Positions 1 through 64,000 of a stretch of 64,000 nt of DNA are shown piece after piece; within the stretch, counting starts at the first letter, position 1, and each line of letters opens with the position of its first letter. A model generated the notes under the pieces. That model saw nothing but the letters and a program-made list of their open reading frames with translations, did not search any database and was not told where the DNA came from. Both the position numbers and the translations under genes were made by a program. The stretch lies in the sequence record OR896820.1. One strand, 5' to 3'. The stretch is from Escherchia phage Stokescottia.

Positions 1-630
1 TTAGCAAAAAGATAGTCTTCTGCTTTAACTTCTCGCCAATTGCCTGTGGCTAAATCGCGATGAAATCCTGCATGACCTTGTAGGATTGAGAACACAACAA
101 TACTCCTGTGTTGGAAATGAAATAAGTTTTCTTTAGGACTATTCAGAAAGAATAGAACAACTGTTACTGTCAATTTCTCAACAAATTAATTGCAAATACT
201 GAAGTGGGGTGGCAACTTCCACTTTCACGCTGCGCTGCTGCTTTGCTATACCGCACAAATCCTTGAGGATGGCCGCTAAGCCAGATTTGCTCACCTAATG
301 CTTCATATACTAGCTCATACTAGATGCAATATAACTTACAGAATCACGTCTCGGAGTTTTTCACTCCTCCCGTCTCACTTCACAACCACCTCTATCTAGG
401 TTGCTTCGAGGCCTTACCAGGGTTCCTACGGGACGCAGATCGCTAAGTATTCTATTAACTATTTGTTTAAAAACCAACACGTAACAGTTAAAACAACCCT
501 TAATGGGGCAGCCTAACTGTTCCGTATCGCGGATTGTAAACAAGAAAAATTAGCAAAATCAATTTTTACTAATGTCTCTCATTTATGGGAATATTATACT
601 ATAAAATAATACTCCCTTGCAAATGAAATT

Positions 631-1146
631 TTACTGAATTGATTCCCTACCATATAATTGGCCCCTAAACATCTTGGCCATAGAACATGCAACTTCATAG
701 TTATCATATGTTCCTTTAACTACTCGTTTACGATTAATAGTAAATACTACTTGCCAGTTCTTACTACCAGAAGGGTAAACATGCATTCCTTTCTTATATT
801 TGGTATTTCTTAGATTACCAGTTACTGTCTGATCCCTAAGATTTTCAATACGATCATCGCCTTTTATAGTGTTCTCATGATCTACCAAATCAGGTAAGTA
901 TCCATGATGCATTAAGAAGATAGCTCTGTGTCGGAGCATAGTTCTACTCCCTAGAGAAATACGGTAATAACCATTCCCCGTTGAAACACAACATTCCTTG
1001 CCTGCATTTCTTCCTGTAGTTCTAAATAATTTTCCATCTTCATATCGGAAATTATCTAAAAGTTCTTGTTGTGTGAGCGACATCTTTACCTCCAATACAT
1101 ATATTATTACATAATCCATCCAATTTGTCAATGACAATTTATTCAT
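631..1146 (-). CDS. HNH homing endonuclease (HNH motif plus AP2-like C-terminal DNA-binding region)
   Basis: ORF track; motif LMHHGYLPDLVDHENT...N typical of HNH; C-terminal WQVVF..YDNYEVA resembles AP2 fold; likely true start at 1083 (MSLTQQ). Confidence 0.65.
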   Translation of the reverse strand: MNKLSLTNWMDYVIIYVLEVKMSLTQQELLDNFRYEDGKLFRTTGRNAGKECCVSTGNGYYRISLGSRTMLRHRAIFLMHHGYLPDLVDHENTIKGDDRIENLRDQTVTGNLRNTKYKKGMHVYPSGSKNWQVVFTINRKRVVKGTYDNYEVACSMAKMFRGQLYGRESIQ

Positions 1147-1225
1147 ACTGTCAATTAACTGGAAAGATTAGGTAATAATCCGAGCACTAATAGCCCGGAT
1201 TATAGAGTTCAGCTAATAAAAATCA

Positions 1226-1615
1226 TTAGTCACTTAACCCCGGAACATAGATCCCAACACGGTTTAATTGTTCTTTAGCTTCTTTGAGTATATCTGGAGT
1301 GTACTCCCAAATATCATCTTCCACCTGTAAAAGATGGGGCGAACAACCGTCATCAGGCACACGACATATGGCCAAACCACGTGGATGGAACAAAGAGAAA
1401 TTTAGGGCAACAATTAAACCCATAGCAGACAATTCATTCCAATCCAATTCCCATTCCCCGGCGTATCCAGACAGGAAAATGCCAATGCATGGATCATCTA
1501 TTTGCTGCTCCGGAAAAGTGAAGGAGGCTTGTCTTACCCCCAACCAACGTTGTAGCAGCTTCTCCGCACGTTTCACCAAACTAGGGTCAATCTGACGCCA
1601 ATATACTTGTTCCAT
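1226..1615 (-). CDS. hypothetical protein (paralog of 1625..2053)
   Basis: ORF track; shares ELD.NEL..MGL.ALN..LF.P and C-terminal G.Y.PGL with neighbouring ORF. Confidence 0.5.
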   Translation of the reverse strand: MEQVYWRQIDPSLVKRAEKLLQRWLGVRQASFTFPEQQIDDPCIGIFLSGYAGEWELDWNELSAMGLIVALNFSLFHPRGLAICRVPDDGCSPHLLQVEDDIWEYTPDILKEAKEQLNRVGIYVPGLSD

Positions 1616-1624
1616 CCTGCCTCC

Positions 1625-2053
1625 TTAAGCAGTTAAACCTGGGATCATATACCCGAAACGTCGAAGTTTCTGAATCCCATCATTTACTTCTTCCGGTGAG
1701 TAAGACCAACCATAACGTTCATTAACCTGAAAACCAGGAGATTCACTAGTTTTATAGTTAACAACGAGGCGATGCTTAGCAGGCATAAACAGCTTATAGT
1801 TTAACGCAAAAACTAAGCCCATTTCATCTAACTCTTTCCAGCCGACAATCTCTTCAAGACCCTCCTCTACCTGAACAATTAAACCAATACAGGGGGCCTC
1901 ATCAATATCATCTTTAAAAGCAAAGGAGATTTCGTTATTCTCACACCATATTTTCAAAGAGTTAATAGCCTTATTATACAGGCTAGCTGGGAGAGTACGC
2001 CAAAAGTTAACCAAAATTGGGTTAGCTTCTTTAGAGAATACATTATTAAACAT
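1625..2053 (-). CDS. hypothetical protein (paralog of 1226..1615)
   Basis: ORF track; tandem paralog, same conserved blocks. Confidence 0.5.
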   Translation of the reverse strand: MFNNVFSKEANPILVNFWRTLPASLYNKAINSLKIWCENNEISFAFKDDIDEAPCIGLIVQVEEGLEEIVGWKELDEMGLVFALNYKLFMPAKHRLVVNYKTSESPGFQVNERYGWSYSPEEVNDGIQKLRRFGYMIPGLTA

Positions 2054-2055
2054 AT

Positions 2056-2568
2056 TTACACCTTAAATTGTTGTAGGGCTTTACACATTTCAAGATCTGG
2101 ACTAAATTCTAACATATAGCTAACAGCTTTTAAATCTTGAAGATTTATTCCAGTCCTACCGTTGACTATAACCGTTGGATACTGATACATCATAGCACCC
2201 GCATCGTCAAGCACACACCAATGTTTGAGCCTATGCTTTTCAACGAAGCGAAGAACAGAATTACCCCTAGATAATCCACCCCCGGTAAAATCCGTTGTAC
2301 CAAGAAAACGATCGATAAGGCCTAATCCGGTCATAATCTGAACATTCTCCATCTCATTTCTGACAGAGAACCAAGATGATACTCCAACAATCATTATCGG
2401 GGAAGGACGAATAAAGTCCTGAAAAGCCTTGAGAAGCGGTTTGAAAACCCAGTCACTCCCAAAGAAAATCTTTTCATCATCAGGTGCATGATGGTGGGAG
2501 ATGCTCGAATTGAGCACCCCATCAATGTCTAGAAAAATAATTGGAGTATTACTTATTTCCTGATACAT
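2056..2568 (-). CDS. HAD-superfamily hydrolase/phosphatase-like protein
   Basis: N-terminal FLDIDGVL matches HAD motif I (DxDG[VT]); start overlaps upstream ORF stop. Confidence 0.55.
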   Translation of the reverse strand: MYQEISNTPIIFLDIDGVLNSSISHHHAPDDEKIFFGSDWVFKPLLKAFQDFIRPSPIMIVGVSSWFSVRNEMENVQIMTGLGLIDRFLGTTDFTGGGLSRGNSVLRFVEKHRLKHWCVLDDAGAMMYQYPTVIVNGRTGINLQDLKAVSYMLEFSPDLEMCKALQQFKV

Positions 2569-3364
2569 AAGGTCTATCCCCTAAATGAGCTTCTACACGA
2601 GCAATAAAATCAGGATCACTGAAAGCATCTACCGCACCTTTACTCCAGTAAGGGATACCGCGTTCTTCCAGCTGGTACATCTCACTACGAGTCATACCTT
2701 GATAGCCCGGTTCCACCGCTAGGGCACTATCATAGTAGTTAACAACCATTAGCTTGGCAGCAGTCAAATTAAGAACAGGAAATAATTCCCAGTAGAAATT
2801 AATTACTTGGTTAGAGCAACCAACCACAATGATCATATCTTGACTGGTAATACCATCAAAAATATTGTACATCTCCGCATATGCTGGAGCATGCTCTCCA
2901 AAGAAGATTACATTAGGTTTAACCCATTTATAATCATCTGGATCAATAGAATTGTATCCTACATCAATAATCCGTTTATTGCTACTATTGTAGCTATCAG
3001 CTACAACAACCTCTTTTAAATATCCGTGAATGTGCAGAATGTCACTATGTGAAACGCCAGCACGCTCAATAAGGTCATCAACGTTGGTAGTCAAGTTTAC
3101 TACTTGACCTGGATATTGTTTATACCATTCACCAATACGCAAATGCGCAAGATTGGGTTCAACAGTTTTTAGCTCTTCACGACGCTTGTTGTAAAACATA
3201 TGGGTTTTATGATAAAAATTACCACGAAAGGCATGAATATTACATACTTCTTCTAGATCATAATCATCCCACAGTGCTTTACCACTAGCAGTATCAGTAC
3301 GAAAAGCTCGTACACCACTTTCAACACTCAAACCTGCACCGCTAATAATAATTAATCTACGCAT
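2549..3364 (-). CDS. Sir2-family (sirtuin-like) NAD-dependent protein
   Basis: Motifs ISGAGLSVESGVRAFR, TTNVDDL, HIHG, VVGCS in the canonical Sir2 order. Confidence 0.7.
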   Translation of the reverse strand: MRRLIIISGAGLSVESGVRAFRTDTASGKALWDDYDLEEVCNIHAFRGNFYHKTHMFYNKRREELKTVEPNLAHLRIGEWYKQYPGQVVNLTTNVDDLIERAGVSHSDILHIHGYLKEVVVADSYNSSNKRIIDVGYNSIDPDDYKWVKPNVIFFGEHAPAYAEMYNIFDGITSQDMIIVVGCSNQVINFYWELFPVLNLTAAKLMVVNYYDSALAVEPGYQGMTRSEMYQLEERGIPYWSKGAVDAFSDPDFIARVEAHLGDRPYVSGNK

Positions 3365-3578
3365 TTTTCACCTGTTCTCTGAAGTTTTGCCCAATACTGT
3401 CTAATAGCTCAGCTAATTCTTTATTGCCTTTCTCCATTAAGGTATTAGCAATAACTTCTAGCATAGTAGCGCAGGATTCAACACCATCCTTATAGCCAGT
3501 TTCCCAGTGCTGCATTAATGCGTTTTCCAAAGCGGCGTTTAAACCCTTATCTGGTAGCATCGGCTTCGAGAATGCCAT
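3357..3578 (-). CDS. hypothetical protein
   Basis: ORF track; overlapping start/stop tiling with neighbours. Confidence 0.45.
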   Translation of the reverse strand: MAFSKPMLPDKGLNAALENALMQHWETGYKDGVESCATMLEVIANTLMEKGNKELAELLDSIGQNFREQVKNA

Positions 3579-3750
3579 AAAGTTTCTCCTCTAGTTCCAT
3601 AACACGATTTTCATAAGAGGCACGCAACTTTTCAATTGCCAGCGCACGCACTGTAACCTCATTAGAATTAATAGCTAATTGGGCCAGGTCTTCTGTTTCC
3701 ATACGTCCGTTGTAAATTAAGCGATATTTAAGATGTTTTACGTTTTTCAT
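3547..3750 (-). CDS. hypothetical protein
   Basis: ORF track; tiling with neighbours. Confidence 0.45.
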   Translation of the reverse strand: MKNVKHLKYRLIYNGRMETEDLAQLAINSNEVTVRALAIEKLRASYENRVMELEEKLYGILEADATR

Positions 3751-3959
3751 TCTTGTTCCTCAAACATTTCAATTTCTGCATTAGCAATAGAAAGGGCGGG
3801 CTCAGATAAGCACAATCCCATCCTAGGATCGATCTTCCCTTCGCCAATCCAAGTACTTACTAAACATAATTTAGTTATATCCTCACGGAGAATCGAACCA
3901 TATGCCCCAGAATCCATAATAAAATAGATACGTTCTTTATCTACCTTGTGAACTCTCAT
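3747..3959 (-). CDS. hypothetical protein
   Basis: ORF track; tiling with neighbours. Confidence 0.45.
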   Translation of the reverse strand: MRVHKVDKERIYFIMDSGAYGSILREDITKLCLVSTWIGEGKIDPRMGLCLSEPALSIANAEIEMFEEQE

Positions 3960-4058
3960 AGCTTTCTCCTCTCAAATTTATAAATCAATTATACATAAAT
4001 TTTTGGCTGAAAGCAAATAAAATAAAAGCCAGGTCGACTAGCAACCCGGCTGATTAGC

Positions 4059-5933
4059 TTACTTAGCTCGAATATCCTGATGCTTCACTCTGCCCATCAC
4101 CTCGTGCTGTTTGCCAGGGTTAAATGGACGAGCACCTGGATTTCCAAGATACCCACAAACTCGACGAGTTACTTCAAGAGTTTCGGGGTCATGATTACCA
4201 CAGATAGGGCACTTAAATCCATCTTCGGATGCTATTGTTTCACCTAAGAATCCACATTTACCACAAGAATCCACTGGAGTATTAATACCAAAGTAATGAA
4301 CCTTACTAGCCGCATAATTAATAACCCATTCCAGTGCATCTGGGAATCGTTTCATATCCGGTAGTTCTACATAGGAAATGCACCCACCAGAAGCAATCGG
4401 AGTAAAGTTAGACTCATAATCAAATTTCACGTTAGGAGCAACTTTACGTTCCACATCAAGGTGGTGAGAGTTAGTGTAGTATCCTTTGGACAGAATATCT
4501 TCATGCTCCGGGAAATATTCACGGTCTAGACGACAAAAACGGTCACATAGGGATTCTGATGGTGTAGCATACAGGCTATAGCCTAACTTAGTTTCTTCCT
4601 TCTTCTGATCGACTCTATCCCGCATGTACTGCAATACACGCTGAACAAACTTGATGCAGGTCTCGGACATTGTGTCCACATCTTTGCCAAACATGAACTG
4701 TAGCATTTCATGGCAACCAATATACCCTAGAGATACAGAAGCACGGTTATAGAAATGATCGAATACATATTCATCAGGCTCCAAGCGTAACCCAAAGGCT
4801 CCTGACATATAGAGGATGGGTGCAGCTTTAGCTTGGATGTATTTTAAGCGATCAACTCTCCACTCCAATGCTTTTAACGCTGTATCCACACGTAGCTCAA
4901 GCAAATCAAAGAATAGATCAATATTTCCTTCAGCTTCGATAGCAATTCTAGGCAAGTTTACAGAAACAACACCTAAGTTATTACGACCGGCAGTTTCACC
5001 GTCTTCTGTAGCAGCTAGGAATGAACGGCAGCCCATAGAAACTTTATAGTCTCCAGTAACTTCCACAACCTTATCATAGCTGATATAATCTGGATACATA
5101 CGTTCAGACGTACATTTCATAGCTAACTTCTTGATGTCATAATTAACATCTCCTGGTTTCATGTTAACACCATCACGAAGTACAAATACCAGTTTCGGGA
5201 AGATAGCTGTACGTTTATTGATACCTAAACCATCCATGCGTACTTTCAGTATTGCTTTCTGTACTAGACGTGCTTCCCAAGAAGTTCCTAGACCAAAACC
5301 AAAGGCAATAAAGGGACTCTGACCATTAGAGTTAAACATGGTATTGATTTCATATTCTAAACCCTGACAAGCGTCATAGACTTCTTTTTCAGTCATCTCC
5401 GTAGCCATTACGGATGCTTTGGCTTCATCCTTAGTCCAACGTTTTGCAAACGCATGATTTTTGTCATAGGATTTACGAACATAAGGAGCTAATACTTCAT
5501 CAAGGCGATCTACAGAGGTACCACCATACTGATGGGAGCTAACTTGAGTGATAATCTGAGCAGTAATAGCCGCCGCAGTAGTGATAGAGTTTGGAGTGCT
5601 AATTTCAGCATTACCAACCTTCATACCATTCTTCAACATATCTTCCAGGGCTACCAGACAACAGTTAGTCATGCCTAATGCAGCATAATCAGCATCATGG
5701 AAATGAATATCCCCAATCATATGAGCATTTCGAATCTGAATTGGCATTTCTTCTAGAATTAGATACTTACTCAATTCACCTGCAAGCATATCCCTTTGTG
5801 TAGGGAAACGTTCTGAGGGTTTATTGGCATTATTAAATAACAGTTCTTCATCTGCTGACCCTTCGATAATCTCTTTGCAGTTTCTAATTAATGCCTGCAT
5901 TTCTTTATATTTTAGTTCTTCATTACGATTCAT
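4059..5933 (-). CDS. nrdD: anaerobic ribonucleoside-triphosphate reductase (class III RNR)
   Basis: 624 aa; C-terminal glycyl-radical motif RVCGYLG and Cys-rich zinc ribbon CGKCGF...CPICG. Confidence 0.9.
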   Translation of the reverse strand: MNRNEELKYKEMQALIRNCKEIIEGSADEELLFNNANKPSERFPTQRDMLAGELSKYLILEEMPIQIRNAHMIGDIHFHDADYAALGMTNCCLVALEDMLKNGMKVGNAEISTPNSITTAAAITAQIITQVSSHQYGGTSVDRLDEVLAPYVRKSYDKNHAFAKRWTKDEAKASVMATEMTEKEVYDACQGLEYEINTMFNSNGQSPFIAFGFGLGTSWEARLVQKAILKVRMDGLGINKRTAIFPKLVFVLRDGVNMKPGDVNYDIKKLAMKCTSERMYPDYISYDKVVEVTGDYKVSMGCRSFLAATEDGETAGRNNLGVVSVNLPRIAIEAEGNIDLFFDLLELRVDTALKALEWRVDRLKYIQAKAAPILYMSGAFGLRLEPDEYVFDHFYNRASVSLGYIGCHEMLQFMFGKDVDTMSETCIKFVQRVLQYMRDRVDQKKEETKLGYSLYATPSESLCDRFCRLDREYFPEHEDILSKGYYTNSHHLDVERKVAPNVKFDYESNFTPIASGGCISYVELPDMKRFPDALEWVINYAASKVHYFGINTPVDSCGKCGFLGETIASEDGFKCPICGNHDPETLEVTRRVCGYLGNPGARPFNPGKQHEVMGRVKHQDIRAK

Positions 5934-6183
5934 TATACCCTCCTTCTCTAACTAAGACTACTATTATAACTCATTCGAGGGCGGATGTCAACAATATTTT
6001 ACTATAAAGTTCTGTAACATGATCTGAGTCAAAAAATTTTATTTGCCAACCTCTATTAAAAATTGTATAATCACGCACTCGTGTATGCGATATAAAATGA
6101 TTATCTAGTATCACACATCTCCCGTTAAAAGCAAGCAAATTTTTTATTTAAATGCAATATCATAGGCTTATTTAAAATTGTAG

Positions 6184-6212
6184 TTGCTTTTTACTGTATA
6201 TATTGGTATAAT
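6184..6212 (+). promoter_or_regulatory. sigma70-type early promoter (TTGCTT-N17-TATAAT)
   Basis: -35 6184-6189, -10 6207-6212; member of repeated promoter family. Confidence 0.6.
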
Positions 6213-6285
6213 ATATTTGTAAGTTGATAAACAAGATCTTTTTGTTGATCCTCTGTTAGCGAAGTACACTATAGGAGTGTTATTT

Positions 6286-7038
6286 ATGGGAAAAGCACGT
6301 CAAAAAAGAGAGAACCGCAATGGTTCAAGAAAGCGTGGCAACAAATATGAGAACAACGTAATTCAGGCTGATTTTTCTAATGATTACGCTAATCCAGTTG
6401 CTAAATCCCTAGTAGGTAAAAACCGCGAGCAAAAATCATATATCAATATGATCAAGAACAACACAGTGACTGTGGGTATCGGTGAGCCAGGTACTGGTAA
6501 AACCTTTATTCCGTCCGTTCTTGCAGCTCAGGAACTCGTAGACATTCACTCAGATATTGAGCAGGTGATTCTCGTACGTCCTAATGAACCTCTAGGTAAG
6601 TCTCTTGGTATGCTTCCTGGTGATCTAGCAGAAAAGCTAGAGCCTTGGTTAGAGCCAATAGCTGATGGTATGAAATGGGCCATCGGTGATCATGCCTATA
6701 AGGGATATGTCGAACGTCAGAAAATTAAATTTTTGGCTATCGAACATGCTCGTGGCAGAACTTTCAACAACTCCTATGTAATTGTCGATGAAGCTCAGAA
6801 TATTTCCGTTGAGGCAATGATTTGTCTCCTAACTCGTGTAGGACAAGACTGCCGTTTAATTATCTGCGGAGATATAGCTCAGAAAGACATTAAAGGTGAC
6901 TCAGGTCTAGCACTCCTTATGGAAGTCTATGAGAAATACGAAAATGCCCCATTCTCAATGATCGAATTGATTGATAACGTTCGTTCTGTTGAGTCTAAAG
7001 CATTCTATGATATTTTTAAAGACATGGGGAAGGTGTAA
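6286..7038 (+). CDS. phoH: PhoH-like ATPase
   Basis: Walker A GEPGTGKTF and PhoH-like layout; RBS taggag upstream of ATG at 6286. Confidence 0.85.
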   Translation: MGKARQKRENRNGSRKRGNKYENNVIQADFSNDYANPVAKSLVGKNREQKSYINMIKNNTVTVGIGEPGTGKTFIPSVLAAQELVDIHSDIEQVILVRPNEPLGKSLGMLPGDLAEKLEPWLEPIADGMKWAIGDHAYKGYVERQKIKFLAIEHARGRTFNNSYVIVDEAQNISVEAMICLLTRVGQDCRLIICGDIAQKDIKGDSGLALLMEVYEKYENAPFSMIELIDNVRSVESKAFYDIFKDMGKV

Positions 7039-7039
7039 T

Positions 7040-7282
7040 ATGGGAAACGTCGTTCATCTGAGCCGTAAAACTAAAATACATCGTACTTCACTGAGTGCTG
7101 CTAATATGATTACACGTAAGGAAGGGGAAGAAAGTCCTAAGACAGCCCTAGCGTGGAAAATTGTAACCTCAAATCCAAATAAACCATTCAATTATAACGA
7201 GCTGAGCACCTCCATAGATATTCTATTAAAAGAAGTTGCTAGAGCTAAAGTAATTGAACAAGCTAAAAAGCTAGACTGGTAA
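7040..7282 (+). CDS. hypothetical protein
   Basis: ATG overlaps phoH stop; internal start of ORF 6971..7282. Confidence 0.45.
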   Translation: MGNVVHLSRKTKIHRTSLSAANMITRKEGEESPKTALAWKIVTSNPNKPFNYNELSTSIDILLKEVARAKVIEQAKKLDW

Positions 7283-7402
7283 TATACAGGCCTGGGTATG
7301 AAAATACTCGGGCCTTTTCTATCAGAAAATTTTATTTGCCTAATGACCGATAATAAAGTAGAATATTCCTTAAATCCTGATAACTATAAAAAGGAAAGCC
7401 AA

Positions 7403-9733
7403 ATGAGCCATCGCATTGAAAAAGTAATTAAACGTGACGGTACTGTAGAAGACTTTGCTCCTGAAAAACTCAATGGTTGGGCGGAGTATGGTTGCAAAAC
7501 AGTTGATGTAAGTTGGTCAGCCATTACTATGGCTGCTCAAAAAACTCTGCCTAAAGGGGTTGTAGATTCCGACACTCTGATGGATGCATTAATTAAAGCT
7601 GCTGAAAGTCTTATTAAAGATAATCCAGCATATGATGTGCCAGCAAAGGAGTTACGTCTTGCGCAAATGCGTAAACGCCTTTATGATTCTTTCGAACCAC
7701 CTTCTCTACGCTTCTTCCATGACCATATGGTTAGCGTAGGTGCATGGGAAGACATGAGTGCATGGATTACCGATGAACAATTTGAAGCTCTGAATCAGGT
7801 TATCGACCATGATCGTGATCGTCTTTTTACTAGTGGTGGGCTGAAGCAGTTCTTTGATAAATATTCCCGTCGTAACATAGCCACTGGTGAAATTTATGAA
7901 ACTCCGCAGTTTGCCTACATGGGTATGGCAATGGCGATGCTATCTCAACCTAACTGGACAATTCTAGATGCAATCGACCTCTACAACGCAATGTCACTCC
8001 ACAAAATCAACGTTCCTACGCCGCCATTGGTTGGTCTGCGCTCTAGTGACCGTGGATTTGCTAGTTGCTGCCTCGTGGATTCCACTGACACGTTGGATTC
8101 AATTGACACCGCCGAGCACATCGTCTTCAAAATGGTCGCAGCCAGAGCGGGAATCGGGTATCATCTTGAAAGCCGATCAATTGCTGATCCGGTGCGAAAT
8201 GGGGCATTCCCGCATTCCGGAAAACTGCCATATTATCGACACATTGACCGCTCAGTAAAGGCCAATACTCAGCAAACTCGTGGTGGTTCTGCCACAGTGT
8301 CTTATCCATACTTCGACCCTGAAATCATTCAATTGATGCAGGTTAAGCAACAACGTGCTACAGATGAGAATAAAATCGATAAGATGGATTATTCCCTGAG
8401 CTTTAACAATCTTTTGTTAAAACGTTATCTTAAAAACGAAGATATTACGCTAATGTCATACTTCTATGCTCCAGAAGTTCATGAAGCGTTTTATAGTGAT
8501 GACGAGGCTAAATTTGAAGAAATCTACGTGGCAGCGGAGAAACGTGTGGCATCTCTTACAAAAATCGACCATGAAGGAAAAACAGTTCCTGCAGCTCCTA
8601 AAGTCTCCGCAAAAGAAATCCTAGATACTTGGCTACGTATTCGAATGGAAACAGGACGTATGTACGCTCATCACATCGGGGAATCTAACCGTCACGGTAA
8701 CTTCCTTGATCCGATCCGTATGACAAACCTTTGTGTTGAAATTACTCAGCCTACACGCCCGTTCCATCATATCACGGAACTGTATAAAACAAAAGAACAA
8801 CTCGATCAAATGAAGCCGGAGGATATTGGTGAAGTATCTCTGTGTAACTTAGGTGGTGTTGTACTTGGACGCATGGAATCTCTGGCCGAGTGGGAAAAAA
8901 CCTGCTACATCCTCCTGAAATTCGTTGATACAATTATTGAAATTCAGGATTATCCGTTCCCAACTATGGAATATACTGCTAAGAAACGTCGTAATGTTGG
9001 TATTGGCCTGATGAACGCAGCAGGTGCAATGGCAGCAGAAGGTCTGGCTTATGAAGGTATTGAAGCCCGTAACTGGATTCACCGTGAGGCTGAAAAACTG
9101 TCTTACTTCCTGCATAAAGCCTCTGTACGCCTAGCTAAAGAACAGGGTGCATGTGAGTGGTTTGATCGTACTAAACCATCTAAAGGAATTCTGGTAATCG
9201 ACACGTACAAGAAAACTGTTGATGAACTGGTATCCGTAGGTCTAGAAATGGATTGGGAGTCTCTGCGTGCAGATATTCTGAAATATGGTATGCGTAACTC
9301 TGTTCTGACTGCTCAGATGCCGGGAGAAAGTTCTTCTGTTCTGTTAGGTGTTACTAACTCTATTGAACCGCCTCGTAAGATTGTATCTATCAAAGGTAGT
9401 GCAGTAAATAAAGTAATTGCAATTGCTCCAGGTGCAACCGATTGGGAAACGTTAATGAGCTATAAACTGGCTTATGATGTAGATCGTATCGAGTGGATCA
9501 AGTGGGTAGCAACTATGCAGAAATTCTTCAGTCAGTCTATCAGTACGAATATGTACTATGACTACACCAAGTTTGAGAATGAAATCATTCCTGGCCCAGT
9601 AGTAGTTCGTGATTTCATGACTGCTGTTAAGTATGGGTGGAAAACTTGGTATTATGCTAACTTCAATACCGCAAATGGTGGAGGTGCTGGAGAAGAAGCA
9701 GCCGGTTGTGCATCCGGTGGTTGTACTATTTAA
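7403..9733 (+). CDS. nrdA: ribonucleoside-diphosphate reductase large subunit (class Ia)
   Basis: N-terminal ATP-cone (VIKRDG), catalytic core, C-terminal Cys pair (CASGGC); start at 7403 after RBS aaggaaag. Confidence 0.9.
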   Translation: MSHRIEKVIKRDGTVEDFAPEKLNGWAEYGCKTVDVSWSAITMAAQKTLPKGVVDSDTLMDALIKAAESLIKDNPAYDVPAKELRLAQMRKRLYDSFEPPSLRFFHDHMVSVGAWEDMSAWITDEQFEALNQVIDHDRDRLFTSGGLKQFFDKYSRRNIATGEIYETPQFAYMGMAMAMLSQPNWTILDAIDLYNAMSLHKINVPTPPLVGLRSSDRGFASCCLVDSTDTLDSIDTAEHIVFKMVAARAGIGYHLESRSIADPVRNGAFPHSGKLPYYRHIDRSVKANTQQTRGGSATVSYPYFDPEIIQLMQVKQQRATDENKIDKMDYSLSFNNLLLKRYLKNEDITLMSYFYAPEVHEAFYSDDEAKFEEIYVAAEKRVASLTKIDHEGKTVPAAPKVSAKEILDTWLRIRMETGRMYAHHIGESNRHGNFLDPIRMTNLCVEITQPTRPFHHITELYKTKEQLDQMKPEDIGEVSLCNLGGVVLGRMESLAEWEKTCYILLKFVDTIIEIQDYPFPTMEYTAKKRRNVGIGLMNAAGAMAAEGLAYEGIEARNWIHREAEKLSYFLHKASVRLAKEQGACEWFDRTKPSKGILVIDTYKKTVDELVSVGLEMDWESLRADILKYGMRNSVLTAQMPGESSSVLLGVTNSIEPPRKIVSIKGSAVNKVIAIAPGATDWETLMSYKLAYDVDRIEWIKWVATMQKFFSQSISTNMYYDYTKFENEIIPGPVVVRDFMTAVKYGWKTWYYANFNTANGGGAGEEAAGCASGGCTI

Positions 9734-9742
9734 TAAAAACAA

Positions 9743-9770
9743 GGAGATCTTCGGGTCTCCTTTTTCTTTG
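9743..9770 (+). terminator. rho-independent terminator after nrdA
   Basis: Hairpin GGAGATC-TTCG-GGTCTCC followed by T-run. Confidence 0.65.
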
Positions 9771-9779
9771 AAATTTTAC

Positions 9780-9809
9780 TTGCTAATCGCTACCAGATTT
9801 GCTATAATA
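9780..9809 (+). promoter_or_regulatory. sigma70-type early promoter
   Basis: TTGCTA 9780-9785, TATAAT 9804-9809. Confidence 0.55.
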
Positions 9810-9839
9810 TTCCTGAAATAGTGAGAAAGAGGAAAATCA

Positions 9840-10985
9840 ATGACTACTTTACTAAACCTGAATTGGGATCATACTAACGCTGACCTTTTCCTGGGAGATT
9901 CTCTCGGTATCGCAGATTATGTACGTGTAGCACATCCAGAACTAGAACGTCTGGCACTTCTGCAACGCTCTCAATTTTGGACTGAAACTGAAATCAGTCT
10001 GGAAGCAGATAAGAAACAATGGCCTAATCTCCCGCGTGAAATTCAGGAAATTACACTCCTGAACTTAGCATGGCAGACTCAAACTGATTCCTTTATCAGT
10101 CGTGCTCCTGAAGCAGCTATTATGCCGCTTGTAAGTCGTCCAGAATTGGAAGGTATGCTCAAGCAGTGGAGCTACTTCGAAGATCTGCATAGTCGTGCTT
10201 ATAGTAATATTATTCGTAATGTACTGACTGATCCAGCAGAATTTATTGATTCTGTAACCAAAAACCAGGAAGCATTCGCACGAATCGCTGATTCTGTTGA
10301 GCTATTTGATGAGCTATATCAGTTAGGTCAGTATTTCATCGCAGTACGTGATCATCGTGGTGACAATACATATCCAGAAACTGAGTTCCCTGAAGTTAAA
10401 CGTGAAACTCAGGCTAAACTATTAGACGCTTACTTTGCGATCTATGGTCTGGAAGCAATGCAGTTCTACGCATCCTTTGCATGTACCTTTGCATTAGCAG
10501 AGAACGATATTCTGCAAGGTATTGCTAAAAATCTGCAATTAATCGCTAAAGATGAAGCTCTGCACACTCAGATGTCCAAAGCAATCATCCAGATTATGTT
10601 CCAGCAGTTTGACAAAGATCTGGTGGATGAAGCAGTGGCTAAAGCACCAGCACAGCTCCTGAAAACTCTGAAAACTGAAATTGAATGGGGTCATTTCATC
10701 TTCAAAGGTCGTAGTCTGATTGGCTTGAATGCAGAACTTCTAGAAGAATATCTGTACTTTGTGGGGCGTAATGCATTTATGCACATCGGTGTAGAATGGC
10801 CTAGTCATTTACCAGTAATCACCAAAAACCCTATTCCGTGGATCATGAACTGGTTGGATACCACTTCTTTACAGCCTGCTCCACAAGAAATCCAGATTGG
10901 TGCAGCATATCGTGTAGGTCAGGTAACTGAGACCTCTACTGATACTCTGAAAGATCTGGGTAATGAATTTGGAGATTTCTTATGA
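9840..10985 (+). CDS. nrdB: ribonucleoside-diphosphate reductase small subunit
   Basis: 381 aa; R2-like acidic/His iron-ligand pattern; immediately downstream of nrdA. Confidence 0.85.
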   Translation: MTTLLNLNWDHTNADLFLGDSLGIADYVRVAHPELERLALLQRSQFWTETEISLEADKKQWPNLPREIQEITLLNLAWQTQTDSFISRAPEAAIMPLVSRPELEGMLKQWSYFEDLHSRAYSNIIRNVLTDPAEFIDSVTKNQEAFARIADSVELFDELYQLGQYFIAVRDHRGDNTYPETEFPEVKRETQAKLLDAYFAIYGLEAMQFYASFACTFALAENDILQGIAKNLQLIAKDEALHTQMSKAIIQIMFQQFDKDLVDEAVAKAPAQLLKTLKTEIEWGHFIFKGRSLIGLNAELLEEYLYFVGRNAFMHIGVEWPSHLPVITKNPIPWIMNWLDTTSLQPAPQEIQIGAAYRVGQVTETSTDTLKDLGNEFGDFL

Positions 10986-11515
10986 TTACAGCAATGTATG
11001 CAGTTGGGCCGAATGGGGAGTTCGGCCTCCGCGGTAAACTTCCATGGGGTTCCTTCAAAGAAGAACTAGATGCTTTCTATTCTCAATTGGACGTGTTGAA
11101 TCCAGATAACATCATCATTGGTGCTGGTACTTATTTAGCTCTCCCATACGCCGTTAGGGAACGTATGATTGGAGCTTCCGACCTATTTATTCGTGCTGAT
11201 CGTCCACTGCCAGACGATATTACACATGATATTTACACCCCAATTTCTAAGATCGGGGATACATTGCCTACGTTCTTAAAAGATCAACAGACAGTGGTTT
11301 TAGGTGGTGCAACATTACTGTACGAAATGTATATTCATGGTCATATTGAAAGTGCTTTCGTATCCACAATCTTTAGTAATCAAAAACTAGAGGCAGATGT
11401 ACATCTGGATAATACGATTCTAGATTACAACTATGAATCTACTCGTTTAGTTTACGCAACCGGCGCAAACAGTGATAACAGCCTGCGATTTGTACAGGAA
11501 TTGGTTACTTATTAA
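10982..11515 (+). CDS. dihydrofolate reductase-like protein
   Basis: N-terminal M.AV...G.G..G.LPW resembles DHFR; sits between nrdB and the thyA homolog; start overlaps nrdB stop (ATGA). Confidence 0.6.
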
Positions 11516-12369
11516 TGGATCAGTATATCGAAGTTGGAAAACGTATTCTATCAGAGGGTCAGTGGGTAACGAATCCTAGAACAGGGGTTCGTTGCCTCAC
11601 TATTATTGATGCAGACTTTACTTTTAACGTAGGTGCAGGTGAATTTCCACTTATTACTACTCGTAAGGCGTTTGCAAAACAAGCAATAATGGAAATGATT
11701 GGGTATCTACGTGGGTATGATTCAGCAGCACAATTCCGCGCTATTGGTGTTAACACATGGAATGCTAATGCAAATGAAAACTTAGCTTGGCTAGACAATC
11801 CATACCGTAAAGGTGAGGATGATATGGGACGAGTCTATGGTGTTCAAGGACGTCAGTGGACTAATTCCGATGGTCTTATGTTTGACCAACTAGCCAAGAT
11901 TTATCATAATCTGAAAAATGGCATTGATGATCGTGGGGAAATTCTAACATTCTGGAATCCGGGAGAGTTCTCAAAGGGTTGCTTACGTCCATGTATGCAC
12001 ACTCATCAGTTCTCTATTTTGGGAGATACATTATATCTGAACTCTTTCCAGAGATCTAATGACTTCCTGTTAGGCCAAGTATTTAACATGGTTCAGTGCT
12101 ATACGCTTCTAGCATTAATGGCACAGATTACAGGCCTTAAACCAGGAATTGCACGCCAGAAGATTATCAATCTTCATATCTATGAGGATCAGTATAACGT
12201 TCTTATGGAGCATAAGCAATTCGATCGTGAACCTTTTGCACCTCCTACTCTAGAAATCAATCCAAATATCCGAACTCTGGAGGATGTATTGACCTGGGTA
12301 AATAAGGATGATTTTACTGTTCGTGGTTACAAACACCATCCTGCTATTGCATACCCCTTTACGGTATAA
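11515..12369 (+). CDS. thymidylate synthase homolog (ThyA fold, atypical active-site neighbourhood)
   Basis: RTG near N-terminus, Cys in [15 protein letters not shown] and FNMV blocks align with ThyA; His after the catalytic Cys is replaced and the GGDxH block is not evident. Confidence 0.7.
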
Positions 12370-12372
12370 TAT

Positions 12373-12726
12373 ATGTTTACAATATTATTATTTGTTATAT
12401 TCTTCCTGAAACATTTTATGGCTGATTATCCCCTCCAAACTCCATACATGTTAAGGAAGACTCACAAAATAGGATGGAAACTTCCATTACTAACCCATTC
12501 TCTAGTACATGCTGGACTAACCTTTATAATTCTTACTATGTTCACATCACTAGGAATGGCTATAACTTTAGCTATAATGGAATTAATCCTACACTTTATC
12601 ATAGATTACTGGAAAGCACAACGCTGTAAATACGATATAAGTGATTCCAAGTTTTGGATAGCTTTAGGATTTGATCAGTTACTCCATTACTTAACCTATG
12701 CTCTCATAATCTTGATTATAATTTAA
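12373..12726 (+). CDS. small integral membrane protein
   Basis: Three or four hydrophobic segments. Confidence 0.5.
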   Translation: MFTILLFVIFFLKHFMADYPLQTPYMLRKTHKIGWKLPLLTHSLVHAGLTFIILTMFTSLGMAITLAIMELILHFIIDYWKAQRCKYDISDSKFWIALGFDQLLHYLTYALIILIII

Positions 12727-12733
12727 CTCAAAT

Positions 12734-12756
12734 AGCCCTTCGGGGCTATTATATTT
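12734..12756 (+). terminator. rho-independent terminator
   Basis: AGCCC-TTCG-GGGCT hairpin followed by T-rich tract. Confidence 0.55.
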
Positions 12757-12765
12757 AAATTTCAT

Positions 12766-12794
12766 TTGCTTATTTAGTGAAATTTAAATATAAT
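12766..12794 (+). promoter_or_regulatory. sigma70-type early promoter
   Basis: TTGCTT 12766-12771, TATAAT 12789-12794. Confidence 0.55.
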
Positions 12795-12819
12795 ATATTT
12801 TATAAATTGGAGGTATATA

Positions 12820-13101
12820 ATGATTTCAGCCAAAGAAGCTCAAGAACTCGCAGGATTAACAGAAGTACCCGCATTTCTAAAGTTTATAGAAGAAAAGATT
12901 GTAGAAGCTGCTAAGTCTGGAAATACAGAAGTAATTATTCGAGATAATCCTTACGCTAGGTGGCTATATAATCCTAGAGAAATGCCAGGAGCAGCTAAAT
13001 CAGTACTAAAAACCTTATCGGATAAGGGGTATCATCTCTCACAATACTACCGAGAAGCCGCCTTTGTAGACATGGGTCTTAAAATTAGTTGGGAGGTATA
13101 A
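12820..13101 (+). CDS. hypothetical protein
   Basis: ORF track; RBS ggaggt upstream. Confidence 0.5.
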   Translation: MISAKEAQELAGLTEVPAFLKFIEEKIVEAAKSGNTEVIIRDNPYARWLYNPREMPGAAKSVLKTLSDKGYHLSQYYREAAFVDMGLKISWEV

Positions 13102-13577
13102 TGTCGGTTTTCCACATTTACACAGATGGTGCTTGTAAGTCTAACCCAGGTCCAGGTGCTTGGGGTTTTATTGTCTATGATGATAACGACGATCGTTTAG
13201 GTTCTAAATCTGGTTATAATCCTAAAACTACAAATAATGAGATGGAACTCACAGCTATTGTAGAAGCTCTACGTTGGTCCGTTAAAAAAGATAATAGACC
13301 AATTGCTATCTATACTGACTCTGCTTATTGCAAAAACGGCATGGAAAGTTGGATGTTTTCTTGGCAAAGGAAAGGCTGGAAGAAAGCAGATGGTGAAGTT
13401 CCTCTTAATCTAGAACTTTGGCAGGAAGCATTTAAATTAACACAGCAGTATATCAACTTTCATAATACTAATCCTACCTTTATTAAGGTTAAAGGACATT
13501 CTGGTATTAGTGGTAATGAAGCTGTAGATGCATTGTGTAATACTGTTATTACTGAGCAAGAACTTGCCGAGATGTGA
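13089..13577 (+). CDS. rnhA: ribonuclease HI
   Basis: IYTDGAC...PG.GAWG, TNNEMEL, YTDS, KGHSG..GNE.VD: RNase H catalytic D/E/D/D pattern. Confidence 0.85.
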   Translation: MGGIMSVFHIYTDGACKSNPGPGAWGFIVYDDNDDRLGSKSGYNPKTTNNEMELTAIVEALRWSVKKDNRPIAIYTDSAYCKNGMESWMFSWQRKGWKKADGEVPLNLELWQEAFKLTQQYINFHNTNPTFIKVKGHSGISGNEAVDALCNTVITEQELAEM

Positions 13578-13597
13578 TAAATAAATTAAAAATTTTC

Positions 13598-13626
13598 TTG
13601 CTTAAAGCCCTCTAATTTAGTATAAT
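13598..13626 (+). promoter_or_regulatory. sigma70-type early promoter
   Basis: TTGCTT 13598-13603, TATAAT 13621-13626. Confidence 0.55.
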
Positions 13627-13653
13627 ATTCATATTGAAAGTGAGGAGGGCTTT

Positions 13654-13938
13654 ATGCGGATTTATAACTCAAATTCATTAGGATTTAAACCATTGAGAAA
13701 ACGTGCACAATCACCTCGTCAAATAAGAAAGGCTAATATTGGTGAGCCAGAGACACGACTTCCACCTCCTCCAGAACAACGTTTAGTTTATCTGGACGAA
13801 GAATTAGCGGAATGCGAAAGAAAAGCTCAAGAAGAGATTGAGCGTAAGAAAATGTGTACTGCTCCAGCCTACTCCAAAGGGGCTTATCAGTATATCTATA
13901 CAGCCGAGGAGGCTAAAGATGCGGGGCGTAAAAAATGA
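13654..13938 (+). CDS. hypothetical protein
   Basis: ORF track; RBS gaggag. Confidence 0.5.
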   Translation: MRIYNSNSLGFKPLRKRAQSPRQIRKANIGEPETRLPPPPEQRLVYLDEELAECERKAQEEIERKKMCTAPAYSKGAYQYIYTAEEAKDAGRKK

Positions 13939-14384
13939 AGATTACTGAATTTAAAGGTACTTATAGTTTCTTATCAAACTTTTATTTATCACCAATTACT
14001 TTCGAATATCTAAATGAAATATGGCATGCTGATACTGTAGAACATGCTTTTCAGGCTATGAAATCCGACCAAAAAGATGATGTAGCTCATGTACTGCGCT
14101 CCCTAAATGCAGGAGTTGCCAAACGTAGAGGACGTAAATTAACTCTACGCTCTGACTGGGATAAGGTAAAAGATGATGTAATGCTAGAGCTTTTACGGTT
14201 AAAGTTTGCAATCCCTGATTTGAGAGACAAACTGTTAGCAACAAAAAATGCAACTTTGATCGAAGGAAATACCTGGGGAGATACATATTGGGGTGTTTGC
14301 CGAGGCATTGGGGATAATACTCTAGGTGTTCTTTTGATGCAGGTAAGGTCTGAAATTAAAAGAAGCTTACAGTTAATAAATTAA
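13935..14384 (+). CDS. NADAR (YbiA-like) domain protein
   Basis: FLSNFY and EHAFQA.K motifs typical of the NADAR/DUF1768 family. Confidence 0.7.
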   Translation: MKITEFKGTYSFLSNFYLSPITFEYLNEIWHADTVEHAFQAMKSDQKDDVAHVLRSLNAGVAKRRGRKLTLRSDWDKVKDDVMLELLRLKFAIPDLRDKLLATKNATLIEGNTWGDTYWGVCRGIGDNTLGVLLMQVRSEIKRSLQLIN

Positions 14385-14392
14385 AAATTCAT

Positions 14393-14421
14393 TTGCTAAA
14401 CGCTTCAAATTCTCGTATAAT
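14393..14421 (+). promoter_or_regulatory. sigma70-type early promoter
   Basis: TTGCTA 14393-14398, TATAAT 14416-14421, then ATAAATTGAT. Confidence 0.6.
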
Positions 14422-14459
14422 ATACTTCATAAATTGATAAACAAAAAGGAAAACAAATA

Positions 14460-14975
14460 ATGGCTAAGCAGAAAAACGCAAAAACTCAAGCAGCTCCGGC
14501 AGTTAAAACTTTCCCGCAGACCGAGGCTAATCGCAAAGATCGCCTGGAACGTCACCTGCGTAAGCATCCTACCGATACCCAGGCTGCGCAAGCACTGAAT
14601 AATCCGGCTCCGATTCGTCAGAAGCCTAAAGCTAAAAATGCCACCCGTAAATCCTACAAAATGGTTATGTATGTAGAAAATTACGGCCACAAATCTGTCC
14701 CAGTTTCCCTGAGCTTTAACGCTGGGGCTGAATTGTTCTCTCGTAATGGTATGTCTATGAAAGACTATGAGAAGGCAGTTAACCAGAAGCGTAAACCAAC
14801 AGCAGATGTATTGCGTGATACTCGTGGACAGTTTGGTTCTGTTAAGCCAAATATCTTTGGCGTAGAGTATAGTAAAGATAATGTTCGTGCTCTGTGTTAC
14901 GGTGTAGGCATTAAGTTCACGGGTGATTCTGCTCGTAAATCTGCTAAACCAGCTCGTAAGCGTAAAGCGAAGTAA
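14460..14975 (+). CDS. hypothetical basic protein
   Basis: 171 aa, Lys/Arg-rich termini. Confidence 0.55.
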   Translation: MAKQKNAKTQAAPAVKTFPQTEANRKDRLERHLRKHPTDTQAAQALNNPAPIRQKPKAKNATRKSYKMVMYVENYGHKSVPVSLSFNAGAELFSRNGMSMKDYEKAVNQKRKPTADVLRDTRGQFGSVKPNIFGVEYSKDNVRALCYGVGIKFTGDSARKSAKPARKRKAK

Positions 14976-15039
14976 TAGATAAATAGGGGCGAAAGCCCCT
15001 ACAATCGATTAATTCTCTAACTAATCAAGGATATTTTTT

Positions 15040-15255
15040 ATGTTCTCTAAGAAACCACGTTCTGTTACTGAAATTGTTGCTTCCTTTACCACTATCACTG
15101 ATGAACTTCAAGCTCGTATTGAGGCTGATCAAAAAATCGCAGCTGATATTCAGAAACAGCAGGAAGAACTCGCTTTAAAGTTGGCTGAAACTAACAAGAG
15201 TGAAAAATCTGCCCAAACTATTATGGAAAATATCCTTAAACTGCTGGGCAAGTGA
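15040..15255 (+). CDS. hypothetical protein
   Basis: ORF track. Confidence 0.45.
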   Translation: MFSKKPRSVTEIVASFTTITDELQARIEADQKIAADIQKQQEELALKLAETNKSEKSAQTIMENILKLLGK

Positions 15256-15263
15256 TTTAAATC

Positions 15264-15290
15264 AGGGGGCAAAAGCCCCTCTTATTTGGA
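15264..15290 (+). terminator. putative terminator hairpin
   Basis: AGGGGGC-AAAA-GCCCCT hairpin followed by CTTATTT. Confidence 0.45.
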
Positions 15291-15296
15291 GAAACT

Positions 15297-15518
15297 ATGC
15301 GTAATTTTGTAGCAAAGAATGATTTTAACCGTGCTAGCACCCATAAGTCAGCTAGGGATTATACACGACTTTCTAGTCATGAGGTAATGGATTTAGCAGT
15401 GGATGAGTTAGACTTAGATGACCCCTATATGGAAGAGAACTGGGATGTCAGTGAGGATATGCTTCCTGGTTTTAAAGACCCCAAGAAGTGGGAGTCTATT
15501 AAAGAGACAGCTCTTTAA
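15297..15518 (+). CDS. hypothetical protein
   Basis: ORF track. Confidence 0.45.
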   Translation: MRNFVAKNDFNRASTHKSARDYTRLSSHEVMDLAVDELDLDDPYMEENWDVSEDMLPGFKDPKKWESIKETAL

Positions 15519-15546
15519 TAGTTTTCTACACAATAAAGGATAAGTT

Positions 15547-16248
15547 ATGAAAGTAAAACCATTTGGTATGCTAGATATTGAATCTCTAGGAACTCCAGGA
15601 GATTGTGGTACTACTCATATCGCAATGCCTTCTTTCGCTTTTGTGGCTATGCATGGAATTGATAAAGACCCTGATCTAGTATTTGTTACTTTGGATGTGC
15701 AAGATCAACTTAATTCTGGTGCCAAAGTCACAGCATCTACTCTAGCATTCTGGATGGATCAAGCTAAAAATAGTCCGTCTGCTATCCACATTATGGAAGC
15801 TATGAAGGAACGTAATCCAAAACTGATTGCCTTCCAAAATGGTAAACATCATTGCACTAATAAATTAGGCTCAAACTATGCTGCCTTCTCTATGGCTCAA
15901 AATATTATGGAGTTGGCTCTAGGCGAAAATGCTTTGTATTATGGCAATGGCCCAGAGTTTGATATGACTATCTACTCTGCAAATACGTTCCATGCTGGAA
16001 CCAATGAAGAGGTAGTTCCGTGGAAATTCTGGAATTTGGGCAATGTTCGATCTCTTCGTAATCTCTGGATGCAAGCTGGATACAGTTATAAAGCTCTAGA
16101 GACCGAAGGTATTAGCTGGGCAATAGCTAAAATGGAGAAGATGGACACTATTCGTTATGGGATCTATCCAGTTAAGCACGACCCAGCATTCGATGCCTTA
16201 GTTGAGAGCTATTGTGTTGCAGCTATGATCGAAAAAATGAAAATTTGA
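15547..16248 (+). CDS. DEDDh-type 3'-5' exonuclease
   Basis: Exo I LDIESLG, Exo II NGPEFD, Exo III H-x4-D (KHDPAFD). Confidence 0.65.
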   Translation: MKVKPFGMLDIESLGTPGDCGTTHIAMPSFAFVAMHGIDKDPDLVFVTLDVQDQLNSGAKVTASTLAFWMDQAKNSPSAIHIMEAMKERNPKLIAFQNGKHHCTNKLGSNYAAFSMAQNIMELALGENALYYGNGPEFDMTIYSANTFHAGTNEEVVPWKFWNLGNVRSLRNLWMQAGYSYKALETEGISWAIAKMEKMDTIRYGIYPVKHDPAFDALVESYCVAAMIEKMKI

Positions 16249-16249
16249 T

Positions 16250-16278
16250 TTGCTTCCGGCTCCAAAATTCTGTATAAT
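16250..16278 (+). promoter_or_regulatory. sigma70-type early promoter
   Basis: TTGCTT 16250-16255, TATAAT 16273-16278. Confidence 0.6.
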
Positions 16279-16318
16279 ATATTCATAAATTTGAGAAAAC
16301 AATAAAAGGAAAACAAAT

Positions 16319-16501
16319 ATGCCAGTATCTAAAAATGTTCGTAAAAATGGTAAGAAAGCTACTCGTGATCTGGGTATCCGTCGTATGGCTGAACGTCAAT
16401 CAGGTATCCAGAAAATCTTTAATCTACTAAATCGTGCTAATCCTAAAATTGATAACAGTAACGATACTGTTCTGCGCACTCTGCTGGCAATTGGTCTGTA
16501 A
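16319..16501 (+). CDS. small basic protein
   Basis: ORF track. Confidence 0.45.
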   Translation: MPVSKNVRKNGKKATRDLGIRRMAERQSGIQKIFNLLNRANPKIDNSNDTVLRTLLAIGL

Positions 16502-16554
16502 TAGACCAAATTTAAACAAATTCAAATCTCAAACTTCGTATAAGGAAGCAAATA

Positions 16555-17193
16555 ATGACTACTCGTATTTCTAAAACTCGCGCTCTGGCAACTATCAAAT
16601 CTCTGGAAGCTAAAATCCGTAAAGCTACTGAACAGCAGCTTCTGATTGCTGTTGGTGAAGGTAAGGATAAAAACCAGGTTGTAGTTGGCGCTGCAATCGA
16701 AGTAGCTGATCTGTCTACCCGTATTAAGACTGATTTCCAATCTCTGCTGGATATGATGTCTCAGCGTGATCGTATCAAATCTGCTCTGATTAAGAGCAAT
16801 GCAGAAACAATCGTTGAGATCGGTTCTCGTAAAATGACTGTTGCGGAAGCAATTGAAGCTAAGCGCTCTATGGAGCTTAAAGCTCAACTGCTGGCTAACA
16901 TGCGTAAGCAGTTCCATGCCGCTACGGTTAAATTTAATACGCAGAAAGCACAATTTGATGCTAAATATGAGCGTTTACAGGATAGTATGGCTACTCGCGA
17001 TAAGAAAACTTCCGAAGATGAAGTTAAAATGCAGCTCAACCTGCTGGAACTCAAGAATACTCCATTCTTGATTGACCCGCTGGAACTGGAAAAGCTGATT
17101 AAGCAGCATGACGAGGAATATCAGGACTTTGCAACAAATGTTGACTTTGTTCTGTCCGAGTCTAACGCCTCTACCTTCATTGAAGTAGAGTAA
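16555..17193 (+). CDS. hypothetical protein
   Basis: 212 aa, coiled-coil-like. Confidence 0.5.
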   Translation: MTTRISKTRALATIKSLEAKIRKATEQQLLIAVGEGKDKNQVVVGAAIEVADLSTRIKTDFQSLLDMMSQRDRIKSALIKSNAETIVEIGSRKMTVAEAIEAKRSMELKAQLLANMRKQFHAATVKFNTQKAQFDAKYERLQDSMATRDKKTSEDEVKMQLNLLELKNTPFLIDPLELEKLIKQHDEEYQDFATNVDFVLSESNASTFIEVE

Positions 17194-17576
17194 TAATTTA
17201 AAAGCTAGTAAATCGGTAGACGAAAGCCCAAGCATCTTACCTCGCAGCAGCGGTTGAAATACGAGGTTAAATAAGACCGCTGACCATACTATAAAGTATA
17301 ATCTATTGGAGATTATGTTTATTACACCAGCCTTTTAAGCTGACACGTAAGAACAAAGCGTCGTTGATATTACCGACACAACTTCAAAGATCAACATTTA
17401 AGTATGAAAGCTGAAAAGTTTAAAGAACTCAAACTTCTAAACTTCTAAAGCTAAAAGATGCAAAGTATTCGTTGATGATTCAAACCCTAGATCAAAGGTA
17501 CATGGCTCATAAGATATGGCCTGTGGCGCCTCTAGGCTGTTTATCGGTTTACTAGTTTCACAATTTAAAAATGTAT

Positions 17577-17605
17577 TTGCTAATTTACTAAGTTATCTGT
17601 ATAAT
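17577..17605 (+). promoter_or_regulatory. sigma70-type early promoter
   Basis: TTGCTA 17577-17582, TATAAT 17600-17605. Confidence 0.6.
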
Positions 17606-17635
17606 ATATTTTTAAATTGATGAAACGAGGCTATT

Positions 17636-17953
17636 ATGACTTTTCATATTTTGATTGATGATGTGCGTAATCTTCACGGAATGGACATTATCATTCGAAC
17701 CCCAGAAGCCGCTGTAGAGTTTCTGAATAAAACTGATACCACAGGCCATTTCGTTTATATGGATAATGACTTGGCTGTAGATGGTATGGAGGGTTATCAA
17801 ATTCTTCGTTTACTCTTAGAATTTGGGCAGAGACCAAAGAAAGTGGTACTAGTAACCTCGAACCCAGTAGCTAAGCAAAATATGCGTAATGATTTGCTTG
17901 ACTTAGGGTATAAAGAAAATCCCAATCGTGTTGAATATGATTGGCAGGAGTAA
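17636..17953 (+). CDS. hypothetical protein (possible receiver-like fold)
   Basis: ORF track; ILIDD...D pattern. Confidence 0.45.
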   Translation: MTFHILIDDVRNLHGMDIIIRTPEAAVEFLNKTDTTGHFVYMDNDLAVDGMEGYQILRLLLEFGQRPKKVVLVTSNPVAKQNMRNDLLDLGYKENPNRVEYDWQE

Positions 17954-18408
17954 AAAGAATGAAGGCAGCTTTGCTTTTAGTAGCTGCCCTTACCTTCAGC
18001 TTTAGTAGTCAGGCATCGCACGATGCAAGAGAAATAGATTGCATTGCTAAAAATATCTATTTCGAAAGTCGTGGTGAGGGCATAAAGGGAATGACGGCGA
18101 TTGCACATGTTACTAAAAACCGTGTAAACTCCGGTAAATTCCCAGATTCCTACTGTAAAGTAGTATATCAGTCTAACCAGTTCTCTTGGGTATCTAAGAG
18201 ACCAAAAGTTGATAAAACTGATGAGGCTTGGCAAACCGCTAAGAATTTAGCTAGAGTGATATACTACGTTGATTTACCACAAGATCCTACACATGGAGCA
18301 CTATACTTCCACAGTGGTAAAGATAAACCTTACTGGACAAAGAAGTTTAAGAAAACAACTAAGATTAAGGGACATACGTTTTATAAACCTGTTGTCACTA
18401 AAACTTAA
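17941..18408 (+). CDS. SleB/CwlJ-family cell wall hydrolase, secreted
   Basis: Signal peptide; CIAKNIYFESRGE...HVTKNRV...YCKVVYQ..QFSW...GALYFH. Confidence 0.75.
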   Translation: MAGVKRMKAALLLVAALTFSFSSQASHDAREIDCIAKNIYFESRGEGIKGMTAIAHVTKNRVNSGKFPDSYCKVVYQSNQFSWVSKRPKVDKTDEAWQTAKNLARVIYYVDLPQDPTHGALYFHSGKDKPYWTKKFKKTTKIKGHTFYKPVVTKT

Positions 18409-18416
18409 AAATTTAC

Positions 18417-18445
18417 TTGCTTAAATACTTAAATTTCCGTATAAT
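18417..18445 (+). promoter_or_regulatory. sigma70-type early promoter
   Basis: TTGCTT 18417-18422, TATAAT 18440-18445. Confidence 0.6.
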
Positions 18446-18646
18446 ACTTCCATAAATTAATGAGAGGAAGCGAAATATGAAATCAGTTGTAATTATTGGT
18501 GTTAACACTCGCGGTATTCGTACTACGAAAACTGTTAAAACTTCTAACGTTGCTGAAATCACTACGAACCCTAAAAAGTTTGATTTCGCCAAAGTCTCAG
18601 CAGTTATGACAGAACAATCTTTTAACCAAGCGTTAGGAATGAAATA

Positions 18647-19090
18647 ATGGAAGAGAATATTTTAGATGTTTTGCGTAGAGCTTTGCAGGATTCTAAGTTT
18701 AATGGTTCTGATAAAGAAGTCGCCAAAAGCTATCAGACCATAATTGGGGATCTTCAGCGTATTGATAAAGATTTCATCACTTCTGAACAATTTGTGTCTT
18801 ATCTCAAAGCTCAACTAAAAAGCATTAACCAGATGAAAGCTAAACTTCATGGTCAAGATCTCGATAGTTATAGCCTACAGTCTGCTCAGTATGAATACAT
18901 TCTAAATAAGTGGTTGCAGGAGTATCTGCCCCCTCAGTTATCTGATACTGAGATTCGTAAATACTTTGCAGAATTAGTTAAGCTAAACCCTGGAATTACA
19001 AAGGGTATGCTGATGAAAGCGATTAAGGAAGAATTTCCTGGGCGTTATGATGGTGGTACTGCTGCTCAGATTGCTGGCGAATTTAATTAA
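18647..19090 (+). CDS. GatB/YqeY domain protein
   Basis: C-terminal KGMLMKAIKEEFPGRYDGGTAAQIAGE matches YqeY-like domain. Confidence 0.65.
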   Translation: MEENILDVLRRALQDSKFNGSDKEVAKSYQTIIGDLQRIDKDFITSEQFVSYLKAQLKSINQMKAKLHGQDLDSYSLQSAQYEYILNKWLQEYLPPQLSDTEIRKYFAELVKLNPGITKGMLMKAIKEEFPGRYDGGTAAQIAGEFN

Positions 19091-19098
19091 AAATTCAT

Positions 19099-19127
19099 TT
19101 GCTAAATGCTTATAAATTCTGTATAAT
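19099..19127 (+). promoter_or_regulatory. sigma70-type early promoter driving non-coding region
   Basis: TTGCTA 19099-19104, TATAAT 19122-19127; no ORF downstream. Confidence 0.6.
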
Positions 19128-19140
19128 ATATTCATAAATT

Positions 19141-19545
19141 AGGGAACAGCGAGCCGATTACGCTGAGTGCAGAATCCCAACCGGAGCGCATTGAATAGAG
19201 TCGGTGGGTTAGTTGTAAAACTAGTACACAGGGGGCGGCAATTCCGGTTAGTGGCTAGAACGTGTAAAATGAGGCGTCTGAAACCTCTCCCCTAAACTCT
19301 TCTCTAATTTATAAATAGTGGGGTGTGGAAATCACTTATGTAGTAACACTGCCGTCCTAGTATAATTGGTATTATCAAGCCGTAACTGGTGGAAGATGTA
19401 GGTTCGAATCCTACGGTCGGTAAGAACTGGATAACTGGTGCTTTTAACGTAAAAGCTTCCGAGGTTAGTTGCGCACTGCCTAAACCACGCGGTAGTTGGT
19501 TCCAGACTAACCAACCAGTCTGCTGAATAGTTTTATTACGATTTA
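19141..19545 (+). ncRNA. candidate structured non-coding RNA(s), unassigned
   Basis: Promoter-driven ~400 nt without ORF; contains T-arm-like GTAGGTTCGAATCCTAC and a terminal hairpin GTTGGTT-CCAGACT-AACCAAC followed by T-rich tract. Confidence 0.3.
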
Positions 19546-19924
19546 ACTATGTCCAGGCTAAAGAAGAACTTTAGAAGGTATTCTAGGATAGTGAAGTTCT
19601 TTCTCCATATCGGAGTAGTTTTTCAAGCTATCCACAAAGTGGGAAATGCTGACATGAGAGATGTCACTAATGGTGCACAATAGCACAGGTAATTCGCGAT
19701 AATTCCTGTTGAGTAGCAGCAAAAGGCGGGAAGTCATGACCCCAAGCCTAACCGAGTCCTCAATATACCGCAGGACATAACCACTAAGTCACCCTGACTT
19801 AAACTGGAAAATAATAGACGTTACCGTATTTTGTCTTGAAATACTTAATGAGTGGGACTTATGACTCTCCCGGTATCGTCTGTATTTTTAAGAGTTTTTA
19901 CGAGAGTTCTTAAAAATACTTAAA

Positions 19925-19999
19925 CGGGGTGTAGTCTAAGGGAGAGGCAGGAGTCTTCTAAATTCCTTTATGCAGGTTCGAATCCTGTCACCTCGGCCA
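19925..19999 (+). tRNA. tRNA-Arg (anticodon TCT)
   Basis: Manual cloverleaf: acceptor CGGGGTG/CACCTCG, anticodon loop CTTCTAA, T-loop TTCGAAT, discriminator G, CCA encoded. Confidence 0.75.
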
Positions 20000-20033
20000 A
20001 TTTTATTAACTGTAACTAAAACAAAGGAAATAT

Positions 20034-20981
20034 ATGTTTGCTACTAAAAACACTAAAGAACTGACTTATGAGCAAAAATTAATGCGTAATATCAAACGTT
20101 GGGGTATTGGGGCTGCAGTTGGTTTGGTAGGTTTAGTTCTGGCTCTTAACTCTTACACTGTTGTTCAAGACGGTACTGTTAAAACCCAGACTTTCCTGGG
20201 TAAAGTTGACCCTAGCCCAGTATTACCCGGCTTTCATATTGTAAATCCTTTTGCTTCTTTCGATACTTTTAGTACTAAAGATATTGCTCTAAAATTAGAT
20301 AAACTTCAGGTTCCTAGTCAGGATAAGTTTAAATCCACTGTTGACCTGACTGTTATGTTGCAGTTTGATGGTTCTAAGGCACCGATTAACCGTATTAATG
20401 CAGGTACTCAGGATCAAGCATTAGACAAATATGTAACTGAAAAATTACTGTCTACTATTCGTGAGTTTGGTAAGTCTGTACCTAAAGCACAAGATTTATT
20501 TGATGCTAAAATTCAGGCTCAATTGCAAACTGCAATTCAACAGGAAGTTGAAGAGTATGCACGCCCATATGGTTACACAGTTAAGCAGGTGTTTCTTCAG
20601 GATATTACTTTGCCACCGGTAATCATGGAACAGGTACAGAATACCAAAGTTCGTGAAGAGCAAGTTAATGCTGCGAAAGCTGAGCTTGCTCGTGTTGAAC
20701 AGGAAGCACAGCAAAAAGTTAAACAAGCAGAAGCAGATCGTGAAGCTCGCAATAACCAAGCTATTGCTAATGAACGTGACGCAGATGCTAAACTGTACGC
20801 AGCTAAGAAAGAAGCTGAAGCTAACGCCGCACTGCAACGTACCATTACTCCTGAGATGATTCGTTGGAAACAACTGGAAGTTGAGATGATTCGTGCTCAG
20901 AAATATCAAGGTGGTGTACCTCAGACTGTAGTTGGCACTGGCTATGATGGTCAAATGATCATGGATATGCGTAACAAGTAA
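20034..20981 (+). CDS. SPFH/band-7 (prohibitin/HflC-like) membrane protein
   Basis: N-terminal TM helix, SPFH-like core, long Ala/Glu/Gln-rich coiled coil. Confidence 0.65.
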   Translation: MFATKNTKELTYEQKLMRNIKRWGIGAAVGLVGLVLALNSYTVVQDGTVKTQTFLGKVDPSPVLPGFHIVNPFASFDTFSTKDIALKLDKLQVPSQDKFKSTVDLTVMLQFDGSKAPINRINAGTQDQALDKYVTEKLLSTIREFGKSVPKAQDLFDAKIQAQLQTAIQQEVEEYARPYGYTVKQVFLQDITLPPVIMEQVQNTKVREEQVNAAKAELARVEQEAQQKVKQAEADREARNNQAIANERDADAKLYAAKKEAEANAALQRTITPEMIRWKQLEVEMIRAQKYQGGVPQTVVGTGYDGQMIMDMRNK

Positions 20982-21004
20982 TAGTTACACGTAATCTTCG
21001 AACT

Positions 21005-21040
21005 AAGCCCGCGTTTTCTCCGAGAGCGCGGGCTTTTCTG
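21005..21040. terminator. bidirectional terminator hairpin 1
   Basis: AAGCCCGCG...CGCGGGCTT followed by TTTTCTG; between convergent genes. Confidence 0.6.
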
Positions 21041-21057
21041 TATTTAAGGAAAAAGAA

Positions 21058-21095
21058 AAAGCCCCTTACCTTTCGGCAGGGGCTTTTGTTTTTTG
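21058..21095. terminator. bidirectional terminator hairpin 2
   Basis: A-run, GCCCCT...AGGGGC, then T-run. Confidence 0.65.
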
Positions 21096-21301
21096 GTTTA
21101 GAACCACACTCTCGGTGTACAGCAACCACCTATATGGGAGGCCAACCTTGACTGAAAATCTACTCTAGGGGGCAGGATAAGAGTAGGCTTAAAGGCAAAC
21201 GGATTGAACGCCGGTATTTGCGTAAACATTGCTGGAGAGCAACAACGTGCTACAGGCATTGGGCAGCACGAAACAGATTTTCTGCAACACATAATTCCTC
21301 C

Positions 21302-21718
21302 TTAGGAGTTATTACCACCATTTTGAGCTTTTGCAACTTGGCTTTGGCAGAAGCTATTAAACTTACCCATAAGTGATACAAGCTGCTTCCCGTCCTCTGT
21401 CTTTGCGAAGTCTTCGAAAAGGGCTAGTACTGCCTGTCCTTCCGCAGAAACCTGCGGTTGTTGGGTTTGTTGCTGAACTTGCTGCTGCGGCATCTGTTGC
21501 TGCATTTGTTGAGGCATTTGCGACTGCCCGCTCATTTGCTGCATCATTTGCATAGGACTCACACTTCCAGGGTTTTGCTGGAGTTGTTGCTGCATCTGTT
21601 GCGCTTCTGCTAAACGCTGTTGCAACTGTTGTAAGTAGGGGTTATCCAGACCCGGCATGGGCTGCTGGGAGCCCATACTTTGATTAAGTCCGTTATTTAC
21701 AAAACCATATTTACTCAT
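21302..21718 (-). CDS. Gln/Met-rich low-complexity protein
   Basis: 138 aa with QQLQQ/MQQQ repeats; clean start with RBS. Confidence 0.55.
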   Translation of the reverse strand: MSKYGFVNNGLNQSMGSQQPMPGLDNPYLQQLQQRLAEAQQMQQQLQQNPGSVSPMQMMQQMSGQSQMPQQMQQQMPQQQVQQQTQQPQVSAEGQAVLALFEDFAKTEDGKQLVSLMGKFNSFCQSQVAKAQNGGNNS

Positions 21719-21739
21719 AATGGGCTCCTCCCCTTAATA

Positions 21740-22732
21740 TTAAGCCGGCAGTTTAGCCTGCAGACCAGCCAGAGTCTGAGTGATAGCACCAAGACTTAAA
21801 GCGATTTGATTAATTACCTGACCGTTAGCACCGCTACCCGCAGCGATTGCTTCACGTAGGCGACATGCATCTAACTCATCCTGGATACGCGCAGTAGTTA
21901 CACCAGCGATCGCAGTCTGAAGCTCACAGCAGCACTCAGCAAGCTGGCGTTCGATAGAGTTCTGGTTAGCACACATCTGAGCCTGAACAGCGGCAAACTG
22001 GTTATTAGTTTGTAAAGTCTGCTGGAAAGCGATCTGTGCAGAATCAAACTTATCTTGTGCACGAGCTATCTGGTTAGCTGCGAAAGATTGATCAATCTGG
22101 CGAGAAAGATCGAACTGACCCTGAATAACGTTGCGAGTTTCCTGGCAGATCTGATTAGACAGATTAGCACCTGTACCATAGATCGTAGTTAGTACAGACT
22201 GAGTATCACGGCTCTGGTTTTGGGATGTCTGGCTAAAACCATTGTTAACTGCGCTTAAAACAGCTCCAGTACCCTGGTTAGCTTCTGTACGAGTAGTGTT
22301 AATAGCTGCTAGAATACTAGCGGTATCTTGGTTCTGAAGTACTGCATCAACTGCGGTACCTTCACCAACTATACCACGTCCACCGAATCCACCGAAACCA
22401 CCGAATCCGCCTGTTAATAGAGCACCGATTAGGATAGCTCCGAATAGTCCCATACCTTCACCACCGAAAGCGCCTGCGTTTGCTGGGTAACCACCCATTA
22501 GGCCAGGGAAGCCACTAGTGAATACGTTTACTGGTTCTTGCATTTTACGTTTTCCATATTTATGACAATACTCATCATCGTCATCTTCTTCATCATCTTC
22601 ATCGTGTTCACGATGTTTCTCTTCGTAGGCTCTGACCTTCTCCCACTTTTTCTTATCTGATTCCTCGTGACGGTGCAGTTCTGCTGCAACGCTAGCGACG
22701 GTCTCAGGACTCTTAGCTACTTCTTCTGTCAT
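21740..22732 (-). CDS. Gly/Gln/Ala-rich low-complexity protein with acidic N-terminus and Cys cluster
   Basis: Start at 22732 (MTEEV) after RBS AGGAGGTG; DEDDEEDDDDE stretch, GGFGGFGGFGG repeats, CCCELQ. Confidence 0.55.
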   Translation of the reverse strand: MTEEVAKSPETVASVAAELHRHEESDKKKWEKVRAYEEKHREHDEDDEEDDDDEYCHKYGKRKMQEPVNVFTSGFPGLMGGYPANAGAFGGEGMGLFGAILIGALLTGGFGGFGGFGGRGIVGEGTAVDAVLQNQDTASILAAINTTRTEANQGTGAVLSAVNNGFSQTSQNQSRDTQSVLTTIYGTGANLSNQICQETRNVIQGQFDLSRQIDQSFAANQIARAQDKFDSAQIAFQQTLQTNNQFAAVQAQMCANQNSIERQLAECCCELQTAIAGVTTARIQDELDACRLREAIAAGSGANGQVINQIALSLGAITQTLAGLQAKLPA

Positions 22733-22939
22733 TTTTTGACACCTCCTAGTATATAGAAAATGTGTGTCTCTTTGATCACTCATCCATAACATATACTTTA
22801 CACTACCCCAGCGAAAATGTCAAGGGGTCTTTAAAAATTGCCCCTGGATTTTTAGTGGGGTCACAAATTTTGGTCCTCACCACTTATCTGCTACCCTTAA
22901 GTGCCCTATGATTTTCCTCTAAAAAGTTAAAAAATTTGA

Positions 22940-22968
22940 TTGCTTGAATGCTAAATTCTCTGTATAAT
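22940..22968 (+). promoter_or_regulatory. sigma70-type early promoter
   Basis: TTGCTT 22940-22945, TATAAT 22963-22968. Confidence 0.6.
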
Positions 22969-22995
22969 ATATCTATAAATTTGAGAGAGGAACCA

Positions 22996-23517
22996 AATAT
23001 GAATGTTGATGAGCTAACACAGCACCTCTTATCTAGAGGATTTGATACAGATAAATATCATTGCTGGTTAAGTCCGGAAGGGTGGCTAACAGTCCCGTTG
23101 TATGATTTCTCTGGAATGTTGAGGGGCTATCAAACTTATAATCCTTCTGCTCCAAAAGGTCATGGTAAGTGCCCCTTTGAAGCTAAATACTTTACTTATT
23201 CTACTACACAGTGTGTATGGGGACTAGAAACTCTCAATGGGGATGAAAAAGTAGTATTGATTGCTGAATCTGTATTTAAGGCAGTTGCATTACATAATGC
23301 TGGTTATCCAGCCCTAGCAATGTTAGGTTCTTCTCCAGGAAAAGCGTTATTAAAGCAACTGAAATTACTACCCTTTAAATTGGTAGCTGTCGGGGATAAT
23401 GATCCTGCGGGTGAAAAATTTGCTAGAAAATTAAACGGCTTTGTTTCTCCCGTAGATGTGGATGAGATGTCTACCGAAAACTTGAAAAATTTTCTTGCTA
23501 TGAAGCTAAATTTCTAA
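22996..23517 (+). CDS. hypothetical protein (possible Toprim-like fold)
   Basis: Start at 22996 after promoter/RBS; VVLIAES....VGDNDPAG resembles Toprim E...DxD. Confidence 0.45.
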   Translation, partial: NMNVDELTQHLLSRGFDTDKYHCWLSPEGWLTVPLYDFSGMLRGYQTYNPSAPKGHGKCPFEAKYFTYSTTQCVWGLETLNGDEKVVLIAESVFKAVALHNAGYPALAMLGSSPGKALLKQLKLLPFKLVAVGDNDPAGEKFARKLNGFVSPVDVDEMSTENLKNFLAMKLNF

Positions 23518-23523
23518 TATAAT
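23495..23523 (+). promoter_or_regulatory. sigma70-type promoter inside the 3' end of the upstream CDS, driving tRNAs
   Basis: TTGCTA 23495-23500, TATAAT 23518-23523. Confidence 0.5.
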
Positions 23524-23538
23524 ATATCTTATAAATTC

Positions 23539-23627
23539 GGAAGAATAGCATAACGGTATTGCAGCAGATTGCTAATCTGTCGGTTTGAAATATAGCCTTG
23601 TGGGTTCGATTCCCACTTCTTCCGCCA
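23539..23627 (+). tRNA. tRNA-Ser (anticodon GCT), long variable arm
   Basis: Acceptor GGAAGAA/TTCTTCC, loop TTGCTAA, long variable arm, discriminator G, CCA. Confidence 0.75.
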
Positions 23628-23632
23628 AATTT

Positions 23633-23710
23633 GGTTCTCAAGCTCATATGGTATGAGCACCCGGCTCATAACCGGAAGGTACGTAGGTTCGAATCCTCGG
23701 GGAGCCACCA
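23633..23710 (+). tRNA. tRNA with CAT anticodon (Met or Ile-lysidine type)
   Basis: Acceptor GGTTCTC/GGGAGCC, loop CTCATAA; T-stem only 3 clean pairs; discriminator A, CCA. Confidence 0.55.
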
Positions 23711-23728
23711 ATTAAATAGAGGTCACAA

Positions 23729-23917
23729 ATGGATCTATATATAGTTTATGTTGTGTTTATTCAAGATAGAGAATACCCGGATGAATATAAAAAAGGATAT
23801 AGGTTAGCCAGAGCTACATCTGAAGCCCAAGCTATGGATAAAGTGGCGGATTATATGATTACGGTAGAAAACGTACACTATATCGACTACCTTGAAGCCT
23901 CAAAAGTAATTGACTAA
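23729..23917 (+). CDS. hypothetical protein
   Basis: ORF track. Confidence 0.45.
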   Translation: MDLYIVYVVFIQDREYPDEYKKGYRLARATSEAQAMDKVADYMITVENVHYIDYLEASKVID

Positions 23918-23926
23918 GGAGACTAT

Positions 23927-24112
23927 ATGTCTAAGTTTCAAGAACTCAAGCAAGAGCTAGAAGAATGTGCCTGCCCTGAGTGTAGGGGAATTGGTGAAAG
24001 TTCTGATGCAGAAGCAGGAGATACTTTTTGCAATATCTGGGTTTGCCCAAATTGCAAGGGTACAGGTATTAATCCTAACTGCGGTATTTCCCTAGATATT
24101 GAACGAGGATAA
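23927..24112 (+). CDS. Cys-rich small protein (possible zinc ribbon)
   Basis: CPEC...CPNC pattern. Confidence 0.45.
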   Translation: MSKFQELKQELEECACPECRGIGESSDAEAGDTFCNIWVCPNCKGTGINPNCGISLDIERG

Positions 24113-24213
24113 TACCTGTGAAACTAAAAGATTATTATATTGGTTGGTTTGTAGGACTAGTAGTAGGATTTTCACTAGGCTATAATATGTATCAACTAAT
24201 AAACTGATTACAC

Positions 24214-24290
24214 GGGGGTGTAATCGAATTGGCATAGGTACTGGACTTAAAATTCAGGTTTTGTGGGTTCGAATCCCACCACCACTACCA
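24214..24290 (+). tRNA. tRNA-Leu (anticodon TAA), type-I-like scaffold
   Basis: Acceptor GGGGGTG/CACCACT (one mismatch), 3-bp D-stem with 11-nt loop GAATTGGCATA, loop CTTAAAA, discriminator A, CCA; paralog of 28714..28790 with covarying pair 12:24. Confidence 0.6.
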
Positions 24291-24465
24291 AATTAAGGAA
24301 ATAAGATGTATAGACATCCACCTCCGCCAACACGTCGTTCTAGAGAAGTTATTCTCATGGAATTGACTAAAAACTTCAAGGCAACCCTTGAAGATAGAGA
24401 TCTAGGCACGGATGAAGACATTGATTTTATTTGTAGACTATTAAAGATGAAACTGGAGAAACAAC

Positions 24466-24672
24466 ATGGCTAATCCTGAAATTACCGCACAACGTTTCAT
24501 GCTTAAAGGTATGATTGCTGAGGCGGGTATAACTCAAGAGGTTGCAGATTTTCATAAGCAATTTCTTGATATTATAACTCTAGCTAAAGAGACTGGAGAA
24601 AAAGAGCACGGAGCAGCAATTATGGCTATATCTCTTATTAGTCTAGACTTGGCTGAAGAATCTGGAGTTTAG
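24466..24672 (+). CDS. hypothetical protein
   Basis: ORF track. Confidence 0.45.
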   Translation: MANPEITAQRFMLKGMIAEAGITQEVADFHKQFLDIITLAKETGEKEHGAAIMAISLISLDLAEESGV

Positions 24673-24702
24673 CTCCTCCAAACAGAATTTTTAAAAATGT
24701 AC

Positions 24703-24732
24703 TTGCCTTTTGCTTTAAATTTCTGGTATAAT
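24703..24732 (+). promoter_or_regulatory. sigma70-type early promoter
   Basis: TTGCCT 24703-24708, TATAAT 24727-24732. Confidence 0.5.
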
Positions 24733-24762
24733 AATTATATAAATTGATGAAGGAGTTAACTA

Positions 24763-25038
24763 ATGCAAAATCGTGTTATAGCTGCTGGTATTGAAAGTGC
24801 AATCTGTAAATCCTGGGAAGGCTGGGAAGGTGAGATTGAATGGCTTTATTTCTACGATGTAGAACTTCTGCCGGAAATTAAAGCTAAATGTATTGAAGCT
24901 GGCATGGCTCCAGATGCAAAAGCTGATATTGATATTTCAATGTCTGAACTTAAAGGTCGTGTAATCACTGTTAGTGATGAGGGCGAAGAAGTTTTTGAAC
25001 TTCCGTTCTCCTTAACTGTCACTCCTAAGTTCGACTAA
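24763..25038 (+). CDS. hypothetical protein
   Basis: ORF track. Confidence 0.5.
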   Translation: MQNRVIAAGIESAICKSWEGWEGEIEWLYFYDVELLPEIKAKCIEAGMAPDAKADIDISMSELKGRVITVSDEGEEVFELPFSLTVTPKFD

Positions 25039-25074
25039 CTAATACAGCATTGGGCAAGTTCTTTAAAATTTGAC

Positions 25075-25103
25075 TTGCCCAATACTATAAAACTTGATAT
25101 AAT
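25075..25103 (+). promoter_or_regulatory. sigma70-type promoter upstream of tRNA block
   Basis: TTGCCC 25075-25080, TATAAT 25098-25103. Confidence 0.5.
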
Positions 25104-25169
25104 ATTTATCTAATTTGGAAACATATTTAAAAGTGTTTAAATGAGAATTTTTTGAATACTTCTAAATAT

Positions 25170-25257
25170 GGGGAAATATTCTGTAAGTGGTAGCAGAGCT
25201 GACTGTAAATCAGTTGTCATTGCGACTCGGGTGGTTCGACTCCATCTTTCCCCACCA
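25170..25257 (+). tRNA. tRNA-Tyr (anticodon GTA), long variable arm
   Basis: Acceptor GGGGAAA/TTTCCCC, loop CTGTAAA, discriminator A, CCA. Confidence 0.75.
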
Positions 25258-25264
25258 ATTTAAT

Positions 25265-25339
25265 GCACCTATCGTCTAGCGGTTAGGACACCACTCTTTC
25301 ACAGTGGGAACACGAGTTCGATCCTCGTTGGGTGTGCCA
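25265..25339 (+). tRNA. tRNA-Glu (anticodon TTC)
   Basis: Acceptor GCACCTA/TGGGTGT, loop CTTTCAC, discriminator G, CCA. Confidence 0.75.
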
Positions 25340-25348
25340 ATTAATAAT

Positions 25349-25419
25349 TGGGGTACGCATAGGTTGCAAATGGGCCTCCAAAACCCATGAAAAGGTTTCG
25401 AATACCTTTACCCCTGCCA
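25349..25419 (+). tRNA. tRNA-Trp-like (anticodon CCA), compact D-arm
   Basis: 71 nt; T-arm AAGGT-TTCGAAT-ACCTT, CCA-containing anticodon loop (7 or 9 nt depending on register), 1:72 mismatch, discriminator G, CCA. Confidence 0.45.
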
Positions 25420-25425
25420 AAATTT

Positions 25426-25500
25426 GCACCTTTAGCTGAGATGGATTAGCGCTTGCCTGAAGAGCTTGAGAGGTTCGTTCGATACGAACAGGGTGCACCA
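25426..25500 (+). tRNA. tRNA-Phe-like (anticodon GAA)
   Basis: Acceptor GCACCTT/AGGGTGC, loop CTGAAGA, two U-U mismatches in anticodon stem, discriminator A, CCA. Confidence 0.5.
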
Positions 25501-25782
25501 AATTGAAGGAGCTGCTGATGCATCCTGAAAACTTCTTTATTTACTGCGCGGATAAGTCGCTGAAACGTAGAATTAACAAAGTCTATCATTATCGTGCTAG
25601 TCAACAGCCTTATGTATATGCTTTTGACGGTGATCACATTCCCCTAGAACAATTATCTTGTGATTACATGATATTGAAGAACTTTGACGAGACGAAGATC
25701 TCAAGCGTTCATAATCGACAGAATCCATTAACGTGGAAATATAAGAAGAAAAAGAAAGGCATCAAATTCTTAAAAAATGTAG

Positions 25783-25811
25783 TTGCTTAGTTTCCAAAAG
25801 TTCTGTATAAT
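25783..25811 (+). promoter_or_regulatory. sigma70-type early promoter
   Basis: TTGCTT 25783-25788, TATAAT 25806-25811. Confidence 0.6.
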
Positions 25812-25840
25812 AATTACATAAATTGAACTGGAGAAGCAAC

Positions 25841-26065
25841 ATGACAGAACAAGAATTGAATGAACGTAAGCTGGTAATGCTTCGCTTACTAAATATTTTC
25901 TCTGGTATGGACGGTGGAATTGACTTTGTTCTTCTACGTTCTTTCGTAGAAGAAGCCGAAGGCGAATCTATCACTAAAATCCTTAAACACATGGGATTAC
26001 TTTTAGATGCTGCTAATGTGGCTACTGAATATAAACTAGAAGATCTACCGGAGCGTGTTAAATGA
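25841..26065 (+). CDS. hypothetical protein
   Basis: ATG at 25841 after promoter; ORF track 25823..26065. Confidence 0.5.
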   Translation: MTEQELNERKLVMLRLLNIFSGMDGGIDFVLLRSFVEEAEGESITKILKHMGLLLDAANVATEYKLEDLPERVK

Positions 26066-26253
26066 AACGATTAGTTAGATTTAAGTGTTGTGGTTCTGAA
26101 CATACTTTCACACATCTTCGTGAATTTAAAATGTGTGATTGTGGTAAATCAGGCTATGACTCAGGAGATGGGTTCTACACCCGTACTCTAGGGAACTTCA
26201 ATGATCTAGAATTTGAAGATCTCGAAAAACAAGATAAATCGACCGTTGGCTGA
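26062..26253 (+). CDS. Cys-rich small protein
   Basis: CCGSEH...CDCG; 3' end overlaps tRNA-Cys by 14 nt. Confidence 0.45.
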   Translation: MKRLVRFKCCGSEHTFTHLREFKMCDCGKSGYDSGDGFYTRTLGNFNDLEFEDLEKQDKSTVG

Positions 26254-26315
26254 ATGGCTTAGGCGAAGGATTGCAAATCCTTTTTATGTGAGTTCAAATC
26301 TCATGCGGTCGTCCA
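26240..26315 (+). tRNA. tRNA-Cys (anticodon GCA)
   Basis: Acceptor CGACCGT/GCGGTCG, loop TTGCAAA, discriminator T, CCA. Confidence 0.75.
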
Positions 26316-26467
26316 ATTTGCTGAAAGAATTGTTAAATCAATTCAGGCACGCGTAGGAACACTGTCTCCGTAATTGAAAGATGGGGCACGGTTTGGAGAG
26401 GTATGCCGCTACACGCTACGGTGCTAACTCCGTCTAGGTGAAAATCCTAGTCAGCAATGTAAATTTA

Positions 26468-26550
26468 GGGTCGTTAGCCAAGCGGTTTGGCGGCGGATTG
26501 TTAATCCGTGTCGAAAGACAACGTAGGTTCGAATCCTACACGGCCCGCCA
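26468..26550 (+). tRNA. tRNA-Asn (anticodon GTT) with 13-nt variable arm
   Basis: Acceptor GGGTCGT/ACGGCCC, D-stem GCCA/TGGC, loop TTGTTAA, variable stem-loop GTC-GAAA-GAC, discriminator G, CCA. Confidence 0.6.
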
Positions 26551-26652
26551 AATTCTGTGTAGAGTTAAGTAAACCGGTAGCCAATCAGCTATCATTGCTG
26601 ACATCGAATTCAGCCACAGATACCATTTTCATTAATAACTGAGGAAACAAGC

Positions 26653-26838
26653 ATGTCCAAGAATGTAATTGCACAGTTAGAAGTTCATCGTGATAGCACT
26701 ATCAACAATATTGAAGTTGAGAAGAAATACATCGAAGAACTTAAACATGATATACTAGTAAGTCTTAATCGTCTTAATGTACGAAAAGAGTTTCTTAAAG
26801 AACTTAATGCAGCTATTGAAAAACTCAAAGCTGAGTAA
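26653..26838 (+). CDS. hypothetical protein
   Basis: ORF track; coiled-coil-like. Confidence 0.45.
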   Translation: MSKNVIAQLEVHRDSTINNIEVEKKYIEELKHDILVSLNRLNVRKEFLKELNAAIEKLKAE

Positions 26839-26847
26839 ATGAATTAT

Positions 26848-26924
26848 GCGACCGGGGCTGGCTTGGTAATGGTACTCCCCTGTCACGGGAGGGAATGTGG
26901 GTTCAAATCCCATCGGTCGCGCCA
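26848..26924 (+). tRNA. tRNA-Asp (anticodon GTC)
   Basis: Acceptor GCGACCG/CGGTCGC, loop CTGTCAC, discriminator G, CCA. Confidence 0.75.
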
Positions 26925-26950
26925 AACTAAACTAGCACGAGAAAAATGCT

Positions 26951-27298
26951 ATGATTAATGCTAAAGAAGAATTGTTACTTGCCCTAAAGAATACTAATTC
27001 TGAAGTTAAGTGTATTAAGATAGAATTCGGTTATTATGGGGACAAAGAAGTTTGGGTATTACCCGTAGGTTATACAGAAAAAGATATTGAAGATTTTCTA
27101 AATAATCTAGACTTTAAATATGATTCTGGTTTCGGTGGACAATTGCTTTATGGTAACGTATGGTTTACTGATGGAACTTGGTTAGAACGTGGTGAATATG
27201 ATGGTTCTGAATGGTGGGAGTATAAGACTACACCAGCAATCCCTGAGGAATGCCGAACAATTAATGGTGAGGTAGATAATACTTTACGGTTAAACTAA
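26951..27298 (+). CDS. hypothetical protein
   Basis: ORF track. Confidence 0.5.
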   Translation: MINAKEELLLALKNTNSEVKCIKIEFGYYGDKEVWVLPVGYTEKDIEDFLNNLDFKYDSGFGGQLLYGNVWFTDGTWLERGEYDGSEWWEYKTTPAIPEECRTINGEVDNTLRLN

Positions 27299-27420
27299 TA
27301 AAATTTCAGTGCAGAACACGGAGCTAGCAATTCGGAAGTGCTGACTCATGATAAGCTGCCTATGTACTTGCGAAGCGGTCGTGTCCAAGACTCGGACTCT
27401 TGCACTGAAAACAATCAAAC

Positions 27421-27540
27421 ATTCTAGCGTGGTTGATGGGGAAACCAGCTTGGCGAGGGCAGAAGCTCGTTCGATTCGAGTGAAAGAATGGTTCTCGTAA
27501 GTCCGCACAAGTGATAACAGGTTCGAGTCCTGTCTAGAAT
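27421..27540 (+). ncRNA. tRNA-like element with ~45-nt internal insertion (no encoded CCA)
   Basis: Perfect 7-bp acceptor ATTCTAG/CTAGAAT, D-arm TGGT...ACCA, T-arm ACAGG-TTCGAGT-CCTGT, 120 nt with internal hairpins. Confidence 0.35.
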
Positions 27541-27690
27541 GACACTATAAAGTTTACTTATTATGTAGGTTCCGGTAGATCGGCGGGTCTATTCTGGCAT
27601 TTAAGAGAGGTCTCGCAAACTTCTTTGTCAGCCGTGGGGTTGGTAGCCTCCAGGCGGCCTACACAATAAGTAAATTTATTAAAAATTCAT

Positions 27691-27719
27691 TTGCTATTCT
27701 GCTTAATTCTCTGTATAAT
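27691..27719 (+). promoter_or_regulatory. sigma70-type early promoter
   Basis: TTGCTA 27691-27696, TATAAT 27714-27719. Confidence 0.6.
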
Positions 27720-27904
27720 ATATTTTATAAAGTGAAGAGAAGGAAAGCAAAATGAAACACAAGATAGCTCAAGTTTTTATGGCATTATGGTGTATGCCAA
27801 TAGCTGTAACAGCTTTTAATCTAGATACTTTTACTATAGAAGAAAAATATATCGGATTAGTTAGCGGCTTTAGTATACTTGGCTTATCTTTGTTGTGGTT
27901 GAAG

Positions 27905-27982
27905 AAATAATATTCTCCGTGTAGCTCAGTTTGGCCAGAGCGTTTCGTTTGGGGCGATAGGGTCGGGGGTTCAAATCCTCCC
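27905..27982 (+). tRNA. tRNA-Pro (anticodon TGG)
   Basis: Acceptor CTCCGTG/CACGGAG, D-stem GCTC/GAGC, loop TTTGGGG, discriminator A, CCA. Confidence 0.7.
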
Positions 27983-27988
27983 ACGGAG

Positions 27989-28066
27989 ACCAAACAATTG
28001 CGGGTTAGATCTCTGGTAGAGATCGCTAGTCTCATAAGCTAGAAAGAGGTAGGTTCGATTCCTGCA
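27989..28066 (+). tRNA. tRNA with CAT anticodon (Met or Ile-lysidine type)
   Basis: Acceptor TGCGGGT/ACCCGCT (1:72 U-U), D-stem ATCT/AGAT, loop CTCATAA, discriminator T, CCA. Confidence 0.55.
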
Positions 28067-28265
28067 CCCGCTTCCATTTTAATAGGGGATTTCGAAATGA
28101 AAGTATTTCGATTAGTAGTAAGTGACAAACGTTTAGGTAAGAATACCTCAAAATCATTACTTGCTCATTATGGTAAAAATTGGGATGAAGTAATGGTAGA
28201 GTTTAATACTAATCACCCTTACTTGAAAGTTCACTCTATTAAAGAAGTATACAATGGTTACTAAT

Positions 28266-28344
28266 AGATCGCTAGCTCAATAGGTTTAGTAGCATCCGAC
28301 TTTTAATCGGAAGGTTCTGGGTTCGAGTCCCAGGCGATCTACCA
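28266..28344 (+). tRNA. tRNA-Lys (anticodon TTT)
   Basis: Acceptor AGATCGC/GCGATCT, loop CTTTTAA, discriminator A, CCA. Confidence 0.75.
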
Positions 28345-28363
28345 ATTTCAAGAAAAAACGCAG

Positions 28364-28392
28364 TTGCTTGATGCTTAATTTCTTGTTATAAT
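28364..28392 (+). promoter_or_regulatory. sigma70-type promoter driving leader RNA and tRNA block
   Basis: TTGCTT 28364-28369, TATAAT 28387-28392. Confidence 0.6.
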
Positions 28393-28629
28393 ATTTATAT
28401 AAATTGATGAGGAGAAATCCTCATCATAGTTCACTAAGGTATTAGCTCGACCTAGGACTGGCTGCCAAAAAGCACGATCCCCATGATTCGGGAGAAGTTC
28501 TAGATTGGTCCACTAGATTCAGCGGCAACTGAATAGTGTATTGGGTTTGCGAGATGACGCAGTTCCTTCCGCTCGAAGCGAAGGTGCTGTAGTTACGCCG
28601 AGCTAATAGCCTTAGTAAACTAAAGAATT

Positions 28630-28708
28630 TGGGGAATGGGTCTGCATGGAGTGGACACCTCGCTTGCACCGAGGACATCAGAACGGTTCGATTCCGTTAT
28701 TCTCCACC
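28630..28708 (+). tRNA. tRNA-Ala (anticodon TGC)
   Basis: Acceptor GGGGAAT/ATTCTCC with G3-U70, loop CTTGCAC, discriminator A, CCA. Confidence 0.7.
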
Positions 28709-28713
28709 AAATA

Positions 28714-28790
28714 CGCGTGATTGATGGAATTGGCATACATACCGTCCTTAGAAGTCGGGTTTTGAGGGTTCGAATCCCTTGTCACGCACC
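28714..28790 (+). tRNA. tRNA-Leu (anticodon TAG), type-I-like scaffold
   Basis: Acceptor GCGTGAT/GTCACGC, same scaffold as 24214..24290, loop CTTAGAA, discriminator A, CCA. Confidence 0.6.
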
Positions 28791-28902
28791 AAATTTGATG
28801 GTCAGAGTAAATTAAACCTACTATCTCGGTTGAGCTGTTTTAATGGGTTCGAATCCCAGCGAGGCGTAACTGCCTGGTGTGATAGAGGCATCATCTTATT
28901 AT
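28791..28902 (+). ncRNA. unassigned RNA element with T-arm-like hairpin
   Basis: ATGGG-TTCGAAT-CCCA motif with no pairing acceptor stem or CCA; adjacent hairpin AGGC-GTAACT-GCCT. Confidence 0.25.
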
Positions 28903-28993
28903 TGGAAGAGCAAATCGAATTGGCGACGAAAACCGCTTGGAAAGTGGCTGACTGGTAAAACGGCTTGAGAGTTCAAATCTCTCCTCTTCCGCC
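28903..28993 (+). tRNA. tRNA-Ser (anticodon GGA), long variable arm
   Basis: Acceptor GGAAGAG/CTCTTCC, loop TTGGAAA, 19-nt variable arm, discriminator G, CCA. Confidence 0.7.
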
Positions 28994-29013
28994 AAACACT
29001 TGAGGTAATAATA

Positions 29014-29361
29014 ATGCTAGCAAAAGATAAAGCTCTAGAGTTTTTAGCATCTTTAGATGAAGATAAGATTATAGATGCTGCTGAAAAAGCTGGAATGCCA
29101 GATTTAACATATCTGGAACGTGCTATTATTGCTCGTGATAAACTACAGAAAGAGTTTGCTATTGCTCAGGAGGAGTTTTATACTCGCTATAACGCTCTTA
29201 CTAAGCAAATTGAAAATGAGTGTTCTCATACTTGGGGAGTAACAGAAAACCTAGGTAATGATCACGATGGCTGGTCTAAAGTAAAAATTACCTACTACCA
29301 TCGTAGGACTTGTAAAATTTGTGGAAAAGTAGAAAACTTCACTAGTACGAGTGACTATTAG
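29014..29361 (+). CDS. hypothetical protein with C-terminal Cys pair
   Basis: ORF track; CSH...CKICG. Confidence 0.5.
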   Translation: MLAKDKALEFLASLDEDKIIDAAEKAGMPDLTYLERAIIARDKLQKEFAIAQEEFYTRYNALTKQIENECSHTWGVTENLGNDHDGWSKVKITYYHRRTCKICGKVENFTSTSDY

Positions 29362-29374
29362 TATAATAAATACT

Positions 29375-29464
29375 AGAAGATAGGACGTAGTGGTACGTAA
29401 CTGGTCTTGAAAACTAGCCCGCTGTAGTGATACGGTGATGGTTCGACTCCATTATCTTCTGCCA
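29375..29464 (+). tRNA. tRNA-Ser (anticodon TGA), long variable arm
   Basis: Acceptor AGAAGAT/ATCTTCT, loop CTTGAAA, long variable arm, discriminator G, CCA. Confidence 0.75.
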
Positions 29465-29665
29465 ATTAACTATAAGGAAATCTTATGAGCAAAACAGTTA
29501 CTGTAACAATGAAGGATGGTAAAAAATTTAAAGCATGTCTTCATGAAACAGATAAGGGATGGATGGCTTATTTGCCACACCTAGATTCCACCAGGTACGG
29601 AATGACCCAACGTGAAGCTATTGTTGATGCTTTAAATGAGGCTTCTGCTGGTTTATAAAAATTCT

Positions 29666-29796
29666 TGAAGTATGCCGGAATTGGTAGACGGGGCTGCCTA
29701 AAAGGTTTATAGAGAACATCCACTCTCTACAACATACCTCATAAAGCGGCTGAGATAAATGGTCTATCTCGTGAAGGTTCAAGTCCTTCTGCTTCT
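29666..29796 (+). ncRNA. tRNA-like element with ~40-nt insertion in the anticodon region (no encoded CCA)
   Basis: Acceptor TGAAGTA/TGCTTCT (6 pairs), D-arm CCG-GAATTGGTAGA-CGG, helix GCTGC/GCGGC enclosing 48 nt, hairpin GAGATA-AATGGTC-TATCTC, T-arm GAAGG-TTCAAGT-CCTTC. Confidence 0.35.
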
Positions 29797-30026
29797 TGAT
29801 ACATCTATGGCTCAAAGTGTAACGGTGCTATTTGATGCTCTTAGTAAGACTTCCCCGACATGCGTTCGGGAGTAAGCTGCTAAGGCTAGAGTAGAAGAGT
29901 TTCTGAGAGCCGCCACAATTGAAAATTCGTACTCGTCTTGAGCTGCGTGCAATAGGAGATAACTTGATTAGTATTCTAGAACATGCTAATTGAGGAAGGT
30001 TTCGCTAACCCTGCGAGTTTTCAATT

Positions 30027-30103
30027 GTGGCTATATCATAATTGGTTAATGATCCTGATTGTGAATCAGGCCTATGTGGATTCGAGTTCCACTAGCCACC
30101 CCA
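30027..30103 (+). tRNA. tRNA-His (anticodon GTG)
   Basis: Acceptor GTGGCTA/TAGCCAC, loop TTGTGAA, discriminator C, CCA; the 5' acceptor strand can also pair with 29910-29923. Confidence 0.7.
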
Positions 30104-30128
30104 AATTAACTTAAATAGGAAATAATAT

Positions 30129-30329
30129 ATGGCTGATTTCTGCAAACAATGCTCCATTGATATGTGGGGCAGAGATACTGGTGATCTTTCTGGTTTGATT
30201 ACAGAAGCCGAAGTTAAAGAAGGCTACGGTGCTGTTGTAATCTGTGAAGGTTGTGGTGTTATTCGTGTAGATCATGAAGGCAAACGTCTAGAAGAACCAG
30301 AACCAATAGCCACGGTTCCTGTAGAGTAA
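30129..30329 (+). CDS. Cys-rich small protein
   Basis: CKQC...CEGC pattern. Confidence 0.5.
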   Translation: MADFCKQCSIDMWGRDTGDLSGLITEAEVKEGYGAVVICEGCGVIRVDHEGKRLEEPEPIATVPVE

Positions 30330-30337
30330 AGAATTAT

Positions 30338-30413
30338 TGGAGTGTAGATCAATTGGCAGATCGTCGGCCTCTGACTTCGAAGGTTCCTGGTTCGATCCCA
30401 GGCACTCCAGCCA
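30338..30413 (+). tRNA. tRNA-Gln (anticodon CTG)
   Basis: Acceptor TGGAGTG/CACTCCA with U1-A72, D-stem GATC/GATC, loop CTCTGAC, discriminator G, CCA. Confidence 0.6.
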
Positions 30414-30419
30414 AATAAT

Positions 30420-30495
30420 TGGAGAGTAGTGTAACGGTTAGCACAACGGCCTTTGACTCCGTTAATGGTAGGTTCGATTCCTCCTTCTCCAGCCA
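30420..30495 (+). tRNA. tRNA-Gln (anticodon TTG)
   Basis: Acceptor TGGAGAG/TTCTCCA with U1-A72, loop CTTTGAC, discriminator G, CCA. Confidence 0.6.
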
Positions 30496-30503
30496 AACAA
30501 TAA

Positions 30504-30579
30504 GCGGTTAAGCACACGGGTTGTGTCGCAGGCCTTCCAAGCCTCGCTGAGTAGGGTTCGATTCCCTCTAGCCGCTCCA
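30504..30579 (+). tRNA. tRNA-Gly (anticodon TCC)
   Basis: Acceptor GCGGTTA/TAGCCGC, loop CTTCCAA, discriminator T, CCA. Confidence 0.65.
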
Positions 30580-30595
30580 ACTTTAAGGAAACGTT

Positions 30596-30817
30596 ATGCA
30601 CGTTTTTGAGTTTCGTAATAAAAGTACCGATAAACGAGTTATTGTTATTGGAGAAACATACCGAGCATATGAACAAACTGACGGCTCTGTTATCCTGAAT
30701 GATGAGAAAGGGGGTTTTAGCTTTTATCCCAAAGAAACTTACGAAGAATTTCGTACAAAGTTTCTTCTACCAGACTGGCTAGAAGTAGCGCAGCAACGAG
30801 AACCCGAAGATGGCTGA
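30596..30817 (+). CDS. hypothetical protein
   Basis: ORF track. Confidence 0.5.
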   Translation: MHVFEFRNKSTDKRVIVIGETYRAYEQTDGSVILNDEKGGFSFYPKETYEEFRTKFLLPDWLEVAQQREPEDG

Positions 30818-30982
30818 TAACCTAAAAGTCAAGATCGATAAACAAAAGAAACGTGTAGAAGTAGAGATTGGTGAAGAACGTGTAGCCTTCACCTTTGAAT
30901 TTCTACAACAAATGGCAATGACAGTCATGACTGATAAGTCTCCTGTTATTGAAAAAGAAATCCCGTTGAAATAACGGGTTCT

Positions 30983-31069
30983 GCTGGGTTGGCAGAATGG
31001 TTGAATGCACCTGATTTGTAATCAGGAGGAGTAATCCCATTGCAGGTTCGAATCCTGTGCCCAGCACCA
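30983..31069 (+). tRNA. tRNA-Thr (anticodon TGT) with 15-nt variable region
   Basis: Acceptor GCTGGGT/GCCCAGC, 3-bp D-stem with 11-nt loop, anticodon stem CCTGA/TCAGG, loop TTTGTAA, discriminator A, CCA. Confidence 0.6.
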
Positions 31070-31251
31070 ATTTAAGGACTAGTATGTTTAAACTGTTAGT
31101 AGTTATCTGGTATAGTCAATCAAATAGAGCGAATACCTCCCACGTTATAGACTTTAATACTAAAAATGAAGCTGAAAAAGCATATGCTAATTTAATAGAA
31201 CGTAATAAAGAATCTCGTAGTATAGTTTATGAAGTGACTAAACTTTATTAA
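31057..31251 (+). CDS. hypothetical protein
   Basis: ORF track; 5' end overlaps tRNA-Thr, so the true start is probably downstream. Confidence 0.4.
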   Translation: MPSTNLRTSMFKLLVVIWYSQSNRANTSHVIDFNTKNEAEKAYANLIERNKESRSIVYEVTKLY

Positions 31252-31259
31252 AAATTCAT

Positions 31260-31288
31260 TTGCTTTCTCTCTTATTTCTTGTTATAAT
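31260..31288 (+). promoter_or_regulatory. sigma70-type early promoter
   Basis: TTGCTT 31260-31265, TATAAT 31283-31288. Confidence 0.6.
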
Positions 31289-31318
31289 ACTTGTATAAAT
31301 TAATGAGAGGGAAACCAA

Positions 31319-31612
31319 ATGAAACGTTATCTTTCTGTTATGTTCCAAACTGGTGGTCAACGCTATACCTATGAATTTCCATCTTCTTGGAAAATCAAAG
31401 AAGGTGATCAAGTAGTTGTACTAACACCGCGTGATGGGTACAAGGTAGTAACGGTTAAGCAAGTCTTTCCAAAAGATTATACACCATCTAAGTCTATTAA
31501 TTATAAGATGATTCATGGTGTAGTTCGTCAAGTACCCCGAGTGGACATCGAGGTCAAAGTAGATAAAGATGGTAAACTTAAATATACCTCTTGCTTAGAA
31601 GAGTTGCTATAA
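31319..31612 (+). CDS. hypothetical protein
   Basis: ORF track. Confidence 0.5.
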   Translation: MKRYLSVMFQTGGQRYTYEFPSSWKIKEGDQVVVLTPRDGYKVVTVKQVFPKDYTPSKSINYKMIHGVVRQVPRVDIEVKVDKDGKLKYTSCLEELL

Positions 31613-31818
31613 TGAGGATTACTTTTACAGAAAAGATCATGAGTAATGGTGTTATGATCATTACTGCATGGGATGGTAATCAGTGGTGTAGTGTTTCAGG
31701 TATTAAGCCTGAAGAACAAACACTAGAAAATATCTCAAAGATTAAGCGAAGAATGGCAGAACGTGCACGACTTCCAGGTGCACCTAGAAATGGCAAACGT
31801 TCTGCAATTAAATGTTAA
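31591..31818 (+). CDS. hypothetical protein
   Basis: ORF track. Confidence 0.45.
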   Translation: MLRRVAIMRITFTEKIMSNGVMIITAWDGNQWCSVSGIKPEEQTLENISKIKRRMAERARLPGAPRNGKRSAIKC

Positions 31819-31819
31819 T

Positions 31820-31896
31820 GCTTCGGTAGCTTAGCGATCTAAAGCACTCGGCTGATAACCGAGAGATCGGGGGTTTAAATCCCTCCCGGAGTACCA
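31820..31896 (+). tRNA. tRNA-Ile (anticodon GAT)
   Basis: Acceptor GCTTCGG/CCGGAGT, D-stem GCTT/AAGC, loop CTGATAA, T-loop TTTAAAT, discriminator A, CCA. Confidence 0.7.
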
Positions 31897-31992
31897 AATT
31901 TAGGAATTAAGACTATGCGTCCAGGAAAGTTTAAAAAAGCTAATTGGTCTAAAGAGTATAAAGAATACTTACTTAGTCTAGTAAAACATAAC

Positions 31993-32068
31993 AGTTAGTT
32001 GGCAGAGTGGTTATGCACCTCCTTCATACGGAGCGACTACAGTGGTTCAAATCCACTACTAACTACCA
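31993..32068 (+). tRNA. tRNA with CAT anticodon (Met or Ile-lysidine type)
   Basis: Acceptor AGTTAGT/ACTAACT, loop TTCATAC, T-arm AGTGG-TTCAAAT-CCACT, discriminator A, CCA. Confidence 0.6.
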
Positions 32069-32105
32069 TTAAAATAGCTAGAGATAGCTAAATTTAGGAG
32101 CAGCT

Positions 32106-32300
32106 ATGTTAACAATTAAAATAATGTCAGCCAAGAATGGGGAACAGATTCACACAGGCAAAAGTGTAAGCTTTAATCCTAGAAATAAAAGATTGGCTAT
32201 AGTTAGAGTAGACCAAGCCATCTTTTTAAAAGAAGATGAAGTAGCATATGTCATGAACCAAACTGGTAAGACAGTTTCCGTATACTATGGAAAAGTATAA
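32106..32300 (+). CDS. hypothetical protein
   Basis: ORF track. Confidence 0.45.
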   Translation: MLTIKIMSAKNGEQIHTGKSVSFNPRNKRLAIVRVDQAIFLKEDEVAYVMNQTGKTVSVYYGKV

Positions 32301-32342
32301 AGAATAAAGAGCTGAGCCAAATTCTAACATCGGGGAGATCTA

Positions 32343-32711
32343 ATGAAAGCATATCAAAATCTTAAATCTGGCGTAATTAACCTTGTTCATGAAAATCAGA
32401 TTATTCAGCTATACTCCGACAACGGTGAACTTAAACAGAAAGTTCTAGTTGAAGATCTAGAAGGTATCACACCACAATTCGATCCTGAAGCCTTCCGTGA
32501 AGTTAAGGTGGAAGTCGCACCTCAAATCGAAGGTGGTCAGCACCTAAATGTCAATGTGTTAAGTCGTGATCAGCTTTTGGATGCACAGAAACACCCTGAA
32601 AAATACCCTCAATTAACTATCCGTGTATCTGGCTACGCTGTTCGATTTAACGCGCTGACTCGTGAACAACAGAACGACGTTATTAGTCGTACATTTACTC
32701 AGGCGATGTAA
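32343..32711 (+). CDS. grcA: autonomous glycyl radical cofactor (YfiD/GrcA-like)
   Basis: C-terminal [11 protein letters not shown]...[33 protein letters not shown] closely matches the GrcA glycyl-radical domain. Confidence 0.85.
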
Positions 32712-32792
32712 TGGGGTTTGGATACGATTTCTCCCAGCTACGCAAGGTAGTCGAGCAAACTCCATTTATCTCCCAAGTTTTAGGAGAAATGT

Positions 32793-33107
32793 GTGGATCG
32801 AGCATTGAGACGCCATCACCGGCAACGTGTGAAGAACAACCGCAAGAAGTATTGGACAGTCTTCCCACATGAAGAAAGCCCTAAGCGGTTAGGTATTATC
32901 ACTACTACTCCTTGCATCTGTTCTTGTTGGATGTGTGGGAACCCTCGCAAATATTATAAGAATAGTAAAGCAGGCATGAAAATCTCGGAGATTAGGAAAA
33001 TGGAAGCAATGATTATGGGCATCTCAAATGATGAATTTGATGGCTTTGTAGGATTCGGAGAAGGAATCAGCTCAGGCTGTTTCGAAGATGAACGCCCCGA
33101 TCTGTAA
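32793..33107 (+). CDS. hypothetical protein
   Basis: ORF track. Confidence 0.4.
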   Translation: MDRALRRHHRQRVKNNRKKYWTVFPHEESPKRLGIITTTPCICSCWMCGNPRKYYKNSKAGMKISEIRKMEAMIMGISNDEFDGFVGFGEGISSGCFEDERPDL

Positions 33108-33116
33108 TTAATAACA

Positions 33117-33151
33117 AACCCCAGCTATTGAATAAGTAGTCTGGGGTTTTT
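33117..33151 (+). terminator. rho-independent terminator
   Basis: AACCCCAG...CTGGGGTT hairpin followed by T-run. Confidence 0.65.
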
Positions 33152-33228
33152 CTGTATACAGGAAAATAGTTTATGTATAATAAAATTCATCCACATTAGG
33201 TTAATTTAAAAGACTTAATGGAGGTAAT

Positions 33229-33576
33229 ATGAGCCGTACTTATCGTAGACAATCTGGTGATCAGTGGTGGAAATCTAAAGAACAATTCTCTCAAGAATAT
33301 TCTTTCCTCAAAGAAAATGGCTACTGGATTCGCGTTATTTATGCCAAATCCTGGGACGACATCAAAAAAGAAATGAAGGAAGCAACCATTCGTAATGAGA
33401 AAAAGGATGGTTATAACTGGAATTCTATTAGTAAGAATGTTAAGTGGCATTCTAATAAAATGGTTCGTCAAGGGAATCGTCAAGAACTCCACCGCGTGAT
33501 GAAAGATCCAGAAAATTATGACTATAATCGCGATCATGACATGCGTAAGCGTGGATTATGGTGGTGCTATGACTAA
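33229..33576 (+). CDS. hypothetical protein
   Basis: ORF track; RBS ggaggt. Confidence 0.5.
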   Translation: MSRTYRRQSGDQWWKSKEQFSQEYSFLKENGYWIRVIYAKSWDDIKKEMKEATIRNEKKDGYNWNSISKNVKWHSNKMVRQGNRQELHRVMKDPENYDYNRDHDMRKRGLWWCYD

Positions 33577-33593
33577 ATTCTGAAATAATTCAT

Positions 33594-33622
33594 TTGCTAA
33601 ACCTCTCTTTTCTTGCTATAAT
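33594..33622 (+). promoter_or_regulatory. sigma70-type early promoter
   Basis: TTGCTA 33594-33599, TATAAT 33617-33622. Confidence 0.6.
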
Positions 33623-33652
33623 ATGTTTATAAATTGATGAGAGAGGTTTGAA

Positions 33653-33934
33653 ATGAAAACTCGTCTAGACTGTGCTGTTCATGTTCTTGAACATGATGTT
33701 GCGGGAACCTGTATGTCTTACCACGAAGCAGGTCGTTTAATTAAAGAACGTGTGGCAGATGTGTGCGGATTGAAGATTACTGCTGAGGAAGCTGATGATC
33801 TTTTAGGCCAAGCACTGGAGAAAACCGAAATGTTTCTCTGCGATTCTTGTTCTTGGTGGTGTGAAGCTCACGAACGTTCTTTCAACGATTATGATGTATG
33901 TCGTGATTGTAGTGGGGAGGATGAAGATGAGTAA
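33653..33934 (+). CDS. Cys-rich small protein
   Basis: CDSCSWWC and CRDCSG motifs. Confidence 0.5.
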   Translation: MKTRLDCAVHVLEHDVAGTCMSYHEAGRLIKERVADVCGLKITAEEADDLLGQALEKTEMFLCDSCSWWCEAHERSFNDYDVCRDCSGEDEDE

Positions 33935-34226
33935 GCTTATTATTGCACTGATGATCTCCGCAGTTAGTTTCGGTTCTCTGGCATCTACCAAAGTTTCTAT
34001 GAAAAATGGTAATGTTAAAGTCCAACAGAACGGCATTATTACCGAGTATGGTAAAGTTCGTGATGTTAAGGAACGTAATGGTAAAGTAGAAATATATACT
34101 AATAAAAACTTCTCTACTCCAGCCGTTACTATTAGCAAACGCGGTGAAATAACCACTCAACGTACTAATAGTTCTGATTCTTTTACTTGTCGTTATGATT
34201 GCGACTTTGAAGGTGAAGATGAATAA
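33927..34226 (+). CDS. secreted/periplasmic small protein
   Basis: ATGA overlap with upstream stop; signal-peptide-like N-terminus. Confidence 0.5.
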   Translation: MSKLIIALMISAVSFGSLASTKVSMKNGNVKVQQNGIITEYGKVRDVKERNGKVEIYTNKNFSTPAVTISKRGEITTQRTNSSDSFTCRYDCDFEGEDE

Positions 34227-34638
34227 TTTAGACCCTAGAATTAAATTTGCAATTACAGAAATCCAAGATCAAATTGATGAGGACTTCACTGTTTGGTCAA
34301 GGTCTGGTAATGGAGAATATTGCCAGCTTTATAGCATGAAAATGGGTATCTCAATTGAGCTTAATATCAACTCTGAAGGTAGAGTAGAAGCCCAACCCAT
34401 GTTCAGTGTTCCAGGCTTCTCTGGATTTGTTGCAGGTATAAAATTGTGTCTACCAAATAACCATCTTCATCGAGTTATTTGTCAGCTAGTGACTATTAAG
34501 CATTTCTTGCCAGAAGGTAACATTAATGACTACTACCATGAAGTTGTAGCAGCTCATATGATGAAAGAACGCAAACGTCGGAGAGAAGAACGTGAAAAGA
34601 CTAAACATCAACAGCACAGTGCAGATTCCAGCAACTAA
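34195..34638 (+). CDS. hypothetical protein
   Basis: ORF track. Confidence 0.5.
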   Translation: MIATLKVKMNNLDPRIKFAITEIQDQIDEDFTVWSRSGNGEYCQLYSMKMGISIELNINSEGRVEAQPMFSVPGFSGFVAGIKLCLPNNHLHRVICQLVTIKHFLPEGNINDYYHEVVAAHMMKERKRRREEREKTKHQQHSADSSN

Positions 34639-34888
34639 GGATGTTTTAACATTCCTACGTAGTGAGAATACCCAATTTTGGCATGACTATATTCAGGAAA
34701 ATAAAAATAATCCAGGTATAGTTGCTTTTGCCAAGAAACGTATCGAAGAATATAAAGATCCAGAGATTAAAGATGGGATGATCACAATGCAATTGTGGGT
34801 AGCCATGAATACGTTTGGACCCACTATGAGTCTAGGAGTTACTCCACTGTTTACTAATATTCTAATTAATGAAAAGGATCTGAAATGA
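34592..34888 (+). CDS. hypothetical protein
   Basis: ORF track. Confidence 0.45.
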   Translation: MKRLNINSTVQIPATKDVLTFLRSENTQFWHDYIQENKNNPGIVAFAKKRIEEYKDPEIKDGMITMQLWVAMNTFGPTMSLGVTPLFTNILINEKDLK

Positions 34889-35169
34889 TTGTTTCTCCGT
34901 TTGCTCTTTGGTTCGTCATTGGGTCTGTGGTTGCTATTTACAGCTTGGTTGATGATCTGTATATTTCTAAGAATAAAGATGTAATATTATACGTTATACG
35001 TAAAACTCGACCGTTAGATCTGCCACCTCTTGATGATAAAACATTACTCAGATGTGCTAGATCTGTGATATTTATTGTGGATATTCTTCTAGGCCCAACA
35101 TCTGTGTTTTTCTTTTATAGAAAAACTCGTAATATGAAAAAATTTAAAGCTGAAATGCAGAATACTTAA
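34885..35169 (+). CDS. membrane protein
   Basis: Two hydrophobic segments. Confidence 0.45.
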   Translation: MIVSPFALWFVIGSVVAIYSLVDDLYISKNKDVILYVIRKTRPLDLPPLDDKTLLRCARSVIFIVDILLGPTSVFFFYRKTRNMKKFKAEMQNT

Positions 35170-35243
35170 AGAACTCGCGTAGGACCGAGTTGCGTCACCT
35201 GCAACTGTTACGGATAAGGGAGTCGTGCCCCTTAGTGCGGTAA

Positions 35244-35624
35244 GTGGTGAGGTGGCTGCTAGCCCTAACTGGAGATAATATGACTATATTACTAATTCTT
35301 GTTACAACTTGGTTTTTAATCGGTGCTGGATATGCGATAGCTATTATTAGACATTTGGACGAATATTCTGCTGAATGGTTTATTAAGTATCTACGTATTG
35401 ATGATCAAGAACAGAAGTTTAAAGATGAAAAGCAGAAAAAAGCAGTAAATAATATGACAGCCAAAGAATGCTTGTTCTACATGCGTATTGTAGGGTTCTT
35501 TGGACTATTAGTTGCTGGCCCAATTGGTTCTACCATTGCTCCGTATAAAGAAACAGTTGCTGACATCAAATTGTGGAGAAATGCAGGGGTACTGCGTAAA
35601 GCTAGAGAAACTAATATTACATAA
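35244..35624 (+). CDS. membrane protein
   Basis: Hydrophobic N- and C-terminal segments. Confidence 0.45.
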   Translation: MVRWLLALTGDNMTILLILVTTWFLIGAGYAIAIIRHLDEYSAEWFIKYLRIDDQEQKFKDEKQKKAVNNMTAKECLFYMRIVGFFGLLVAGPIGSTIAPYKETVADIKLWRNAGVLRKARETNIT

Positions 35625-35718
35625 GATTGATACTAAATCAACTTACTAGCAAAAGCAAATAATGACAAAGCCCAGCTTGCACTTTTGCGACTGGGCTATT
35701 TTTATAATAAAATTTTAG

Positions 35719-35747
35719 TTGCTTAGATGCCCAAACTTTTGTATAAT
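35719..35747 (+). promoter_or_regulatory. sigma70-type early promoter
   Basis: TTGCTT 35719-35724, TATAAT 35742-35747. Confidence 0.6.
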
Positions 35748-35778
35748 ATGTTTATAGATTGAGGCAAGAGGATTAAAT

Positions 35779-36477
35779 ATGAGGATTATTTCTAAGTTCG
35801 CCGATGTGTATGATTTGCAGAACAGTTTGTTCGACCCAGATCGTGTGTGGGAACGTAAAACTGAGGAGTTACTGGTTAAAGTAACCGATGATGCAGAAAA
35901 GAACATTGTGCATACTCGCCAGGTATTTCGTGATGGTTCGCTATCTTTCCGTGGTGATTTCGAATACTTCGTAAACCCCCTATTTGTTGCAGGTGAAGTT
36001 TACTGGTTACACGAGCTGTACTGCTGGCATCCAGCATTTAGCTTCAAAACGTTTAATCTCGACACTATGTTTGATAAAATGGAAGAGATGGGATTACATG
36101 CTCGCTCTTACTTAATGGATAAGAGTCGTGGAGATGTTCGTGAAACAATGCGTGATCTACTAGCTGAAGCAAAACCTAAAGCAGAACGTATCTTATCCGA
36201 ACTGCGTGTACCGATTGCATATGTGAAAGGTATTAAAAAGAACGATAACGATGATGTTCGTAACTTCGTAATTCAGACTAACATTCGTTTCCATCAGTCC
36301 GGTATTCCGTGGCAGGAAATTGAAAGCAACTTATACCGTTTACACCAAGTTCTCGAACAGTATATCTTCGGTGTACTAGGAACTGGTGAGCCTGATATGA
36401 TTAAAGTATCAGATAAAGACAGGTTAGCAGCGCATGGATTTGATACAAAAACTTCTTTCAGGAATATGGCGCGGTAA
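35779..36477 (+). CDS. hypothetical protein
   Basis: 232 aa; ORF track. Confidence 0.55.
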   Translation: MRIISKFADVYDLQNSLFDPDRVWERKTEELLVKVTDDAEKNIVHTRQVFRDGSLSFRGDFEYFVNPLFVAGEVYWLHELYCWHPAFSFKTFNLDTMFDKMEEMGLHARSYLMDKSRGDVRETMRDLLAEAKPKAERILSELRVPIAYVKGIKKNDNDDVRNFVIQTNIRFHQSGIPWQEIESNLYRLHQVLEQYIFGVLGTGEPDMIKVSDKDRLAAHGFDTKTSFRNMAR

Positions 36478-36883
36478 GTGGTATATCCTGGGAGCAGGTC
36501 TAGCGATAGGCATCGGGTTCGGTGCTTATCACCTAATAAATAAAGTGGAGACTTTGGCAGGAGATCTTGCGGTAGCTACTAAAAAGATCTCTTCTCTAGA
36601 GACTTCCCTTAACAAGGTGAAAGCTGAGAGTGAACTTCGTGAGACTCGTATGAATCAGTATTTCACAATGAATAATGTTTCCCAAGCAGATCTAGATAAG
36701 AAAATTAGTCAGCTTGATAAAGCACTTAGTCGTCAAGACATTATAGCTGCAAAGCCTAGATTGGTAACATTAATTGCTAAAAAGCAGAGTAAGGAGTTCG
36801 AGGAAAGATTAGCATGTTTAACTGGAAACTTGGAATACTGCTCGCAGCCGCAATCACAATCACAGGCTGTGCACAAGAAATAA
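36434..36883 (+). CDS. membrane-anchored coiled-coil protein (possible i-spanin)
   Basis: N-terminal TM helix then coiled coil; overlaps downstream lipoprotein gene. Confidence 0.4.
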   Translation: MDLIQKLLSGIWRGKWYILGAGLAIGIGFGAYHLINKVETLAGDLAVATKKISSLETSLNKVKAESELRETRMNQYFTMNNVSQADLDKKISQLDKALSRQDIIAAKPRLVTLIAKKQSKEFEERLACLTGNLEYCSQPQSQSQAVHKK

Positions 36884-37167
36884 AGACAGAATCTACACAT
36901 GAGCTACCAACAGCTCATGTAGACTGGCCCAAAGGACTTCAACCTTGTAGCTTTGACTTTAAGTTTGAAAAGAAATTAGCTACAAATGGAGAAGATGGCG
37001 TAGTAGTTGTTGTACCATATAAAGACTGGAATATGTTGGCAAAATGCCGTGAGGCAGAATATTCCTATATTTCACGACTGACTGGTATGGTTTGCTTCTA
37101 TCGCCAAGATTTACAAGAAAAACGTTGCTTAGTTTACTATCCACCAATTAACAATAGGAAAGATTAA
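36814..37167 (+). CDS. lipoprotein (possible o-spanin)
   Basis: Signal peptide with lipobox ITGC; overlapping arrangement with upstream TM protein. Confidence 0.4.
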   Translation: MFNWKLGILLAAAITITGCAQEIKTESTHELPTAHVDWPKGLQPCSFDFKFEKKLATNGEDGVVVVVPYKDWNMLAKCREAEYSYISRLTGMVCFYRQDLQEKRCLVYYPPINNRKD

Positions 37168-37919
37168 TGTCAGTATTAGTCGGTTTACATGGTGAAGCTG
37201 GTTCGGGAAAAGATACTGTTGCAAAATTAATTATCGATTGGTGTAATGACACGTATCCAACGTGTTTACCCCGTCGTTACAGTTTTGCTAAGCCCGTTTA
37301 TGAACTTGCATCCGTAATCCTCGGTGTAACTCCAGAGTTTCTAGGAGAGCGCAGGGGAAAAGAGGTTGACCAATGGTTTACAGTCACACAATCTCAATTG
37401 GAGCGAGCCAGAGATGTGTGGTTTAAGTACGGTATCGATAAGTTTGAAGACTTCTCGTACGTTTGGCCTATTTTTGAGGAAAAATATCTTAATCCTCAAC
37501 AACTTATCTCAGAGAATAAAGAAGACGGACTTTATAGTTTATTTATTTCTCCGAGAAAAATGTTACAGCTCGTAGGGACAGAGCTAGGAAGGCAGCTGGT
37601 GCATGAACGCATTTGGCTCATAATTCTGGAGCAATCCATCGCTAAAGACGACCCAGATGTCGCCGTAATAACAGATGTTAGATTCCCCAATGAAGGAGAG
37701 CTACTCAGAGAAACAAACCATTTAGATATGGATTCTTTGATAGTAAATGTAGTACCCGCTGAGCAGAAGTTCACTATTAAATCAGATCATCCATCTGAAA
37801 GTGGTATTCCTGCAAAATATATTACTCACGAATTAGTTAATAAATTCGATGGTATCAATAACCTTAAACTAGAAGTTTATAACTTCTGTGACTTAGAGCT
37901 AGAACCACTAGTTGGATAA
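37167..37919 (+). CDS. deoxynucleoside monophosphate kinase
   Basis: P-loop LHGEAGSGKDT at N-terminus; 250 aa. Confidence 0.65.
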   Translation: MSVLVGLHGEAGSGKDTVAKLIIDWCNDTYPTCLPRRYSFAKPVYELASVILGVTPEFLGERRGKEVDQWFTVTQSQLERARDVWFKYGIDKFEDFSYVWPIFEEKYLNPQQLISENKEDGLYSLFISPRKMLQLVGTELGRQLVHERIWLIILEQSIAKDDPDVAVITDVRFPNEGELLRETNHLDMDSLIVNVVPAEQKFTIKSDHPSESGIPAKYITHELVNKFDGINNLKLEVYNFCDLELEPLVG

Positions 37920-37931
37920 TCAAGGATCGCT

Positions 37932-38531
37932 ATGACTAATAAAAAAGAAGAAAAGACTAACCTGTTTCACTCCATTCGCCAATCTAACGAGTATACCTTT
38001 TTCTTTGATGAAGAATTAGGGCCGCCGGATGAATACCGTGATTTATCAATGGTACTTATGCAGGCAAATGAGGACGACGAAATTAATTTGATGATTAATG
38101 GCCCGGGTGGTTATGTTGATACTGCTGCACAGTTATCTAACTTAATTGCTAATTGCCGTGGAACAGTTATAGGACATCTGATTGGTCCTAGTGCTTCTGC
38201 TTACTGCACAATTTTCCTATCCTGTCATGGATGGGTAGTACATCCACATGCTACGCTAATGGGACACACGTTCTCTGGCGGGTTCTGTGAGAAAGGTCAA
38301 GAAATCAAGAAAGCCTATGAATCTTACAACAAGTTCGTAGAAGATATGATGCTAGATGTCTACTATCCATTCTTCTCAATAGATGAAATCGACGAGATGG
38401 TAAAAGACAACAAAAATATCTATCTAGATAGCAAAGAAATCCATAAGCGTATTGAAATCTTGGCAAAATATCGATCTGAGCAATATAATAAAGCCCAGTT
38501 ACCTCAATTCGAGGAGCACAACGAAGAGTAA
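37932..38531 (+). CDS. ClpP-like serine protease
   Basis: INGPGGYV and GPSASAY blocks resemble ClpP motifs. Confidence 0.5.
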   Translation: MTNKKEEKTNLFHSIRQSNEYTFFFDEELGPPDEYRDLSMVLMQANEDDEINLMINGPGGYVDTAAQLSNLIANCRGTVIGHLIGPSASAYCTIFLSCHGWVVHPHATLMGHTFSGGFCEKGQEIKKAYESYNKFVEDMMLDVYYPFFSIDEIDEMVKDNKNIYLDSKEIHKRIEILAKYRSEQYNKAQLPQFEEHNEE

Positions 38532-38540
38532 GTAGTTTTA

Positions 38541-38573
38541 AGCCAGGGTTTAACGACCCTGGCTTTTCTTTTA
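38541..38573 (+). terminator. rho-independent terminator
   Basis: AGCCAGGGT...ACCCTGGCT hairpin followed by T-run. Confidence 0.7.
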
Positions 38574-38634
38574 TCTAAAATTCTTCTTGACAACGACAAA
38601 ATTTTATGCTCCAGAAGTGATCTTTAAAAACACA

Positions 38635-38663
38635 TTGTAATTTTCCTCCAAAATTAGTATAAT
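38635..38663 (+). promoter_or_regulatory. sigma70-type promoter
   Basis: TTGTAA 38635-38640, TATAAT 38658-38663. Confidence 0.45.
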
Positions 38664-38687
38664 GGTACTGGTTAGAGGAGGTTACAA

Positions 38688-39344
38688 TTGGAAAAGTTCT
38701 TACAATTATTAACGGTACTGCTCCAAGAAGCGAAAGATCCAGCATCGCTTCTTAAACGTCTGCTAACTATCTTAGTTGCTGTCATTATTTTCTTATTTGT
38801 TAGTAATACTAGCGAGGTGATGTCATTCTTAAAGACTTTCTCCACGTCTGCGGTTCTACAGGATGTTCAAACTCAAAGGATAGATAACTTTCCTAATGTA
38901 GCTAGAGAGAAGAGCATGGTACTCTTTTCTCAAACGGGTGCGGATGCTGTTTTTGTCGTCAAGTATAAACCCGATGCCATTAATGATTATTCTAACATTA
39001 TTGCATGGGAAAGCAATGCGCAATTAGATAGGGCTGACTTGGCCGATAAAGCGGTAAATAAAACGTCTGAGCTATATAGACGTCACTTGGAAGGCTTTAA
39101 CTACGCATCGGATTTAAGTGTAAAAGTAAATAAATACATGGGGTTAAATATACCTGCGTTTAAGAACGTTACTTTTAATTACATATACACTTGTCCGTAT
39201 TTCAATCTAAACAATATCTATGCTGGATATATTGGTATTGCTTGGAAAGATAATCCTGTAGATGCAGCCGATTCTGAGAAATTTAACGAGTATTTAACAA
39301 AGCTCTGTTCCCCACAACAGAGATCTTTAGGTAGATCAATATGA
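38688..39344 (+). CDS. putative holin (membrane protein upstream of endolysin)
   Basis: N-terminal TM segment; start of the endolysin gene overlaps its stop. Confidence 0.45.
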   Translation: MEKFLQLLTVLLQEAKDPASLLKRLLTILVAVIIFLFVSNTSEVMSFLKTFSTSAVLQDVQTQRIDNFPNVAREKSMVLFSQTGADAVFVVKYKPDAINDYSNIIAWESNAQLDRADLADKAVNKTSELYRRHLEGFNYASDLSVKVNKYMGLNIPAFKNVTFNYIYTCPYFNLNNIYAGYIGIAWKDNPVDAADSEKFNEYLTKLCSPQQRSLGRSI

Positions 39345-39754
39345 GTTTTAAATTTGGTAAAAATAGCGAAAAACAATTAGCTACCGTTAAGCCAGAGCTA
39401 CAAAAAGTAGCTCGTAGAGCTTTAGAATTATCTCCGTATGATTTCACGATCGTACAGGGTATTCGTACAGTAGCACAAAGTGCCCAGAATATTGCTAATG
39501 GTACTTCATTTTTAAAAGATCCTAGTAAAAGCAAGCATATTACTGGGGATGCCCTTGATTTTGCTCCATACATTAATGGCAAAATTGATTGGAATGATTT
39601 AGAAGCATTTTGGGCAGTTAAAAAGGCTTTTGAACAAGCTGGTAAAGAACTGGGCATTAAACTTCGCTTTGGTGCTGATTGGAATGCTTCGGGAGATTAT
39701 CACGATGAAATAAAACGTGGTACCTATGATGGCGGTCATGTCGAACTAGTTTAA
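39341..39754 (+). CDS. endolysin, L-alanyl-D-glutamate peptidase (peptidase M15)
   Basis: 137 aa; H-x-x-G-x-A-x-D (SKHITGDALDF) and C-terminal GGHVE zinc-ligand pattern. Confidence 0.75.
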   Translation: MSFKFGKNSEKQLATVKPELQKVARRALELSPYDFTIVQGIRTVAQSAQNIANGTSFLKDPSKSKHITGDALDFAPYINGKIDWNDLEAFWAVKKAFEQAGKELGIKLRFGADWNASGDYHDEIKRGTYDGGHVELV

Positions 39755-39764
39755 TTAATAACTG

Positions 39765-39788
39765 AGGCGGGAATATTCCCGCCTTTTT
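39765..39788 (+). terminator. rho-independent terminator
   Basis: AGGCGGGA-ATAT-TCCCGCCT followed by T-run. Confidence 0.7.
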
Positions 39789-39831
39789 AGGCAAAGGGGG
39801 CTTTAATAATTTTTGAAGATAGGAGAAAGCC

Positions 39832-40221
39832 ATGTTTGCAGAACTATTCACTATGATGCTGCTAGGTATCTGGAAAATAAGTCTAGTAGTATTCGTTTTA
39901 ATGATAGTCTTTACTATCCTTGCATTAACTACCCGAAATAGCTTATTAATAAAGGTTATTCACGGACTAGAGTATATAATTATGGGTTCATTCGGCGTTT
40001 GTAAATGCAATTGCCATAGAGATACGAAATATTGTTGGTTATGGATGGAACTAGAGAATCCTATATCCATAGCTTTGGCTGTTTCATTCGGTATGATTCT
40101 TATGGCCCTTACTCTAGCATTAATACCTTTGATGTTAGCTGGGGGAGTTACAGCGTATTTCACCCCTTTTCTCCCCGATACTTATGTACTCAATTTACCC
40201 AATAACTATGTATCTAGTTAG
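39832..40221 (+). CDS. integral membrane protein
   Basis: Multiple hydrophobic helices. Confidence 0.5.
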   Translation: MFAELFTMMLLGIWKISLVVFVLMIVFTILALTTRNSLLIKVIHGLEYIIMGSFGVCKCNCHRDTKYCWLWMELENPISIALAVSFGMILMALTLALIPLMLAGGVTAYFTPFLPDTYVLNLPNNYVSS

Positions 40222-40263
40222 GAAAAGATTTATACATGTAGTAGATTAAGATAAAAAAGTAGT

Positions 40264-40292
40264 TGACTTTTAGTCCTAGTTATTATATAATA
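40264..40292 (+). promoter_or_regulatory. sigma70-type early promoter
   Basis: TTGACT 40264-40269, TATAAT 40287-40292. Confidence 0.55.
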
Positions 40293-40324
40293 TATACATA
40301 AATTAGTTAAGAGAGGTATATATT

Positions 40325-40756
40325 ATGTCTGATCGTTTCTATACTCAAATGGCGGAACATTTTCGTATACCACATTACGAGCTAAACATTGCACTCCGTG
40401 ATCATGACTCTCCTGAGTACAAAAAGCTCGAAAAGAAAGCGGAAAAATCTATTGATACAAAGGTAGGTGCATCTATGTCTAAGGGCAAAAAGTTAACTCG
40501 TCTTGATCTTAATAAAATTTTAACTGAACTTTTGGGTACTGATATTGAAGGTGCTAAATTACCACTTCTTGTACTAGAGACTATGATTAAAAAGGTCAAA
40601 AATAAAGAGTATAAAAAGGTAGAAGTCCCAGAAGGCAGATTAAAAGCTCCTTATCAGGAAGCATTAACCGAGTGTTTGGGTGTAAATCTTGATCTAAGCA
40701 CTGCAACCGTAAAAACTATGAGAAACTTCTTAGAGGCCATTAATAACTATGAGTAA
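40325..40756 (+). CDS. hypothetical protein
   Basis: ORF track. Confidence 0.5.
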   Translation: MSDRFYTQMAEHFRIPHYELNIALRDHDSPEYKKLEKKAEKSIDTKVGASMSKGKKLTRLDLNKILTELLGTDIEGAKLPLLVLETMIKKVKNKEYKKVEVPEGRLKAPYQEALTECLGVNLDLSTATVKTMRNFLEAINNYE

Positions 40757-41039
40757 ATTAGTATATCTATTGAAAGGTTCCACTTGCAATCCTTGCAAAA
40801 TGTTTGAGCCAGTATTTGATAAAGTAGTCAATGACTATAATTTGGAAATCCATAAAGAGACTGATAATACAGAATTAATGCAGAAATTTGGTGTGCGCCA
40901 AGTTCCTGTAGTAGTTCTGGCGGATCGCTTACCTAATGGTCGAGTAGAAGCTAATCATATTCTGATTGGACGTCAGCTTCGTAAAGAAACTATGCACGAA
41001 GCTATTAAAAATTTCCTGGATGATAATCCAGAGGACTAA
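40749..41039 (+). CDS. thioredoxin/glutaredoxin-like protein
   Basis: CxxC redox motif (CNPC) near N-terminus; 96 aa. Confidence 0.6.
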   Translation: MSKLVYLLKGSTCNPCKMFEPVFDKVVNDYNLEIHKETDNTELMQKFGVRQVPVVVLADRLPNGRVEANHILIGRQLRKETMHEAIKNFLDDNPED

Positions 41040-41045
41040 TAAACA

Positions 41046-41078
41046 AAGCCTGATCTTAGCTGATCAGGCTTTTATTTT
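41046..41078 (+). terminator. rho-independent terminator
   Basis: AAGCCTGATC...GATCAGGCTT hairpin followed by T-run. Confidence 0.7.
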
Positions 41079-41080
41079 AC

Positions 41081-41109
41081 TTGCTTTTTGCTAAAAATTT
41101 TGGTATAAT
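41081..41109 (+). promoter_or_regulatory. sigma70-type early promoter
   Basis: TTGCTT 41081-41086, TATAAT 41104-41109. Confidence 0.6.
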
Positions 41110-41218
41110 ACTTATATAAATTGATGAGAGACATTAATATGATTATGTCACATATCTTTGTATGGATTTTAGTCATATTAATGGCTTTCTTTGTCCTTCA
41201 AGAAATAGGAGTATTACG

Positions 41219-41596
41219 ATGAACTATGCATATCTTATTATTAATAATAATGTAGTTTGTGGTACTCGCGCCGTTGAGATGGGTATTACAGAAGAAAAGT
41301 ATAAGTCACTTCCAGAAAAGGAACAACAATATTATGTTGAAGAAGCTGCTTGGGAATATGCTGATGTTTATCCCGAACAACGTGAAGATCGCATTACTAT
41401 TGTTGTTTCTTTGGGGTTGGTTGGCTGTGATACCGAAGTTGATACAGACCTAGAGACTTTAGAAGAATGGGGAGAATTAGACATTTTAGCTAAAAACTCT
41501 TTAATCCGTGAGGCTTTTTGGGAAGCAGTTGACTGCCATGTTGTCTTTGAGCCTAACGATGAGGAAGCTGAGAAGCATACTAATCACTGGAGATAA
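41219..41596 (+). CDS. acidic hypothetical protein
   Basis: ATG at 41219 inside ORF 41162..41596. Confidence 0.5.
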   Translation: MNYAYLIINNNVVCGTRAVEMGITEEKYKSLPEKEQQYYVEEAAWEYADVYPEQREDRITIVVSLGLVGCDTEVDTDLETLEEWGELDILAKNSLIREAFWEAVDCHVVFEPNDEEAEKHTNHWR

Positions 41597-41600
41597 TTAA

Positions 41601-41846
41601 ATGTTAGCAGAACAAGCAAAACGTTTAACCAGAATAAATAGAGCTGCACTTCTTAAGAGCAGAAAGAAATCATATAAGTATGTTAAAAAGAGAATAGTTT
41701 CTTCTGTGGAGATTGGGGGTTCTTTTGTACAGTTTAATCGTGATGAAATTAGTTATGAAGCTATAAAAGCCCTCTATAAAGAGGGTTATACTCTCCAACT
41801 ATCTAATGATTATGGCACAACTATTTTAACTGTTATTTGGGAATAA
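41601..41846 (+). CDS. hypothetical protein
   Basis: ORF track. Confidence 0.45.
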   Translation: MLAEQAKRLTRINRAALLKSRKKSYKYVKKRIVSSVEIGGSFVQFNRDEISYEAIKALYKEGYTLQLSNDYGTTILTVIWE

Positions 41847-41848
41847 TT

Positions 41849-42712
41849 ATGAAAAAAGAATTTAATGTACATAAAACTCTAGTAGTGCCTGATGACGCCA
41901 ACTTATTTTTCGTTGGTGATATTCATGGATGCAATGATTTGCTAGAAGATGCGTTGAAATTAGCGGGGTATAATGGCAAAAAAGATTGCTTAGTATGTGT
42001 TGGTGACTTAATTGACCGAGGCACACAAAACCTACAAGTTTTAGCCAAATTCCTGTATAATCCACATTTTATCAGTGTCCGTGGTAATCATGACCAATTT
42101 ATGATTGCAGGAGATTGGGCTAATTGGATGTATAACGGTGGTATGTGGGCTATGGATGAGCTGGATGCAGACACCATTAAAAATATTGCCGAAGATATGG
42201 CTGAAAAAATGCCAGTATTCCTAACTGTTAGACATCGTGGTAAGAAGTATGGTGTTGTTCACGGTGGCGTACCTTTTACGTACAAAGAATGTGGTAATGA
42301 AGTAGAAACCCCCATATGGGATAATCTTATTGCACAAGTAGAAGCAGCTAAGGAAGACCCACATGACCATCCTGGATACCATATTGAACCATATTTATGG
42401 GATCGAGATGTAATCCAAGAAATAGGCTTCTACTTGTCCAAAAATGGTGAAGAACACCCGTATTTCCAGCGTTACGCAGGATTTAAAGAAAAATACACGG
42501 TAGAAGTACCAGAAGTTAAAGGTGTAGATTTCGTGTTTCACGGACATACTGGAGTTCCTTACCCACTTCTTTATAAAAACCGTGTTTATCTGGATACTGG
42601 CGGTGTTTTCAACGGGCAGTTGACGGTTGCGCAAGTTAATGATGAAACGGGTAAAATCACCACATTTACTACACTCCGGGAAGATAGCTGTGGTGTACAG
42701 AGGGTTCTTTAA
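41849..42712 (+). CDS. Ser/Thr protein phosphatase-like metallophosphoesterase
   Basis: GDIHG, GDLIDRG, GNHD and HGH blocks of calcineurin-like phosphoesterases. Confidence 0.7.
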   Translation: MKKEFNVHKTLVVPDDANLFFVGDIHGCNDLLEDALKLAGYNGKKDCLVCVGDLIDRGTQNLQVLAKFLYNPHFISVRGNHDQFMIAGDWANWMYNGGMWAMDELDADTIKNIAEDMAEKMPVFLTVRHRGKKYGVVHGGVPFTYKECGNEVETPIWDNLIAQVEAAKEDPHDHPGYHIEPYLWDRDVIQEIGFYLSKNGEEHPYFQRYAGFKEKYTVEVPEVKGVDFVFHGHTGVPYPLLYKNRVYLDTGGVFNGQLTVAQVNDETGKITTFTTLREDSCGVQRVL

Positions 42713-43233
42713 TGAAAGTTCGCTTTTGGAGTGATCTCCACTTGGGGCATGCAAATATTACTAAATTCAGACCAATCTTCTCTACTATGGAAGAGCATGA
42801 CGAATTTATTATGGATACTATTACATCCGTGAAAGATAAGCGTACAGTATTCTATATTTTAGGAGACGCATTTGTATCTAGAAATGGTTTGGAGAAGTTC
42901 GAAAAACTCTTTGGCAATGTTAGAACTACGTTAGTTTTGGGAAACCACGACTTAGAACGAGAAGGATTATCTTTCAAAGACTTAATAGGGATTGTAGATA
43001 ATGTACAATCACTAGTTAAGTATAAAAACTTCTGGCTTTCCCATGCTCCAATACACCATGGGGAGCTGAGAGGTAAGAAGAACTTACATGGGCATACTCA
43101 CTTTGAGCTAATGGGGGATCCTCGTTATATTAACGTTTGTGTCGAGTATGCAAAATCACCAGTACGTCTGGAAGACATCATGAGTGGTAAGTATATCTCA
43201 CATGATAAAACTAGCTGGATGTTAAATGTCTGA
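42712..43233 (+). CDS. metallophosphoesterase
   Basis: SDLHLGH, GDAF, LGNHD, HGHTH motifs. Confidence 0.6.
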   Translation: MKVRFWSDLHLGHANITKFRPIFSTMEEHDEFIMDTITSVKDKRTVFYILGDAFVSRNGLEKFEKLFGNVRTTLVLGNHDLEREGLSFKDLIGIVDNVQSLVKYKNFWLSHAPIHHGELRGKKNLHGHTHFELMGDPRYINVCVEYAKSPVRLEDIMSGKYISHDKTSWMLNV

Positions 43234-43341
43234 GTATATAGCTGAGGCTATTATTAAACGAATCATACAAGCGATAGCAATACTTACAATCATTTGTATT
43301 GCTATTGGCACAGGATTAGGCATTTTAATTAAAAGTTTTAT

Positions 43342-43370
43342 TTGCTAAAATGCTTAAGTTTCTGTATAAT
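43342..43370 (+). promoter_or_regulatory. sigma70-type early promoter
   Basis: TTGCTA 43342-43347, TATAAT 43365-43370. Confidence 0.6.
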
Positions 43371-43400
43371 TACTTTATAAATTGATGAGAAGGAATCAAA

Positions 43401-43832
43401 ATGAACAAAGTTGATAAAGCTCTAGTTTTCGCAGCAGCAGATAAGTTTGAACAAGTTAAGGCAACTTTCCGAACCTTGTTCCAGTCTTACGTTCAAGATA
43501 AGTCTAATCCTATCTCTGAACGTTTGATGGTCTGGGAGTGTCATGCTTGCAATGCCCTATTAATTGCGGATTATCGTAGTGATATAGATAAAGATCTGTG
43601 CGAAATTCTTATCGCTGAGGAGGCAGAACGTTATCAGTTAATCTCTTTCCAAGATTTGGCGGAGCATATCATTCCTGATGATCTTTGGGATAAATACTAT
43701 GGTGATCCTGAAGATGAAGGAATGACTCCAGAAGCCTGTATTGAGCTAATCTGCAAAAATCATCCTGAAATTGCAGAGAAATTTGAAAAAGTTTTTGCTT
43801 CTGAGTTCTCCGGAGTTGTTAACGATTGGTAA
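43401..43832 (+). CDS. hypothetical protein
   Basis: ORF track. Confidence 0.5.
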   Translation: MNKVDKALVFAAADKFEQVKATFRTLFQSYVQDKSNPISERLMVWECHACNALLIADYRSDIDKDLCEILIAEEAERYQLISFQDLAEHIIPDDLWDKYYGDPEDEGMTPEACIELICKNHPEIAEKFEKVFASEFSGVVNDW

Positions 43833-43850
43833 GTAATTAAAAAAATTCAG

Positions 43851-43879
43851 TTGCTTTAAGCCTTAAAATTCTGTATAAT
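43851..43879 (+). promoter_or_regulatory. sigma70-type early promoter
   Basis: TTGCTT 43851-43856, TATAAT 43874-43879. Confidence 0.6.
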
Positions 43880-43911
43880 AAGTTCATAAATTAATGAGAG
43901 AGGAAATTCTA

Positions 43912-44163
43912 ATGGAAAACATGACTAAAAACGAAATGGCTAACGTTCTGGCAATTCTCCTCGACATGCAGGGTTTTGAGGGTCAGCTCATGAAGATGTC
44001 TATTCCGGCGATGAAAAAGATGTATGATTCTCTGAATAAGAATGCTATGGCGTTCAACCTTGCAAAACAGGAAGCACGTTTTGCTAAAGAGCATCAAGCG
44101 ACTGCCGAACGTCGTGCAGCATCTTTTGAGCGTGAAGTTAAGCAACTGAAAGGTAAGAAATAA
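43912..44163 (+). CDS. hypothetical protein
   Basis: ATG at 43912 after promoter. Confidence 0.5.
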   Translation: MENMTKNEMANVLAILLDMQGFEGQLMKMSIPAMKKMYDSLNKNAMAFNLAKQEARFAKEHQATAERRAASFEREVKQLKGKK

Positions 44164-44326
44164 TGGAAAGGGTATCAATTTCAATACTGTCATTCCTTAT
44201 AGGAATACTAATATATAATATAGTTGCTCTTAATGTACACTTAACTGAGGTAGACAAATCTCTCCATGAGTTAAATGTAGAAATGTGTAAATTAGTCCCG
44301 GATAACGAAAAATGTAGGGGTATTTA

Positions 44327-44608
44327 ATGTTAATTGAAATTCTTATTGGATTGTTAGTGCTTATGACACTAGCAGCGATTGGCGGGGTTATTGGTATTGT
44401 AAGCATGCGAAAAAATATAGAGAGTATGCTTACTACTAATAGTGGACTTCACTGCCGCTTAATAGAACAAGAACAAGATATTGAGCTAGCACAAAGACGT
44501 TCAGATATTCTAAAAGAAAAACTAAACAATATTGAAGCAATAGCTGGGAATACAAAATTACCTAATAAAGTAATGCGTGCACAGATAATTACGGAGATTA
44601 AAAAATGA
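44327..44608 (+). CDS. membrane-anchored protein
   Basis: N-terminal TM helix. Confidence 0.45.
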   Translation: MLIEILIGLLVLMTLAAIGGVIGIVSMRKNIESMLTTNSGLHCRLIEQEQDIELAQRRSDILKEKLNNIEAIAGNTKLPNKVMRAQIITEIKK

Positions 44609-44850
44609 TGATGTTTATTCTAGCGTTTTATCTAATTGTGGTTGGTGTACTGGTTACTAAGTATCACACATGGGCACCAAAGAATGTTGTTAAGGTAGCT
44701 TTATTTGTTATTCCAGTTCCACTTATTATCTTTTCTATGCTACTGGTGATGTTAGTTGGTAAAGTAACAAAAACCGATATTAAACGTATTGCTGATGAAT
44801 TGCAACAGTCTTGTGATATGGTAGAGGATATTCTTAAAGATGAAGCTTAA
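44605..44850 (+). CDS. membrane protein
   Basis: Two hydrophobic segments. Confidence 0.45.
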   Translation: MMMFILAFYLIVVGVLVTKYHTWAPKNVVKVALFVIPVPLIIFSMLLVMLVGKVTKTDIKRIADELQQSCDMVEDILKDEA

Positions 44851-45166
44851 TTTTAATGAATTAAATACCTTACATGAGATATTACAGTTTGTGAATAATA
44901 ATATTAGTATTCCAGATGATACATTAGAAGTTCTCATGTTAATCGAGAAAAAGGTAGGGATTGAAATTGAGGATTCCTGGAAACCACTTTCTGTATTAAC
45001 ACCTCTTAATATGAAAGTGATAGTTAAAAATATCGATACTGGTGAAGAATGTAAGATGATTCGTAAAGAACTAGCGGATAGTTATTCACCAAAGTCTGTA
45101 GTAATGTATCATAATGACACACCTAAGATCCTACAGACAGCTAATTACGTATGGCGTCTCCCATGA
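44840..45166 (+). CDS. hypothetical protein
   Basis: ORF track. Confidence 0.45.
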   Translation: MKLNFNELNTLHEILQFVNNNISIPDDTLEVLMLIEKKVGIEIEDSWKPLSVLTPLNMKVIVKNIDTGEECKMIRKELADSYSPKSVVMYHNDTPKILQTANYVWRLP

Positions 45167-45265
45167 TTGATTTAGTACCAATTACTGCGGGGCTAGTAGC
45201 ACTATTAGTGCTTGCAGTTTTTATTATTGTGGAGCAGGCCAAAGTAATAAGGAGACTTAAAAACA

Positions 45266-45466
45266 ATGATAAAACGTCTTGTTTATCAGGCACCAAAGAT
45301 TGTAACTGAGTATTTTGTATTACTGCCTCAGATTGTATTTCTAACAGCATTATTTAATATACTTTTTCGACATCTAGGAATAACGGAAAATATCTTCTAC
45401 ACTTCTGGACTACTTCCTTTTATGTACGAAGGCATCATCGTGGCAATTAACGGAGTTCGTAAATGA
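45266..45466 (+). CDS. membrane protein
   Basis: ORF track. Confidence 0.4.
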   Translation: MIKRLVYQAPKIVTEYFVLLPQIVFLTALFNILFRHLGITENIFYTSGLLPFMYEGIIVAINGVRK

Positions 45467-45924
45467 CAGCACTACAACAACTACAGAATTACTGGTTTGA
45501 TAACCAATTTAACGATCTCTTCATCCAGTTGTTTGTCGAAACGAACGGACGCTTCAACTACCGATTCTTTAATAAGTTTCACGAAACAAAATTCTCGCAT
45601 ACAGAAATTAACGCAGCGATCCAAGACCTAACTGGTTCTAAAGTAGTTCAATATCGTGAAGTAGACTTTACACCAGATTGTTTTGGGTTTGAATTGTTTA
45701 AGAAAGCATATAAATTTGGTAAGTTTGAGGATGCTCGTCAATGGGTTCATGATTTCTGGTACAACACTGATATTGTTCCTAGTCGTGTACTGATTCTTAA
45801 CTGGATTGCTAAACAACATCCACCTAAAGCTCAATCGTCCTTCTTACCAACTGACACAGGAAACCTCTACCATGACAGAAAAGAAAAATCCATTGCTGGA
45901 GCAGATGAAGGAATGGGAGAGTAA
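45463..45924 (+). CDS. hypothetical protein
   Basis: ORF track. Confidence 0.5.
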   Translation: MTALQQLQNYWFDNQFNDLFIQLFVETNGRFNYRFFNKFHETKFSHTEINAAIQDLTGSKVVQYREVDFTPDCFGFELFKKAYKFGKFEDARQWVHDFWYNTDIVPSRVLILNWIAKQHPPKAQSSFLPTDTGNLYHDRKEKSIAGADEGMGE

Positions 45925-46243
45925 TATTGAATCTGGTCTAGTAGACGGAGAAGATATTGTTAACTCCATGTTAGAAGTAACAATAGATAATATTGATCCC
46001 ATCTTAGCTAGTGAAACCTCAGATCTTATAGGACTTTCTATTGCGTTCGATTCTTTGGCTAAATTAGCTTTAGATGATGAAGAGATAACCAAAGAAGATC
46101 TCGCCTCAGCTATGAATATGGCTATTAACGCTTACATTGGCAAACGTACCGATGAACTCGACAAACAAATCAAAAAGCGTGATACAACGTTAAATCTTAT
46201 GGAAACGGCCACTATGTTAAGAAGTGGTAAACAACTTCATTAA
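45872..46243 (+). CDS. hypothetical protein
   Basis: ATG at 45872 within ORF 45806..46243 (which begins at a TTG). Confidence 0.45.
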   Translation: MTEKKNPLLEQMKEWESNIESGLVDGEDIVNSMLEVTIDNIDPILASETSDLIGLSIAFDSLAKLALDDEEITKEDLASAMNMAINAYIGKRTDELDKQIKKRDTTLNLMETATMLRSGKQLH

Positions 46244-46249
46244 TTCTAG

Positions 46250-46283
46250 AGGCCAGGGCTTAATTGTTCTGGCCTTTTGTGTT
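46250..46283 (+). terminator. rho-independent terminator
   Basis: AGGCCAG...CTGGCCT hairpin followed by TTTT. Confidence 0.6.
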
Positions 46284-46495
46284 TCAAGGAATATAATATG
46301 AAAGCACTAGATAATTACTTAAAGGCTAAATATAGTCCTACAGAAGATCAATCTGCTGTAACTTGTGAAATAAGTCGAAATAATACAGTACGATTGGCTC
46401 AAAAAGGCGGAGGAACATCTGCCAGTATTATTTGGCTATCAGAAGAACAAGCAAAAGACTTGTACCATAAACTAGACAAGTTATTTAACAAGTAG
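46277..46495 (+). CDS. hypothetical protein
   Basis: ORF track. Confidence 0.45.
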   Translation: MCFKEYNMKALDNYLKAKYSPTEDQSAVTCEISRNNTVRLAQKGGGTSASIIWLSEEQAKDLYHKLDKLFNK

Positions 46496-46496
46496 T

Positions 46497-46943
46497 ATGA
46501 GAGAAAAAGTAAATGAATTACTAATCGAGGAAGCTAATAACTTCCCAATAAATAGGTTTGTCAAATCGGATGGATCTATTAATAGAACTAAGATTAAGCA
46601 GCTACATCCCGACTTTCAGCAAGAAGCACTAAATCTTATATTTATCAAGAAAGCTGTTGCAGTTCATGGAGCTTTCTTTGGGTATGAGCGTGTAAATTAT
46701 AAAACAATGCAACAGCAAGTCGAGATCTATTGTCCAGATCATGAAGGGTATTATTGGCAAACTGCTAGATCTCATTTAGAAGGGCATGGTTGTCGACTGT
46801 GTGCACACAAGGTTGTGCAGCGTGTCACGGATTATGGAACTTATACCGTACCAGCATGTTATCATAAATTTGTAATTGACGATAATCATATAGTTTGGTA
46901 TAATAAGTTTTCAAAGTTAAGAATGGAGATAAATAGTGAGTAG
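46497..46943 (+). CDS. hypothetical protein
   Basis: ORF track. Confidence 0.5.
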   Translation: MREKVNELLIEEANNFPINRFVKSDGSINRTKIKQLHPDFQQEALNLIFIKKAVAVHGAFFGYERVNYKTMQQQVEIYCPDHEGYYWQTARSHLEGHGCRLCAHKVVQRVTDYGTYTVPACYHKFVIDDNHIVWYNKFSKLRMEINSE

Positions 46944-47226
46944 CTATATTATATGGTCAAACCCATTAGCAGCACTTAGTAACAAACTATTTAAAACAAC
47001 GTGGGGCTATAATGAAATAGACTTAGGCAGTCGCCCCGTACCAAATACATGCTCACTAGTCCCAGATCTGTATAAAGTAATAATAAATGATGTAGAGTAT
47101 TTAGTTGACGAATTTGACAGAAGGTATATACTAGAGTGCATTTACGATAACAACACATCAATGAATGAACTGATAGATCATGCCCAAATGTGTGATAAAA
47201 GCTGGATGTTAATATGGAAATCATAG
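46936..47226 (+). CDS. hypothetical protein
   Basis: ORF track. Confidence 0.45.
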   Translation: MSSYIIWSNPLAALSNKLFKTTWGYNEIDLGSRPVPNTCSLVPDLYKVIINDVEYLVDEFDRRYILECIYDNNTSMNELIDHAQMCDKSWMLIWKS

Positions 47227-47447
47227 CAATTATTTTAGTAGTTATGTTATTCATCGTAGTACTTGTATCTTTTGCTATTATGCGTAGAGCTAGAGAACTA
47301 GCAGAAGATCTAATAAAATTACGTGGTGAGGTAGCGGGTCTCAAACTACAACGTGAAGCTCTCAAGCTATTCGTAGCTCAAGGTAGTGTAGAGCATACAG
47401 CGGAAGACTTCATCGTATATCTTAAACGTTACATGGGAGTTAAATAA
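47214..47447 (+). CDS. membrane protein
   Basis: N-terminal TM helix. Confidence 0.45.
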   Translation: MEIIAIILVVMLFIVVLVSFAIMRRARELAEDLIKLRGEVAGLKLQREALKLFVAQGSVEHTAEDFIVYLKRYMGVK

Positions 47448-47632
47448 TGGAAACACTTTTTCTTTTAATGCTCGTAGGTTCTCTGTTACTAATACTAGCA
47501 CTTCTACTAATCTGCAACATTCTTAATAATAAGAATCTAGAGCTAAAGTGGGAGAATCAAATCCTTAACCGTGAACTTAAACAATATAACATTGCAGCCC
47601 ATAAACTGTTAGACAAACTGGAGAATATATAA
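47447..47632 (+). CDS. membrane protein
   Basis: N-terminal TM helix. Confidence 0.45.
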   Translation: METLFLLMLVGSLLLILALLLICNILNNKNLELKWENQILNRELKQYNIAAHKLLDKLENI

Positions 47633-48246
47633 TGTTTACACAACAACCTATTCAAGTAGTACCGGATCATGAACTGAATACGTGGGATTATAGCTTTAAA
47701 GATTTAACCGCTACTGTACAATTTAAGTCTATGAAGCTAACATTTGCACACAATGACCTTAGAGCATGTAAAGATCTTGAGGATAAGCTCGAAGATGCTC
47801 GTAAGATTTTTGGCAAGGCTCGCATCCCAGCTGATAATCTAATTAACGCATTAATCGATGCAGGGTACAAACTTGTGAAGACTGAGGTGAACCGCCCTAG
47901 TACTCCAGTGACTATTAGAGATCCGTGGCAGTCCGGGACAATCTCAATGCTGAATAACTCCGATAAAAGATTAATGTCGGATATGCACAATGTTCCTTGT
48001 GGGGGTGTGGTAAGTAGTACGCAGTCATATAAGTTTGTGGAAGATTACGGCCCTTCTGTACAGTTGAAACATACTCAAGAAGCTTTTGAATCTGATATGC
48101 GAAGCGTAGCACCTGCGGATGCTGGAGTTTCTAGGAGTTCTGTTTGTACTATTCATTTTAATAATCCTAATAAACATGGAAGTTTAGAAGATGCTATTAT
48201 GGAGGCGTTGGGAGCTGCTATTAATGAAGATAAGAGGGGTAATTAA
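47632..48246 (+). CDS. hypothetical protein
   Basis: ORF track. Confidence 0.5.
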   Translation: MFTQQPIQVVPDHELNTWDYSFKDLTATVQFKSMKLTFAHNDLRACKDLEDKLEDARKIFGKARIPADNLINALIDAGYKLVKTEVNRPSTPVTIRDPWQSGTISMLNNSDKRLMSDMHNVPCGGVVSSTQSYKFVEDYGPSVQLKHTQEAFESDMRSVAPADAGVSRSSVCTIHFNNPNKHGSLEDAIMEALGAAINEDKRGN

Positions 48247-49136
48247 TGGGATTTTATAGTAATAGAAAACCAAAAGGTGTAACTGGTAAATTCGCAGTTG
48301 AAGAAAGACCTTTTCCACCAGTCGATGTAGAGAAACTACGTAAACTTCTAGAAATGCTAGAAGGTTGCCATGAACGTTGTTATTCTGAACTCTCTTTAAA
48401 TGAAAAACGTGTTGTTGAGATGTTCTGTATTCGTTCAGCTAGAACAGCTAAAGGTACTTCTCCAAAAGATGAAGTAAAAGAATACAGAGTTCTAGTGATG
48501 CATGCTTGGGCACAACGTTTTGCAGTTCATTCGCTTCAGGAATGGTTTAATCTTCCTGCATATAAAGATTTCCATGTTTACGAAGATGAAGTTATGAATT
48601 ATAATGAGTTATATGGTTTGTCCTTCAAAAAGACAGGCTCACCGATGCATGATGCACTCAATTCATTCCCTGATCATTACCTTCCAGTTCGTGAATACAG
48701 AGATCGTGAAGGAAATAAACCCTGCTTCACTATTTGGAATAAGTCTAAGACGATATCTGATCTAGATAATTATTGGTTCCGCACAAAAGAAGGATTCCTA
48801 GGAACAGAACCTTTACCTAAGGATCTCAAACCTATCCTTCCTCCTGCGAAACCTAAGCATGAAGTAACGATTGCTATTAATAGAATAATTCTAGGAGCAG
48901 ATGATCTTACTAAACAAATCGCCGCAGTTATCGCAGTTCTGTTTGATGGTACAAATTCTTCTACACGTTATGAGAAGCTAACGGATAACAAATTGCAGAT
49001 ACCTAACGAGTTGTATGAGAGTTCGTGCAAGATCTATGATAACTTTAGTAAAGTAGATTACCCCGTGAGATCCATCAAAGAACTCATGGAGTATGCGGAG
49101 ATGGGGATGAAAGGAAATCTCATGTTCGATGAATAA
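48246..49136 (+). CDS. hypothetical protein
   Basis: 296 aa; last plus-strand gene before the repeat region. Confidence 0.5.
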   Translation: MGFYSNRKPKGVTGKFAVEERPFPPVDVEKLRKLLEMLEGCHERCYSELSLNEKRVVEMFCIRSARTAKGTSPKDEVKEYRVLVMHAWAQRFAVHSLQEWFNLPAYKDFHVYEDEVMNYNELYGLSFKKTGSPMHDALNSFPDHYLPVREYRDREGNKPCFTIWNKSKTISDLDNYWFRTKEGFLGTEPLPKDLKPILPPAKPKHEVTIAINRIILGADDLTKQIAAVIAVLFDGTNSSTRYEKLTDNKLQIPNELYESSCKIYDNFSKVDYPVRSIKELMEYAEMGMKGNLMFDE

Positions 49137-49143
49137 ACTCTAC

Positions 49144-49172
49144 TTGACGTTATGATTTCTGCATGTTATAAT
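49144..49172 (+). promoter_or_regulatory. sigma70-type promoter reading into the repeat region
   Basis: TTGACG 49144-49149, TATAAT 49167-49172. Confidence 0.45.
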
Positions 49173-49508
49173 AACTCTATGAAATAACATAGAATAAAGA
49201 GATCCACCCGGATACGGATGGTGGATGGGAAACTTCTATTTCCCCCGTAGCTTGTCGGAGGGCTAGGGAAATCTTAAGAAGTTTTGTACCATCTCACGCA
49301 ATTCGTATCCCAGGGGTGGAGCATCTCTTCCAATCTTTGGGGATCTTATACTTAAATTAAAGGTAAAACTTTTGACCACATAATTTACATTTAAGATGAT
49401 ACACCGGTTGCCGCCATTCTTCCTAGGATGGCACAACACTTTCTAGTAGACTCCTAAGTTTCTAGGAATAGTTGAACACTAACTCTAGAGTTTACACTAA
49501 ACTTTAAA

Positions 49509-50230
49509 TCGGATTTGCACATGTTCTAGGGCAGTTTTTCACCTACTATAAATACCCTAGGCCGGTTTTCCTATACAGGGCGGTTATTTCTAGGAGACAT
49601 TTTTTGAAAACACATTTCCAGAAATTACTGTCGGATTTGCACATTGTGTTTCTAGAAATTTATGGTCGGATTTGCACAATTGCCTAAGTTTTCATGGACA
49701 CATAATCTCCTGAAAATGGCAGCATTATTTCGGGCCGAAGGCCCATGATTGCCTGAGTTTTTAGAGCCACAGAAATTTTCACTTGTCAAGCTATTTTGCC
49801 CCATTTTGCTAATAAAATTTTACTTTATCTCGCCCCAAGCCCAATTAACCCAAATTATCTCAACTCTTCCCCAAAAACGCAGCAAATCAGGTGCCCCGCA
49901 CCAAATATGCTGCCCCTCTAGCTTCTCCCTCTATTTTCTCTCGCTCTCTCATCTTCTCCCCAAACTCACACAATCACACGCCCTCTCATCGAAGTCACAA
50001 AAATCTTGTCGGATTCGCACATCTTAATCCTAGAAAAACCATGTCGGATTTGCACATACCCCACAGGATTCGAACGCAGTTCGAGATTGCTGGAGTTTTT
50101 GGGAAAATTCATTGTCGGATTTGCACACTATAAAAATTTTTCGGGTCGGATTTGCACACTACCAAAAATTGTCGGATTCGCACATACACGCCCGCACGTA
50201 ACACCCGTGGAGCAATGTCGGATTTGCACA
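49509..50230 (+). repeat. array of nine direct repeats GTCGGATT(T/C)GCACA with irregular spacing
   Basis: Copies at 49509, 49630, 49665, 50008, 50043, 50114, 50145, 50171, 50217; all same orientation. Confidence 0.85.
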
Positions 50231-50233
50231 AAA

Positions 50234-50255
50234 GCGCAGGGCAATTGCCCTGCGC
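50234..50255. repeat. perfect 22-bp palindrome GCGCAGGGCAATTGCCCTGCGC
   Basis: Read directly; immediately follows the last direct repeat. Confidence 0.85.
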
Positions 50256-50470
50256 TAAATACGAATGATAATAAGAATCATTCTCATTTAAAAAGCGGAA
50301 TGAGAATGATAATAATTCGCATTTAGAAAGTGAAACGAGAATCAATCTCATTTAAAAAGTGAAATGATTCTCGTTTAAAAAGCGGAATGAAAATTATTCA
50401 GGAAGTGAAACGATTCTCATTTAGAAAGTGAAATACAAATGAGAATGATTCGCATTTAAGAACGGAAGTG
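50256..50470 (+). repeat. degenerate tandem repeats (~25-30 bp unit, TC[TG]CATTTA[AG]AAAG[CT]G[AG]AA[CT]GA)
   Basis: About seven imperfect units read directly. Confidence 0.75.
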
Positions 50471-50600
50471 AGAAACACTGTTATTTAAGTTATCCACAGA
50501 CTTATTAACAGCACGATTTGACTTGACAAAATTCTAGCCATTTTGAAGCGTTATCAACAGACTTATCCACAACTTATCCTACTGTATAAATATACAGTAT
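50471..50600. repeat. left copy of ~130-bp imperfect inverted repeat with DnaA-box-like motifs and a LexA-box-like palindrome
   Basis: Aligns with the reverse complement of 54490-54620; contains TTATCCACA at 50490 and 50563 and CTGTATAAATATACAG at 50582. Confidence 0.75.
50582..50597. promoter_or_regulatory. LexA-box-like palindrome CTGT-N8-ACAG (also contains TATAAATA)
   Basis: ACTGTATAAATATACAGTA matches the gammaproteobacterial SOS-box consensus TACTGTATATATATACAGTA at 18 of 20 positions. Confidence 0.5.
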
Positions 50601-50965
50601 TCCTACGCAGTGAATAATTCTAATATAGCGTTAAAACGCTCTCAAACGCATTCTAACGCGTTTAATTTTGTTGGGGATACTAAAACAAGGGCAAAATTGG
50701 AGGAGGCTTGAAAATTAGTTAGCCCGCTAACGATCACACAAGGCGACACGTAACACCCTAACCATTAGCAGGCTAACCATCGCGGACGCGGTCAAATGAG
50801 AATGATTATCCTTTGAAAATTGGGGGCACTTCCTGATAGTTGCGCCCCGTGATTATTATAGTAGTGGGCAACCGTTACGCTTTGCCCACTCCCGCCACTC
50901 ATCTTGATGCCTAGACTTGCGACGGCGTACTAAAAACCGCTTGTACCAGTGATTAAACCATCGTT

Positions 50966-51169
50966 TCATAAATCCTCCTCCGGTAGTCGATGCGTGATCT
51001 TCTCCTCTTCCCTGTAGGAGTCTGCCAAATGCTGATAATAACCATCGTGATCATAAATCACTTTATCATACTCGCCACGCTCGACCGCTTGCCGGTTCTC
51101 CGGCGTATCGGGCACGTAAAAAACATCAACCATTGTACTGATTTTGGTTACAACAATTTTATTGCTCAT
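50966..51169 (-). CDS. hypothetical protein
   Basis: ORF track; last gene of the minus-strand cassette. Confidence 0.45.
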   Translation of the reverse strand: MSNKIVVTKISTMVDVFYVPDTPENRQAVERGEYDKVIYDHDGYYQHLADSYREEEKITHRLPEEDL

Positions 51170-51221
51170 AATAACGCTCCGTTACTATATAATCTCATTG
51201 CAATACACCAAAATTATATAG

Positions 51222-51437
51222 TTACTCATATTCTAGCTCGAAAATATCCTCACCATATAATTTGATTAAATCAATTAAATAAAACGCTGTGCCAGTATTA
51301 TTATTTCTTCTTATAAATCTATGATGAGCGTCTTTAAATACATTGAATACATCCCCTATTTTACCTACTCCCCATAAATCCTGTGTTAATTTTACCCGTT
51401 TAACCTTTAGCAACATATTCCAAGTAATTTCACTCAT
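51222..51437 (-). CDS. hypothetical protein
   Basis: ORF track; ATGA overlap with upstream gene. Confidence 0.45.
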   Translation of the reverse strand: MSEITWNMLLKVKRVKLTQDLWGVGKIGDVFNVFKDAHHRFIRRNNNTGTAFYLIDLIKLYGEDIFELEYE

Positions 51438-51778
51438 TGCGCCACCTTTCGAAACGCTGTTTCAATACTATCCGCAGTGGATTGAATATACGCGCCTTTC
51501 ATTATCAGGCGCTCAGTGCATACTTTGCGGAAAATATTAATAAAATCATCTTCATTTTCTGCAATTAATGCTTCACCCATAACTTGAACGTCACAAGATG
51601 CAAAAGTTAAAAATTGAAATGCTAGTTCACGGGCAACGACCGCATTGATTTTATAATGCGCCTTGCCCTCATAAATATTAATAACGCCCTTATAAGCTGG
51701 TGAAAGCTGATTCAAATAGTTTGCTAATAATGCTGGGCGGCAATTAGCAACAAAACGATTGCCCTCATAAATAACCAT
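51434..51778 (-). CDS. hypothetical protein
   Basis: Start at 51778 (MVIYEG). Confidence 0.5.
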   Translation of the reverse strand: MVIYEGNRFVANCRPALLANYLNQLSPAYKGVINIYEGKAHYKINAVVARELAFQFLTFASCDVQVMGEALIAENEDDFINIFRKVCTERLIMKGAYIQSTADSIETAFRKVAQ

Positions 51779-51901
51779 TTGACAGCCTCCCAATTAGATA
51801 GCCAGATAATAACATAAAGATCCCCAACGAAATGGGGTCATTTTTGAATAAGGTGGCGGTAAAACCGCCAACCATTGCAAGGGCAATAACGATAACGCTT
51901 T

Positions 51902-52114
51902 TCATAGTACCCCACGAAACGCAGCGTAAAAGGTGGCAAAGTGTTTAACCGTTTCAGCGATCACGTTGCCGCGCTTATCAAATTTTTTCTCGGTAACACG
52001 AAAGGCATTTTTGTTACGTGCTACATATTCGATTTTACAATCTTCCCGCTCGAACGTGTTAACATCCACCAGCTTAAAGCCTTTCGAACGTGCAAGAGAA
52101 ACGTTGCGGATCAT
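51902..52114 (-). CDS. hypothetical protein
   Basis: ORF track. Confidence 0.45.
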   Translation of the reverse strand: MIRNVSLARSKGFKLVDVNTFEREDCKIEYVARNKNAFRVTEKKFDKRGNVIAETVKHFATFYAAFRGVL

Positions 52115-52116
52115 TT

Positions 52117-52299
52117 TTATTCTCCTTTACTAGTCATGCAGCCCAGCAGATAAGAAAATACAGCAATGCCAGCACCAATAGTAACCATTGGTTTTGTATT
52201 TACTAGACCGCAGTAGGAATCCTGAATACCATAAGCGGTGGCGAAAAGAGTCAAAATAGCGCCCAAGATACCCGCCAGAATAGCTCGAAAAATAACCAT
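52117..52299 (-). CDS. small membrane protein
   Basis: Two hydrophobic helices. Confidence 0.45.
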   Translation of the reverse strand: MVIFRAILAGILGAILTLFATAYGIQDSYCGLVNTKPMVTIGAGIAVFSYLLGCMTSKGE

Positions 52300-52348
52300 T
52301 TGTAATACTCCCCTAGTTAGTGGGGCGAAAGTAACGCCCCGTTATTAA

Positions 52349-52579
52349 TTACATTAAAACAATTTTTGCCGCTTGTTTTTTGGTACAGTGTTCCGCTTTC
52401 AGGGTATCCAGCAAAAAGCCAGCCGTTTGCTGATCGATTTTATCGGCGTTGTATAGTTCTTGGATGGTGTTATAAGTTTTAGCAATGCCGAACTCCTGCA
52501 CCATGTCATGAATGATGACGCGGTTAGACACCCAGCCTTGAGCGGTAAACAGATGACTAGCAGAAGAATAAGCAACCAT
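52349..52579 (-). CDS. hypothetical protein
   Basis: Start at 52579 after RBS GGAGG. Confidence 0.5.
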   Translation of the reverse strand: MVAYSSASHLFTAQGWVSNRVIIHDMVQEFGIAKTYNTIQELYNADKIDQQTAGFLLDTLKAEHCTKKQAAKIVLM

Positions 52580-52684
52580 TTTAAGCCTCCAAATTTTTGG
52601 GAAAATTTTCAATCCACCGTTTTGGTGTAAAGGCATTATAACAAAAAAGGCCGCCATAAAAGGCGACCTTTACAAAACTTTACA

Positions 52685-53179
52685 CTAAACTACCTGTAAG
52701 GATTCAACATTGAAACATCGTTTCAGTTCGTCATGCAAGATAGCATATTCATCCCATCGGGTACTATCAGGAATATAAACAAGCTGTTTTAATCGGTTTG
52801 CGTATATTACCGCTTTATTGCCAATTATTTCCGCGCCACCATGTTTAATAATTAATTTCATGACGGAATTAATAGGATCGCCGCCGTTTACATATGCGCC
52901 GGATTTACTCAATTGATAATGATAAAGGCTTGCATATACGTTTTCATTTTCATACCATTCGCCCGATTCCTCGTCTTCGTAACCATCGCTACCAAAACGA
53001 GAAGCGTTATCAATAGCCATTTCATGAGCGAAAGCGTCCAGATCACAACCAGCGGGAACAAAGTGTTCCTCCGTCCAACCTTCCCCGCAATAGCCAGTAT
53101 GACAATCGACCAAAATGATCATATCATGTTTTGCCGTGCTCACTTCTCCCAGTGAGAAGCCATATTTTTCTTCTGACAT
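52685..53179 (-). CDS. acidic hypothetical protein
   Basis: Start at 53179 after RBS AGGAGG; Cys/His cluster VDCHTGYCGEGW. Confidence 0.55.
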   Translation of the reverse strand: MSEEKYGFSLGEVSTAKHDMIILVDCHTGYCGEGWTEEHFVPAGCDLDAFAHEMAIDNASRFGSDGYEDEESGEWYENENVYASLYHYQLSKSGAYVNGGDPINSVMKLIIKHGGAEIIGNKAVIYANRLKQLVYIPDSTRWDEYAILHDELKRCFNVESLQVV

Positions 53180-53243
53180 AATTAGCCTCCTATTAATTAA
53201 CAAGGGAATAGTAAAGCGGGGAAACAATCCCCGCTAAATATTA

Positions 53244-54230
53244 TTACTCGCTTTCGGTGTTAGTAGTAAAAGTAGAAATATCAATACCTTTCACCATTTC
53301 ATCAATCATTTCAGCAATATTGAAACTCTGTACCATTTCCAACATTGCCGCTTCCATTGCCGCCCCTGCTACCGCTTTCGCCTTTTGGTTAGTCGGGGCG
53401 TACTGGTCAACCGCTACACTCAGCAGGTTAGCGATCACTACACGACCAATCGGCGTATCAATATAACCTTTAATCATAAACGGTGCTTTTTTAGCCGCTA
53501 CTTTCGTGATTTGAGTTAGTGCAATTTTACCCGCTTCCAGTTTTGCAGCGTTTACAACAGCGGATTTATTAGCGGCAACGATGTTAGCAATCTTGGTCAT
53601 GGTGTTTTTTCCTTTGTTTTCAGTAGTTTGAGTGTTAGAATTTACAGCCTGATTTTCAACGTAAATACTTTCTTCTCTTTCGAAAGAGAATCCCGCACTT
53701 TCGACGTCGCCATCATATACATACGGGTATAATTCCGAGGGTAACAAAAAATTACCGTCGCCATCAAAAGCCATTATAGCGGTATATTGAGATCCGTCAT
53801 TATCCGGCTTATACCATCCAGCAGGTAAATACTTCCAGATAACATCTAAAAATCCCTCAATGCTAGAAAGTCCATTTATCAGATCAAGTCCAATAAGCTC
53901 AAAACCATTTATATTAAATGATTGACGGCCTGAATTGCTATGATACGCAACAATATTATTACCCTGCGCAACAATAAAATCGGTATCCGGCCCCGCTCCC
54001 CTGCCTGTAAAGATATGGCAATCCCGATTATATAAAACTAGCGTTGCCCCTTGCTTATATAACGGTAGAAAACTATCCATATCATAGGCGTCATACTCAT
54101 CAAAAAAGTTTTGATGAATAGTTTCAACCTTGTTAATAAAATGTTTAATGCTGGTTGACTTGCTACCGTCCAGCAGGTTGCGCAATGCACCTTTTAAAAC
54201 GGTGGCATTATCAGGTTTAAAAAGCCTCAT
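53244..54230 (-). CDS. hypothetical protein (first gene of cassette)
   Basis: Start at 54230 after RBS GAGGGAGG; ~330 aa with globular N-terminal half and Ala/Lys-rich helical C-terminal half. Confidence 0.55.
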   Translation of the reverse strand: MRLFKPDNATVLKGALRNLLDGSKSTSIKHFINKVETIHQNFFDEYDAYDMDSFLPLYKQGATLVLYNRDCHIFTGRGAGPDTDFIVAQGNNIVAYHSNSGRQSFNINGFELIGLDLINGLSSIEGFLDVIWKYLPAGWYKPDNDGSQYTAIMAFDGDGNFLLPSELYPYVYDGDVESAGFSFEREESIYVENQAVNSNTQTTENKGKNTMTKIANIVAANKSAVVNAAKLEAGKIALTQITKVAAKKAPFMIKGYIDTPIGRVVIANLLSVAVDQYAPTNQKAKAVAGAAMEAAMLEMVQSFNIAEMIDEMVKGIDISTFTTNTESE

Positions 54231-54489
54231 TTGTTCGGCCTCCCTCGTTAATCGGTGAGTGAATGATATAGATATTTGTTCACTAGGGGCAAGAAAAAAG
54301 AAAATGTTTTTTATTCCTTGCCTAGCGCCTAATTTTATGCTAACCGCGCAGCGGTGTAGTAAAGAGCAAAACACGGTGAAGCCACCAGGCCGACGCATTG
54401 AGGCTTTGCTTTAATATTACCTTGCAGCGTTTAGCTCGTTAGAATGCGATTTAGGCCGCTTAAAATTGATTGCAGTCGTTAACACTACC

Positions 54490-54620
54490 TTTTTACCCTG
54501 TATATTTATACAGTAGAATAACCTGTGGATAAGTCTGTGCAAAAGTCCTTATATCGCCGCCTATCGTGTCAAATCTTTTTGTGCTGTGGATAACATTGTG
54601 GATAACTTAAATGATAGTGG
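54490..54620. repeat. right copy of ~130-bp imperfect inverted repeat
   Basis: Reverse complement aligns with 50471-50600; DnaA-box-like 9-mers at 54524, 54585, 54597 and palindrome CTGTATATTTATACAG at 54498. Confidence 0.75.
54498..54513. promoter_or_regulatory. LexA-box-like palindrome upstream of the minus-strand cassette
   Basis: CTGTATATTTATACAGTA; on the minus strand reads CTGTATAAATATACAG about 285 bp upstream of the cassette start. Confidence 0.5.
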
Positions 54621-54639
54621 TTCTCACTTAGGCCGATGG

Positions 54640-54880
54640 TTTCTTATAGTTATTATTTACTGTAGTTATTATTTATTATAATTATTATTTCTCATTAATT
54701 TATATGTATATTATATATTATGTAATAGTTAGTTGGCTAATGAGATTTTCCGTGATTAATAGTCTGCTAATAATTTAATCCGTTACAATCCACCAGCATG
54801 ATTATCATCCTAGCAATTATTAGTCTGCTATTCTTCCAATACACACTAGCAAATAAAAGTCAATTAATTTATTTCATAAA
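54640..54880. other. strongly AT-rich block (possible DNA-unwinding element)
   Basis: Runs of TTATT/ATTAT with almost no G or C; flanked by DnaA-box-like motifs. Confidence 0.5.
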
Positions 54881-54886
54881 ATAAGT

Positions 54887-54923
54887 AGTTATCCACTGGA
54901 AAATAAAAGTCAAGTGGATAACT
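54887..54923. promoter_or_regulatory. palindromic pair of DnaA-box-like motifs (GTTATCCAC-N18-GTGGATAAC)
   Basis: Read directly; operator-like inverted repeat. Confidence 0.55.
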
Positions 54924-55368
54924 AGGAAAATTTCATTTTTGCTTTTGGGGATAAGTTATCAACAAGGCTAGAATGCGCCTAAAACGCTCCAGAACGCAAT
55001 AAAGTTTTTAGCCATCCCATCATAAGGGGATAGGCCGTTTATCGCTACCACGAGCTTTTTAGATTTTGTCAAGTAGGGCAAAGCAAATATAAATGAAAAA
55101 ATTACTTGCCTATCTGCTCTGTTTTGTGGTATTCGCGCGCCCGTTTCTTTTAATTTTAGGCCGTCGCCGGACGTGGTGCGGTGAATTTTGTCTTTACGTT
55201 TCTTTACAAAAATAGGGTTGCGCCATTTTCGGGAATCCCCTATTATTTATCACGTAGGGCGGCAATGACGAACTACACGGCGGGAAGTTTACCGCCGCGC
55301 TCTTTAAAAATTGGGTACATCTTAAAGCCTATCGGCGGTAAACTTATTCATTATAAGGAATCGACGAT

Positions 55369-55572
55369 ATGAAACAAACTTTATTGATCACTGGCAAGCC
55401 TAGCAAGGCACTAGATAGCAAAACAAAAAATTTGTTGACAGTAGCGCAAAGATCGGTAAAATATCGATTCACGCAGTACAAGAAAGGTCGCCAGCAAGGT
55501 TTAGAAATGATCTGGCGAAATATTATGATTGACCTGAAAGAAAATCATAAAAAATCTCAAAAAATTGTTTGA
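55369..55572 (+). CDS. small basic protein
   Basis: ORF track; RBS aggaa. Confidence 0.4.
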   Translation: MKQTLLITGKPSKALDSKTKNLLTVAQRSVKYRFTQYKKGRQQGLEMIWRNIMIDLKENHKKSQKIV

Positions 55573-55800
55573 CACCCTAGCCGATAGGCTTTAAGATGTA
55601 CCCAGTTCGACAAGAGCGATAACTTGATAAAATTTGACGGTCGGCACTTACCATAATGTGTCCCGCCCCCTAACTGGGATATAGCGGCCTACGTGGAGTT
55701 CTTTAAATTGATTATATTGGCGAGCGGATTGTTACTTATTACCTGCTACTTTCTAGCAGGTAATGCGGAACAATCCCCTAAATAACTTGGAGTTTATACT

Positions 55801-56052
55801 ATGCAAAACGTTATTACCGCGCCTAAAATTGGTCAATCCGTCTTCATTCCTTTCGTTACTAAAACGGATGAATTAACCGGAAAAGCCGAACGTATTAAAG
55901 GCGCGGCGCTTATGCCGTTTGATACAATCGACGCGGTATACGCTGAAACGGAACGTAGTAACAACGGCAAACCCGTTTTTAGCGTTCGCGTTAAATCCGG
56001 CGACGTTGTAAAGGTTGTTCAACGTAACGAAAAATGGGAAGCTGTTTTATAA
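55801..56052 (+). CDS. hypothetical protein
   Basis: ORF track; conserved upstream motif and GGAG RBS. Confidence 0.5.
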   Translation: MQNVITAPKIGQSVFIPFVTKTDELTGKAERIKGAALMPFDTIDAVYAETERSNNGKPVFSVRVKSGDVVKVVQRNEKWEAVL

Positions 56053-56150
56053 TCTAGTGTTAACTTTATATCCCCCTTATTTCAGGGGGATATAACGATT
56101 AACATTAAGTTAATCTAATCCCTTAAATTAAACAAACAGGAGTTTATATC

Positions 56151-56558
56151 ATGACTAACGCTAAAACCGCAAAATTTGCATGGAATGAAGAAAACACTCA
56201 AAAAGCTGTTTCCATGTATCAGCAATTAATCAACGAAAACGGTTTAGATTTTGCAAATAGCGACGGCCTGAAAGAGATTGCAAAAGCAGTAGGCGCGGCC
56301 TCCCCCGTATCCGTTCGGTCAAAATTGACCAGTGCAAAAGCCTATCAAAAAAGCGACAAGCCGCGCAAAGTTGGCGGCGGTAGTTCAATCCGCAAGGCTC
56401 ACTATGTGCGCGTTATTGCAAAACACGCTATCGATTCCGGCATTATCAAAGACGCCGACGATCTGGCAAGCCTTGAAAGTGCAAAATTGGAAACACTGGA
56501 CGCTGTAGCGCAATTGTTAGGCGTTGCCGATGAAGTGAAACAGGCCGCAGGGGAATAA
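56151..56558 (+). CDS. pre-early-type small protein (A2-like by size and position)
   Basis: 135 aa directly upstream of the A1-like gene; assignment by synteny and size only. Confidence 0.4.
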   Translation: MTNAKTAKFAWNEENTQKAVSMYQQLINENGLDFANSDGLKEIAKAVGAASPVSVRSKLTSAKAYQKSDKPRKVGGGSSIRKAHYVRVIAKHAIDSGIIKDADDLASLESAKLETLDAVAQLLGVADEVKQAAGE

Positions 56559-56648
56559 TAGTTATATCTTGCCCCCTTCTAGTGAGGGGGCAATAATATA
56601 ACTGTTTAGCGATAGTTATTTTCTTCCCTTAAATCAGGAGTTTTAAAA

Positions 56649-56846
56649 ATGATTTTCTTTCCTACTGAATCCTTAATTCTAGGCTTGTTTATTATGGCGG
56701 CCTCGTTATTGTTCGCTTATTTTCAAAATGATTTAGATTCGTATTATTTTAAACGCAAATCTAAATTGGCAAAGCGTTTAGGTCTGATTTGTTTTATTGC
56801 CGCCGTTGCTTGTGGTGTTAGTTCTAGCCTAGTGCCTTTAAATTAA
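56649..56846 (+). CDS. small membrane protein
   Basis: Two hydrophobic helices. Confidence 0.45.
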   Translation: MIFFPTESLILGLFIMAASLLFAYFQNDLDSYYFKRKSKLAKRLGLICFIAAVACGVSSSLVPLN

Positions 56847-56937
56847 TGTTGCAAATTATAACGCCTATTATTGGAGGCGTTATATTTGGCAATATTGCCA
56901 AAATTGAATTTAATCCCTTTAATGGAGTTTTATTACT

Positions 56938-58608
56938 ATGATTATTTCCGCAGAAAAACAAACCGTTATCCTGAAAATGGCCGCTGATTTCAATTTCTAC
57001 GGTAAACGCCTGCGCGCCACTAAATTGGAAGTTTGTGACGATATTTCGAAAGCGGTATACGATACTACTAAACACTCCACCACTATCTGCGACTGGCTGG
57101 AAGCAAATAAACCAGCGAAACCGAAAGCGGCAAAAGTAGCAAAAGCCATTAAAAACGATGAGCGCCCCGAAGCGGCTGGGATTGTTTCTAGTACCGTGGA
57201 ACAGTGGGAAGTAAAACAAGGTAAACGTTTTATTATTACGTCGATTCAAAATAATACTTTCCCGCATAAAAACTTTTTAGCCGCGCTGGAGCAATATGCT
57301 AAATTTATCGGCGCTGATTTGCTTGTTTCTAAGTATATTTATAATAAAAACGGATTCCAAAATGGGGAAGGTGCTGATGGGATCAAATATGATCCCGCTT
57401 TCGATAAATATATTTGCAGCAAAAACGTGTTTTTAAATAACCGCCGTTTCGCTTTCATGGCTGAAATTAATGTTTTGCCAACCGCAGATTATCCGCTTTC
57501 TGGATTTGCAGAAACTGCAACGGCTTTAAATATCGAGGGTCTGGCAATTGGTCACGCTAAAATCACCGCCGAAAGCGTGCCAGCTTTAAAAGGTGAAGTA
57601 GTGCGCCGTATGTATTCAACCGGAACGGCAACGCTCAAAAACTACATTCAGCAGAAAGCAGGACAGAAAGCGGAAGCACTTCATAATTTTGGCGCGCTTA
57701 TTGTTGAGTTCGACGACGACGGGGAGTTTTTTGTTCGCCAGCTTGAAACAATGGACGAAAGCGGCATGTTTTACGATTTGAATATTTGCGCCACTCCTTC
57801 GGGATGTTTTGAAACGTCGGGGCATGTTTTAGGCTTGCAGTATGGCGATATTCATGCAGAAAAACTAGATGAGGCTTGCGCTCAAGCGTCTTGGGGTCAT
57901 GGTGATACTTATGGGCTTGTGGATATTCTCAAACCGAAATATCAGTTTGTACATGATGTGCATGATTTTACATCCCGCAATCATCATAACCGCGCTTCTG
58001 GTGTATTCCTAGCGAAACAGTACGCCGCCGGACGTGATAAGGTTATTGATGATCTTATCGATACGGGGCGCGTGCTGGAATCAATGGAGCGTGATTTTTC
58101 TCAAACAATCATTGTTGAATCAAATCACGATTTGGCGTTATCCCGTTGGCTGGATGATCGAAATGCTAACATCAAAGACGATCCAGCAAACGCCGAACTA
58201 TATCACAGCCTAAACGCTGCAATCTATGCGGCTATTGCAAAGCAGGACGATACTTTCAACGTGCTAGATTATGCCTTGCGTAAGGTAGCAGGTTGTGAAT
58301 TTAACGCCATTTTCCTGACCACTGACCAATCGTTTAAAATTGCAGGCATTGAATGCGGCGTACACGGTCACAACGGCATAAACGGCAGCCGTGGCAATCC
58401 TAAGCAGTTTAAGAAATTGGGCAAGTTAAACACTGGTCATACTCATACGGCAAGCATTTACGGCGGCGTATATACCGCTGGCGTAGCAGGTAGTCTGGAT
58501 ATGGGTTACAACGTTGGCGCGTCAAGCTGGACGCAAACCCATTTAATTACATACGCAAACGGTCAGCGCACTTTGATTGACTTTAAGAATGGTAAATTCT
58601 TTGCGTAA
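56938..58608 (+). CDS. A1: A1-like pre-early protein with C-terminal metallophosphoesterase domain
   Basis: 556 aa; C-terminal half has GDIHAE, HDVHD, SNHD, GVHGHNG, TGHTHT blocks in calcineurin-like order; size matches what I recall for T5 A1. Confidence 0.55.
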   Translation: MIISAEKQTVILKMAADFNFYGKRLRATKLEVCDDISKAVYDTTKHSTTICDWLEANKPAKPKAAKVAKAIKNDERPEAAGIVSSTVEQWEVKQGKRFIITSIQNNTFPHKNFLAALEQYAKFIGADLLVSKYIYNKNGFQNGEGADGIKYDPAFDKYICSKNVFLNNRRFAFMAEINVLPTADYPLSGFAETATALNIEGLAIGHAKITAESVPALKGEVVRRMYSTGTATLKNYIQQKAGQKAEALHNFGALIVEFDDDGEFFVRQLETMDESGMFYDLNICATPSGCFETSGHVLGLQYGDIHAEKLDEACAQASWGHGDTYGLVDILKPKYQFVHDVHDFTSRNHHNRASGVFLAKQYAAGRDKVIDDLIDTGRVLESMERDFSQTIIVESNHDLALSRWLDDRNANIKDDPANAELYHSLNAAIYAAIAKQDDTFNVLDYALRKVAGCEFNAIFLTTDQSFKIAGIECGVHGHNGINGSRGNPKQFKKLGKLNTGHTHTASIYGGVYTAGVAGSLDMGYNVGASSWTQTHLITYANGQRTLIDFKNGKFFA

Positions 58609-58664
58609 TTAAATTATTACCCTAGCGGCTTGAAATATAGCCGCTATTACAGGAGCTAAATTAA

Positions 58665-58943
58665 ATGGCTATTAAAATTAATCTTCCCAACGTTAAAAAC
58701 ACCGCCGATACATGGTCGATTGATACTATATTGCGCGGCACTGTATACCGCAATTTAAAAGATAATAATTGTTATATTTATCAAAATGAATTAAACGGCC
58801 ACACTTATATAATTGAGTCCGATGGTTTTTGTTCTTTTGAGACTGATTATGAAGCGAAAGATCATATACAGGCAAATGATATTCCTGACGTATGGAAAGA
58901 AACAAATCTCGCTTTTGTTGTAAGTCTTGAAGCTAACAAATAA
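58665..58943 (+). CDS. hypothetical protein
   Basis: ORF track. Confidence 0.45.
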   Translation: MAIKINLPNVKNTADTWSIDTILRGTVYRNLKDNNCYIYQNELNGHTYIIESDGFCSFETDYEAKDHIQANDIPDVWKETNLAFVVSLEANK

Positions 58944-58981
58944 ATTAAATCCCTTATTAAATTAATTGGAGTTTTATAAAT

Positions 58982-59374
58982 ATGAAAAAGCAAAATATTC
59001 CTTTCGATCGCGCTCAATCCTCAATTGTTCTGGTTTATTCTAATGGCGAGCGTTATCACGTCGAGGCAGGGCACGTTATTGATGAATTATTAGACTTCAA
59101 TGACGCTTTACAGGTTACTACCTTTGCCTATACGCAAGGCCGCGCAAGTAGTTACATTAAGGCCGCAGGTGTTTATGTTGATACGGTGAAACAAGAAACG
59201 ATTATCATCGACGCCGTAAAATCCGGCCTTGCCTTTGCAGTTGTCGCGCCTTGCCCCGCTTGCCTCGATGATCACCTAGCGAGCGCAAAGGTATATACCT
59301 GCGCGGGTATTCGTTCCCATGTATCCGGCGAAGATATTAGTTTTATTGCTGATGCATTGGCTTATGGTCTTTAA
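58982..59374 (+). CDS. hypothetical protein
   Basis: ORF track. Confidence 0.5.
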   Translation: MKKQNIPFDRAQSSIVLVYSNGERYHVEAGHVIDELLDFNDALQVTTFAYTQGRASSYIKAAGVYVDTVKQETIIIDAVKSGLAFAVVAPCPACLDDHLASAKVYTCAGIRSHVSGEDISFIADALAYGL

Positions 59375-59453
59375 TAGTTGATTTATTATTGCCCGCTGAT
59401 AAATAGCGGGCAATGCTGAATTAATCTAATCCCTTTAATGGAGAACGTAACAA

Positions 59454-60188
59454 ATGAATAAAGCTATTATTAATTCTTTCCGTAATTTCCCGCATATTTC
59501 CCGCGTCATGATTTGGGATTTAGACGGCACTATCATTAATTCTTTCCATCGTGTAGCGCCTTGCTTTGATAGTGAGGGCAATTTAGATTTAAATAAGTAT
59601 AAAAATGAAGCCTGCAAACATCATTTAATAATGCAAGATACTTTATTGCCATTGGTTGAATATATGCGCCAGTGCATGAATGACGCAAATACTTTAAACA
59701 TTATTTGCACCGCTCGATTGATGAGCAAGTCGGATTACTATTTCTTGCGCAAACAAGGATTGCGAGGGCGTGGAAATAGCAATATCCGCGTGTTTTCCCG
59801 CGATACACTGCACAAATATTTTGAGGCTGATAAAGTTAGCGAAATATACCACAGCAAAGACGCAGTTTATAAATCTTATTACTTTGAGCTATTTAAACAG
59901 CTATATCCGAATGCTGATTTTACAATGATTGACGATCATAAAGGCGTGCTATCAGCGGCGGCATCATACGGGTTTAAAACGCTGGACGCGCAAGCCGTTA
60001 ACGATATTCTATCAATCGGCGTGGCATTGATAGGTGAAACCTTTATCGATGAATCTCTCGACGATGATAATGATTATCAGTTCCTAGCTGATCGCTTGAA
60101 ATTATGTTGGGAAAGTATGACCGAAGAAGAACGCGCAGAATATAGTTGCAGCCCGCAACAATATATTGAGAAATTAAAAGTTGCGTAA
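59454..60188 (+). CDS. dmp: HAD-family phosphatase (5'-deoxyribonucleotidase Dmp-like)
   Basis: N-terminal MIWDLDGTIINS matches HAD motif I; 244 aa in a pre-early-like context; symbol by analogy only. Confidence 0.45.
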   Translation: MNKAIINSFRNFPHISRVMIWDLDGTIINSFHRVAPCFDSEGNLDLNKYKNEACKHHLIMQDTLLPLVEYMRQCMNDANTLNIICTARLMSKSDYYFLRKQGLRGRGNSNIRVFSRDTLHKYFEADKVSEIYHSKDAVYKSYYFELFKQLYPNADFTMIDDHKGVLSAAASYGFKTLDAQAVNDILSIGVALIGETFIDESLDDDNDYQFLADRLKLCWESMTEEERAEYSCSPQQYIEKLKVA

Positions 60189-60201
60189 TAATTAAAGTTG
60201 A

Positions 60202-60239
60202 AATAGTCACGGTGTGTAACGATAACATGCCGTGACTAT
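60202..60239. terminator. palindromic hairpin between convergent genes
   Basis: ATAGTCACGG...CCGTGACTAT inverted repeat. Confidence 0.5.
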
Positions 60240-60345
60240 TAGCTTGCTAAGTACCGGGCGGTAATGAGACTCATTCTCATCTGGGAGGCCACTGGACACA
60301 CCTCCATGTGTAATCTTATGAAATTTGGCAAAAGTCAAATTAGCG

Positions 60346-60561
60346 CTATTTACGGGCTGACTGCCTGAGAATGGACTGCCATAGATGGTCAGTCTTAACA
60401 AGATTATTGATGTACTCAATAGCTTCACCAAATCTCATAAATCCTTCTGGAATTTCCGAAGACTTAGGAAAAACTTGTAGCATCCCTTGGGTGATACCCA
60501 TCTTTTCAAGTTCTTCTTGAGTTATCTCAAACTCCCCGAAAAACCGCCCGAATTCTTTCAT
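60346..60561 (-). CDS. hypothetical protein
   Basis: Start at 60561 (MKEFGRFF). Confidence 0.4.
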   Translation of the reverse strand: MKEFGRFFGEFEITQEELEKMGITQGMLQVFPKSSEIPEGFMRFGEAIEYINNLVKTDHLWQSILRQSARK

Positions 60562-60803
60562 GAGCTTCTCCTGTCTACTGGCTTGTCTCCTGATTCTGAC
60601 ATACGAAATCTCTTCCGCGACGCCCGAGATCCATCCGACCACTCCCGTTCAAACTCCGCACGTTTCTCGTCAAACTTCCGCTCCCTTTCCGCAATCTCCC
60701 GCGACACTTCCGCAATATATTTACGATGCTTGTTGATTGCCGCAGTCGTCCCGAAAACTCCCGCGAGTATCCCGATAATAAAAGCAATTATAATACTAAA
60801 CAT
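60558..60803 (-). CDS. membrane-anchored basic protein
   Basis: N-terminal TM helix then Arg/Glu-rich tail. Confidence 0.45.
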   Translation of the reverse strand: MFSIIIAFIIGILAGVFGTTAAINKHRKYIAEVSREIAERERKFDEKRAEFEREWSDGSRASRKRFRMSESGDKPVDRRSS

Positions 60804-60990
60804 CTAATTCCCTCTCAATTTGCAGAATACGGGTGCTATCACAACGTTGCAGTAGTACTAGCTTTTCTAGAGCAACCTGTTGTTGTTTTACCTGGGCTTC
60901 TAGAGTTTTTAGGCGGAGATACACGATACGAGAGACAATGAGGATTACCCAGACTAATATTACTATTAGTGTAACTGTCACTTCCACCAT
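60796..60990 (-). CDS. membrane-anchored coiled-coil protein
   Basis: N-terminal TM helix then coiled coil. Confidence 0.45.
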   Translation of the reverse strand: MVEVTVTLIVILVWVILIVSRIVYLRLKTLEAQVKQQQVALEKLVLLQRCDSTRILQIERELDV

Positions 60991-61398
60991 TTACGCTTCT
61001 CCAATAGTAAGGTTTCAATTCTAGCTAAGTGATTATCTAAAATACACTGCCCAATAATCACAATCCCTAGTAGCGCAATAATTACCCATTCCATTAAATC
61101 CACCCCGCCATAGCTGCTAGCCAAAAACCTACGAAAATAAAGAATAAGATAGTTCCGAATCCGAAACTATTTACCCAGCTATCATATACCTCTCCACGTC
61201 TGCTCTTTCTTTTATTTGACATATCTTTCATGCTCCAGTAAATATGATATTTTAAAATATTTTATAGTTTGTGCATAACCAACCATGCTCGTGACTTCCT
61301 AGAGGGCTTTTCACTTTCTTGCATAGTGTTTTCTGCCAATATACCATCCAAAAAATAAAAAATTTAGTTTACTTGGATGTCTTTTTGTTTTATACTAA

Positions 61399-61665
61399 TT
61401 ACAAGTAATTAGATTGTTCTAGTTTAAATTTACAATCACCATATTTAAGATCAAACTGACTGAGATCCCACCACCCAAACTTAGTACGGAGCTGTACTAC
61501 TGGAAAGCGATCTCCCTTAATACGAACTTTTTGAACCTTGAGGCCGTAATGTTCTTCTCCCGCACCACCAAAAGATTTTACAAATCCCGTACAAAATGGT
61601 TTAGGAGCAGGTGCACAACCAGATAACATAACTGCGGCAACTAGTGCAATCACAAACTTTTTCAT
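61399..61665 (-). CDS. llp: small lipoprotein (Llp-like lytic-conversion/superinfection-exclusion candidate)
   Basis: Signal peptide with lipobox LSGC; 88 aa; divergent from the adjacent receptor-binding gene. Confidence 0.5.
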   Translation of the reverse strand: MKKFVIALVAAVMLSGCAPAPKPFCTGFVKSFGGAGEEHYGLKVQKVRIKGDRFPVVQLRTKFGWWDLSQFDLKYGDCKFKLEQSNYL

Positions 61666-61750
61666 ATTTATCTCTCCATTTCTAATTTATGAATCTATTA
61701 TAGCAAAATAGAGGGATGAAAGCAAATACATTTTTATAATAGGAGATTAT

Positions 61751-63508
61751 ATGGGTTTTTTCGCTGGAAAATATAGCGATGGTAAGACCGTACTATCTTT
61801 AAATACTGAATCTGGTGGTGACATTAATCGTCACTATAGTCCAAATAATAATAGTATTTTTCATAGTGATATGCCATTTGTCCTAGTTGATGGTACCTAT
61901 GAGGCTCCATTAGGCAATGCTGGAAATGGGTTTTTTGTATGTCAGATGCCCTCTGACATAATAAATATTAAATCTAATGACCCAGGTAGAGTTATACTAA
62001 CTGCTATTGAGATTAATGGTACTCATAGGGCTTTTCTTAACGGTACTCAGAGTAAGGTGGGTCAAACTATAGTTGCTACTCAGGCAGACCCTTTTAGGTC
62101 TTTTGCTAGTGTTTCCCAGACCAGTGGATTTGCCTTTGGTAATAGCCTGGCATCTGGTACATATAACTATAACCCATCTATAGGTCATGAAGAATCTATT
62201 TCTAGGAATGGTACTGGGGGAACCACCCTACATAGTACTTATCACGGTATAGTTAGGCCAGGTGGAGGAGCTCCCGTAGGGGTTACTGTTGCAGAAGCTT
62301 TTTCACAGCTGGGTTTTCCTACTAATAGTAGTACAGTACCTATAGATGGTAATAATCCATACTACTGGGATCCAGGATGGATGTCTCCTTTAGGGTCAGC
62401 ACACAGAGGACACGATTGGTTCTATGTTTGTAACTCCAATATACGTGGGTATGGTGGGGTAAGACAAGGTCTTCCTGGCAATGTAAATACTATGTACCAC
62501 GATGGGGGTAACAGATTTGTTTGTAGGGGTTCTACAACTAATTTAGCTAATCAATCTGGTAATGCTACAATATTACAGGATTGGTATAACATAACTCCTA
62601 CTAAGGTTATTTGGTATGTACTTAATCTGAGATATTCTAATGGTAATATGGGTATCTCTGGTAATCCTTTTACTGGTTCAGATATTCTTATCTCTCCCTC
62701 TAACTTCATAATTAAAGGAGTAAGTCTTCCTAATACTGGATATAAGTTTATTAACCAGAATGCTTTCGGTAACTTAGGCTATAGGCCAGATATGGAATAC
62801 GTCGGAAATAACGCAGCGTACACTGGAGCCTTCGGGGATACCACTGCAAGGTGTGAACTTGTAGGCTCTAGTAATGGAAGTTTATGGTCTCCTGTAGACT
62901 ATGGAGGGGCTAAGTCTCAAATTAGTATTTACAAATTCGGAGCGGGTAAGCAATGGTACGTAAACTCAAGTAATAATACTATTGGTAATGAACATGGTGT
63001 TGTTTGGGGGCCTTCTTCAGTTCCTCTGAGACTTTTTAGTGGAAATGTTGGTAGTTCTTACATGGGGGATGATATTACCCCTTACTACCCAGGAACTGGA
63101 GATAGATATGTGGCTTTATCTACTATTGGACTAGGTATTCCAGGAGGTAATGCTACTGTTATTCTTACTACTGAAGTTATATCTGGTAATCTTAATTGTG
63201 CTGGTGTTCCAGCTAATACATGGAATAATGGTGTATTTCAGGTGCAAGGTAGAAGGGCTTATAGTTATAGTAATGGAGATGCAGTATTCCACCAGATTTT
63301 AACATTACCTGTAGGTTACTTAGTACCATTTCATACTACATCTGCATTTAGATATACACCTAATAACGCACTGAGTAGAAATAGTTTCATATATACAGTT
63401 AAAAATCTAGGAAATGGAAATGTAGAGTTAGGGGTAGTTATGCACGTAAGTTTAGGTAGTGCAGTTTTCCTACCTAGATTAAGAGTAACAGTTCAACGCC
63501 TTACCTAA
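61751..63508 (+). CDS. putative receptor-binding tail protein
   Basis: 585 aa, Gly/Asn/Ser/Thr-rich with no catalytic motifs; paired with the divergent lipoprotein gene. Confidence 0.5.
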
Positions 63509-63518
63509 AGGAGGAAAT

Positions 63519-64000
63519 ATGGCAAATGATGTATTAGTACCGGATCTTATGTCCCCTGAAGGGATGGATGTAATTGAAGCTTATTTACAGTGTGGCAGTG
63601 ATGTGCCTTCTGCCGCACGTAGTCTTGGGATGTCCGAAATTGCTTTTCGAGATATTATGAATCGTAGTGAAGTTAAGAACTACTTAAACGATATTTTTAT
63701 GGAGAGTGGTTTCCGTAACAGAGATCGTTTATTTGGTGTTCTAGATGAAGTTATCAAGCGTAAACTAGAGGAACTAGAAGAGACCGGCATGGGTTCTGAC
63801 CAAGATATTATGGATATTCTCTGGAAGGCACATAAAATGAAAATGGAAGAGATGAAGATGATGGTAGAATTGGAGAAAGTGAAGGCAGCAGCCCGTACTC
63901 CAGCTAACCAGACCAACATCCAGAATAATATTATTGCTGGAGCTGGGGATCAAAACTACATGGACTTAATTACTTCCCTAGCTACTGGAGGTAAGAAGTA
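63519..64000 (+). CDS. HTH-containing protein, possible terminase small subunit (3' end beyond window)
   Basis: Open to window end; N-terminal helix-turn-helix-like [17 protein letters not shown] then coiled coil. Confidence 0.35.

What the first reader, a model, noticed from the sequence alone, without database searches (positions are those of the whole stretch)
50471..54620. 3.9 kb minus-strand gene cassette bounded by ~130-bp inverted repeats carrying LexA-box-like and DnaA-box-like motifs
Two imperfect inverted copies of a ~130-bp sequence (50471-50600 and 54490-54620) bracket eight small minus-strand genes of unknown function (50966-54230). Each copy holds perfect TTATCCACA 9-mers and the palindrome CTGTATA(A/T)ATATACAG, an 18/20 match to the E. 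coli-type SOS box that also embeds TATAAATA. Terminal inverted repeats around a cassette with no recognisable transposase or recombinase, combined with possible SOS-responsive control in a lytic-phage background, is not something I can map to a described system. The cassette could be a mobile or invertible module, an SOS-inducible accessory locus, or part of a replication or injection control region.
Basis: partly seen in the sequence, partly recalled or inferred. Interest (0 to 1): 0.85.

Follow-up and report, generated by a model that had tools for sequence, protein, structure and literature searches.

The report
Known T5 injection-region repeats, LexA-like sites
The two inverted repeats are real but already described in phage T5, where they flank a dispensable block of early genes; what appears to be new is that each repeat carries a near-perfect binding site for the host SOS repressor LexA, conserved across the whole T5 phage family.

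Summary
There are two 132-nt arms (50466-50597 and 54498-54629), 75% complementary. Each carries four DnaA-type boxes in two pairs and the same 16-bp CTGT-N8-ACAG palindrome.

The element is not undescribed. The window is the collapsed terminal repeat of a T5-like phage. The arms are T5's IRD'-spacer-IRC' and IRC-spacer-IRD repeats, annotated in GenBank AY587007 and discussed with their DnaA boxes by Davison (bioRxiv 10.1101/866236). They sit in the same order in every relative examined. No transposase or recombinase is present.

Two results go beyond the literature I could search:
- **LexA operator.** T5 "palindrome D" scores as a top-grade LexA operator. Its heterology index is 1.04 (left) and 4.18 (right), against 1.83-9.23 for 12 verified E. 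coli operators. LexA-like sites persist in the same pre-early region, mostly beside DnaA boxes, in Proteus, Vibrio, Aeromonas, Klebsiella and Pectobacterium relatives. They are absent from 330 kb of control phage DNA.
- **Inversion.** The gene block between the arms is inverted in the Klebsiella-type and My1-type lineages.

Best reading: host-factor (DnaA and LexA) landing pads on the first-injected DNA. The LexA boxes do not overlap the known pre-early promoters, so a classical SOS-regulated operon is unlikely. LexA binding remains untested.

The parts
50466..50597 (.). Distal arm (on the injection-stop side), equivalent to T5 IRD'-spacer-IRC' (T5 9332-9462)
   Evidence: the repeat finder I1. 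90-97% identical to T5 IRD'/IRC'. Present in every relative examined.
54498..54629 (.). Proximal arm (on the A2 side), equivalent to T5 IRC-spacer-IRD (T5 6022-6152)
   Evidence: the repeat finder I1. Maps to T5 IRC/IRD. The T5 counterpart lies inside the hegG-017 deletion of a viable T5 mutant.
50580..50599 (.). LexA-operator-like palindrome TACTGTATAAATATACAGTA (T5 'palindrome D')
   Evidence: 19/20 to the SOS consensus. Heterology index 1.04, lower than all 12 verified E. coli operators. Lowest-scoring 20-mer in the 64-kb window.
54496..54515 (.). LexA-operator-like palindrome CCCTGTATATTTATACAGTA
   Evidence: 17/20 to the consensus. Heterology index 4.18, second lowest in the window.
50490..50510 (+). 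Outer DnaA box pair of the distal arm: TTATCCACA gac TTATTAACA
   Evidence: Pair spacing of 3 bp, as Davison describes.
50551..50571 (+). Inner DnaA box pair of the distal arm: TTATCAACA gac TTATCCACA
54524..54544 (-). Inner DnaA box pair of the proximal arm (TTATCCACA and TTTTGCACA on the minus strand)
54585..54605 (-). Outer DnaA box pair of the proximal arm (TTATCCACA twice on the minus strand)
50467..50479 (.). Outer-end quasi-palindrome AGTGAGAAACACT. Its mirror copy lies at 54616-54628.
   Evidence: Also present in the Klebsiella, Enterobacter and Proteus RP7 phages.
50598..50710 (.). Inward extension of the distal arm: AAACGC repeats, a hairpin at 50644-50663, and the G-rich motif GGGGATACTAAAACAAGGGC
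   Evidence: I2, alignments, terminator-like hairpin
54385..54497 (.). Inward extension of the proximal arm. Includes the T5 IRB' equivalent at 54426-54462.
   Evidence: I2
50966..54230 (-). Block of nine small pre-early ORFs (T5 011-017-like). 51902-52114 is the T5.015 Ung-dependent nickase homologue.
   Evidence: The T5 counterparts are dispensable.
54263..54292 (-). Promoter of the gene block (T5P4 equivalent): TTGCCC-18-TATCAT behind an A-rich upstream tract
   Evidence: A promoter upstream of T5 gene 011 has been characterised experimentally.
49508..50478 (.). Injection-stop repeat region: nine TCGGATTTGCACA repeats (DRD) and ATTCTCATTTAAAAAG-type repeats (DRC/DRE). The 7.9% nick site maps to about 50236-50245 and the terminal-repeat end to 49764.
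55425..55638 (+). Promoter region of the A2-A1-dmp operon (T5P2 and T5P1 equivalents, with -35/-10 at 55435-55462 and 55569-55597)
56151..58608 (+). A2 (56151-56558) and A1 (56938-58608), the essential second-step-transfer genes, with a small membrane-protein ORF between them

Best explanation
The two arms are the T5-family repeats IRD'-spacer-IRC' (distal, next to the injection-stop repeats) and IRC-spacer-IRD (proximal, in the divergent promoter region upstream of A2). They lie inside the terminal repeat that enters the cell first.

Each arm is an ordered array of binding sites for host proteins. There are two pairs of DnaA boxes separated by a spacer of about 52 bp, then a consensus LexA operator at the inner edge about 10 bp from the last DnaA box.

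The first-step DNA stops entering before any phage protein is made. Only pre-existing host or virion proteins can therefore read a signal on it. I infer that DnaA and a LexA dimer load onto the arms as soon as they enter. The resulting nucleoprotein complexes would hold or organise the first-step DNA at the injection stop, and would bracket the variable, dispensable pre-early gene block.

The arms are not transposon ends. Their inverted arrangement has nevertheless allowed the block between them to flip on rare occasions during evolution.

Shown here: the identity of the element, the motif content, family-wide conservation, and the inversion. Inferred: LexA and DnaA occupancy. Speculative: the role in the injection stop.
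For: **Identity**
- The region is 98% identical to Salmonella phage L6jm and lies in the terminal repeat of Tequintavirus genomes.
- T5's annotated IRC, IRD, palD, IRD' and IRC' map onto the arms at 86-97% identity.
- Davison describes the same 131-bp repeats, with eight DnaA boxes in pairs 3 bp apart, in 25 phages.

**LexA operator**
- I built a matrix from 12 operators read from E. coli K-12. It gives a heterology index of 1.04 and 4.18 for the two sites, against 1.83-9.23 for the real operators. The next best 20-mer in the window scores 10.8.
- In eight phages of at least six genera (202 kb), 18 sites score below 9.3 against 0.35 expected from shuffles. Fifteen of the 18 lie within 130 nt of a perfect TTATCCACA.
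- All 41 A1-bearing loci from the gene-1-anchored scan have 1-3 such sites. Twenty-two control loci without A1 (330 kb) have none.
- The flanks are unalignable in Proteus, Vibrio and Aeromonas phages (A1 31-43% identical), yet CTGTAT-N4-ATACAG persists.
- The variation seen is what LexA tolerates: the central four bases, and CTGG/CCAG half-sites. The stems do not covary.

**Dispensability and inversion**
- T5 delta-L delta-R is viable. Its published deletion primers map to about T5 5393-9081, which removes the proximal arm and all genes between the arms but keeps palD and the distal arm.
- Homologues of gene 1 (E = 3e-46) and gene 2 (E = 5e-21) are mirrored between unchanged arms in Klebsiella-type and My1-type phages.
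Against: - No binding data exist for LexA or DnaA on these sites.
- Neither LexA box overlaps the mapped or predicted strong pre-early promoters, so there is no obvious regulatory target.
- The proximal arm is dispensable in T5 (small plaques only). Davison reports phage types that lack IRC/IRD.
- Several phages carry one weakened half-site, for example ACAA with index 8.1.
- LexA is not membrane-associated, so it does not fit Davison's DnaA membrane-anchor idea in any simple way.
- All known hosts share the same LexA motif, so host-factor and phage-factor binding cannot be separated by comparative genomics.
- I could not read Heusterspreute 1987, Wang 2005 or Davison 2015. The LexA resemblance may already have been noted there.
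Confidence: 0.6

Rival explanations
1. The palindrome and DnaA-like boxes are read by a phage protein, not by LexA or DnaA. The candidates are the dimeric DNA-binding protein A2 or the A1-A2 complex. The site would serve to restart transfer, for instance by cutting or releasing the DNA at a palindrome as in Davison's restriction-enzyme model. The resemblance to host operators would be incidental or deliberate mimicry.
For: - A2 and A1 are essential for second-step transfer, and A2 binds double-stranded DNA as a dimer.
- A1 and A2 are conserved across the same family range as the palindrome.
- Davison lists PalD among candidate cleavage palindromes.
- The A2 model is all-helical with HTH-like weak matches.
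Against: - The motif stays on the host LexA consensus (index 1-7.6) while A2 drifts to 33-41% identity.
- The tolerated variants (CCAG half-site, free centre) are those seen in real LexA operators.
- A2 shows no sequence or significant fold similarity to LexA. BLASTP gives E = 8, and Foldseek's best LexA hit is E = 2.9.
- The stop operates before A1 and A2 exist, although restart does not.
Confidence: 0.2
2. The repeats act through DNA structure alone. Hairpins, cruciforms or pairing between the arms would stall DNA translocation, and the protein-site resemblances would be irrelevant. This is the classical view of the injection-stop region.
For: The region is dense in repeats and palindromes. 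This is the standard description in the literature.
Against: - If only pairing mattered, compensatory changes would be free. Instead the same CTGTAT/ATACAG and TTATCCACA words recur in genera whose flanks are unalignable.
- The arms are only 75% complementary to each other.
- The distance between the arms varies from about 1.5 to 4.1 kb.
Confidence: 0.1
3. A classical SOS-repressed accessory operon. LexA bound at the proximal box would repress the minus-strand gene block, or an outward promoter, until DNA damage or host-DNA degradation triggers LexA cleavage.
For: - High-grade LexA boxes are present.
- The consensus scan finds weak promoter-like hexamers overlapping or next to the boxes: + 54479-54506 TTAACA-16-TATATT, and - 50645-50617.
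- T5 degrades host DNA early in infection, which could generate an SOS signal.
Against: - The conserved promoter of the block (T5P4 equivalent, 54263-54292) lies about 200 bp downstream of the box. The A2/A1 promoters lie 800-1000 bp away.
- The box-overlapping hexamers are not conserved in T5 (direct reading).
- The second box sits beyond the 3' end of the operon.
- The arrangement is kept even where the block is inverted.
Confidence: 0.07
4. A mobile or actively invertible cassette bounded by terminal inverted repeats.
For: - An inverted-repeat pair brackets a gene block of variable content.
- The block is found in both orientations across the family.
Against: - There is no transposase, invertase or recombinase.
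- No target-site duplication is visible at the outer ends (direct reading).
- The arms occupy the same place in every relative, with no empty site.
- Orientation never varies among about 30 close relatives and differs only between deep lineages.
Confidence: 0.03

Closest known systems
T5 inverted repeats IRC-spacer-IRD and IRD'-spacer-IRC', with palindrome D (GenBank AY587007; Davison 2020, bioRxiv 10.1101/866236)
   Same: Same position in the terminal repeat and the same 131-132-nt architecture. Same eight DnaA or DnaA-like boxes in pairs 3 bp apart, and the same palindrome. 86-97% sequence identity.
   Different: Nothing structural; this is another phage's copy. The window's phage lacks the HNH endonuclease insertion next to the proximal arm. 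All four boxes of its proximal arm are consensus.
LexA operators (SOS boxes) of E. coli and Salmonella, e.g. umuDC, dinD, sulA, recA
   Same: A 20-bp palindrome with a CTGT-N8-ACAG core and an AT-rich centre. The heterology index is as low as or lower than that of the strongest chromosomal operators.
   Different: It does not overlap a mapped promoter. It sits in a lytic phage's first-injected DNA, always beside DnaA boxes and in two inverted copies. Binding and SOS dependence are untested.
DnaA box clusters such as oriC, datA and DARS
   Same: Multiple closely spaced TTATCCACA-type boxes with fixed phasing.
   Different: Not at a replication origin; T5 origins map near the genome centre according to Davison. 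There is no adjacent AT-rich unwinding element that I could recognise. The cluster is paired with a LexA site.
Invertible segments bounded by inverted repeats (Mu G segment/Gin, P1 C segment/Cin, Salmonella hin)
   Same: A gene block between inverted repeats is found in both orientations in related genomes.
   Different: There is no invertase gene and no orientation polymorphism among close relatives. The arms are 130-250 bp at 75% identity, not short crossover sites. The flips look like rare recombination events, not a switch.

Membership tests
T5 first-step-transfer inverted repeats (IRC/IRD and IRD'/IRC') | Located inside the long terminal repeat: one copy between the A2-side promoters and the rightward pre-early genes, the other next to the injection-stop repeats | tested here: met
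   The terminal repeat spans 49764-60297, the arms lie at 50466-50597 and 54498-54629, and the DRD/DRC repeats at 49508-50478.
T5 first-step-transfer inverted repeats (IRC/IRD and IRD'/IRC') | Arms of about 131 bp, made of two ~40-nt repeats around a ~52-bp spacer | tested here: met
   132-nt arms. The T5 IRD'/IRC' and IRC/IRD sub-repeats map onto both arms with a spacer of about 51 nt.
T5 first-step-transfer inverted repeats (IRC/IRD and IRD'/IRC') | Eight DnaA or near-DnaA boxes, in pairs separated by 3 bp | tested here: met
   pairs at 50490/50502, 50551/50563, 54524/54536 and 54585/54597
T5 first-step-transfer inverted repeats (IRC/IRD and IRD'/IRC') | Sequence homology to the T5 elements | tested here: met
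   86-97% identity to the annotated T5 features
LexA operator (gammaproteobacterial SOS box) | Palindromic CTGT-N8-ACAG core with an AT-rich spacer | tested here: met
   Both arms, and both arms of T5.
LexA operator (gammaproteobacterial SOS box) | Heterology index within the range of functional operators | tested here: met
   1.04 and 4.18, against 1.83-9.23 (leave-one-out 2.06-12.5) for 12 operators read from E. coli K-12
LexA operator (gammaproteobacterial SOS box) | Overlaps or abuts a promoter, so that bound LexA blocks initiation | tested here: not met
   The T5P4, T5P1 and T5P2 equivalents lie 200-1000 bp away. Only weak, non-conserved hexamers overlap the boxes.
LexA operator (gammaproteobacterial SOS box) | LexA binds the site, and expression responds to RecA-mediated LexA cleavage | not testable with these tools
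   Needs gel shift or footprinting, ChIP, and RNA-seq in lexA mutant hosts.
DnaA box cluster | Matches to TTWTNCACA, clustered | tested here: met
   Six of the 12 matches in the window fall in the two arms.
DnaA box cluster | DnaA occupancy | not testable with these tools
   No experimental study exists, according to PMC10644984.
Transposon or insertion sequence with terminal inverted repeats | Encodes a transposase or other recombinase | tested here: not met
   PHROGs and Pfam scans of the ORFs
Transposon or insertion sequence with terminal inverted repeats | Target-site duplication and presence/absence polymorphism | tested here: not met
   The outer flanks differ (AACGGAAG versus AGGCCGAT). 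The arms are present at the same site in all relatives.
Site-specific invertible segment (Gin/Cin/Hin type) | Invertase gene, and both orientations present within a strain or among close relatives | tested here: not met
   There is no invertase. All of about 30 close relatives share one orientation. Only the deep Klebsiella-type and My1-type lineages differ. Read-level data were not available.

The most novel reading that the evidence does not exclude
Phages of the whole T5 family (Demerecviridae) recruit the host SOS repressor LexA, together with DnaA, onto the first 8% of their DNA. LexA occupancy, or its loss once host DNA degradation begins, would then be part of the mechanism that stops, holds or times the two-step genome injection. 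T5's 'palindrome D' would be a functional LexA operator in a strictly lytic phage, used for DNA-entry control and not for prophage induction.
Probability: 0.35. Interest if true: 0.75.

Novelty: already known. Interest (0 to 1): 0.45.

Why it matters
The element itself is not new, so this finding should not be counted as a discovery of a new cassette. Two points do matter.

First, how T5 stops injecting after 8% of its genome has been an open question since the 1960s, and no experiment has yet tested the repeats. A consensus LexA operator beside DnaA boxes is conserved from E. coli phages to Vibrio and Aeromonas phages. This names two specific host proteins that can be tested with existing strains and with the T5 engineering methods already published.

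Second, a LexA site in a strictly lytic phage, away from promoters, would be an unusual use of the SOS repressor if it proves functional.

Tried and rejected
- **Rfam.** A scan of 49000-56500 at E <= 1 gave only a chance miRNA hit. No known RNA family explains the arms.
- **JSS1_004.** A lead from a paper reporting a phage protein bound at the recA and lexA promoters. From the kinase plus shutoff domain description I took JSS1_004 to be a T7 gp0.7-like protein, not a T5 pre-early protein, and dropped it. I did not verify this.
- **Alphaproteobacterial test.** I looked for phages of alphaproteobacteria with A1-like proteins, to see whether the LexA motif tracks the host type (GTTC-N7-GTTC). Agrobacterium phage Alfirin and Dinoroseobacter phage R26L carry the A1-like gene in unrelated genome contexts with no first-step region, so the test does not apply.
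- **A2 as a LexA mimic.** No Pfam hit, no PDB sequence hit, BLASTP against LexA E = 8. The AlphaFold model (pLDDT 84.7) gave no Foldseek match with E below 0.1, and the LexA DNA-binding domain scored only E = 2.9. The result is inconclusive and gives no support.
- **Promoters over the LexA boxes.** I searched for a conserved promoter overlapping the boxes. Only weak hexamers turned up, and they are not conserved in T5.
- **Literature.** Searches linking T5 or Demerecviridae with LexA or SOS boxes found nothing relevant. Davison 2015 could not be retrieved. I did not try to retrieve Heusterspreute 1987 or Wang 2005.
- **Published LexA matrix.** The Salmonella SOS paper lists heterology index values but no sequences. 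I therefore built the matrix from E. coli K-12 promoters fetched directly.

Full report
**1. The observation**

The repeat is real. The repeat finder reports arms at 50466-50597 and 54498-54629: 132 nt, 75% complementary, 3900 nt apart. A second pair (50631-50665 / 54430-54464) extends the similarity inward.

The left arm holds TTATCCACA at 50490 and 50563, plus one-mismatch boxes at 50502 and 50551. The right arm holds four consensus boxes on the minus strand at 54524, 54536, 54585 and 54597. In both arms the boxes form pairs 3 bp apart.

CTGT-N8-ACAG occurs three times in 64 kb against 0.76 expected, and two of the three are in the arms. The left site, TACTGTATAAATATACAGTA, matches the 20-bp SOS consensus at 19 of 20 positions. 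The right site, CCCTGTATATTTATACAGTA, matches at 17 of 20.

Nine minus-strand ORFs lie between the arms.

**2. Where the window comes from**

The region is 98% identical to Salmonella phage L6jm and matches 473 phage records, nearly all T5-like. A1 (56938-58608, 556 aa) and A2 (56151-56558, 135 aa) lie to the right on the plus strand.

Alignment to both ends of L6jm shows that the window comes from an assembly in which the long terminal repeat is collapsed to one copy. The repeat spans 49764-60297 and runs in reverse relative to the standard T5 map.

**3. The element is already described**

The T5 GenBank record AY587007 annotates the following features:

| T5 feature | T5 coordinates |
|---|---|
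| Inverted repeat C | 6022-6060 |
| Inverted repeat D | 6112-6152 |
| Palindrome D | 9330-9349 |
| Inverted repeat D' | 9332-9372 |
| Inverted repeat C' | 9424-9462 |

These map onto the window's arms at 86-97% identity. T5 carries the same palindromes: CACTGTATAAATATACAGGG at 6135 and TACTGTATAAATATACAGTA at 9330.

Davison (bioRxiv 10.1101/866236) describes the 131-bp IRC-spacer-IRD and IRD'-spacer-IRC' in 25 T5-like phages. He reports eight DnaA or near-DnaA boxes in pairs 3 bp apart and a constant 52-bp spacer. He proposes that they belong to the injection stop signal through membrane-bound DnaA.

The nine TCGGATTTGCACA repeats and the ATTCTCATTTAAAAAG-type repeats to the left of the distal arm are T5's DRD and DRC/DRE repeats. 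The 7.9% nick maps to about 50236-50245.

**4. Not a mobile cassette**

- Eight of the nine ORFs match PHROG families of T5-like pre-early genes. One (51902-52114) is the T5.015 Ung-dependent nickase. None is a transposase or recombinase.
- In 40 A2-anchored loci from IMG/VR, both arms were found in the same order and orientation in 39. The remaining locus (L036) gave no arm match, probably for lack of upstream flank. The arms lie 1.85-4.1 kb apart.
- The outer flanks show no target-site duplication.
- A 2026 preprint reports a viable T5 mutant lacking hegG through 017. Its deletion primers map to about T5 5393-9081. By inference the mutant lacks the proximal arm and every gene between the arms, but keeps palindrome D and the distal arm. 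Its plaques are smaller.

**5. The palindrome as a LexA operator**

I read 12 SOS operators directly from E. coli K-12 MG1655: recA, two in lexA, sulA, umuD, uvrA/ssb, two in recN, dinI, uvrB, dinB and dinD. From these I built a symmetrised count matrix and computed a Berg-von Hippel heterology index.

| Site | Heterology index |
|---|---|
| 12 real E. coli operators | 1.83-9.23 (leave-one-out 2.06-12.5) |
| Window, left site | 1.04 |
| Window, right site | 4.18 |
| Next best 20-mer in 64 kb | 10.8 |

By sequence, the left site would rank among the strongest LexA operators known in E. coli.

**6. Conservation far beyond T5**

I fetched the A1 neighbourhoods of distant family members. Their A1 identity to the window's protein is Klebsiella 74%, Enterobacter 72%, Pectobacterium My1 65%, Proteus RP7 42-43%, Vibrio D239 34.5%, Aeromonas AhSzw-1 34% and Vibrio KIT04 31-32%.

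Their non-coding DNA cannot be aligned with the window. Each nevertheless has CTGTAT-N4-ATACAG in the pre-early region, in most cases a few bases to about 30 nt from TTATCCACA boxes. Examples:

- Proteus: TTATCAACAagTTATCCACAggttataactaCTGTATATAATTACAG
- Vibrio KIT04: TTATCCACAaccTTATCCACAgaaaaactaCTGTATATCCATACAG

Over eight phages (202 kb), 18 sites score below 9.3 against 0.35 expected from shuffles. Fifteen of them lie within 130 nt of a perfect DnaA box.

A second scan, anchored on gene 1, gave 41 loci with A1 and 22 loci without it. All 41 (723 kb) have 1-3 such sites. The 22 loci, from phages carrying only a distant gene-1-like domain, have none in 330 kb and a single DnaA box.

The variation is what LexA tolerates: the central four bases, and CTGG/CCAG half-sites, which also occur in several of the 12 real operators. 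The stems do not covary, which argues against a purely structural role.

**7. Where the sites sit relative to transcription**

T5's annotated promoters map as follows:

| T5 promoter | Window position | Drives |
|---|---|---|
| P1 | 55535-55638 | A2-A1-dmp operon |
| P2 | 55425-55500 | A2-A1-dmp operon |
| P4 | 54214-54331 (TTGCCC-18-TATCAT at 54292-54263, minus strand) | Gene block between the arms |

A promoter upstream of T5 gene 011 and two overlapping hdi have been characterised experimentally.

The proximal LexA box therefore lies about 200 bp upstream of P4 and 900 bp or more from P2 and P1. The distal box lies beyond the 3' end of the block. Only weak hexamers overlap the boxes, and they are not conserved in T5. 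Classical SOS repression of the block is thus unlikely.

**8. Inversion of the inner block**

Homologues of gene 1 (53244-54230) and gene 2 (52685-53179) lie between the arms in every lineage that has them.

- In Klebsiella-type phages (L040, L041, L047, L092-L094) and in My1 and a relative (L061, L095-L097) they are on the same strand as A2 and in mirrored order.
- In all T5-like and Epseptimavirus-like loci, in Enterobacter KKP_3711, in the Proteus RP7 group and in one further lineage (L098-L100) they are on the opposite strand.
- The homology is solid: E = 3e-46 over full length for gene 1 and E = 5e-21 for gene 2.
- The arms keep their orientation throughout.

A neighbour-joining tree of A1 separates the two inverted lineages, which suggests at least two events. 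This rests on a single-gene tree without support values. No orientation difference was seen among about 30 close relatives, so this is rare recombination between the arms and not a switch. [quoted passage not shown]

**9. Who binds the palindrome?**

A2, the phage's own dimeric DNA-binding protein, is the obvious rival to LexA.

- It has no Pfam hit in the local library, no PDB sequence match, and no similarity to LexA (BLASTP E = 8).
- An AlphaFold model built from 20 homologues (pLDDT 84.7) is all-helical with two domains joined by a basic linker.
- Foldseek against the PDB gave nothing with E below 0.1. The LexA DNA-binding domain appears only at E = 2.9, which is not significant.

This neither supports nor excludes A2.

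The argument for host LexA is indirect. The motif stays on the host consensus across phages whose A2 has diverged to 33-41% identity. It always accompanies sites for another host protein, DnaA. And the stop must be read before any phage protein exists; it is established that second-step transfer needs newly made A1 and A2.

**10. Verdict**

- **Observation:** confirmed.
- **Interpretation:** partly supported.
- **The element:** the known T5 first-step repeat pair with its DnaA boxes, so already known.
- **Not found in the searchable literature:** (a) the reading of palindrome D as a top-grade LexA operator conserved family-wide beside DnaA boxes, and (b) the demonstration that the block between the arms has been inverted in two lineages. 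I could not read the 1987, 2005 and 2015 papers.
- **Function:** unproven. My best estimate is host-factor landing pads that organise the first-injected DNA at the injection stop. The exact role remains open.

Noticed in passing
window 49764-60297: The window comes from an assembly in which the ~10.5-kb terminal repeat is collapsed to one copy. Sequence left of 49764 matches the unique DNA next to the left repeat of phage L6jm. Sequence right of 60297 matches the unique DNA next to its right repeat. The physical genome ends therefore map to about 60297 and 49764.
   Followed up: yes
L040, L041, L047, L061, L092-L097, compared with window 52685-54230: The gene block between the arms is inverted relative to A2/A1 in Klebsiella-type and Pectobacterium My1-type phages, while the arms keep their orientation. 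An A1 tree suggests two independent flips, but it is a single-gene neighbour-joining tree without support values.
   Followed up: yes
window 50672-50700, and the inner flank of the distal arm in L043, L045, L047 and L060: A G-rich motif of the form GGGG..GG.AT..TA.T.AGGGG lies 80-110 nt inside the distal LexA-like box. It is recognisable from E. coli phages to Proteus and Aeromonas phages and stays with the arm where the block is inverted. Its function is unknown.
   Followed up: partly
window 50467-50479 and 54616-54628: A quasi-palindrome, AGTGAGAA(A/C)CACT, marks the outer end of each arm. It is also present in Klebsiella, Enterobacter and Proteus RP7 phages. It was not found in My1 or in the Vibrio and Aeromonas phages. 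I could not match it to any known binding site.
   Followed up: partly
window 50585-50594 / 54501-54510, and the same palindrome in L003, L011, L012, L021, L034 and others: The asymmetric centre of the palindrome switches between TATAAATATA and TATATTTATA, which are reverse complements. The switch occurs independently in single arms of different phages, so in some phages the two arms no longer mirror each other at the centre. It looks like repeated flipping of the palindrome core.
   Followed up: no
L060 9511-9530 and L044 10936-10955: Some relatives have a third high-grade LexA-like site away from DnaA boxes. In Enterobacter KKP_3711 it lies inside the 5' part of the gene-1 homologue. In Vibrio D239 it lies about 470 bp upstream of A2.
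   Followed up: no
window 54886-54924: A 15-nt inverted repeat, TAGTTATCCACTGGA / TCAAGTGGATAACTA, carries two near-DnaA boxes (TTATCCACT). It sits between the proximal arm and the A2-operon promoters, beside 20-nt direct repeats at 54844-54863 and 54894-54913. It is probably part of T5 'Repeat Region 1'.
   Followed up: no
window 54640-54690: Three tandem 16-bp AT-rich repeats (TTTCTTATAGTTATTATTT type) lie immediately outside the proximal arm. A promoter-like TAGCCA-18-TATAAT on the minus strand at 54739-54710 points through the arm.
   Followed up: no
window 51222-51437 (minus strand): A 71-aa ORF in the block has no PHROG match. Among the loci examined it was found only in L6jm. It may be a recent acquisition or not a real gene.
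   Followed up: partly
window 53244-54230 (minus strand); L103-L124: The C-terminal ~120 residues of gene 1 (Pfam DUF7566) recur in many phages that are not T5-like and have no A1 nearby. This suggests a widespread mobile domain of unknown function.
   Followed up: no

What the first reader, a model, noticed from the sequence alone, without database searches (positions are those of the whole stretch)
54490..54960. Cluster of DnaA-box-like 9-mers flanking a very AT-rich block (oriC-like architecture)
At least five perfect TTATCCACA/TGTGGATAA motifs (50490, 50563, 54524, 54585, 54597) plus near-perfect palindromic copies at 54887-54923 lie around a ~240-bp almost pure A/T block. Roughly one perfect match to a fixed 9-mer is expected by chance on both strands of 64 kb, so five clustered copies are unlikely to be random. 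This suggests host-DnaA binding for replication initiation, transcriptional control or DnaA titration.
Basis: partly seen in the sequence, partly recalled or inferred. Interest (0 to 1): 0.65.

Follow-up and report, generated by a model that had tools for sequence, protein, structure and literature searches.

The report
Known T5 DnaA-box repeats, plus LexA boxes
The DnaA-box cluster is real, but it is the already-described repeat element in the terminal repeat of a T5-like phage, tied to the phage's two-step DNA injection and not to a replication origin; each element also carries a near-perfect LexA (SOS) box that I could not find reported.

Summary
There are exactly five perfect TTATCCACA sites (0.86 expected), all inside two 132-nt inverted-repeat elements at 54498-54629 and 50466-50597.

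The window is a T5-like Salmonella phage, 100% identical to L6jm in this region. Both elements lie in its roughly 10.5-kb terminal repeat, which is the first-step-transfer DNA. They map base-for-base onto T5's annotated IRC-spacer-IRD (6022-6152) and IRD'-spacer-IRC' (9332-9463). Their paired DnaA boxes, 3 bp apart, were reported in 1987 and analysed in 25 phages by Davison (bioRxiv 2020). He called them "reminiscent of oriC" and proposed a DnaA-based injection-stop model. Papers from 2023 and 2026 say this is still untested.

The origin reading is not supported:
- There are no 13-mers, no IHF core and no GATC cluster.
- The AT-rich tract is a variable tandem repeat, 34-205 bp among close relatives and 34 bp in T5.
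- T5 origins are reported near mid-genome.

Two results go beyond the literature I could search:
- Each element ends in a near-consensus LexA box.
- The DnaA-plus-LexA module persists at the same two positions in Serratia, Aeromonas, Vibrio and Klebsiella-type relatives whose flanking DNA no longer aligns.

Most likely these are host-factor landing pads acting in DNA-transfer pausing or pre-early gating.

The parts
49764..60297 (.). One copy of the phage terminal-repeat unit (first-step-transfer DNA). The genome's left end is at 60297, so DNA enters the cell in descending window coordinates.
   Evidence: Mapped from the identical left and right terminal repeats of L6jm (10,386 bp). The window joins repeat and unique DNA on both sides.
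54498..54629 (-). Proximal element, homologous to T5 IRC-spacer-IRD ('Repeat Region 2'). It holds four same-direction DnaA boxes and one LexA-like box.
   Evidence: It is the 132-nt inverted-repeat arm I1, 75% complementary to 50466-50597. blastn maps it to T5 AY587007 6022-6152, annotated there as inverted repeats C and D.
54524..54532 (-). Perfect DnaA box TTATCCACA
54536..54544 (-). Consensus DnaA box TTTTGCACA, 3 bp from the box at 54524
54585..54593 (-). Perfect DnaA box
54597..54605 (-). Perfect DnaA box, 3 bp from the box at 54585
54496..54515 (.). LexA-like SOS box CCCTGTATATTTATACAGTA (T5 'palindrome D' type). It sits between TTTACC and TAGAAT on the + strand.
   Evidence: 3 mismatches to the 20-mer LexA consensus, with 0 of 100 shuffles giving any hit. 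PWM score 22.6 bits against 13-24.5 for E. coli sites. Promoter-like hit at 54492..54519.
54640..54690 (+). Three 16-bp AT-rich tandem repeats (TTTCTTATAGTTATTATTT), a length-variable tract
   Evidence: Family D12. Absent from T5. The tract is 34-205 bp among close relatives.
54644..54743 (.). Core of the AT-rich block: 86% A+T over these 100 bp, the highest in the window
54889..54921 (.). Inverted pair of one-mismatch boxes, TTATCCACT (+ at 54889, - at 54913), with 11-bp arms and a 15-nt loop
   Evidence: Conserved in relatives that lack the HNH-gene insertion and absent from T5.
54946..54964 (.). Back-to-back one-mismatch boxes: TTATCCCCA (-) and TTATCAACA (+)
50466..50597 (+). Distal element, homologous to T5 IRD'-spacer-IRC' in the injection-stop (iss) region ('Repeat Region 3')
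   Evidence: Inverted-repeat arm I1. Maps to T5 9332-9463.
50490..50510 (+). Box pair: TTATCCACA, then gac, then TTATTAACA
   Evidence: (D17)
50551..50571 (+). Box pair: TTATCAACA, then gac, then TTATCCACA
50580..50599 (.). Near-consensus LexA box TACTGTATAAATATACAGTA
   Evidence: 1 mismatch to TACTGTATATATATACAGTA. PWM score 26.1 bits, above every E. coli site in the set.
49509..50231 (+). Nine copies of TCGGATTTGCACAT (T5 'direct repeat D'), straddling the inner boundary of the terminal repeat
   Evidence: Family D5. T5 annotation.
50245..50488 (+). 35-nt and 76-nt direct and inverted repeats (T5 DRC/DRE/palindrome type) next to the distal element
   Evidence: Families D1, D2, I4 and I7
53244..54230 (-). 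First gene of the rightward pre-early operon (T5 gene 011 homologue). The two elements bracket this operon.
56151..56558 (+). A2 (DNA-binding protein needed for second-step transfer)
56938..58608 (+). A1 (DNA transfer protein)
59454..60188 (+). dmp (5'-deoxyribonucleotidase), the gene nearest the left genome end

Best explanation
What it is. The cluster at 54.5 kb is the IRC-spacer-IRD element of a T5-like phage's terminal repeat. It is the inverted partner of the IRD'-spacer-IRC' element at 50.47-50.60 kb in the injection-stop (iss) region.

Anatomy. Each element looks like a landing pad for host DNA-binding proteins. It has four DnaA boxes, all pointing the same way, in two pairs spaced by 3 bp with the pairs 61 bp apart. 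It also has one near-consensus LexA box at the end that faces the other element. Together the two elements bracket the rightward pre-early operon.

How it most likely works (inferred). As the first ~8% of the genome enters, host DnaA and probably LexA load onto these sites. The resulting nucleoprotein complexes help pause or anchor the DNA at the first-step/second-step boundary, or block RNA polymerase there, until phage proteins A1 and A2 allow transfer to resume. It is not a replication origin.

Shown versus inferred. Shown here: the identity of the element, its anatomy, and its conservation. Inferred only: protein binding and any role in transfer.
For: Identity.
- The region is 100% identical to Salmonella phage L6jm and about 92% identical to many Tequintavirus genomes.
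- Gene order is dmp-A1-A2, then the non-coding region, then the gene-011 operon.
- The terminal repeat spans 49764-60297.
- The 132-nt inverted repeat (I1) maps onto the features annotated in T5 as IRC/IRD and IRD'/IRC'.

Prior description.
- Davison 2020 describes eight paired DnaA boxes in these elements in 25 phages and proposes a membrane-DnaA injection stop.
- Papers from 2023 and 2026 list DnaA boxes as a feature of the iss. The 2023 paper says experimental studies of their role are lacking, and the 2026 paper calls second-step transfer poorly understood.

A host factor rather than merely conserved DNA.
- In 60 unique elements from 40 loci, the boxes vary only among box-like variants.
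- Serratia, Aeromonas, two Vibrio lineages, Klebsiella-type and metagenomic T5-like genomes (A1 34-75% identical) carry 1-14 perfect boxes against 0.13-0.27 expected. The boxes sit at two sites upstream of A1.
- In those genomes only the boxes and the CTGT-N8-ACAG palindrome still align.
- Phages whose A1 homologue lacks the N-terminus, and which are not T5-like, have essentially none.

LexA box.
- The two sites have 1 and 3 mismatches to the 20-mer consensus. They score 26.1 and 22.6 bits, and the next best site in the 64 kb scores 12.6.
- The consensus and several of the sites used to build the scoring matrix appear in PMC3009722 Table 4.

Link to the transfer boundary.
- In five genomes with both repeat copies on record, the distal module lies about 92-94% of the way along the repeat. 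This includes one phage with a 12.85-kb repeat, where the module sits at 11.9 kb.
- Davison reports first-step DNA bands of about 9.6 kb and about 5.8 kb, which match the two elements.
Against: - No binding or genetic data exist for DnaA or LexA on this DNA.
- Box columns are no better conserved than the non-box flanks of the element (0.91 against 0.90-0.95). Among close relatives the whole element is under constraint, not the boxes alone.
- It is unclear how proteins bound inside the cell would stop DNA that is still outside it.
- From my own knowledge, T5 grows on recA1 laboratory strains, so LexA cleavage cannot be required for second-step transfer.
- Some relatives lack part or all of the proximal element.
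Confidence: 0.5

Rival explanations
1. Transcriptional gate or insulator. DnaA and LexA bound at the two elements act as operators or roadblocks for host RNA polymerase on the rightward pre-early operon. The proximal element would lie in the leader or at a promoter. The distal element would lie at the operon's end and keep transcription from running into DNA at the entry point.
For: - The proximal element lies in the 1.1-kb divergent intergenic region between the two pre-early operons.
- Its LexA box sits exactly between TTTACC and TAGAAT with a 16-bp spacer. From memory, this is the recA promoter layout.
- A TAGCCA-18-TATAAT match on the minus strand (54739..54710), conserved with T5, would read through the element.
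- The two elements bracket the operon as an inverted pair.
Against: - The distal element has no promoter-like context, and the -35-like hexamer is not kept in more distant relatives.
- The experimentally mapped pre-early promoters lie elsewhere.
- According to Davison, the distal (iss) copy is the one kept in all his types, not the promoter-proximal one.
Confidence: 0.2
2. Sites for phage proteins. The repeats are recognised by A2 and/or A1, for example as the cleavage or synapsis sites in Davison's restriction-and-circularisation model. Their likeness to host boxes would then be incidental or secondary.
For: - A2 is annotated as a DNA-binding protein, and A1 and A2 are required for second-step transfer.
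- The whole 132-bp element, including non-box flanks, is conserved.
- The modules occur only in phages with full-length A1.
Against: - In relatives with A1 only 31-46% identical, the motifs remain exactly at the host DnaA and LexA consensus while everything else diverges. A co-evolving phage protein and its site would be expected to drift.
- The LexA-box scores exceed those of genuine E. coli operators.
Confidence: 0.12
3. DnaA-dependent replication origin. DnaA boxes on both sides of an AT-rich unwinding element start phage DNA replication.
For: - Eight perfect or near-perfect boxes within 440 bp flank the most AT-rich tract of the window.
- Three AT-rich tandem repeats sit 35 bp from a box pair.
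- The tandem pair with 3-bp spacing is common in other viral contigs, where it may mark origins.
Against: - No 13-mer matches, no IHF core and no GATC in 1.5 kb.
- The AT tract varies from 34 to 205 bp among close relatives and is 34 bp in T5.
- The right-hand box cluster is missing from T5-type genomes, where an HNH gene is inserted.
- T5 origins are reported near the genome centre, and the replication genes arrive only with second-step DNA.
- T5 encodes its own candidate initiator helicase, D2.
Confidence: 0.04
4. Decoy or titration. The sites soak up free DnaA and LexA to disturb host replication initiation or the SOS response.
For: High-affinity-type sites for two host regulators are present in two or four elements per genome.
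Against: - About 8-16 DnaA sites and 2-4 LexA sites per infecting genome are few next to the host's own sites and protein pools (my own knowledge).
- T5 destroys host DNA within minutes anyway.
- Fixed positions and orientation in the family are not needed for titration.
Confidence: 0.04

Closest known systems
T5/BF23 iss-associated repeats: IRC-spacer-IRD and IRD'-spacer-IRC' with paired DnaA boxes (first reported in 1987 according to Davison 2020; T5 GenBank record AY587007; Davison, bioRxiv 10.1101/866236)
   Same: - Same position in the terminal repeat.
- Same 131-132-bp inverted pair.
- Same four boxes per element in pairs 3 bp apart.
- Same neighbouring DRD, DRC and palindrome repeats.
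- Direct sequence homology to T5.
   Different: - Nothing essential differs; this is a member of that family.
- This phage has all eight boxes (five perfect), where T5 has seven.
- It has a 98-bp tract including the 3x16-bp AT-rich repeats, where T5 has 34 bp and a nearby HNH-gene insertion.
- I did not find the palindrome next to the boxes described as a LexA box.
E. coli oriC
   Same: R1/R4-type perfect boxes next to an AT-rich tract. Davison also calls the arrangement 'reminiscent of oriC'.
   Different: - No 13-mer unwinding repeats, GATC cluster or IHF site.
- All four boxes of an element point the same way.
- The AT tract is length-variable.
- It is present once per terminal repeat in DNA that enters before any replication gene.
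Non-origin DnaA-box clusters of the chromosome (datA, DARS)
   Same: Clusters of strong DnaA boxes away from an origin that act by binding DnaA rather than by starting replication (my own knowledge).
   Different: - datA needs an IHF site, and none is found here.
- There is no evidence for an effect on the DnaA nucleotide state.
- Here the cluster is paired with a LexA box and duplicated in inverted orientation.
LexA operators (SOS boxes), e.g. recA, umuDC, tisAB
   Same: CTGT-(AT-rich)8-ACAG palindrome. It has 1 and 3 mismatches to the consensus and scores within or above the range of known operators. In the proximal element it lies between -35-like and -10-like hexamers.
   Different: - It sits in a virulent phage's non-coding repeat.
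- The distal copy has no promoter context.
- No regulated gene is evident.

Membership tests
T5-type iss-associated DnaA-box inverted repeats | Lies in the terminal repeat of a T5-like genome, between the A2-A1-dmp operon and the gene-011 operon | tested here: met
T5-type iss-associated DnaA-box inverted repeats | A partner of about 131 bp in inverted orientation in the non-coding region at the inner end of the repeat | tested here: met
   Inverted repeat I1, 132 nt and 75% complementary. Both arms map to T5 6022-6152 and 9332-9463.
T5-type iss-associated DnaA-box inverted repeats | Two pairs of DnaA or DnaA-like boxes per element, with the members of each pair 3 bp apart | tested here: met
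   Families D17 and D19 have 61-bp spacing.
T5-type iss-associated DnaA-box inverted repeats | Neighbouring DRD direct repeats and palindromes | tested here: met
   Nine copies of TCGGATTTGCACAT at 49509-50231 (D5), as in the T5 annotation
T5-type iss-associated DnaA-box inverted repeats | Acts in cis to stop DNA transfer after about 8% of the genome | not testable with these tools
   Position only: the distal module lies at about 92-94% of the repeat length in five genomes.
DnaA-dependent replication origin (oriC type) | Cluster of DnaA boxes | tested here: met
DnaA-dependent replication origin (oriC type) | Conserved AT-rich unwinding element with 13-mer-type repeats next to the boxes | tested here: not met
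   An AT-rich tract is present. No 13-mer match within 2 mismatches lies nearby. The tract is a 34-205 bp variable repeat and is minimal in T5.
DnaA-dependent replication origin (oriC type) | GATC cluster and IHF site (E. coli type) | tested here: not met
   No GATC between 53882 and 55386. No WATCAANNNNTTR site in 49-56 kb.
DnaA-dependent replication origin (oriC type) | Replication starts here, or the fragment replicates autonomously | not testable with these tools
   Davison reports T5 origins near the genome centre.
LexA operator (SOS box) | CTGT-N8-ACAG palindrome with an AT-rich core, scoring like known operators | tested here: met
   Exact in 29 of 31 distal and 24 of 29 proximal unique elements.
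LexA operator (SOS box) | Overlaps a promoter that it represses | tested here: inconclusive
   Proximal copy: TTTACC-16-TAGAAT. Distal copy: no comparable hexamers.
LexA operator (SOS box) | Bound by LexA | not testable with these tools
   No data found
datA-like DnaA titration locus | DnaA-box cluster with an essential IHF site | tested here: not met
   No IHF core site

The most novel reading that the evidence does not exclude
The cis-acting pause or stop signal for two-step DNA transfer in the whole T5 family (Demerecviridae) is a composite host-factor module. It consists of a near-consensus LexA box plus an array of DnaA boxes. One copy lies at the first-step boundary and an inverted copy lies about 4 kb inside it. 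It is conserved from Escherichia and Salmonella phages to Vibrio and Aeromonas phages even though the surrounding DNA no longer aligns. Under this reading, host LexA and DnaA, not DNA structure alone, hold the incoming genome until A1 and A2 act. The LexA component appears unreported. It is easy to test genetically, because lexA(Def) and lexA(Ind-) hosts are viable.
Probability: 0.3. Interest if true: 0.75.

Novelty: already known. Interest (0 to 1): 0.38.

Why it matters
How T5 halts injection after about 8% of its genome has been an open question since the 1960s. A 2026 paper still calls second-step transfer poorly understood.

The flagged DnaA boxes are not new. They are the best current lead.

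- The boxes, together with a LexA box, are the only sequence kept at these positions across distantly related family members. That argues that host proteins read them.
- LexA offers a far easier genetic handle than the essential DnaA.

If binding is shown, it would be a clear case of a virulent phage using host regulators as structural parts of its DNA-delivery programme. If it is not shown, the region remains an ordinary, already-catalogued repeat.

Tried and rejected
- Plasmid origin. Megablast against plasmids gave only a 33-bp chance-sized match.
- Host-derived DNA. No match to 5,426 E. coli genomes.
- Known RNA. An Rfam scan of 48.5-56.5 kb gave only a sub-threshold microRNA hit on the 54889-54921 hairpin.
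- E. coli 13-mer unwinding repeats, IHF core and GATC cluster. None found near the boxes.
- Strong T5 promoter. From memory I searched for the PN25 core sequence and found no match within 3 mismatches.
- T5's annotated promoter P3. It falls in DNA that does not align with this window because T5 has an HNH-gene insertion there.
- Box conservation. I expected box columns to stand out against the rest of the element among close relatives. They do not (0.91 against 0.90-0.95 for the flanks). Only distant relatives separate boxes from flanks.
- LexA cleavage as the trigger for second-step transfer. I rejected this because T5 plates on recA1 strains (my own knowledge).
- The 1976 origin-mapping paper (PMC515544) is not held, so the origin location rests on Davison's citation.
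- Two literature searches failed on term length.

Full report
**1. Observation**

- TTATCCACA occurs exactly five times in the 64-kb window, at 50490 and 50563 (+) and 54524, 54585 and 54597 (-). The expected number is 0.86, and no shuffle out of 100 reached five.
- The relaxed consensus TTWTNCACA adds 54536. The boxes at 54524/54536 and 54585/54597 then form two pairs, each separated by 3 bp, with the pairs 61 bp apart (D19).
- One-mismatch sites at 54889 (+) and 54913 (-) (TTATCCACT), 54946 (-) (TTATCCCCA) and 54956 (+) (TTATCAACA) confirm the 'near-perfect palindromic copies'.
- The AT block is the most AT-rich stretch of the window at 60, 100, 150 and 240 bp (93, 86, 81 and 77.5% A+T). It is real, but 'almost pure A/T' over 240 bp overstates it.
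- Two of the five perfect boxes lie 4 kb away and belong to a second element.

**2. What the DNA is**

- The region is 100% identical to Salmonella phage L6jm and about 92% identical to many Tequintavirus (T5-like) genomes. It does not match plasmids.
- The genes to the right are A2 (56151-56558), A1 (56938-58608) and dmp (59454-60188). To the left, on the other strand, is the homologue of T5 gene 011.
- I compared L6jm's identical left and right terminal repeats with the window. The repeat unit spans 49764-60297, and the genome's left end is at 60297. The window comes from an assembly with a single collapsed repeat copy.
- Both box clusters therefore lie in the first-step-transfer (FST) DNA, which enters the cell first, in descending window coordinates.

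**3. The element**

- The repeat search finds a 132-nt inverted repeat, 50466-50597 against 54498-54629, 75% complementary and 3.9 kb apart (I1).
- blastn maps the arms onto T5 (AY587007) 9332-9463 and 6022-6152. The T5 GenBank record annotates these as inverted repeats D'/C' and C/D.
- The nine TCGGATTTGCACAT repeats at 49509-50231 are T5's 'direct repeat D'.
- The finding's core is therefore 'Repeat Region 2' of the T5 left terminal repeat. The boxes at 50.5 kb belong to 'Repeat Region 3', which holds the injection stop signal (iss).

**4. Prior knowledge**

- Davison (bioRxiv 10.1101/866236, 2020) states that a DnaA box and variants were seen in this region in 1987.
- He compares 25 T5-like phages and reports eight boxes 'always in pairs separated by 3 bp', two in each of IRC, IRD, IRD' and IRC'. 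He calls this 'reminiscent of oriC'.
- He argues against a replication role. T5 origins map near the centre of the genome, and the replication genes are not yet in the cell.
- He proposes that membrane-bound DnaA holds the incoming DNA.
- A 2026 PNAS paper still lists DnaA boxes among iss features and calls second-step transfer poorly understood.
- I found no experimental test. The finding as written is already known.

**5. Testing the origin reading**

- Around the boxes there is no match to the E. coli 13-mer within two mismatches and no IHF core site in 49-56 kb.
- There is no GATC between 53882 and 55386, although the window averages one per 290 bp.
- The AT-rich tract next to the box pair contains three 16-bp tandem repeats (D12) that are absent from T5.
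- Among close relatives this tract ranges from 34 to 205 bp in steps of roughly one repeat length. A unit that expands and contracts freely, and is nearly absent from the type phage, is unlikely to be an essential unwinding element.
- The right-hand group of box-like sites (54889-54964) is conserved only in relatives without the HNH-gene insertion and is missing from T5.
- T5 also encodes its own candidate initiator helicase, D2.
- I give the origin reading about 4%.

- The palindrome at the inner end of each element (T5 'palindrome D') reads TACTGTATAAATATACAGTA at 50580-50599 and CCCTGTATATTTATACAGTA at 54496-54515.
- These are 1 and 3 mismatches from the E. coli LexA consensus TACTGTATATATATACAGTA. 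No shuffle gave any such hit.
- I built a scoring matrix from E. coli SOS boxes recalled from memory. The consensus and several of these sites appear in PMC3009722 Table 4.
- On this matrix the two sites score 26.1 and 22.6 bits. Known operators score 13-24.5, and the next best site in the window scores 12.6.
- CTGT-N8-ACAG is exact in 29 of 31 distal and 24 of 29 proximal unique elements. Variation is confined to the AT core.
- Davison's text does not mention LexA or SOS, and no paper in the library links T5 or T5-like phages with LexA.
- I could not read the 1987, 2005 and 2015 papers, so 'unreported' is provisional.

- Among close relatives the whole 132-bp element is conserved. Box columns score 0.91, the non-box flanks 0.90-0.95, and the central spacer 0.75. 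Those genomes cannot single out the boxes.
- I therefore fetched distant relatives through A1 homology.
- Serratia phage Kamaji, Aeromonas phage TS3, Vibrio phages GRLPWR and D325, Klebsiella-type and metagenomic T5-like genomes have A1 34-75% identical. Each carries 1-14 perfect TTATCCACA sites against 0.13-0.27 expected.
- These sites cluster at two places upstream of A1. They are often in 3-bp-spaced pairs next to an AT-core CTGT-N8-ACAG palindrome.
- In the most distant of these relatives (Aeromonas and Vibrio phages), blastn aligns little beyond those motifs.
- One metagenomic relative has 14 perfect boxes in 3.3 kb.
- Among contigs encoding only N-terminally truncated A1 homologues, which have different genome sizes and base composition, 27 of 29 have no perfect box and none has a box-plus-palindrome module.
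- In five genomes with both repeat copies on record, the distal module lies about 92-94% of the way along the repeat. This holds even where the repeat is 12.85 kb.
- The element is absent from E. coli genomes and present in 540 phage records, almost always unannotated.
- Motifs that stay at the host consensus while all else drifts point to host DnaA and LexA as the readers rather than a co-evolving phage protein.

**8. Mechanism**

*Shown:*
- the identity of the element, its anatomy, and its conservation;
- the positional link to the first-step boundary.

*Inferred:*
- DnaA and LexA bind;
- binding matters for pausing or anchoring the DNA, or for blocking RNA polymerase at the operon ends, until A1 and A2 act.

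*My estimates:*

| Claim | Probability |
|---|---|
| Identity as the T5 repeat element | about 0.97 |
| DnaA binds in vivo | about 0.75 |
| LexA binds in vivo | about 0.65 |
| Role in two-step transfer | about 0.4 |
| Transcriptional gate as the main role | about 0.2 |
| Phage-protein sites | about 0.12 |
| Replication origin | about 0.04 |
| Titration of host DnaA/LexA | about 0.04 |

*Support for a transfer role:*
- The module tracks the repeat boundary.
- Davison reports first-step DNA bands of about 9.6 and 5.8 kb.
- The distal copy is the one present in all of Davison's phage types.

*Open problems:*
- How proteins inside the cell would stop DNA still outside it is not explained.
- T5 grows on recA1 strains (my own knowledge), so LexA cleavage cannot be the release step.

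**9. Verdict**

The feature is an already-known element of T5-like phages, so the finding itself scores low for novelty. The LexA box and the family-wide conservation give a modest added value, because they make an old question easier to test.

Noticed in passing
window 50580-50599 and 54496-54515: The palindrome beside the DnaA boxes (T5 'palindrome D') is a near-consensus LexA SOS box. These are the only two strong LexA-type sites in the 64 kb. I found no mention of this in the searchable T5 literature.
   Followed up: yes
L244 4381-4621 and 6841-7801 (also L245): A metagenomic T5-like contig (A1 34% identical) has 14 perfect TTATCCACA boxes within 3.3 kb upstream of A1, plus one LexA-like palindrome.
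   Followed up: partly
window 54640-54690: The AT-rich 16-bp tandem repeat next to the proximal element varies in copy number. The tract is 34-205 bp among close relatives.
   Followed up: yes
window ~54750-54990 versus T5 (L003) ~5500-5940: This intergenic spot is an insertion hot-spot. T5 and about a third of relatives carry an HNH endonuclease gene here instead of the 54889-54964 box-like sites.
   Followed up: partly
L044-L163 (IMG/VR): The perfect tandem pair TTATCCACAnnnTTATCCACA occurs in more than 120 viral contig stretches, and only 6 are T5-like. Thirty of the non-T5 stretches hold 4-9 perfect boxes and may be phage or plasmid origins, or host oriC DNA binned as viral.
   Followed up: partly
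window 49509-50231: The nine TCGGATTTGCACAT repeats straddle the inner boundary of the terminal repeat (49764). This suggests a role in making or recognising the repeat end rather than in injection.
   Followed up: no
window 55298-55336 and 55580-55618: A 39-nt inverted repeat (87% complementary) encloses two strong promoter-like sites (TTGACA-16-TAAAAT at 55435 and TTGACA-17-TAAGAT at 55569). These are probably T5's IRA/IRA' around pre-early promoters P2 and P1.
   Followed up: no
window 59800-64000: The window runs from the terminal repeat straight into the right-end unique genes (receptor-binding protein, terminase), so its source is an assembly with one collapsed repeat copy. This part is only 96.4% identical to L6jm, against 100% at 53.5-56.5 kb, which hints at a mosaic relative.
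   Followed up: partly
L217-L243, L246, L248: A1 homologues that lack the first ~70-95 residues occur in many phages that are not T5-like (other genome sizes, GC up to 67%). They have no box-plus-palindrome module. The N-terminal part of A1 may be specific to the two-step-injection lineage.
   Followed up: no
window 54710-54739 (- strand): TAGCCA-18-TATAAT is conserved between this phage and T5 inside otherwise variable AT-rich DNA. It would direct transcription through the proximal element towards gene 011. It is not annotated as a promoter in T5.
   Followed up: no

What the first reader, a model, noticed from the sequence alone, without database searches (positions are those of the whole stretch)
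55369..60239. Higher-GC pre-early-like module with its own conserved upstream motif and inter-genic palindromes
Genes from 55.4 to 60.2 kb are visibly more GC-rich than the early region and lack the TTGCTA-N17-TATAAT promoters. Several start codons are instead preceded by AATCCCTT(T/A)AAT..GGAG (56111, 56906, 58944, 59419; variant at 55771), and genes are separated by GC-rich palindromes without U-tracts (56076-56103, 56569-56593, 58622-58645, 59399-59424). Content (135 aa, 556 aa metallophosphoesterase-containing, 244 aa HAD phosphatase) resembles T5 pre-early genes A2, A1 and dmp, but the order and the two extra ORFs (58665..58943, 58982..59374) do not obviously match what I recall of T5. 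The motif may be a dedicated promoter or translational element for first-injected genes.
Basis: partly seen in the sequence, partly recalled or inferred. Interest (0 to 1): 0.6.

Follow-up and report, generated by a model that had tools for sequence, protein, structure and literature searches.

The report
T5 pre-early operon control signals
This stretch is the well-known "first-injected" gene operon of a T5-type phage, but it carries two conserved control signals that I could not find described: a short motif in front of almost every gene's ribosome-binding site, and a copy of the host's ribosomal-RNA antitermination signal (boxA) in the operon leader.

Summary
The region is the leftward pre-early (first-step-transfer) operon of a Tequintavirus. 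It is 99.8% identical to Salmonella phage L6jm. Gene order and gene sizes are the same as in T5: hdi/T5.008, T5.007, A2, T5.005, A1, T5.003, T5.002, dmp.

The GC excess is trivial (40.8 vs 38.8%).

The upstream motif is real. (A/T)CCC, then an A/T-rich tract, then GGAG, precedes 6 of 7 operon genes, against 2 of 93 other predicted genes in the window. Every hit in a complete 109-kb relative lies in the pre-early region. The motif is conserved in Epseptimavirus and in Klebsiella, Pectobacterium and Proteus phages, and more weakly in Vibrio phages. It is not a promoter. Most likely it is part of each cistron's translation-initiation region, but that is inference.

The intergenic palindromes are real RNA hairpins with compensatory changes and no U-tracts.

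The operon leader also holds a conserved sigma-70 promoter, a hairpin and a perfect rrn-type boxA (55299-55310). The boxA is found family-wide and only on the sense strand upstream of A1. This suggests Nus-factor antitermination that carries RNA polymerase through the hairpins.

The module is known. The cis-elements appear undescribed.

The parts
55218..55246 (+). Candidate sigma-70 promoter upstream of hdi: TTGCGC (55218-55223), 17-nt spacer, TATTAT (55241-55246)
   Evidence: Phylogenetic footprint in 27 distinct Tequintavirus/Epseptimavirus sequences. Both hexamers are (near-)invariant while the spacer varies freely. Not experimentally mapped.
55278..55296 (+). Hairpin CGGCGG-GAAGTTTA-CCGCC directly upstream of boxA (boxB-like position)
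   Evidence: Folds at -13.3 kcal/mol, z = -2.8. Vibrio phages also have a hairpin at the same place directly before boxA.
55299..55310 (+). rrn-type boxA, GCTCTTTAAAAA
   Evidence: Perfect match to the published gamma-proteobacterial consensus GYTCTTTAANA (PMC5725501). The 9-nt core is identical to the E. coli rrnB leader. It is the only exact GCTCTTTAAMAA in the window and in a 109-kb relative. Ten representative loci hold 19 sense-strand copies, all upstream of A1, and 1 antisense copy.
55298..55618 (+). 39-nt inverted repeat (arms 55298-55336 and 55580-55618) enclosing hdi
   Evidence: 87% complementary, with 243 nt between the arms. The left arm includes boxA. The right arm includes the -10 of the second promoter.
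55369..55572 (+). hdi / T5.008 homologue (67 aa)
   Evidence: Synteny with T5. Matches DUF7416 and phrog_4718.
55435..55462 (+). P_H22 homologue, TTGACA-16-TAAAAT, inside hdi
   Evidence: 11 of 12 consensus positions. 87% identical over 62 nt to the T5 feature annotated as promoter P-H 22. P_H22 is active in vivo in T5 (PMC7472727).
55569..55597 (+). Strong promoter-like site TTGACA-17-TAAGAT at the hdi stop codon; probable P_D/E20
   Evidence: 10 of 12 consensus positions. In Epseptimavirus a boxA starts 16 nt after the same TAAGAT. The T5 record's P-D/E20 feature is a 327-bp fragment that begins just downstream, so the assignment is inferred.
55698..55708 (+). Decaying boxA-like element GTTCTTTAAAT in the T5.007 leader
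   Evidence: 10 of 11 matches to GYTCTTTAANA. It occupies the position of the perfect second boxA of Epseptimavirus and Klebsiella phages. Among the 23 distinct Tequintavirus-type leaders (>=87% T5.007 identity) it varies: GTTCTTTAAAT 14, GTTCCTTAAAT 8, GTTCTTTAATT 1.
55726..55776 (+). Long leader hairpin before T5.007; its 3' arm contains the AATCC of the motif
   Evidence: -27.7 kcal/mol, z = -8.0. 6 of 18 pairs show compensatory double changes.
55772..55792 (+). Motif AATCCCCTAAAT plus GGAG in front of T5.007 (ORF 55801-56052)
56068..56115 (+). Two hairpins between T5.007 and A2: ATATCCCCC/GGGGGATAT, then GATTAAC/GTTAATC
   Evidence: z = -5.0. 6 of 18 pairs show compensatory changes. The second hairpin does not vary.
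56117..56142 (+). Motif AATCCCTTAAAT, 10 nt, GGAG, in front of A2 (ORF 56151-56558)
56560..56603 (+). Hairpin between A2 and T5.005
   Evidence: -25.5 kcal/mol, z = -5.9. The alignment was too gappy to test covariation.
56623..56640 (+). Motif variant CTTCCCTTAAAT, 2 nt, GGAG, in front of T5.005 (ORF 56649-56846)
56857..56902 (+). Hairpin TATAACGCCT/AGGCGTTATA followed by the palindrome TTTGGCAATATTGCCAAA, upstream of A1
   Evidence: z = -4.7. 2 of 15 pairs show compensatory changes. Hairpins with different sequences occupy the same place in My1, L045 and Proteus phages.
56912..56927 (+). Motif AATCCCTTTAAT abutting GGAG, in front of A1 (ORF 56938-58608)
   Evidence: It stands as a conserved island next to a spacer that varies in both length and sequence across 34 distinct relatives.
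58623..58655 (+). Hairpin, then GGAG with no motif, in front of T5.003 (ORF 58665-58943)
   Evidence: z = -4.4. This is the one operon gene that lacks the motif.
58948..58971 (+). Motif variant AATCCCTTATTAAAT, 5 nt, GGAG, in front of T5.002 (ORF 58982-59374); no hairpin here
59388..59414 (+). Hairpin ATTGCCCGCT/AGCGGGCAAT between T5.002 and dmp
   Evidence: z = -5.8. 7 of 17 pairs show compensatory changes.
59428..59443 (+). Motif AATCCCTTTAAT abutting GGAG, in front of dmp (ORF 59454-60188)
60203..60239 (+). Terminal hairpin after dmp, no U-tract, about 60 nt from the inferred physical left end of the genome (about 60299)
   Evidence: -25.2 kcal/mol, z = -6.9. The genome end is inferred from the L6jm repeat offset.
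52577..52602 (-). Motif TCCCAAAAATTTGGAGG plus ATG in front of the T5.012 homologue, in the rightward pre-early operon
   Evidence: The only composite hit outside the leftward operon. The same element precedes T5.012 in T5, at 7601.
53186..53208 (-). Motif-like TTCCCTTGTTAATTAATAGGAGG after a hairpin, in front of the 164-aa pre-early gene

Best explanation
What it is (shown). This is the leftward pre-early operon in the terminal repeat of a T5-type phage, transcribed toward the end of the genome that enters the cell first.

How it is transcribed. Host sigma-70 RNA polymerase starts at canonical promoters clustered at the operon head: a conserved TTGCGC-17-TATTAT upstream of hdi, the P_H22 homologue inside hdi, and a TTGACA-17-TAAGAT site at the hdi stop codon. 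There are no promoters between the downstream genes, so T5.007-A2-T5.005-A1-T5.003-T5.002-dmp is one long polycistronic mRNA. That last step is inferred, and it agrees with the T5 literature.

The hairpins. The cistrons are separated by stable hairpins that are selected as sense-strand RNA structures (shown by compensatory changes and by G-U tolerance). In this phage they lack U-tracts, so they are not efficient intrinsic terminators. They most likely protect mRNA 3' ends or insulate each start region from upstream coding RNA (inferred).

The motif. (A/T)CCC followed by a G-poor A/T-rich tract lies 0-10 nt upstream of GGAG in the window (6-20 nt from CCC to the SD block across the seven phages), with CCC 21-32 nt before the ATG. 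It is an integral part of each cistron's translation-initiation region. I propose it is an unstructured, pyrimidine/AU-rich landing or enhancer site of the kind bound by the 30S platform and ribosomal protein S1. It would give each pre-early cistron strong, independent initiation within seconds of DNA entry (inferred, not shown).

The boxA. The rrn-type boxA in the leader would load NusB/NusE and the rest of the Nus complex onto RNA polymerase. That would let it run through the intergenic hairpins, and through the true U-tract terminators found at the same places in relatives (inferred from sequence and conservation only).
For: Identity and synteny.

Promoters only at the operon head. The literature reports three mapped pre-early promoters and says dmp, A1 and A2 are 'likely' in the same operon (preprint 10.64898/2026.04.02.716235; PMC7472727).

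Motif specificity:
- 7 composite hits in the window against 0.5 in shuffles.
- 6 of 6 hits in T5 1-61.5 kb lie in the left terminal repeat.
- 5 of 5 hits in a complete 109-kb genome lie in the first 7.8 kb.
- 6 of 7 operon genes carry it, against 2 of 93 other genes; Fisher p = 1.6e-7.

Motif conservation: it survives where flanking intergenic sequence is unalignable, in 7 lineages down to 42% A1 identity. Each orthologue keeps its own CCC-to-ATG spacing class.

Motif travels with the SD, not with the hairpin:
- It lies inside the upstream ORF in My1 (before dmp).
- It overlaps the A1 stop codon in L045.
- It is present without a hairpin before T5.002.

Motif is mostly unpaired in predicted folds.

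Hairpins: z = -4.4 to -8.0. 21 of 68 pairs show compensatory double changes. 91 G-U cells against 9 A-C cells.

boxA.
Against: - No experiment bears on translation. The invariant CCC is not explained by a generic AU-rich S1 site.
- The motif is absent from all early and late genes. That fits a class-specific regulator better than a general enhancer.
- T5.003 does without the motif. Some relatives have lost the CCC before T5.002, e.g. L016 and L027.
- In the T5.007 leader the AATCC of the motif is paired in a conserved stem.
- In Tequintavirus the perfect boxA lies upstream of the two strongest promoters, so their transcripts carry only a drifting 10/11 copy.
- The boxA is also part of a 39-nt inverted repeat. 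Part of its conservation in this genus could therefore serve another purpose.
- GYTCTTTAANA has 3 other matches in the window, apparently by chance.
Confidence: 0.45

Rival explanations
1. The motif is an endonucleolytic processing site. A host enzyme such as RNase E/G, or an unknown nuclease, would cut in the single-stranded tract. This would turn the polycistronic RNA into monocistronic mRNAs whose 3' ends are protected by the upstream hairpin.
For: The layout 'hairpin, unpaired A/U-rich tract, SD' recurs at five junctions. GA-AUU-type sequences lie just upstream of the motif at A1 and dmp. This parallels the RNase III-processed T7 early operon (my own knowledge).
Against: CCC is not part of any RNase E consensus I know. 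The motif also occurs without a hairpin and inside coding sequence. Its distance to the hairpin varies from 10 to 32 nt, while its distance to the SD is tight.
Confidence: 0.2
2. The motif is a class-specific operator. A phage or host RNA-binding protein or nuclease would recognise it next to the SD to shut off pre-early protein synthesis after second-step transfer. This would be functionally like T4 RegA or RegB acting on early mRNAs.
For: The motif is strictly restricted to pre-early cistrons, in both operons. It has an invariant core beyond simple AU-richness. It is adjacent to a uniform GGAG. Pre-early shutoff is a known, A1-dependent phenomenon.
Against: The literature attributes shutoff to A1 acting on RNA polymerase at pre-early promoters. 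No RNA-binding domain was found in the operon proteins. No candidate factor was identified.
Confidence: 0.15
3. The motif is a diverged boxA that reloads or retains NusB/NusE at each cistron, as the spacer boxA does in rrn operons. Alternatively it represses translation, as the suhB boxA does 6 nt from its SD.
For: TCCCTTTAATG matches GYTCTTTAANA at 8 of 11 positions and keeps C4 and T6, which were mutated in the suhB study. It usually follows a hairpin, as boxA follows boxB in rrn. True boxAs exist in the same operon.
Against: The same phages keep perfect GCTCTTTAA in their leaders, yet the intergenic element is consistently TCCC, never GCTC, in every lineage. These are therefore two separately selected motifs. 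G1 and T3 of the consensus are both changed.
Confidence: 0.08
4. The motif is, or overlaps, an internal promoter, with TTTAAT/TTAAAT as the -10. Each pre-early gene would then have its own start site.
For: The A/T hexamers resemble a -10. TTGGCA-17-TTTAAT can be read upstream of A1 in the window. T5 early genes combine terminators with promoters.
Against: At A1 and dmp a start site about 7 nt after the motif would delete the SD. The -35 spacing is 17 nt in the window but 23 nt in T5. The hexamers lack A at -11 and are not reported by the scan. U-tract terminators abut the motif in My1, L045 and Proteus phages. Only three pre-early promoters were mapped experimentally.
Confidence: 0.04
5. The motif acts at the DNA level, for example as binding sites for the A2 DNA-binding protein on first-step-transfer DNA. 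Or it is merely inherited filler from duplicated intergenic cassettes.
For: There are seven copies on the 10-kb first-transferred segment. A2 is a DNA-binding protein required for second-step transfer.
Against: Orientation always follows the gene, including the copy in the opposite-strand operon. The motif is tied to the SD at 0-10 nt. It is conserved while neighbouring spacer sequence turns over, which argues against neutrality.
Confidence: 0.06

Closest known systems
Bacteriophage T5 pre-early (first-step-transfer) operon dmp-A1-A2 with promoters P_H22 and P_D/E20
   Same: Same genes, same order, same sizes, same place in the terminal repeat next to the genome end. 88.5% DNA identity. The P_H22 sequence is 87% identical.
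   Different: Nothing essential. The window lacks the hegG homing-endonuclease insertion and its TTGCTA-type promoter that T5 has upstream. The motif, the hairpin set and the boxA are present in T5 too, but are not annotated there.
[quoted passage not shown]
   Same: The leader element matches GYTCTTTAANA perfectly and follows a hairpin, as in rrnB. It lies on the sense strand downstream of promoters in all lineages. In one Klebsiella-phage locus (L043), 19 consecutive bases equal the rrnB leader.
   Different: No boxC (TGTGTGGG) follows. No N-like protein is known in T5. The transcripts are translated mRNAs. In this genus the perfect copy lies upstream of the two strongest promoters. Binding and antitermination are untested.
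A/U- and pyrimidine-rich translational enhancers upstream of the SD (T7 gene 10 epsilon leader, E. coli atpE leader; S1 target sites) - recalled from my own knowledge
   Same: Position 15-35 nt before the start codon, G-poor and mostly unpaired, variable short distance to the SD. The A2 leader ...AAACAAACAGGAG resembles the atpE leader ...AAACAAACUGGAG as I recall it.
   Different: An invariant CCC core. Restriction to one temporal gene class. No experimental evidence of enhancement.
T4-type PeSL cassettes (early promoter plus stem-loop between early genes) and the RNase III-punctuated T7 early operon - recalled from my own knowledge
   Same: A repeated 'stem-loop plus short conserved signal' unit sits between small host-takeover genes. 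Relatives that lost T5.003 join the A1 hairpin directly to the T5.002 start region, as expected if these units mark module boundaries.
   Different: The conserved signal is not a promoter. The stems have 8-12 bp, too short for RNase III, which needs about 20 bp.
suhB 5' UTR boxA (Nus-dependent translational repression)
   Same: A boxA-like pyrimidine element lies a few nucleotides upstream of an SD (PMC5725501).
   Different: The T5 intergenic motif departs from the boxA consensus at G1, T3 and A11, and does so consistently.

Membership tests
T5-type pre-early (FST) operon | Orthologues of A1, A2 and dmp | tested here: met
   DNA is 99.8% identical to L6jm and 88.5% to T5. The features under the match are annotated A1, A2 and dmp. 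PHROG hits have E-values of 3e-244 (A1), 4e-52 (A2) and 2e-56 (dmp).
T5-type pre-early (FST) operon | Same gene order and orientation as T5, running toward the genome end | tested here: met
   Eight ORFs of 67/83/135/65/556/92/130/244 aa in the window, against T5.008 to T5.001 in the same order.
T5-type pre-early (FST) operon | Location inside the long terminal direct repeat | tested here: met
   The match falls in T5's annotated left terminal repeat. It occurs twice in records that include both repeats.
T5-type pre-early (FST) operon | Expression before second-step transfer | not testable with these tools
   Known for T5 and Bas33 from the literature.
Sigma-70 promoter (as the identity of the AATCCCTTWAAT motif) | -35 and -10 hexamers at 16-18 nt, placed so that the transcript contains the SD | tested here: not met
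   No scan hit at any motif. The motif abuts GGAG at A1 and dmp. The -35 distance is not conserved.
Intrinsic (Rho-independent) terminator (as the identity of the intergenic hairpins) | GC-rich stem followed by a U-tract | tested here: not met
   None of the compensatory-change-supported hairpins is reported as terminator-like in the window; the scan's only intergenic call is the AT-rich palindrome 56885-56902. Some hairpins at equivalent positions in My1, L045 and Proteus phages do have U-tracts.
Conserved RNA hairpin | Stability above shuffles, plus compensatory base changes in relatives | tested here: met
   z = -4.4 to -8.0. 6/18, 2/15, 7/17 and 6/18 pairs show double changes. G-U to A-C ratio is 91:9 (partly circular, because RNAalifold accepts G-U pairs).
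RNase III processing site (for the intergenic hairpins) | About 20 bp or more of helix | tested here: not met
   Core GC-rich stems are 8-12 bp. Only the 39-nt inverted repeat around hdi would qualify.
boxA / Nus-factor antitermination site (leader element 55299-55310) | Match to the consensus GYTCTTTAANA | tested here: met
   GCTCTTTAAAA matches 11 of 11.
boxA / Nus-factor antitermination site (leader element 55299-55310) | On the transcribed strand, downstream of a promoter, upstream of the regulated genes | tested here: met
   A conserved promoter footprint lies about 45 nt upstream. There are 19 sense and 1 antisense copies, all upstream of A1, in 10 lineages. Copies lie 16-18 nt after -10-like hexamers in Proteus, Klebsiella and Epseptimavirus phages. 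The promoter itself is inferred.
boxA / Nus-factor antitermination site (leader element 55299-55310) | Binds NusB/NusE and confers read-through of terminators | not testable with these tools
   Needs gel-shift, ChIP or reporter assays.
boxA (as the identity of the intergenic AATCCCTTWAAT motif) | Match to GYTCTTTAANA | tested here: not met
   8 of 11 at best. G1 and T3 are consistently replaced (TCCC) in all lineages.
S1-type translational enhancer / standby site | Unpaired pyrimidine/AU-rich tract 15-35 nt upstream of the start codon | tested here: met
   CCC-to-ATG distance is 21-32 nt in 40 instances from 7 phages. The tract is mostly unpaired in 5 of 6 predicted folds.
S1-type translational enhancer / standby site | Raises translation initiation; binds S1 / the 30S subunit | not testable with these tools
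   Needs reporter fusions and toeprinting.
Calcineurin-like metallophosphoesterase (A1) and HAD phosphatase (dmp) | Pfam domain hit | tested here: not met
   No Pfam family at E<=0.01. Catalytic-type motifs are visible in the sequence: GDIHAE, GHTHT, DLDGT. A1 is called a putative metallo-phosphatase in preprint 10.64898/2026.04.02.716235.

The most novel reading that the evidence does not exclude
T5-like phages (Demerecviridae) take over the host's ribosomal-RNA antitermination machinery (NusB/NusE/NusA/NusG/SuhB) without any N-like protein. They do so by placing rrn-type boxB-like hairpin plus boxA signals directly behind their pre-early promoters. This makes the first-injected operon resistant to Rho and to its own intercistronic hairpins and terminators. 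The separate TCCC-A/T-GGAG leader motif is a second signal, specific to the pre-early class. It is read by a still unknown factor that sets the translation or lifetime of pre-early messages, and could underlie their timed shutoff.
Probability: 0.3. Interest if true: 0.7.

Novelty: new variant of a known kind. Interest (0 to 1): 0.5.

Why it matters
The pre-early operon is what T5 expresses while 92% of its DNA is still outside the cell. A1 and A2 made from it destroy host DNA and restart injection. How these genes are expressed so fast, and how they are shut off, is still open.

Two family-wide signals, found only in the pre-early region, give concrete handles that can be mutated. A boxA would tie T5 takeover to host Nus factors, and it predicts nusB/nusE/suhB host phenotypes. 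The leader motif gives a candidate for class-specific translational control. Both also matter for engineering T5-like therapeutic phages, and for re-annotating small ORFs that overlap these signals and are probably spurious (T5.009, L6jm ORF164).

Tried and rejected
- **Rfam.** A scan of 54.3-60.5 kb at E<=1 gave only two chance eukaryotic hits.
- **Pfam.** No domains were found for A1, A2 or dmp.
- **Literature.** The motif string is in no relevant paper. No paper combines boxA or Nus factors with T5. Davison's preprint describes the repeat regions but says nothing about transcription or boxA. Davison 2015 (PMC4743489) is not held. No T5 transcription-start map was found.
- **Exact-pattern scan of IMG/VR.** ATCCCTTWAATGGAG returned T5-like genomes with 2 copies each, plus many single, chance-level hits in unrelated contigs. 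This was uninformative.
- **16S rRNA complementarity.** Only the 6-mer AAGGGA at position 451 is complementary to the motif, and longer versions are absent. I rejected this as chance.
- **SD-sequestering pairing.** AAUCCC with GGAGUU always keeps a C-A mismatch and does not covary in relatives. Rejected by inspection.
- **Competition between the motif and the hairpin 3' arms.** The complementarity is not consistent across junctions.
- **Motif-like AATCCCC at 55232.** It lies in the variable spacer of the conserved promoter and is not conserved.
- **Higher GC as a sign of a foreign module.** Rejected; the difference is 2 points.

Full report
**1. What the region is**

Window 55000-60500 is 99.8% identical over its full length to Salmonella phage L6jm, a Tequintavirus. 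It matches 509 phage records, among them T5 itself (AY543070 positions 105-5278, minus strand, 88.5% identity).

In T5 this stretch lies inside the annotated left terminal repeat, described as 'first-step-transfer DNA; enters host cell first'. T5 there carries dmp (T5.001), T5.002, T5.003, A1, T5.005, A2, T5.007 and T5.008, all on one strand.

The window has ORFs of 67, 83, 135, 65, 556, 92, 130 and 244 aa in exactly that order on the + strand. PHROG families agree with the T5 proteins. T5.008 is hdi in the recent literature.

Its worry about order and 'two extra ORFs' is unfounded: the extra ORFs are T5.003 and T5.002.

Pfam finds no metallophosphoesterase or HAD domain at E<=0.01. A1 is nevertheless called a putative metallo-phosphatase in preprint 10.64898/2026.04.02.716235.

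From the L6jm repeat offset, the physical left end of the genome corresponds to about window 60299. The operon therefore runs toward the end of the genome that enters first.

**2. Checking the observation**

GC content:
- GC is 40.8% in 55369-60239, against 38.8% in the early region and 39.1% overall.
- This is within the 1-kb scatter. The 'higher GC' claim is not meaningful.

TTGCTA-type promoters:
- There are 8 exact TTGCTA-N16-18-TATAAT sites, against 0.12 expected.
- All lie at 9.8-43.4 kb and none lies here.

The region does have canonical sigma-70 sites of its own:
- TTGACA-16-TAAAAT at 55435-55462. It is 87% identical to the T5 feature 'promoter P-H 22'.
- TTGACA-17-TAAGAT at 55569-55597, at the hdi stop codon. 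This is the probable P_D/E20.

T5 literature:
- It reports three experimentally characterised pre-early promoters: P_H22, P_D/E20 and one before gene 011. It treats dmp, A1 and A2 as likely belonging to one operon.
- P_H22 is active in vivo (PMC7472727).

**3. The motif is real and specific to the pre-early class**

Occurrences in the window:
- AATCCCTTWAAT occurs exactly at 56117, 56912 and 59428, and with one mismatch at 55772. There are 5 hits at <=1 mismatch against 1.44 expected.
- Variants lie at 56623 and 58948.

I wrote the element as a composite pattern: [AT]CCC, two non-G bases, three A/T, 0-14 nt, GGAG, 4-13 nt, start codon. Results with this pattern:

| Sequence scanned | Hits | Where | Chance expectation |
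|---|---|---|---|
| Window | 7 | 6 in the operon; 1 on the other strand before the T5.012 homologue | 0.5 in shuffles |
| T5 1-61.5 kb | 6 | all in the left terminal repeat | 0.6 in shuffles |
| Complete genome of phage Kenya-K43 (109,291 bp) | 5 | all in the first 7.8 kb | 1.8 in shuffles |

Six of 7 operon genes carry WCCC.. at -37..-10, against 2 of 93 other predicted genes in the window (Fisher p = 1.6e-7). One of those two is the T-arm of a tRNA.

**4. Conservation of the motif**

The same element precedes 5-6 operon genes in each of these lineages:
- T5.
- An Epseptimavirus-like phage.
- A Klebsiella phage.
- A phage with 67% A1 identity (L045).
- Pectobacterium phage My1.
- A Proteus-type phage, with only 42-43% A1 identity.

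Vibrio relatives have a looser form: ACCCATAAATGGAG, ACCCACTAAGAGAG, CCCAATGAGG.

Further points:
- The CCC-to-ATG distance is 21-32 nt. Each orthologue keeps its own spacing class.
- In alignments of 26-34 distinct upstream sequences per gene, the motif and GGAG stand out as conserved islands.
- Upstream of A1, the 11-17 nt between the TTTGGCAAT..GCC palindrome and the motif differ in both length and sequence between close relatives. ATCCCTTTAATGGAG itself stays fixed.

**5. What the motif is not**

It is not a promoter:
- At A1 and dmp it abuts GGAG, so initiation downstream of a TTTAAT '-10' would remove the SD.
- The only plausible -35 (TTGGCA) lies 17 nt away in the window but 23 nt away in T5.
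- The hexamers lack A at -11 and are not picked up by the scan.
- In My1, L045 and Proteus phages, true U-tract terminators run directly into the motif.

It is not a boxA:
- It matches the published consensus GYTCTTTAANA (PMC5725501) at 8 of 11 positions at best.
- It is TCCC rather than GCTC in every lineage, although the same phages keep perfect boxAs elsewhere.

It is not explained by pairing:
- Only a 6-mer in 16S rRNA is complementary.
- Pairing with the SD would always keep a C-A mismatch.

No Rfam family matches. The sequence appears in no relevant paper.

**6. What the motif most likely is**

It travels with the SD, not with the hairpin:
- It is present without a hairpin before T5.002.
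- It lies inside the upstream ORF before My1 dmp.
- It overlaps the A1 stop codon in L045.

The tract between CCC and GGAG is almost free of G. It is mostly unpaired in predicted folds, except in the T5.007 leader, where AATCC closes a long stem.

Position, composition and orientation fit an upstream element of the translation-initiation region. I propose a pyrimidine/AU-rich 30S or S1 landing site that gives each cistron of a long mRNA independent, strong initiation. This is inference.

Two facts strain this reading and keep rivals alive. The CCC is invariant, and the motif is restricted to pre-early genes. The rivals are a class-specific operator (RegA/RegB-like logic) and a processing site.

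**7. The palindromes**

Seven hairpins fold far better than shuffles, with z from -4.4 to -8.0.

Compensatory double changes across 23-24 distinct relatives:

| Hairpin before | Pairs with double changes |
|---|---|
| T5.007 | 6 of 18 |
| A2 | 6 of 18 |
| A1 | 2 of 15 |
| dmp | 7 of 17 |

Hairpins with unrelated sequences occupy the same positions in My1, L045 and Proteus phages.

G-U cells outnumber A-C cells 91 to 9. This points to sense-strand RNA. The count is partly circular, because RNAalifold accepts G-U pairs.

None of these covariation-supported hairpins has a U-tract in the window; the scan's only terminator-like call in an intergenic gap is the AT-rich palindrome 56885-56902. Some hairpins in relatives do have U-tracts. 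The core stems of 8-12 bp are too short for RNase III.

**8.

GCTCTTTAAAAA lies at 55299-55310, 60 nt upstream of hdi. It matches GYTCTTTAANA perfectly, and its 9-nt core is identical to that of the E. coli rrnB leader.

Its surroundings:
- It follows a hairpin at 55278-55296.
- It follows a promoter footprint, TTGCGC-17-TATTAT at 55218-55246. Both hexamers are (near-)invariant and the spacer varies in 27 distinct sequences.

Its distribution:
- It is the only exact GCTCTTTAAMAA in the window and in the 109-kb genome.
- Ten representative Demerecviridae loci, Vibrio phages included, hold 19 sense-strand consensus copies. All are upstream of A1. There is 1 antisense copy.
- Copies often lie 16-18 nt after a -10-like hexamer, or directly after a hairpin.
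- One Klebsiella-phage locus (L043) shares 19 consecutive bases with the rrnB leader.

Caveats:
- In Tequintavirus the perfect copy lies upstream of P_H22 and of the TAAGAT promoter. The second copy, in the T5.007 leader, has drifted to GTTCTTTAAAT or GTTCCTTAAAT.
- The boxA is also the outer end of a 39-nt inverted repeat that encloses hdi.
- Three other consensus matches in the window look like chance.

I found no paper linking T5 to boxA or Nus factors.

If the boxA is functional, it explains how RNA polymerase passes the intercistronic hairpins and terminators.

**9. Verdict**

The module is a known one. The palindromes are genuine RNA structures.

The operon carries two conserved signals, restricted to the pre-early region, that appear to be undescribed. 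Their mechanisms are inferred, not shown.

Noticed in passing
window 55218-55310: A conserved promoter footprint (TTGCGC-17-TATTAT), a hairpin and a perfect rrn-type boxA (GCTCTTTAAAAA) lie upstream of hdi. boxA copies occur on the sense strand upstream of A1 in all Demerecviridae loci examined, including Vibrio phages.
   Followed up: yes
window 55298-55336 and 55580-55618: A 39-nt inverted repeat, 87% complementary, encloses the hdi ORF. In a transcript from the upstream promoter it would form a long leader-trailer helix around hdi. This is reminiscent of the RNase III stems around 16S rRNA. The right arm contains the -10 (TAAGAT) of the next promoter. It probably corresponds to Davison's IRA/IRA'.
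   Followed up: partly
window 55266-55372 (T5.009 homologue) and 56846-56941 (L6jm ORF164): These two small annotated ORFs overlap the boxA leader and the hairpin/motif region before A1, respectively. The T5.009 ATG is not conserved in Epseptimavirus-like sequences. Both are probably not genes.
   Followed up: partly
window 52348-52656, minus strand: L6jm annotates a 102-aa ORF here. The motif plus GGAGG plus ATG at 52602-52577 matches the start of T5.012 (76 aa) in T5, so the annotated start is probably too far upstream.
   Followed up: partly
window 54520-54610 and 54885-54925: Clusters of TGTGGATAA / TTATCCAC sequences (DnaA-box consensus) lie in the non-coding stretch between the two divergent pre-early operons. 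Davison described these for T5-like phages.
   Followed up: no
window about 49912 and about 60299: The window reads as a single terminal-repeat copy flanked by early genes on one side and late genes (receptor-binding protein, terminase) on the other. That is a collapsed-repeat or concatemer-type layout rather than the linear virion order of the L6jm record.
   Followed up: partly
window 15510-15520 and 25058-25068: There are further perfect matches to the boxA consensus GYTCTTTAANA in the early region. One lies in the arm of a palindrome (CTATTAAAGAG...CTCTTTAATAG). The other lies in the loop of a hairpin (ATTGGGCAAG...CTTGCCCAAT). They are probably chance matches; I did not check conservation.
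   Followed up: no
L212 about 3450-3530 and 3900-3985; L213 about 3920-3975: Vibrio T5-like phages carry repeated operator-like palindromes (TTTACAGTGTAAAT ... TTTACACTGTAAAT) between A2, gp12 and A1. Enterobacterial phages have the GC-rich hairpins at these positions.
   Followed up: no
L016, L027 (T5.002 upstream): Relatives that lack T5.003 join the A1-downstream hairpin directly to the T5.002 start region and lose the TCCC of the motif. This suggests recombination at these intergenic units, and shows the CCC is dispensable for this non-essential gene.
   Followed up: no
window 56096-56115: An invariant A/U-rich hairpin, GATTAAC-ATTAA-GTTAATC, lies directly before the A2 motif. It is unchanged in all 23 relatives, so covariation cannot be judged. 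The string TTAATCTAATCCC recurs before dmp.
   Followed up: no
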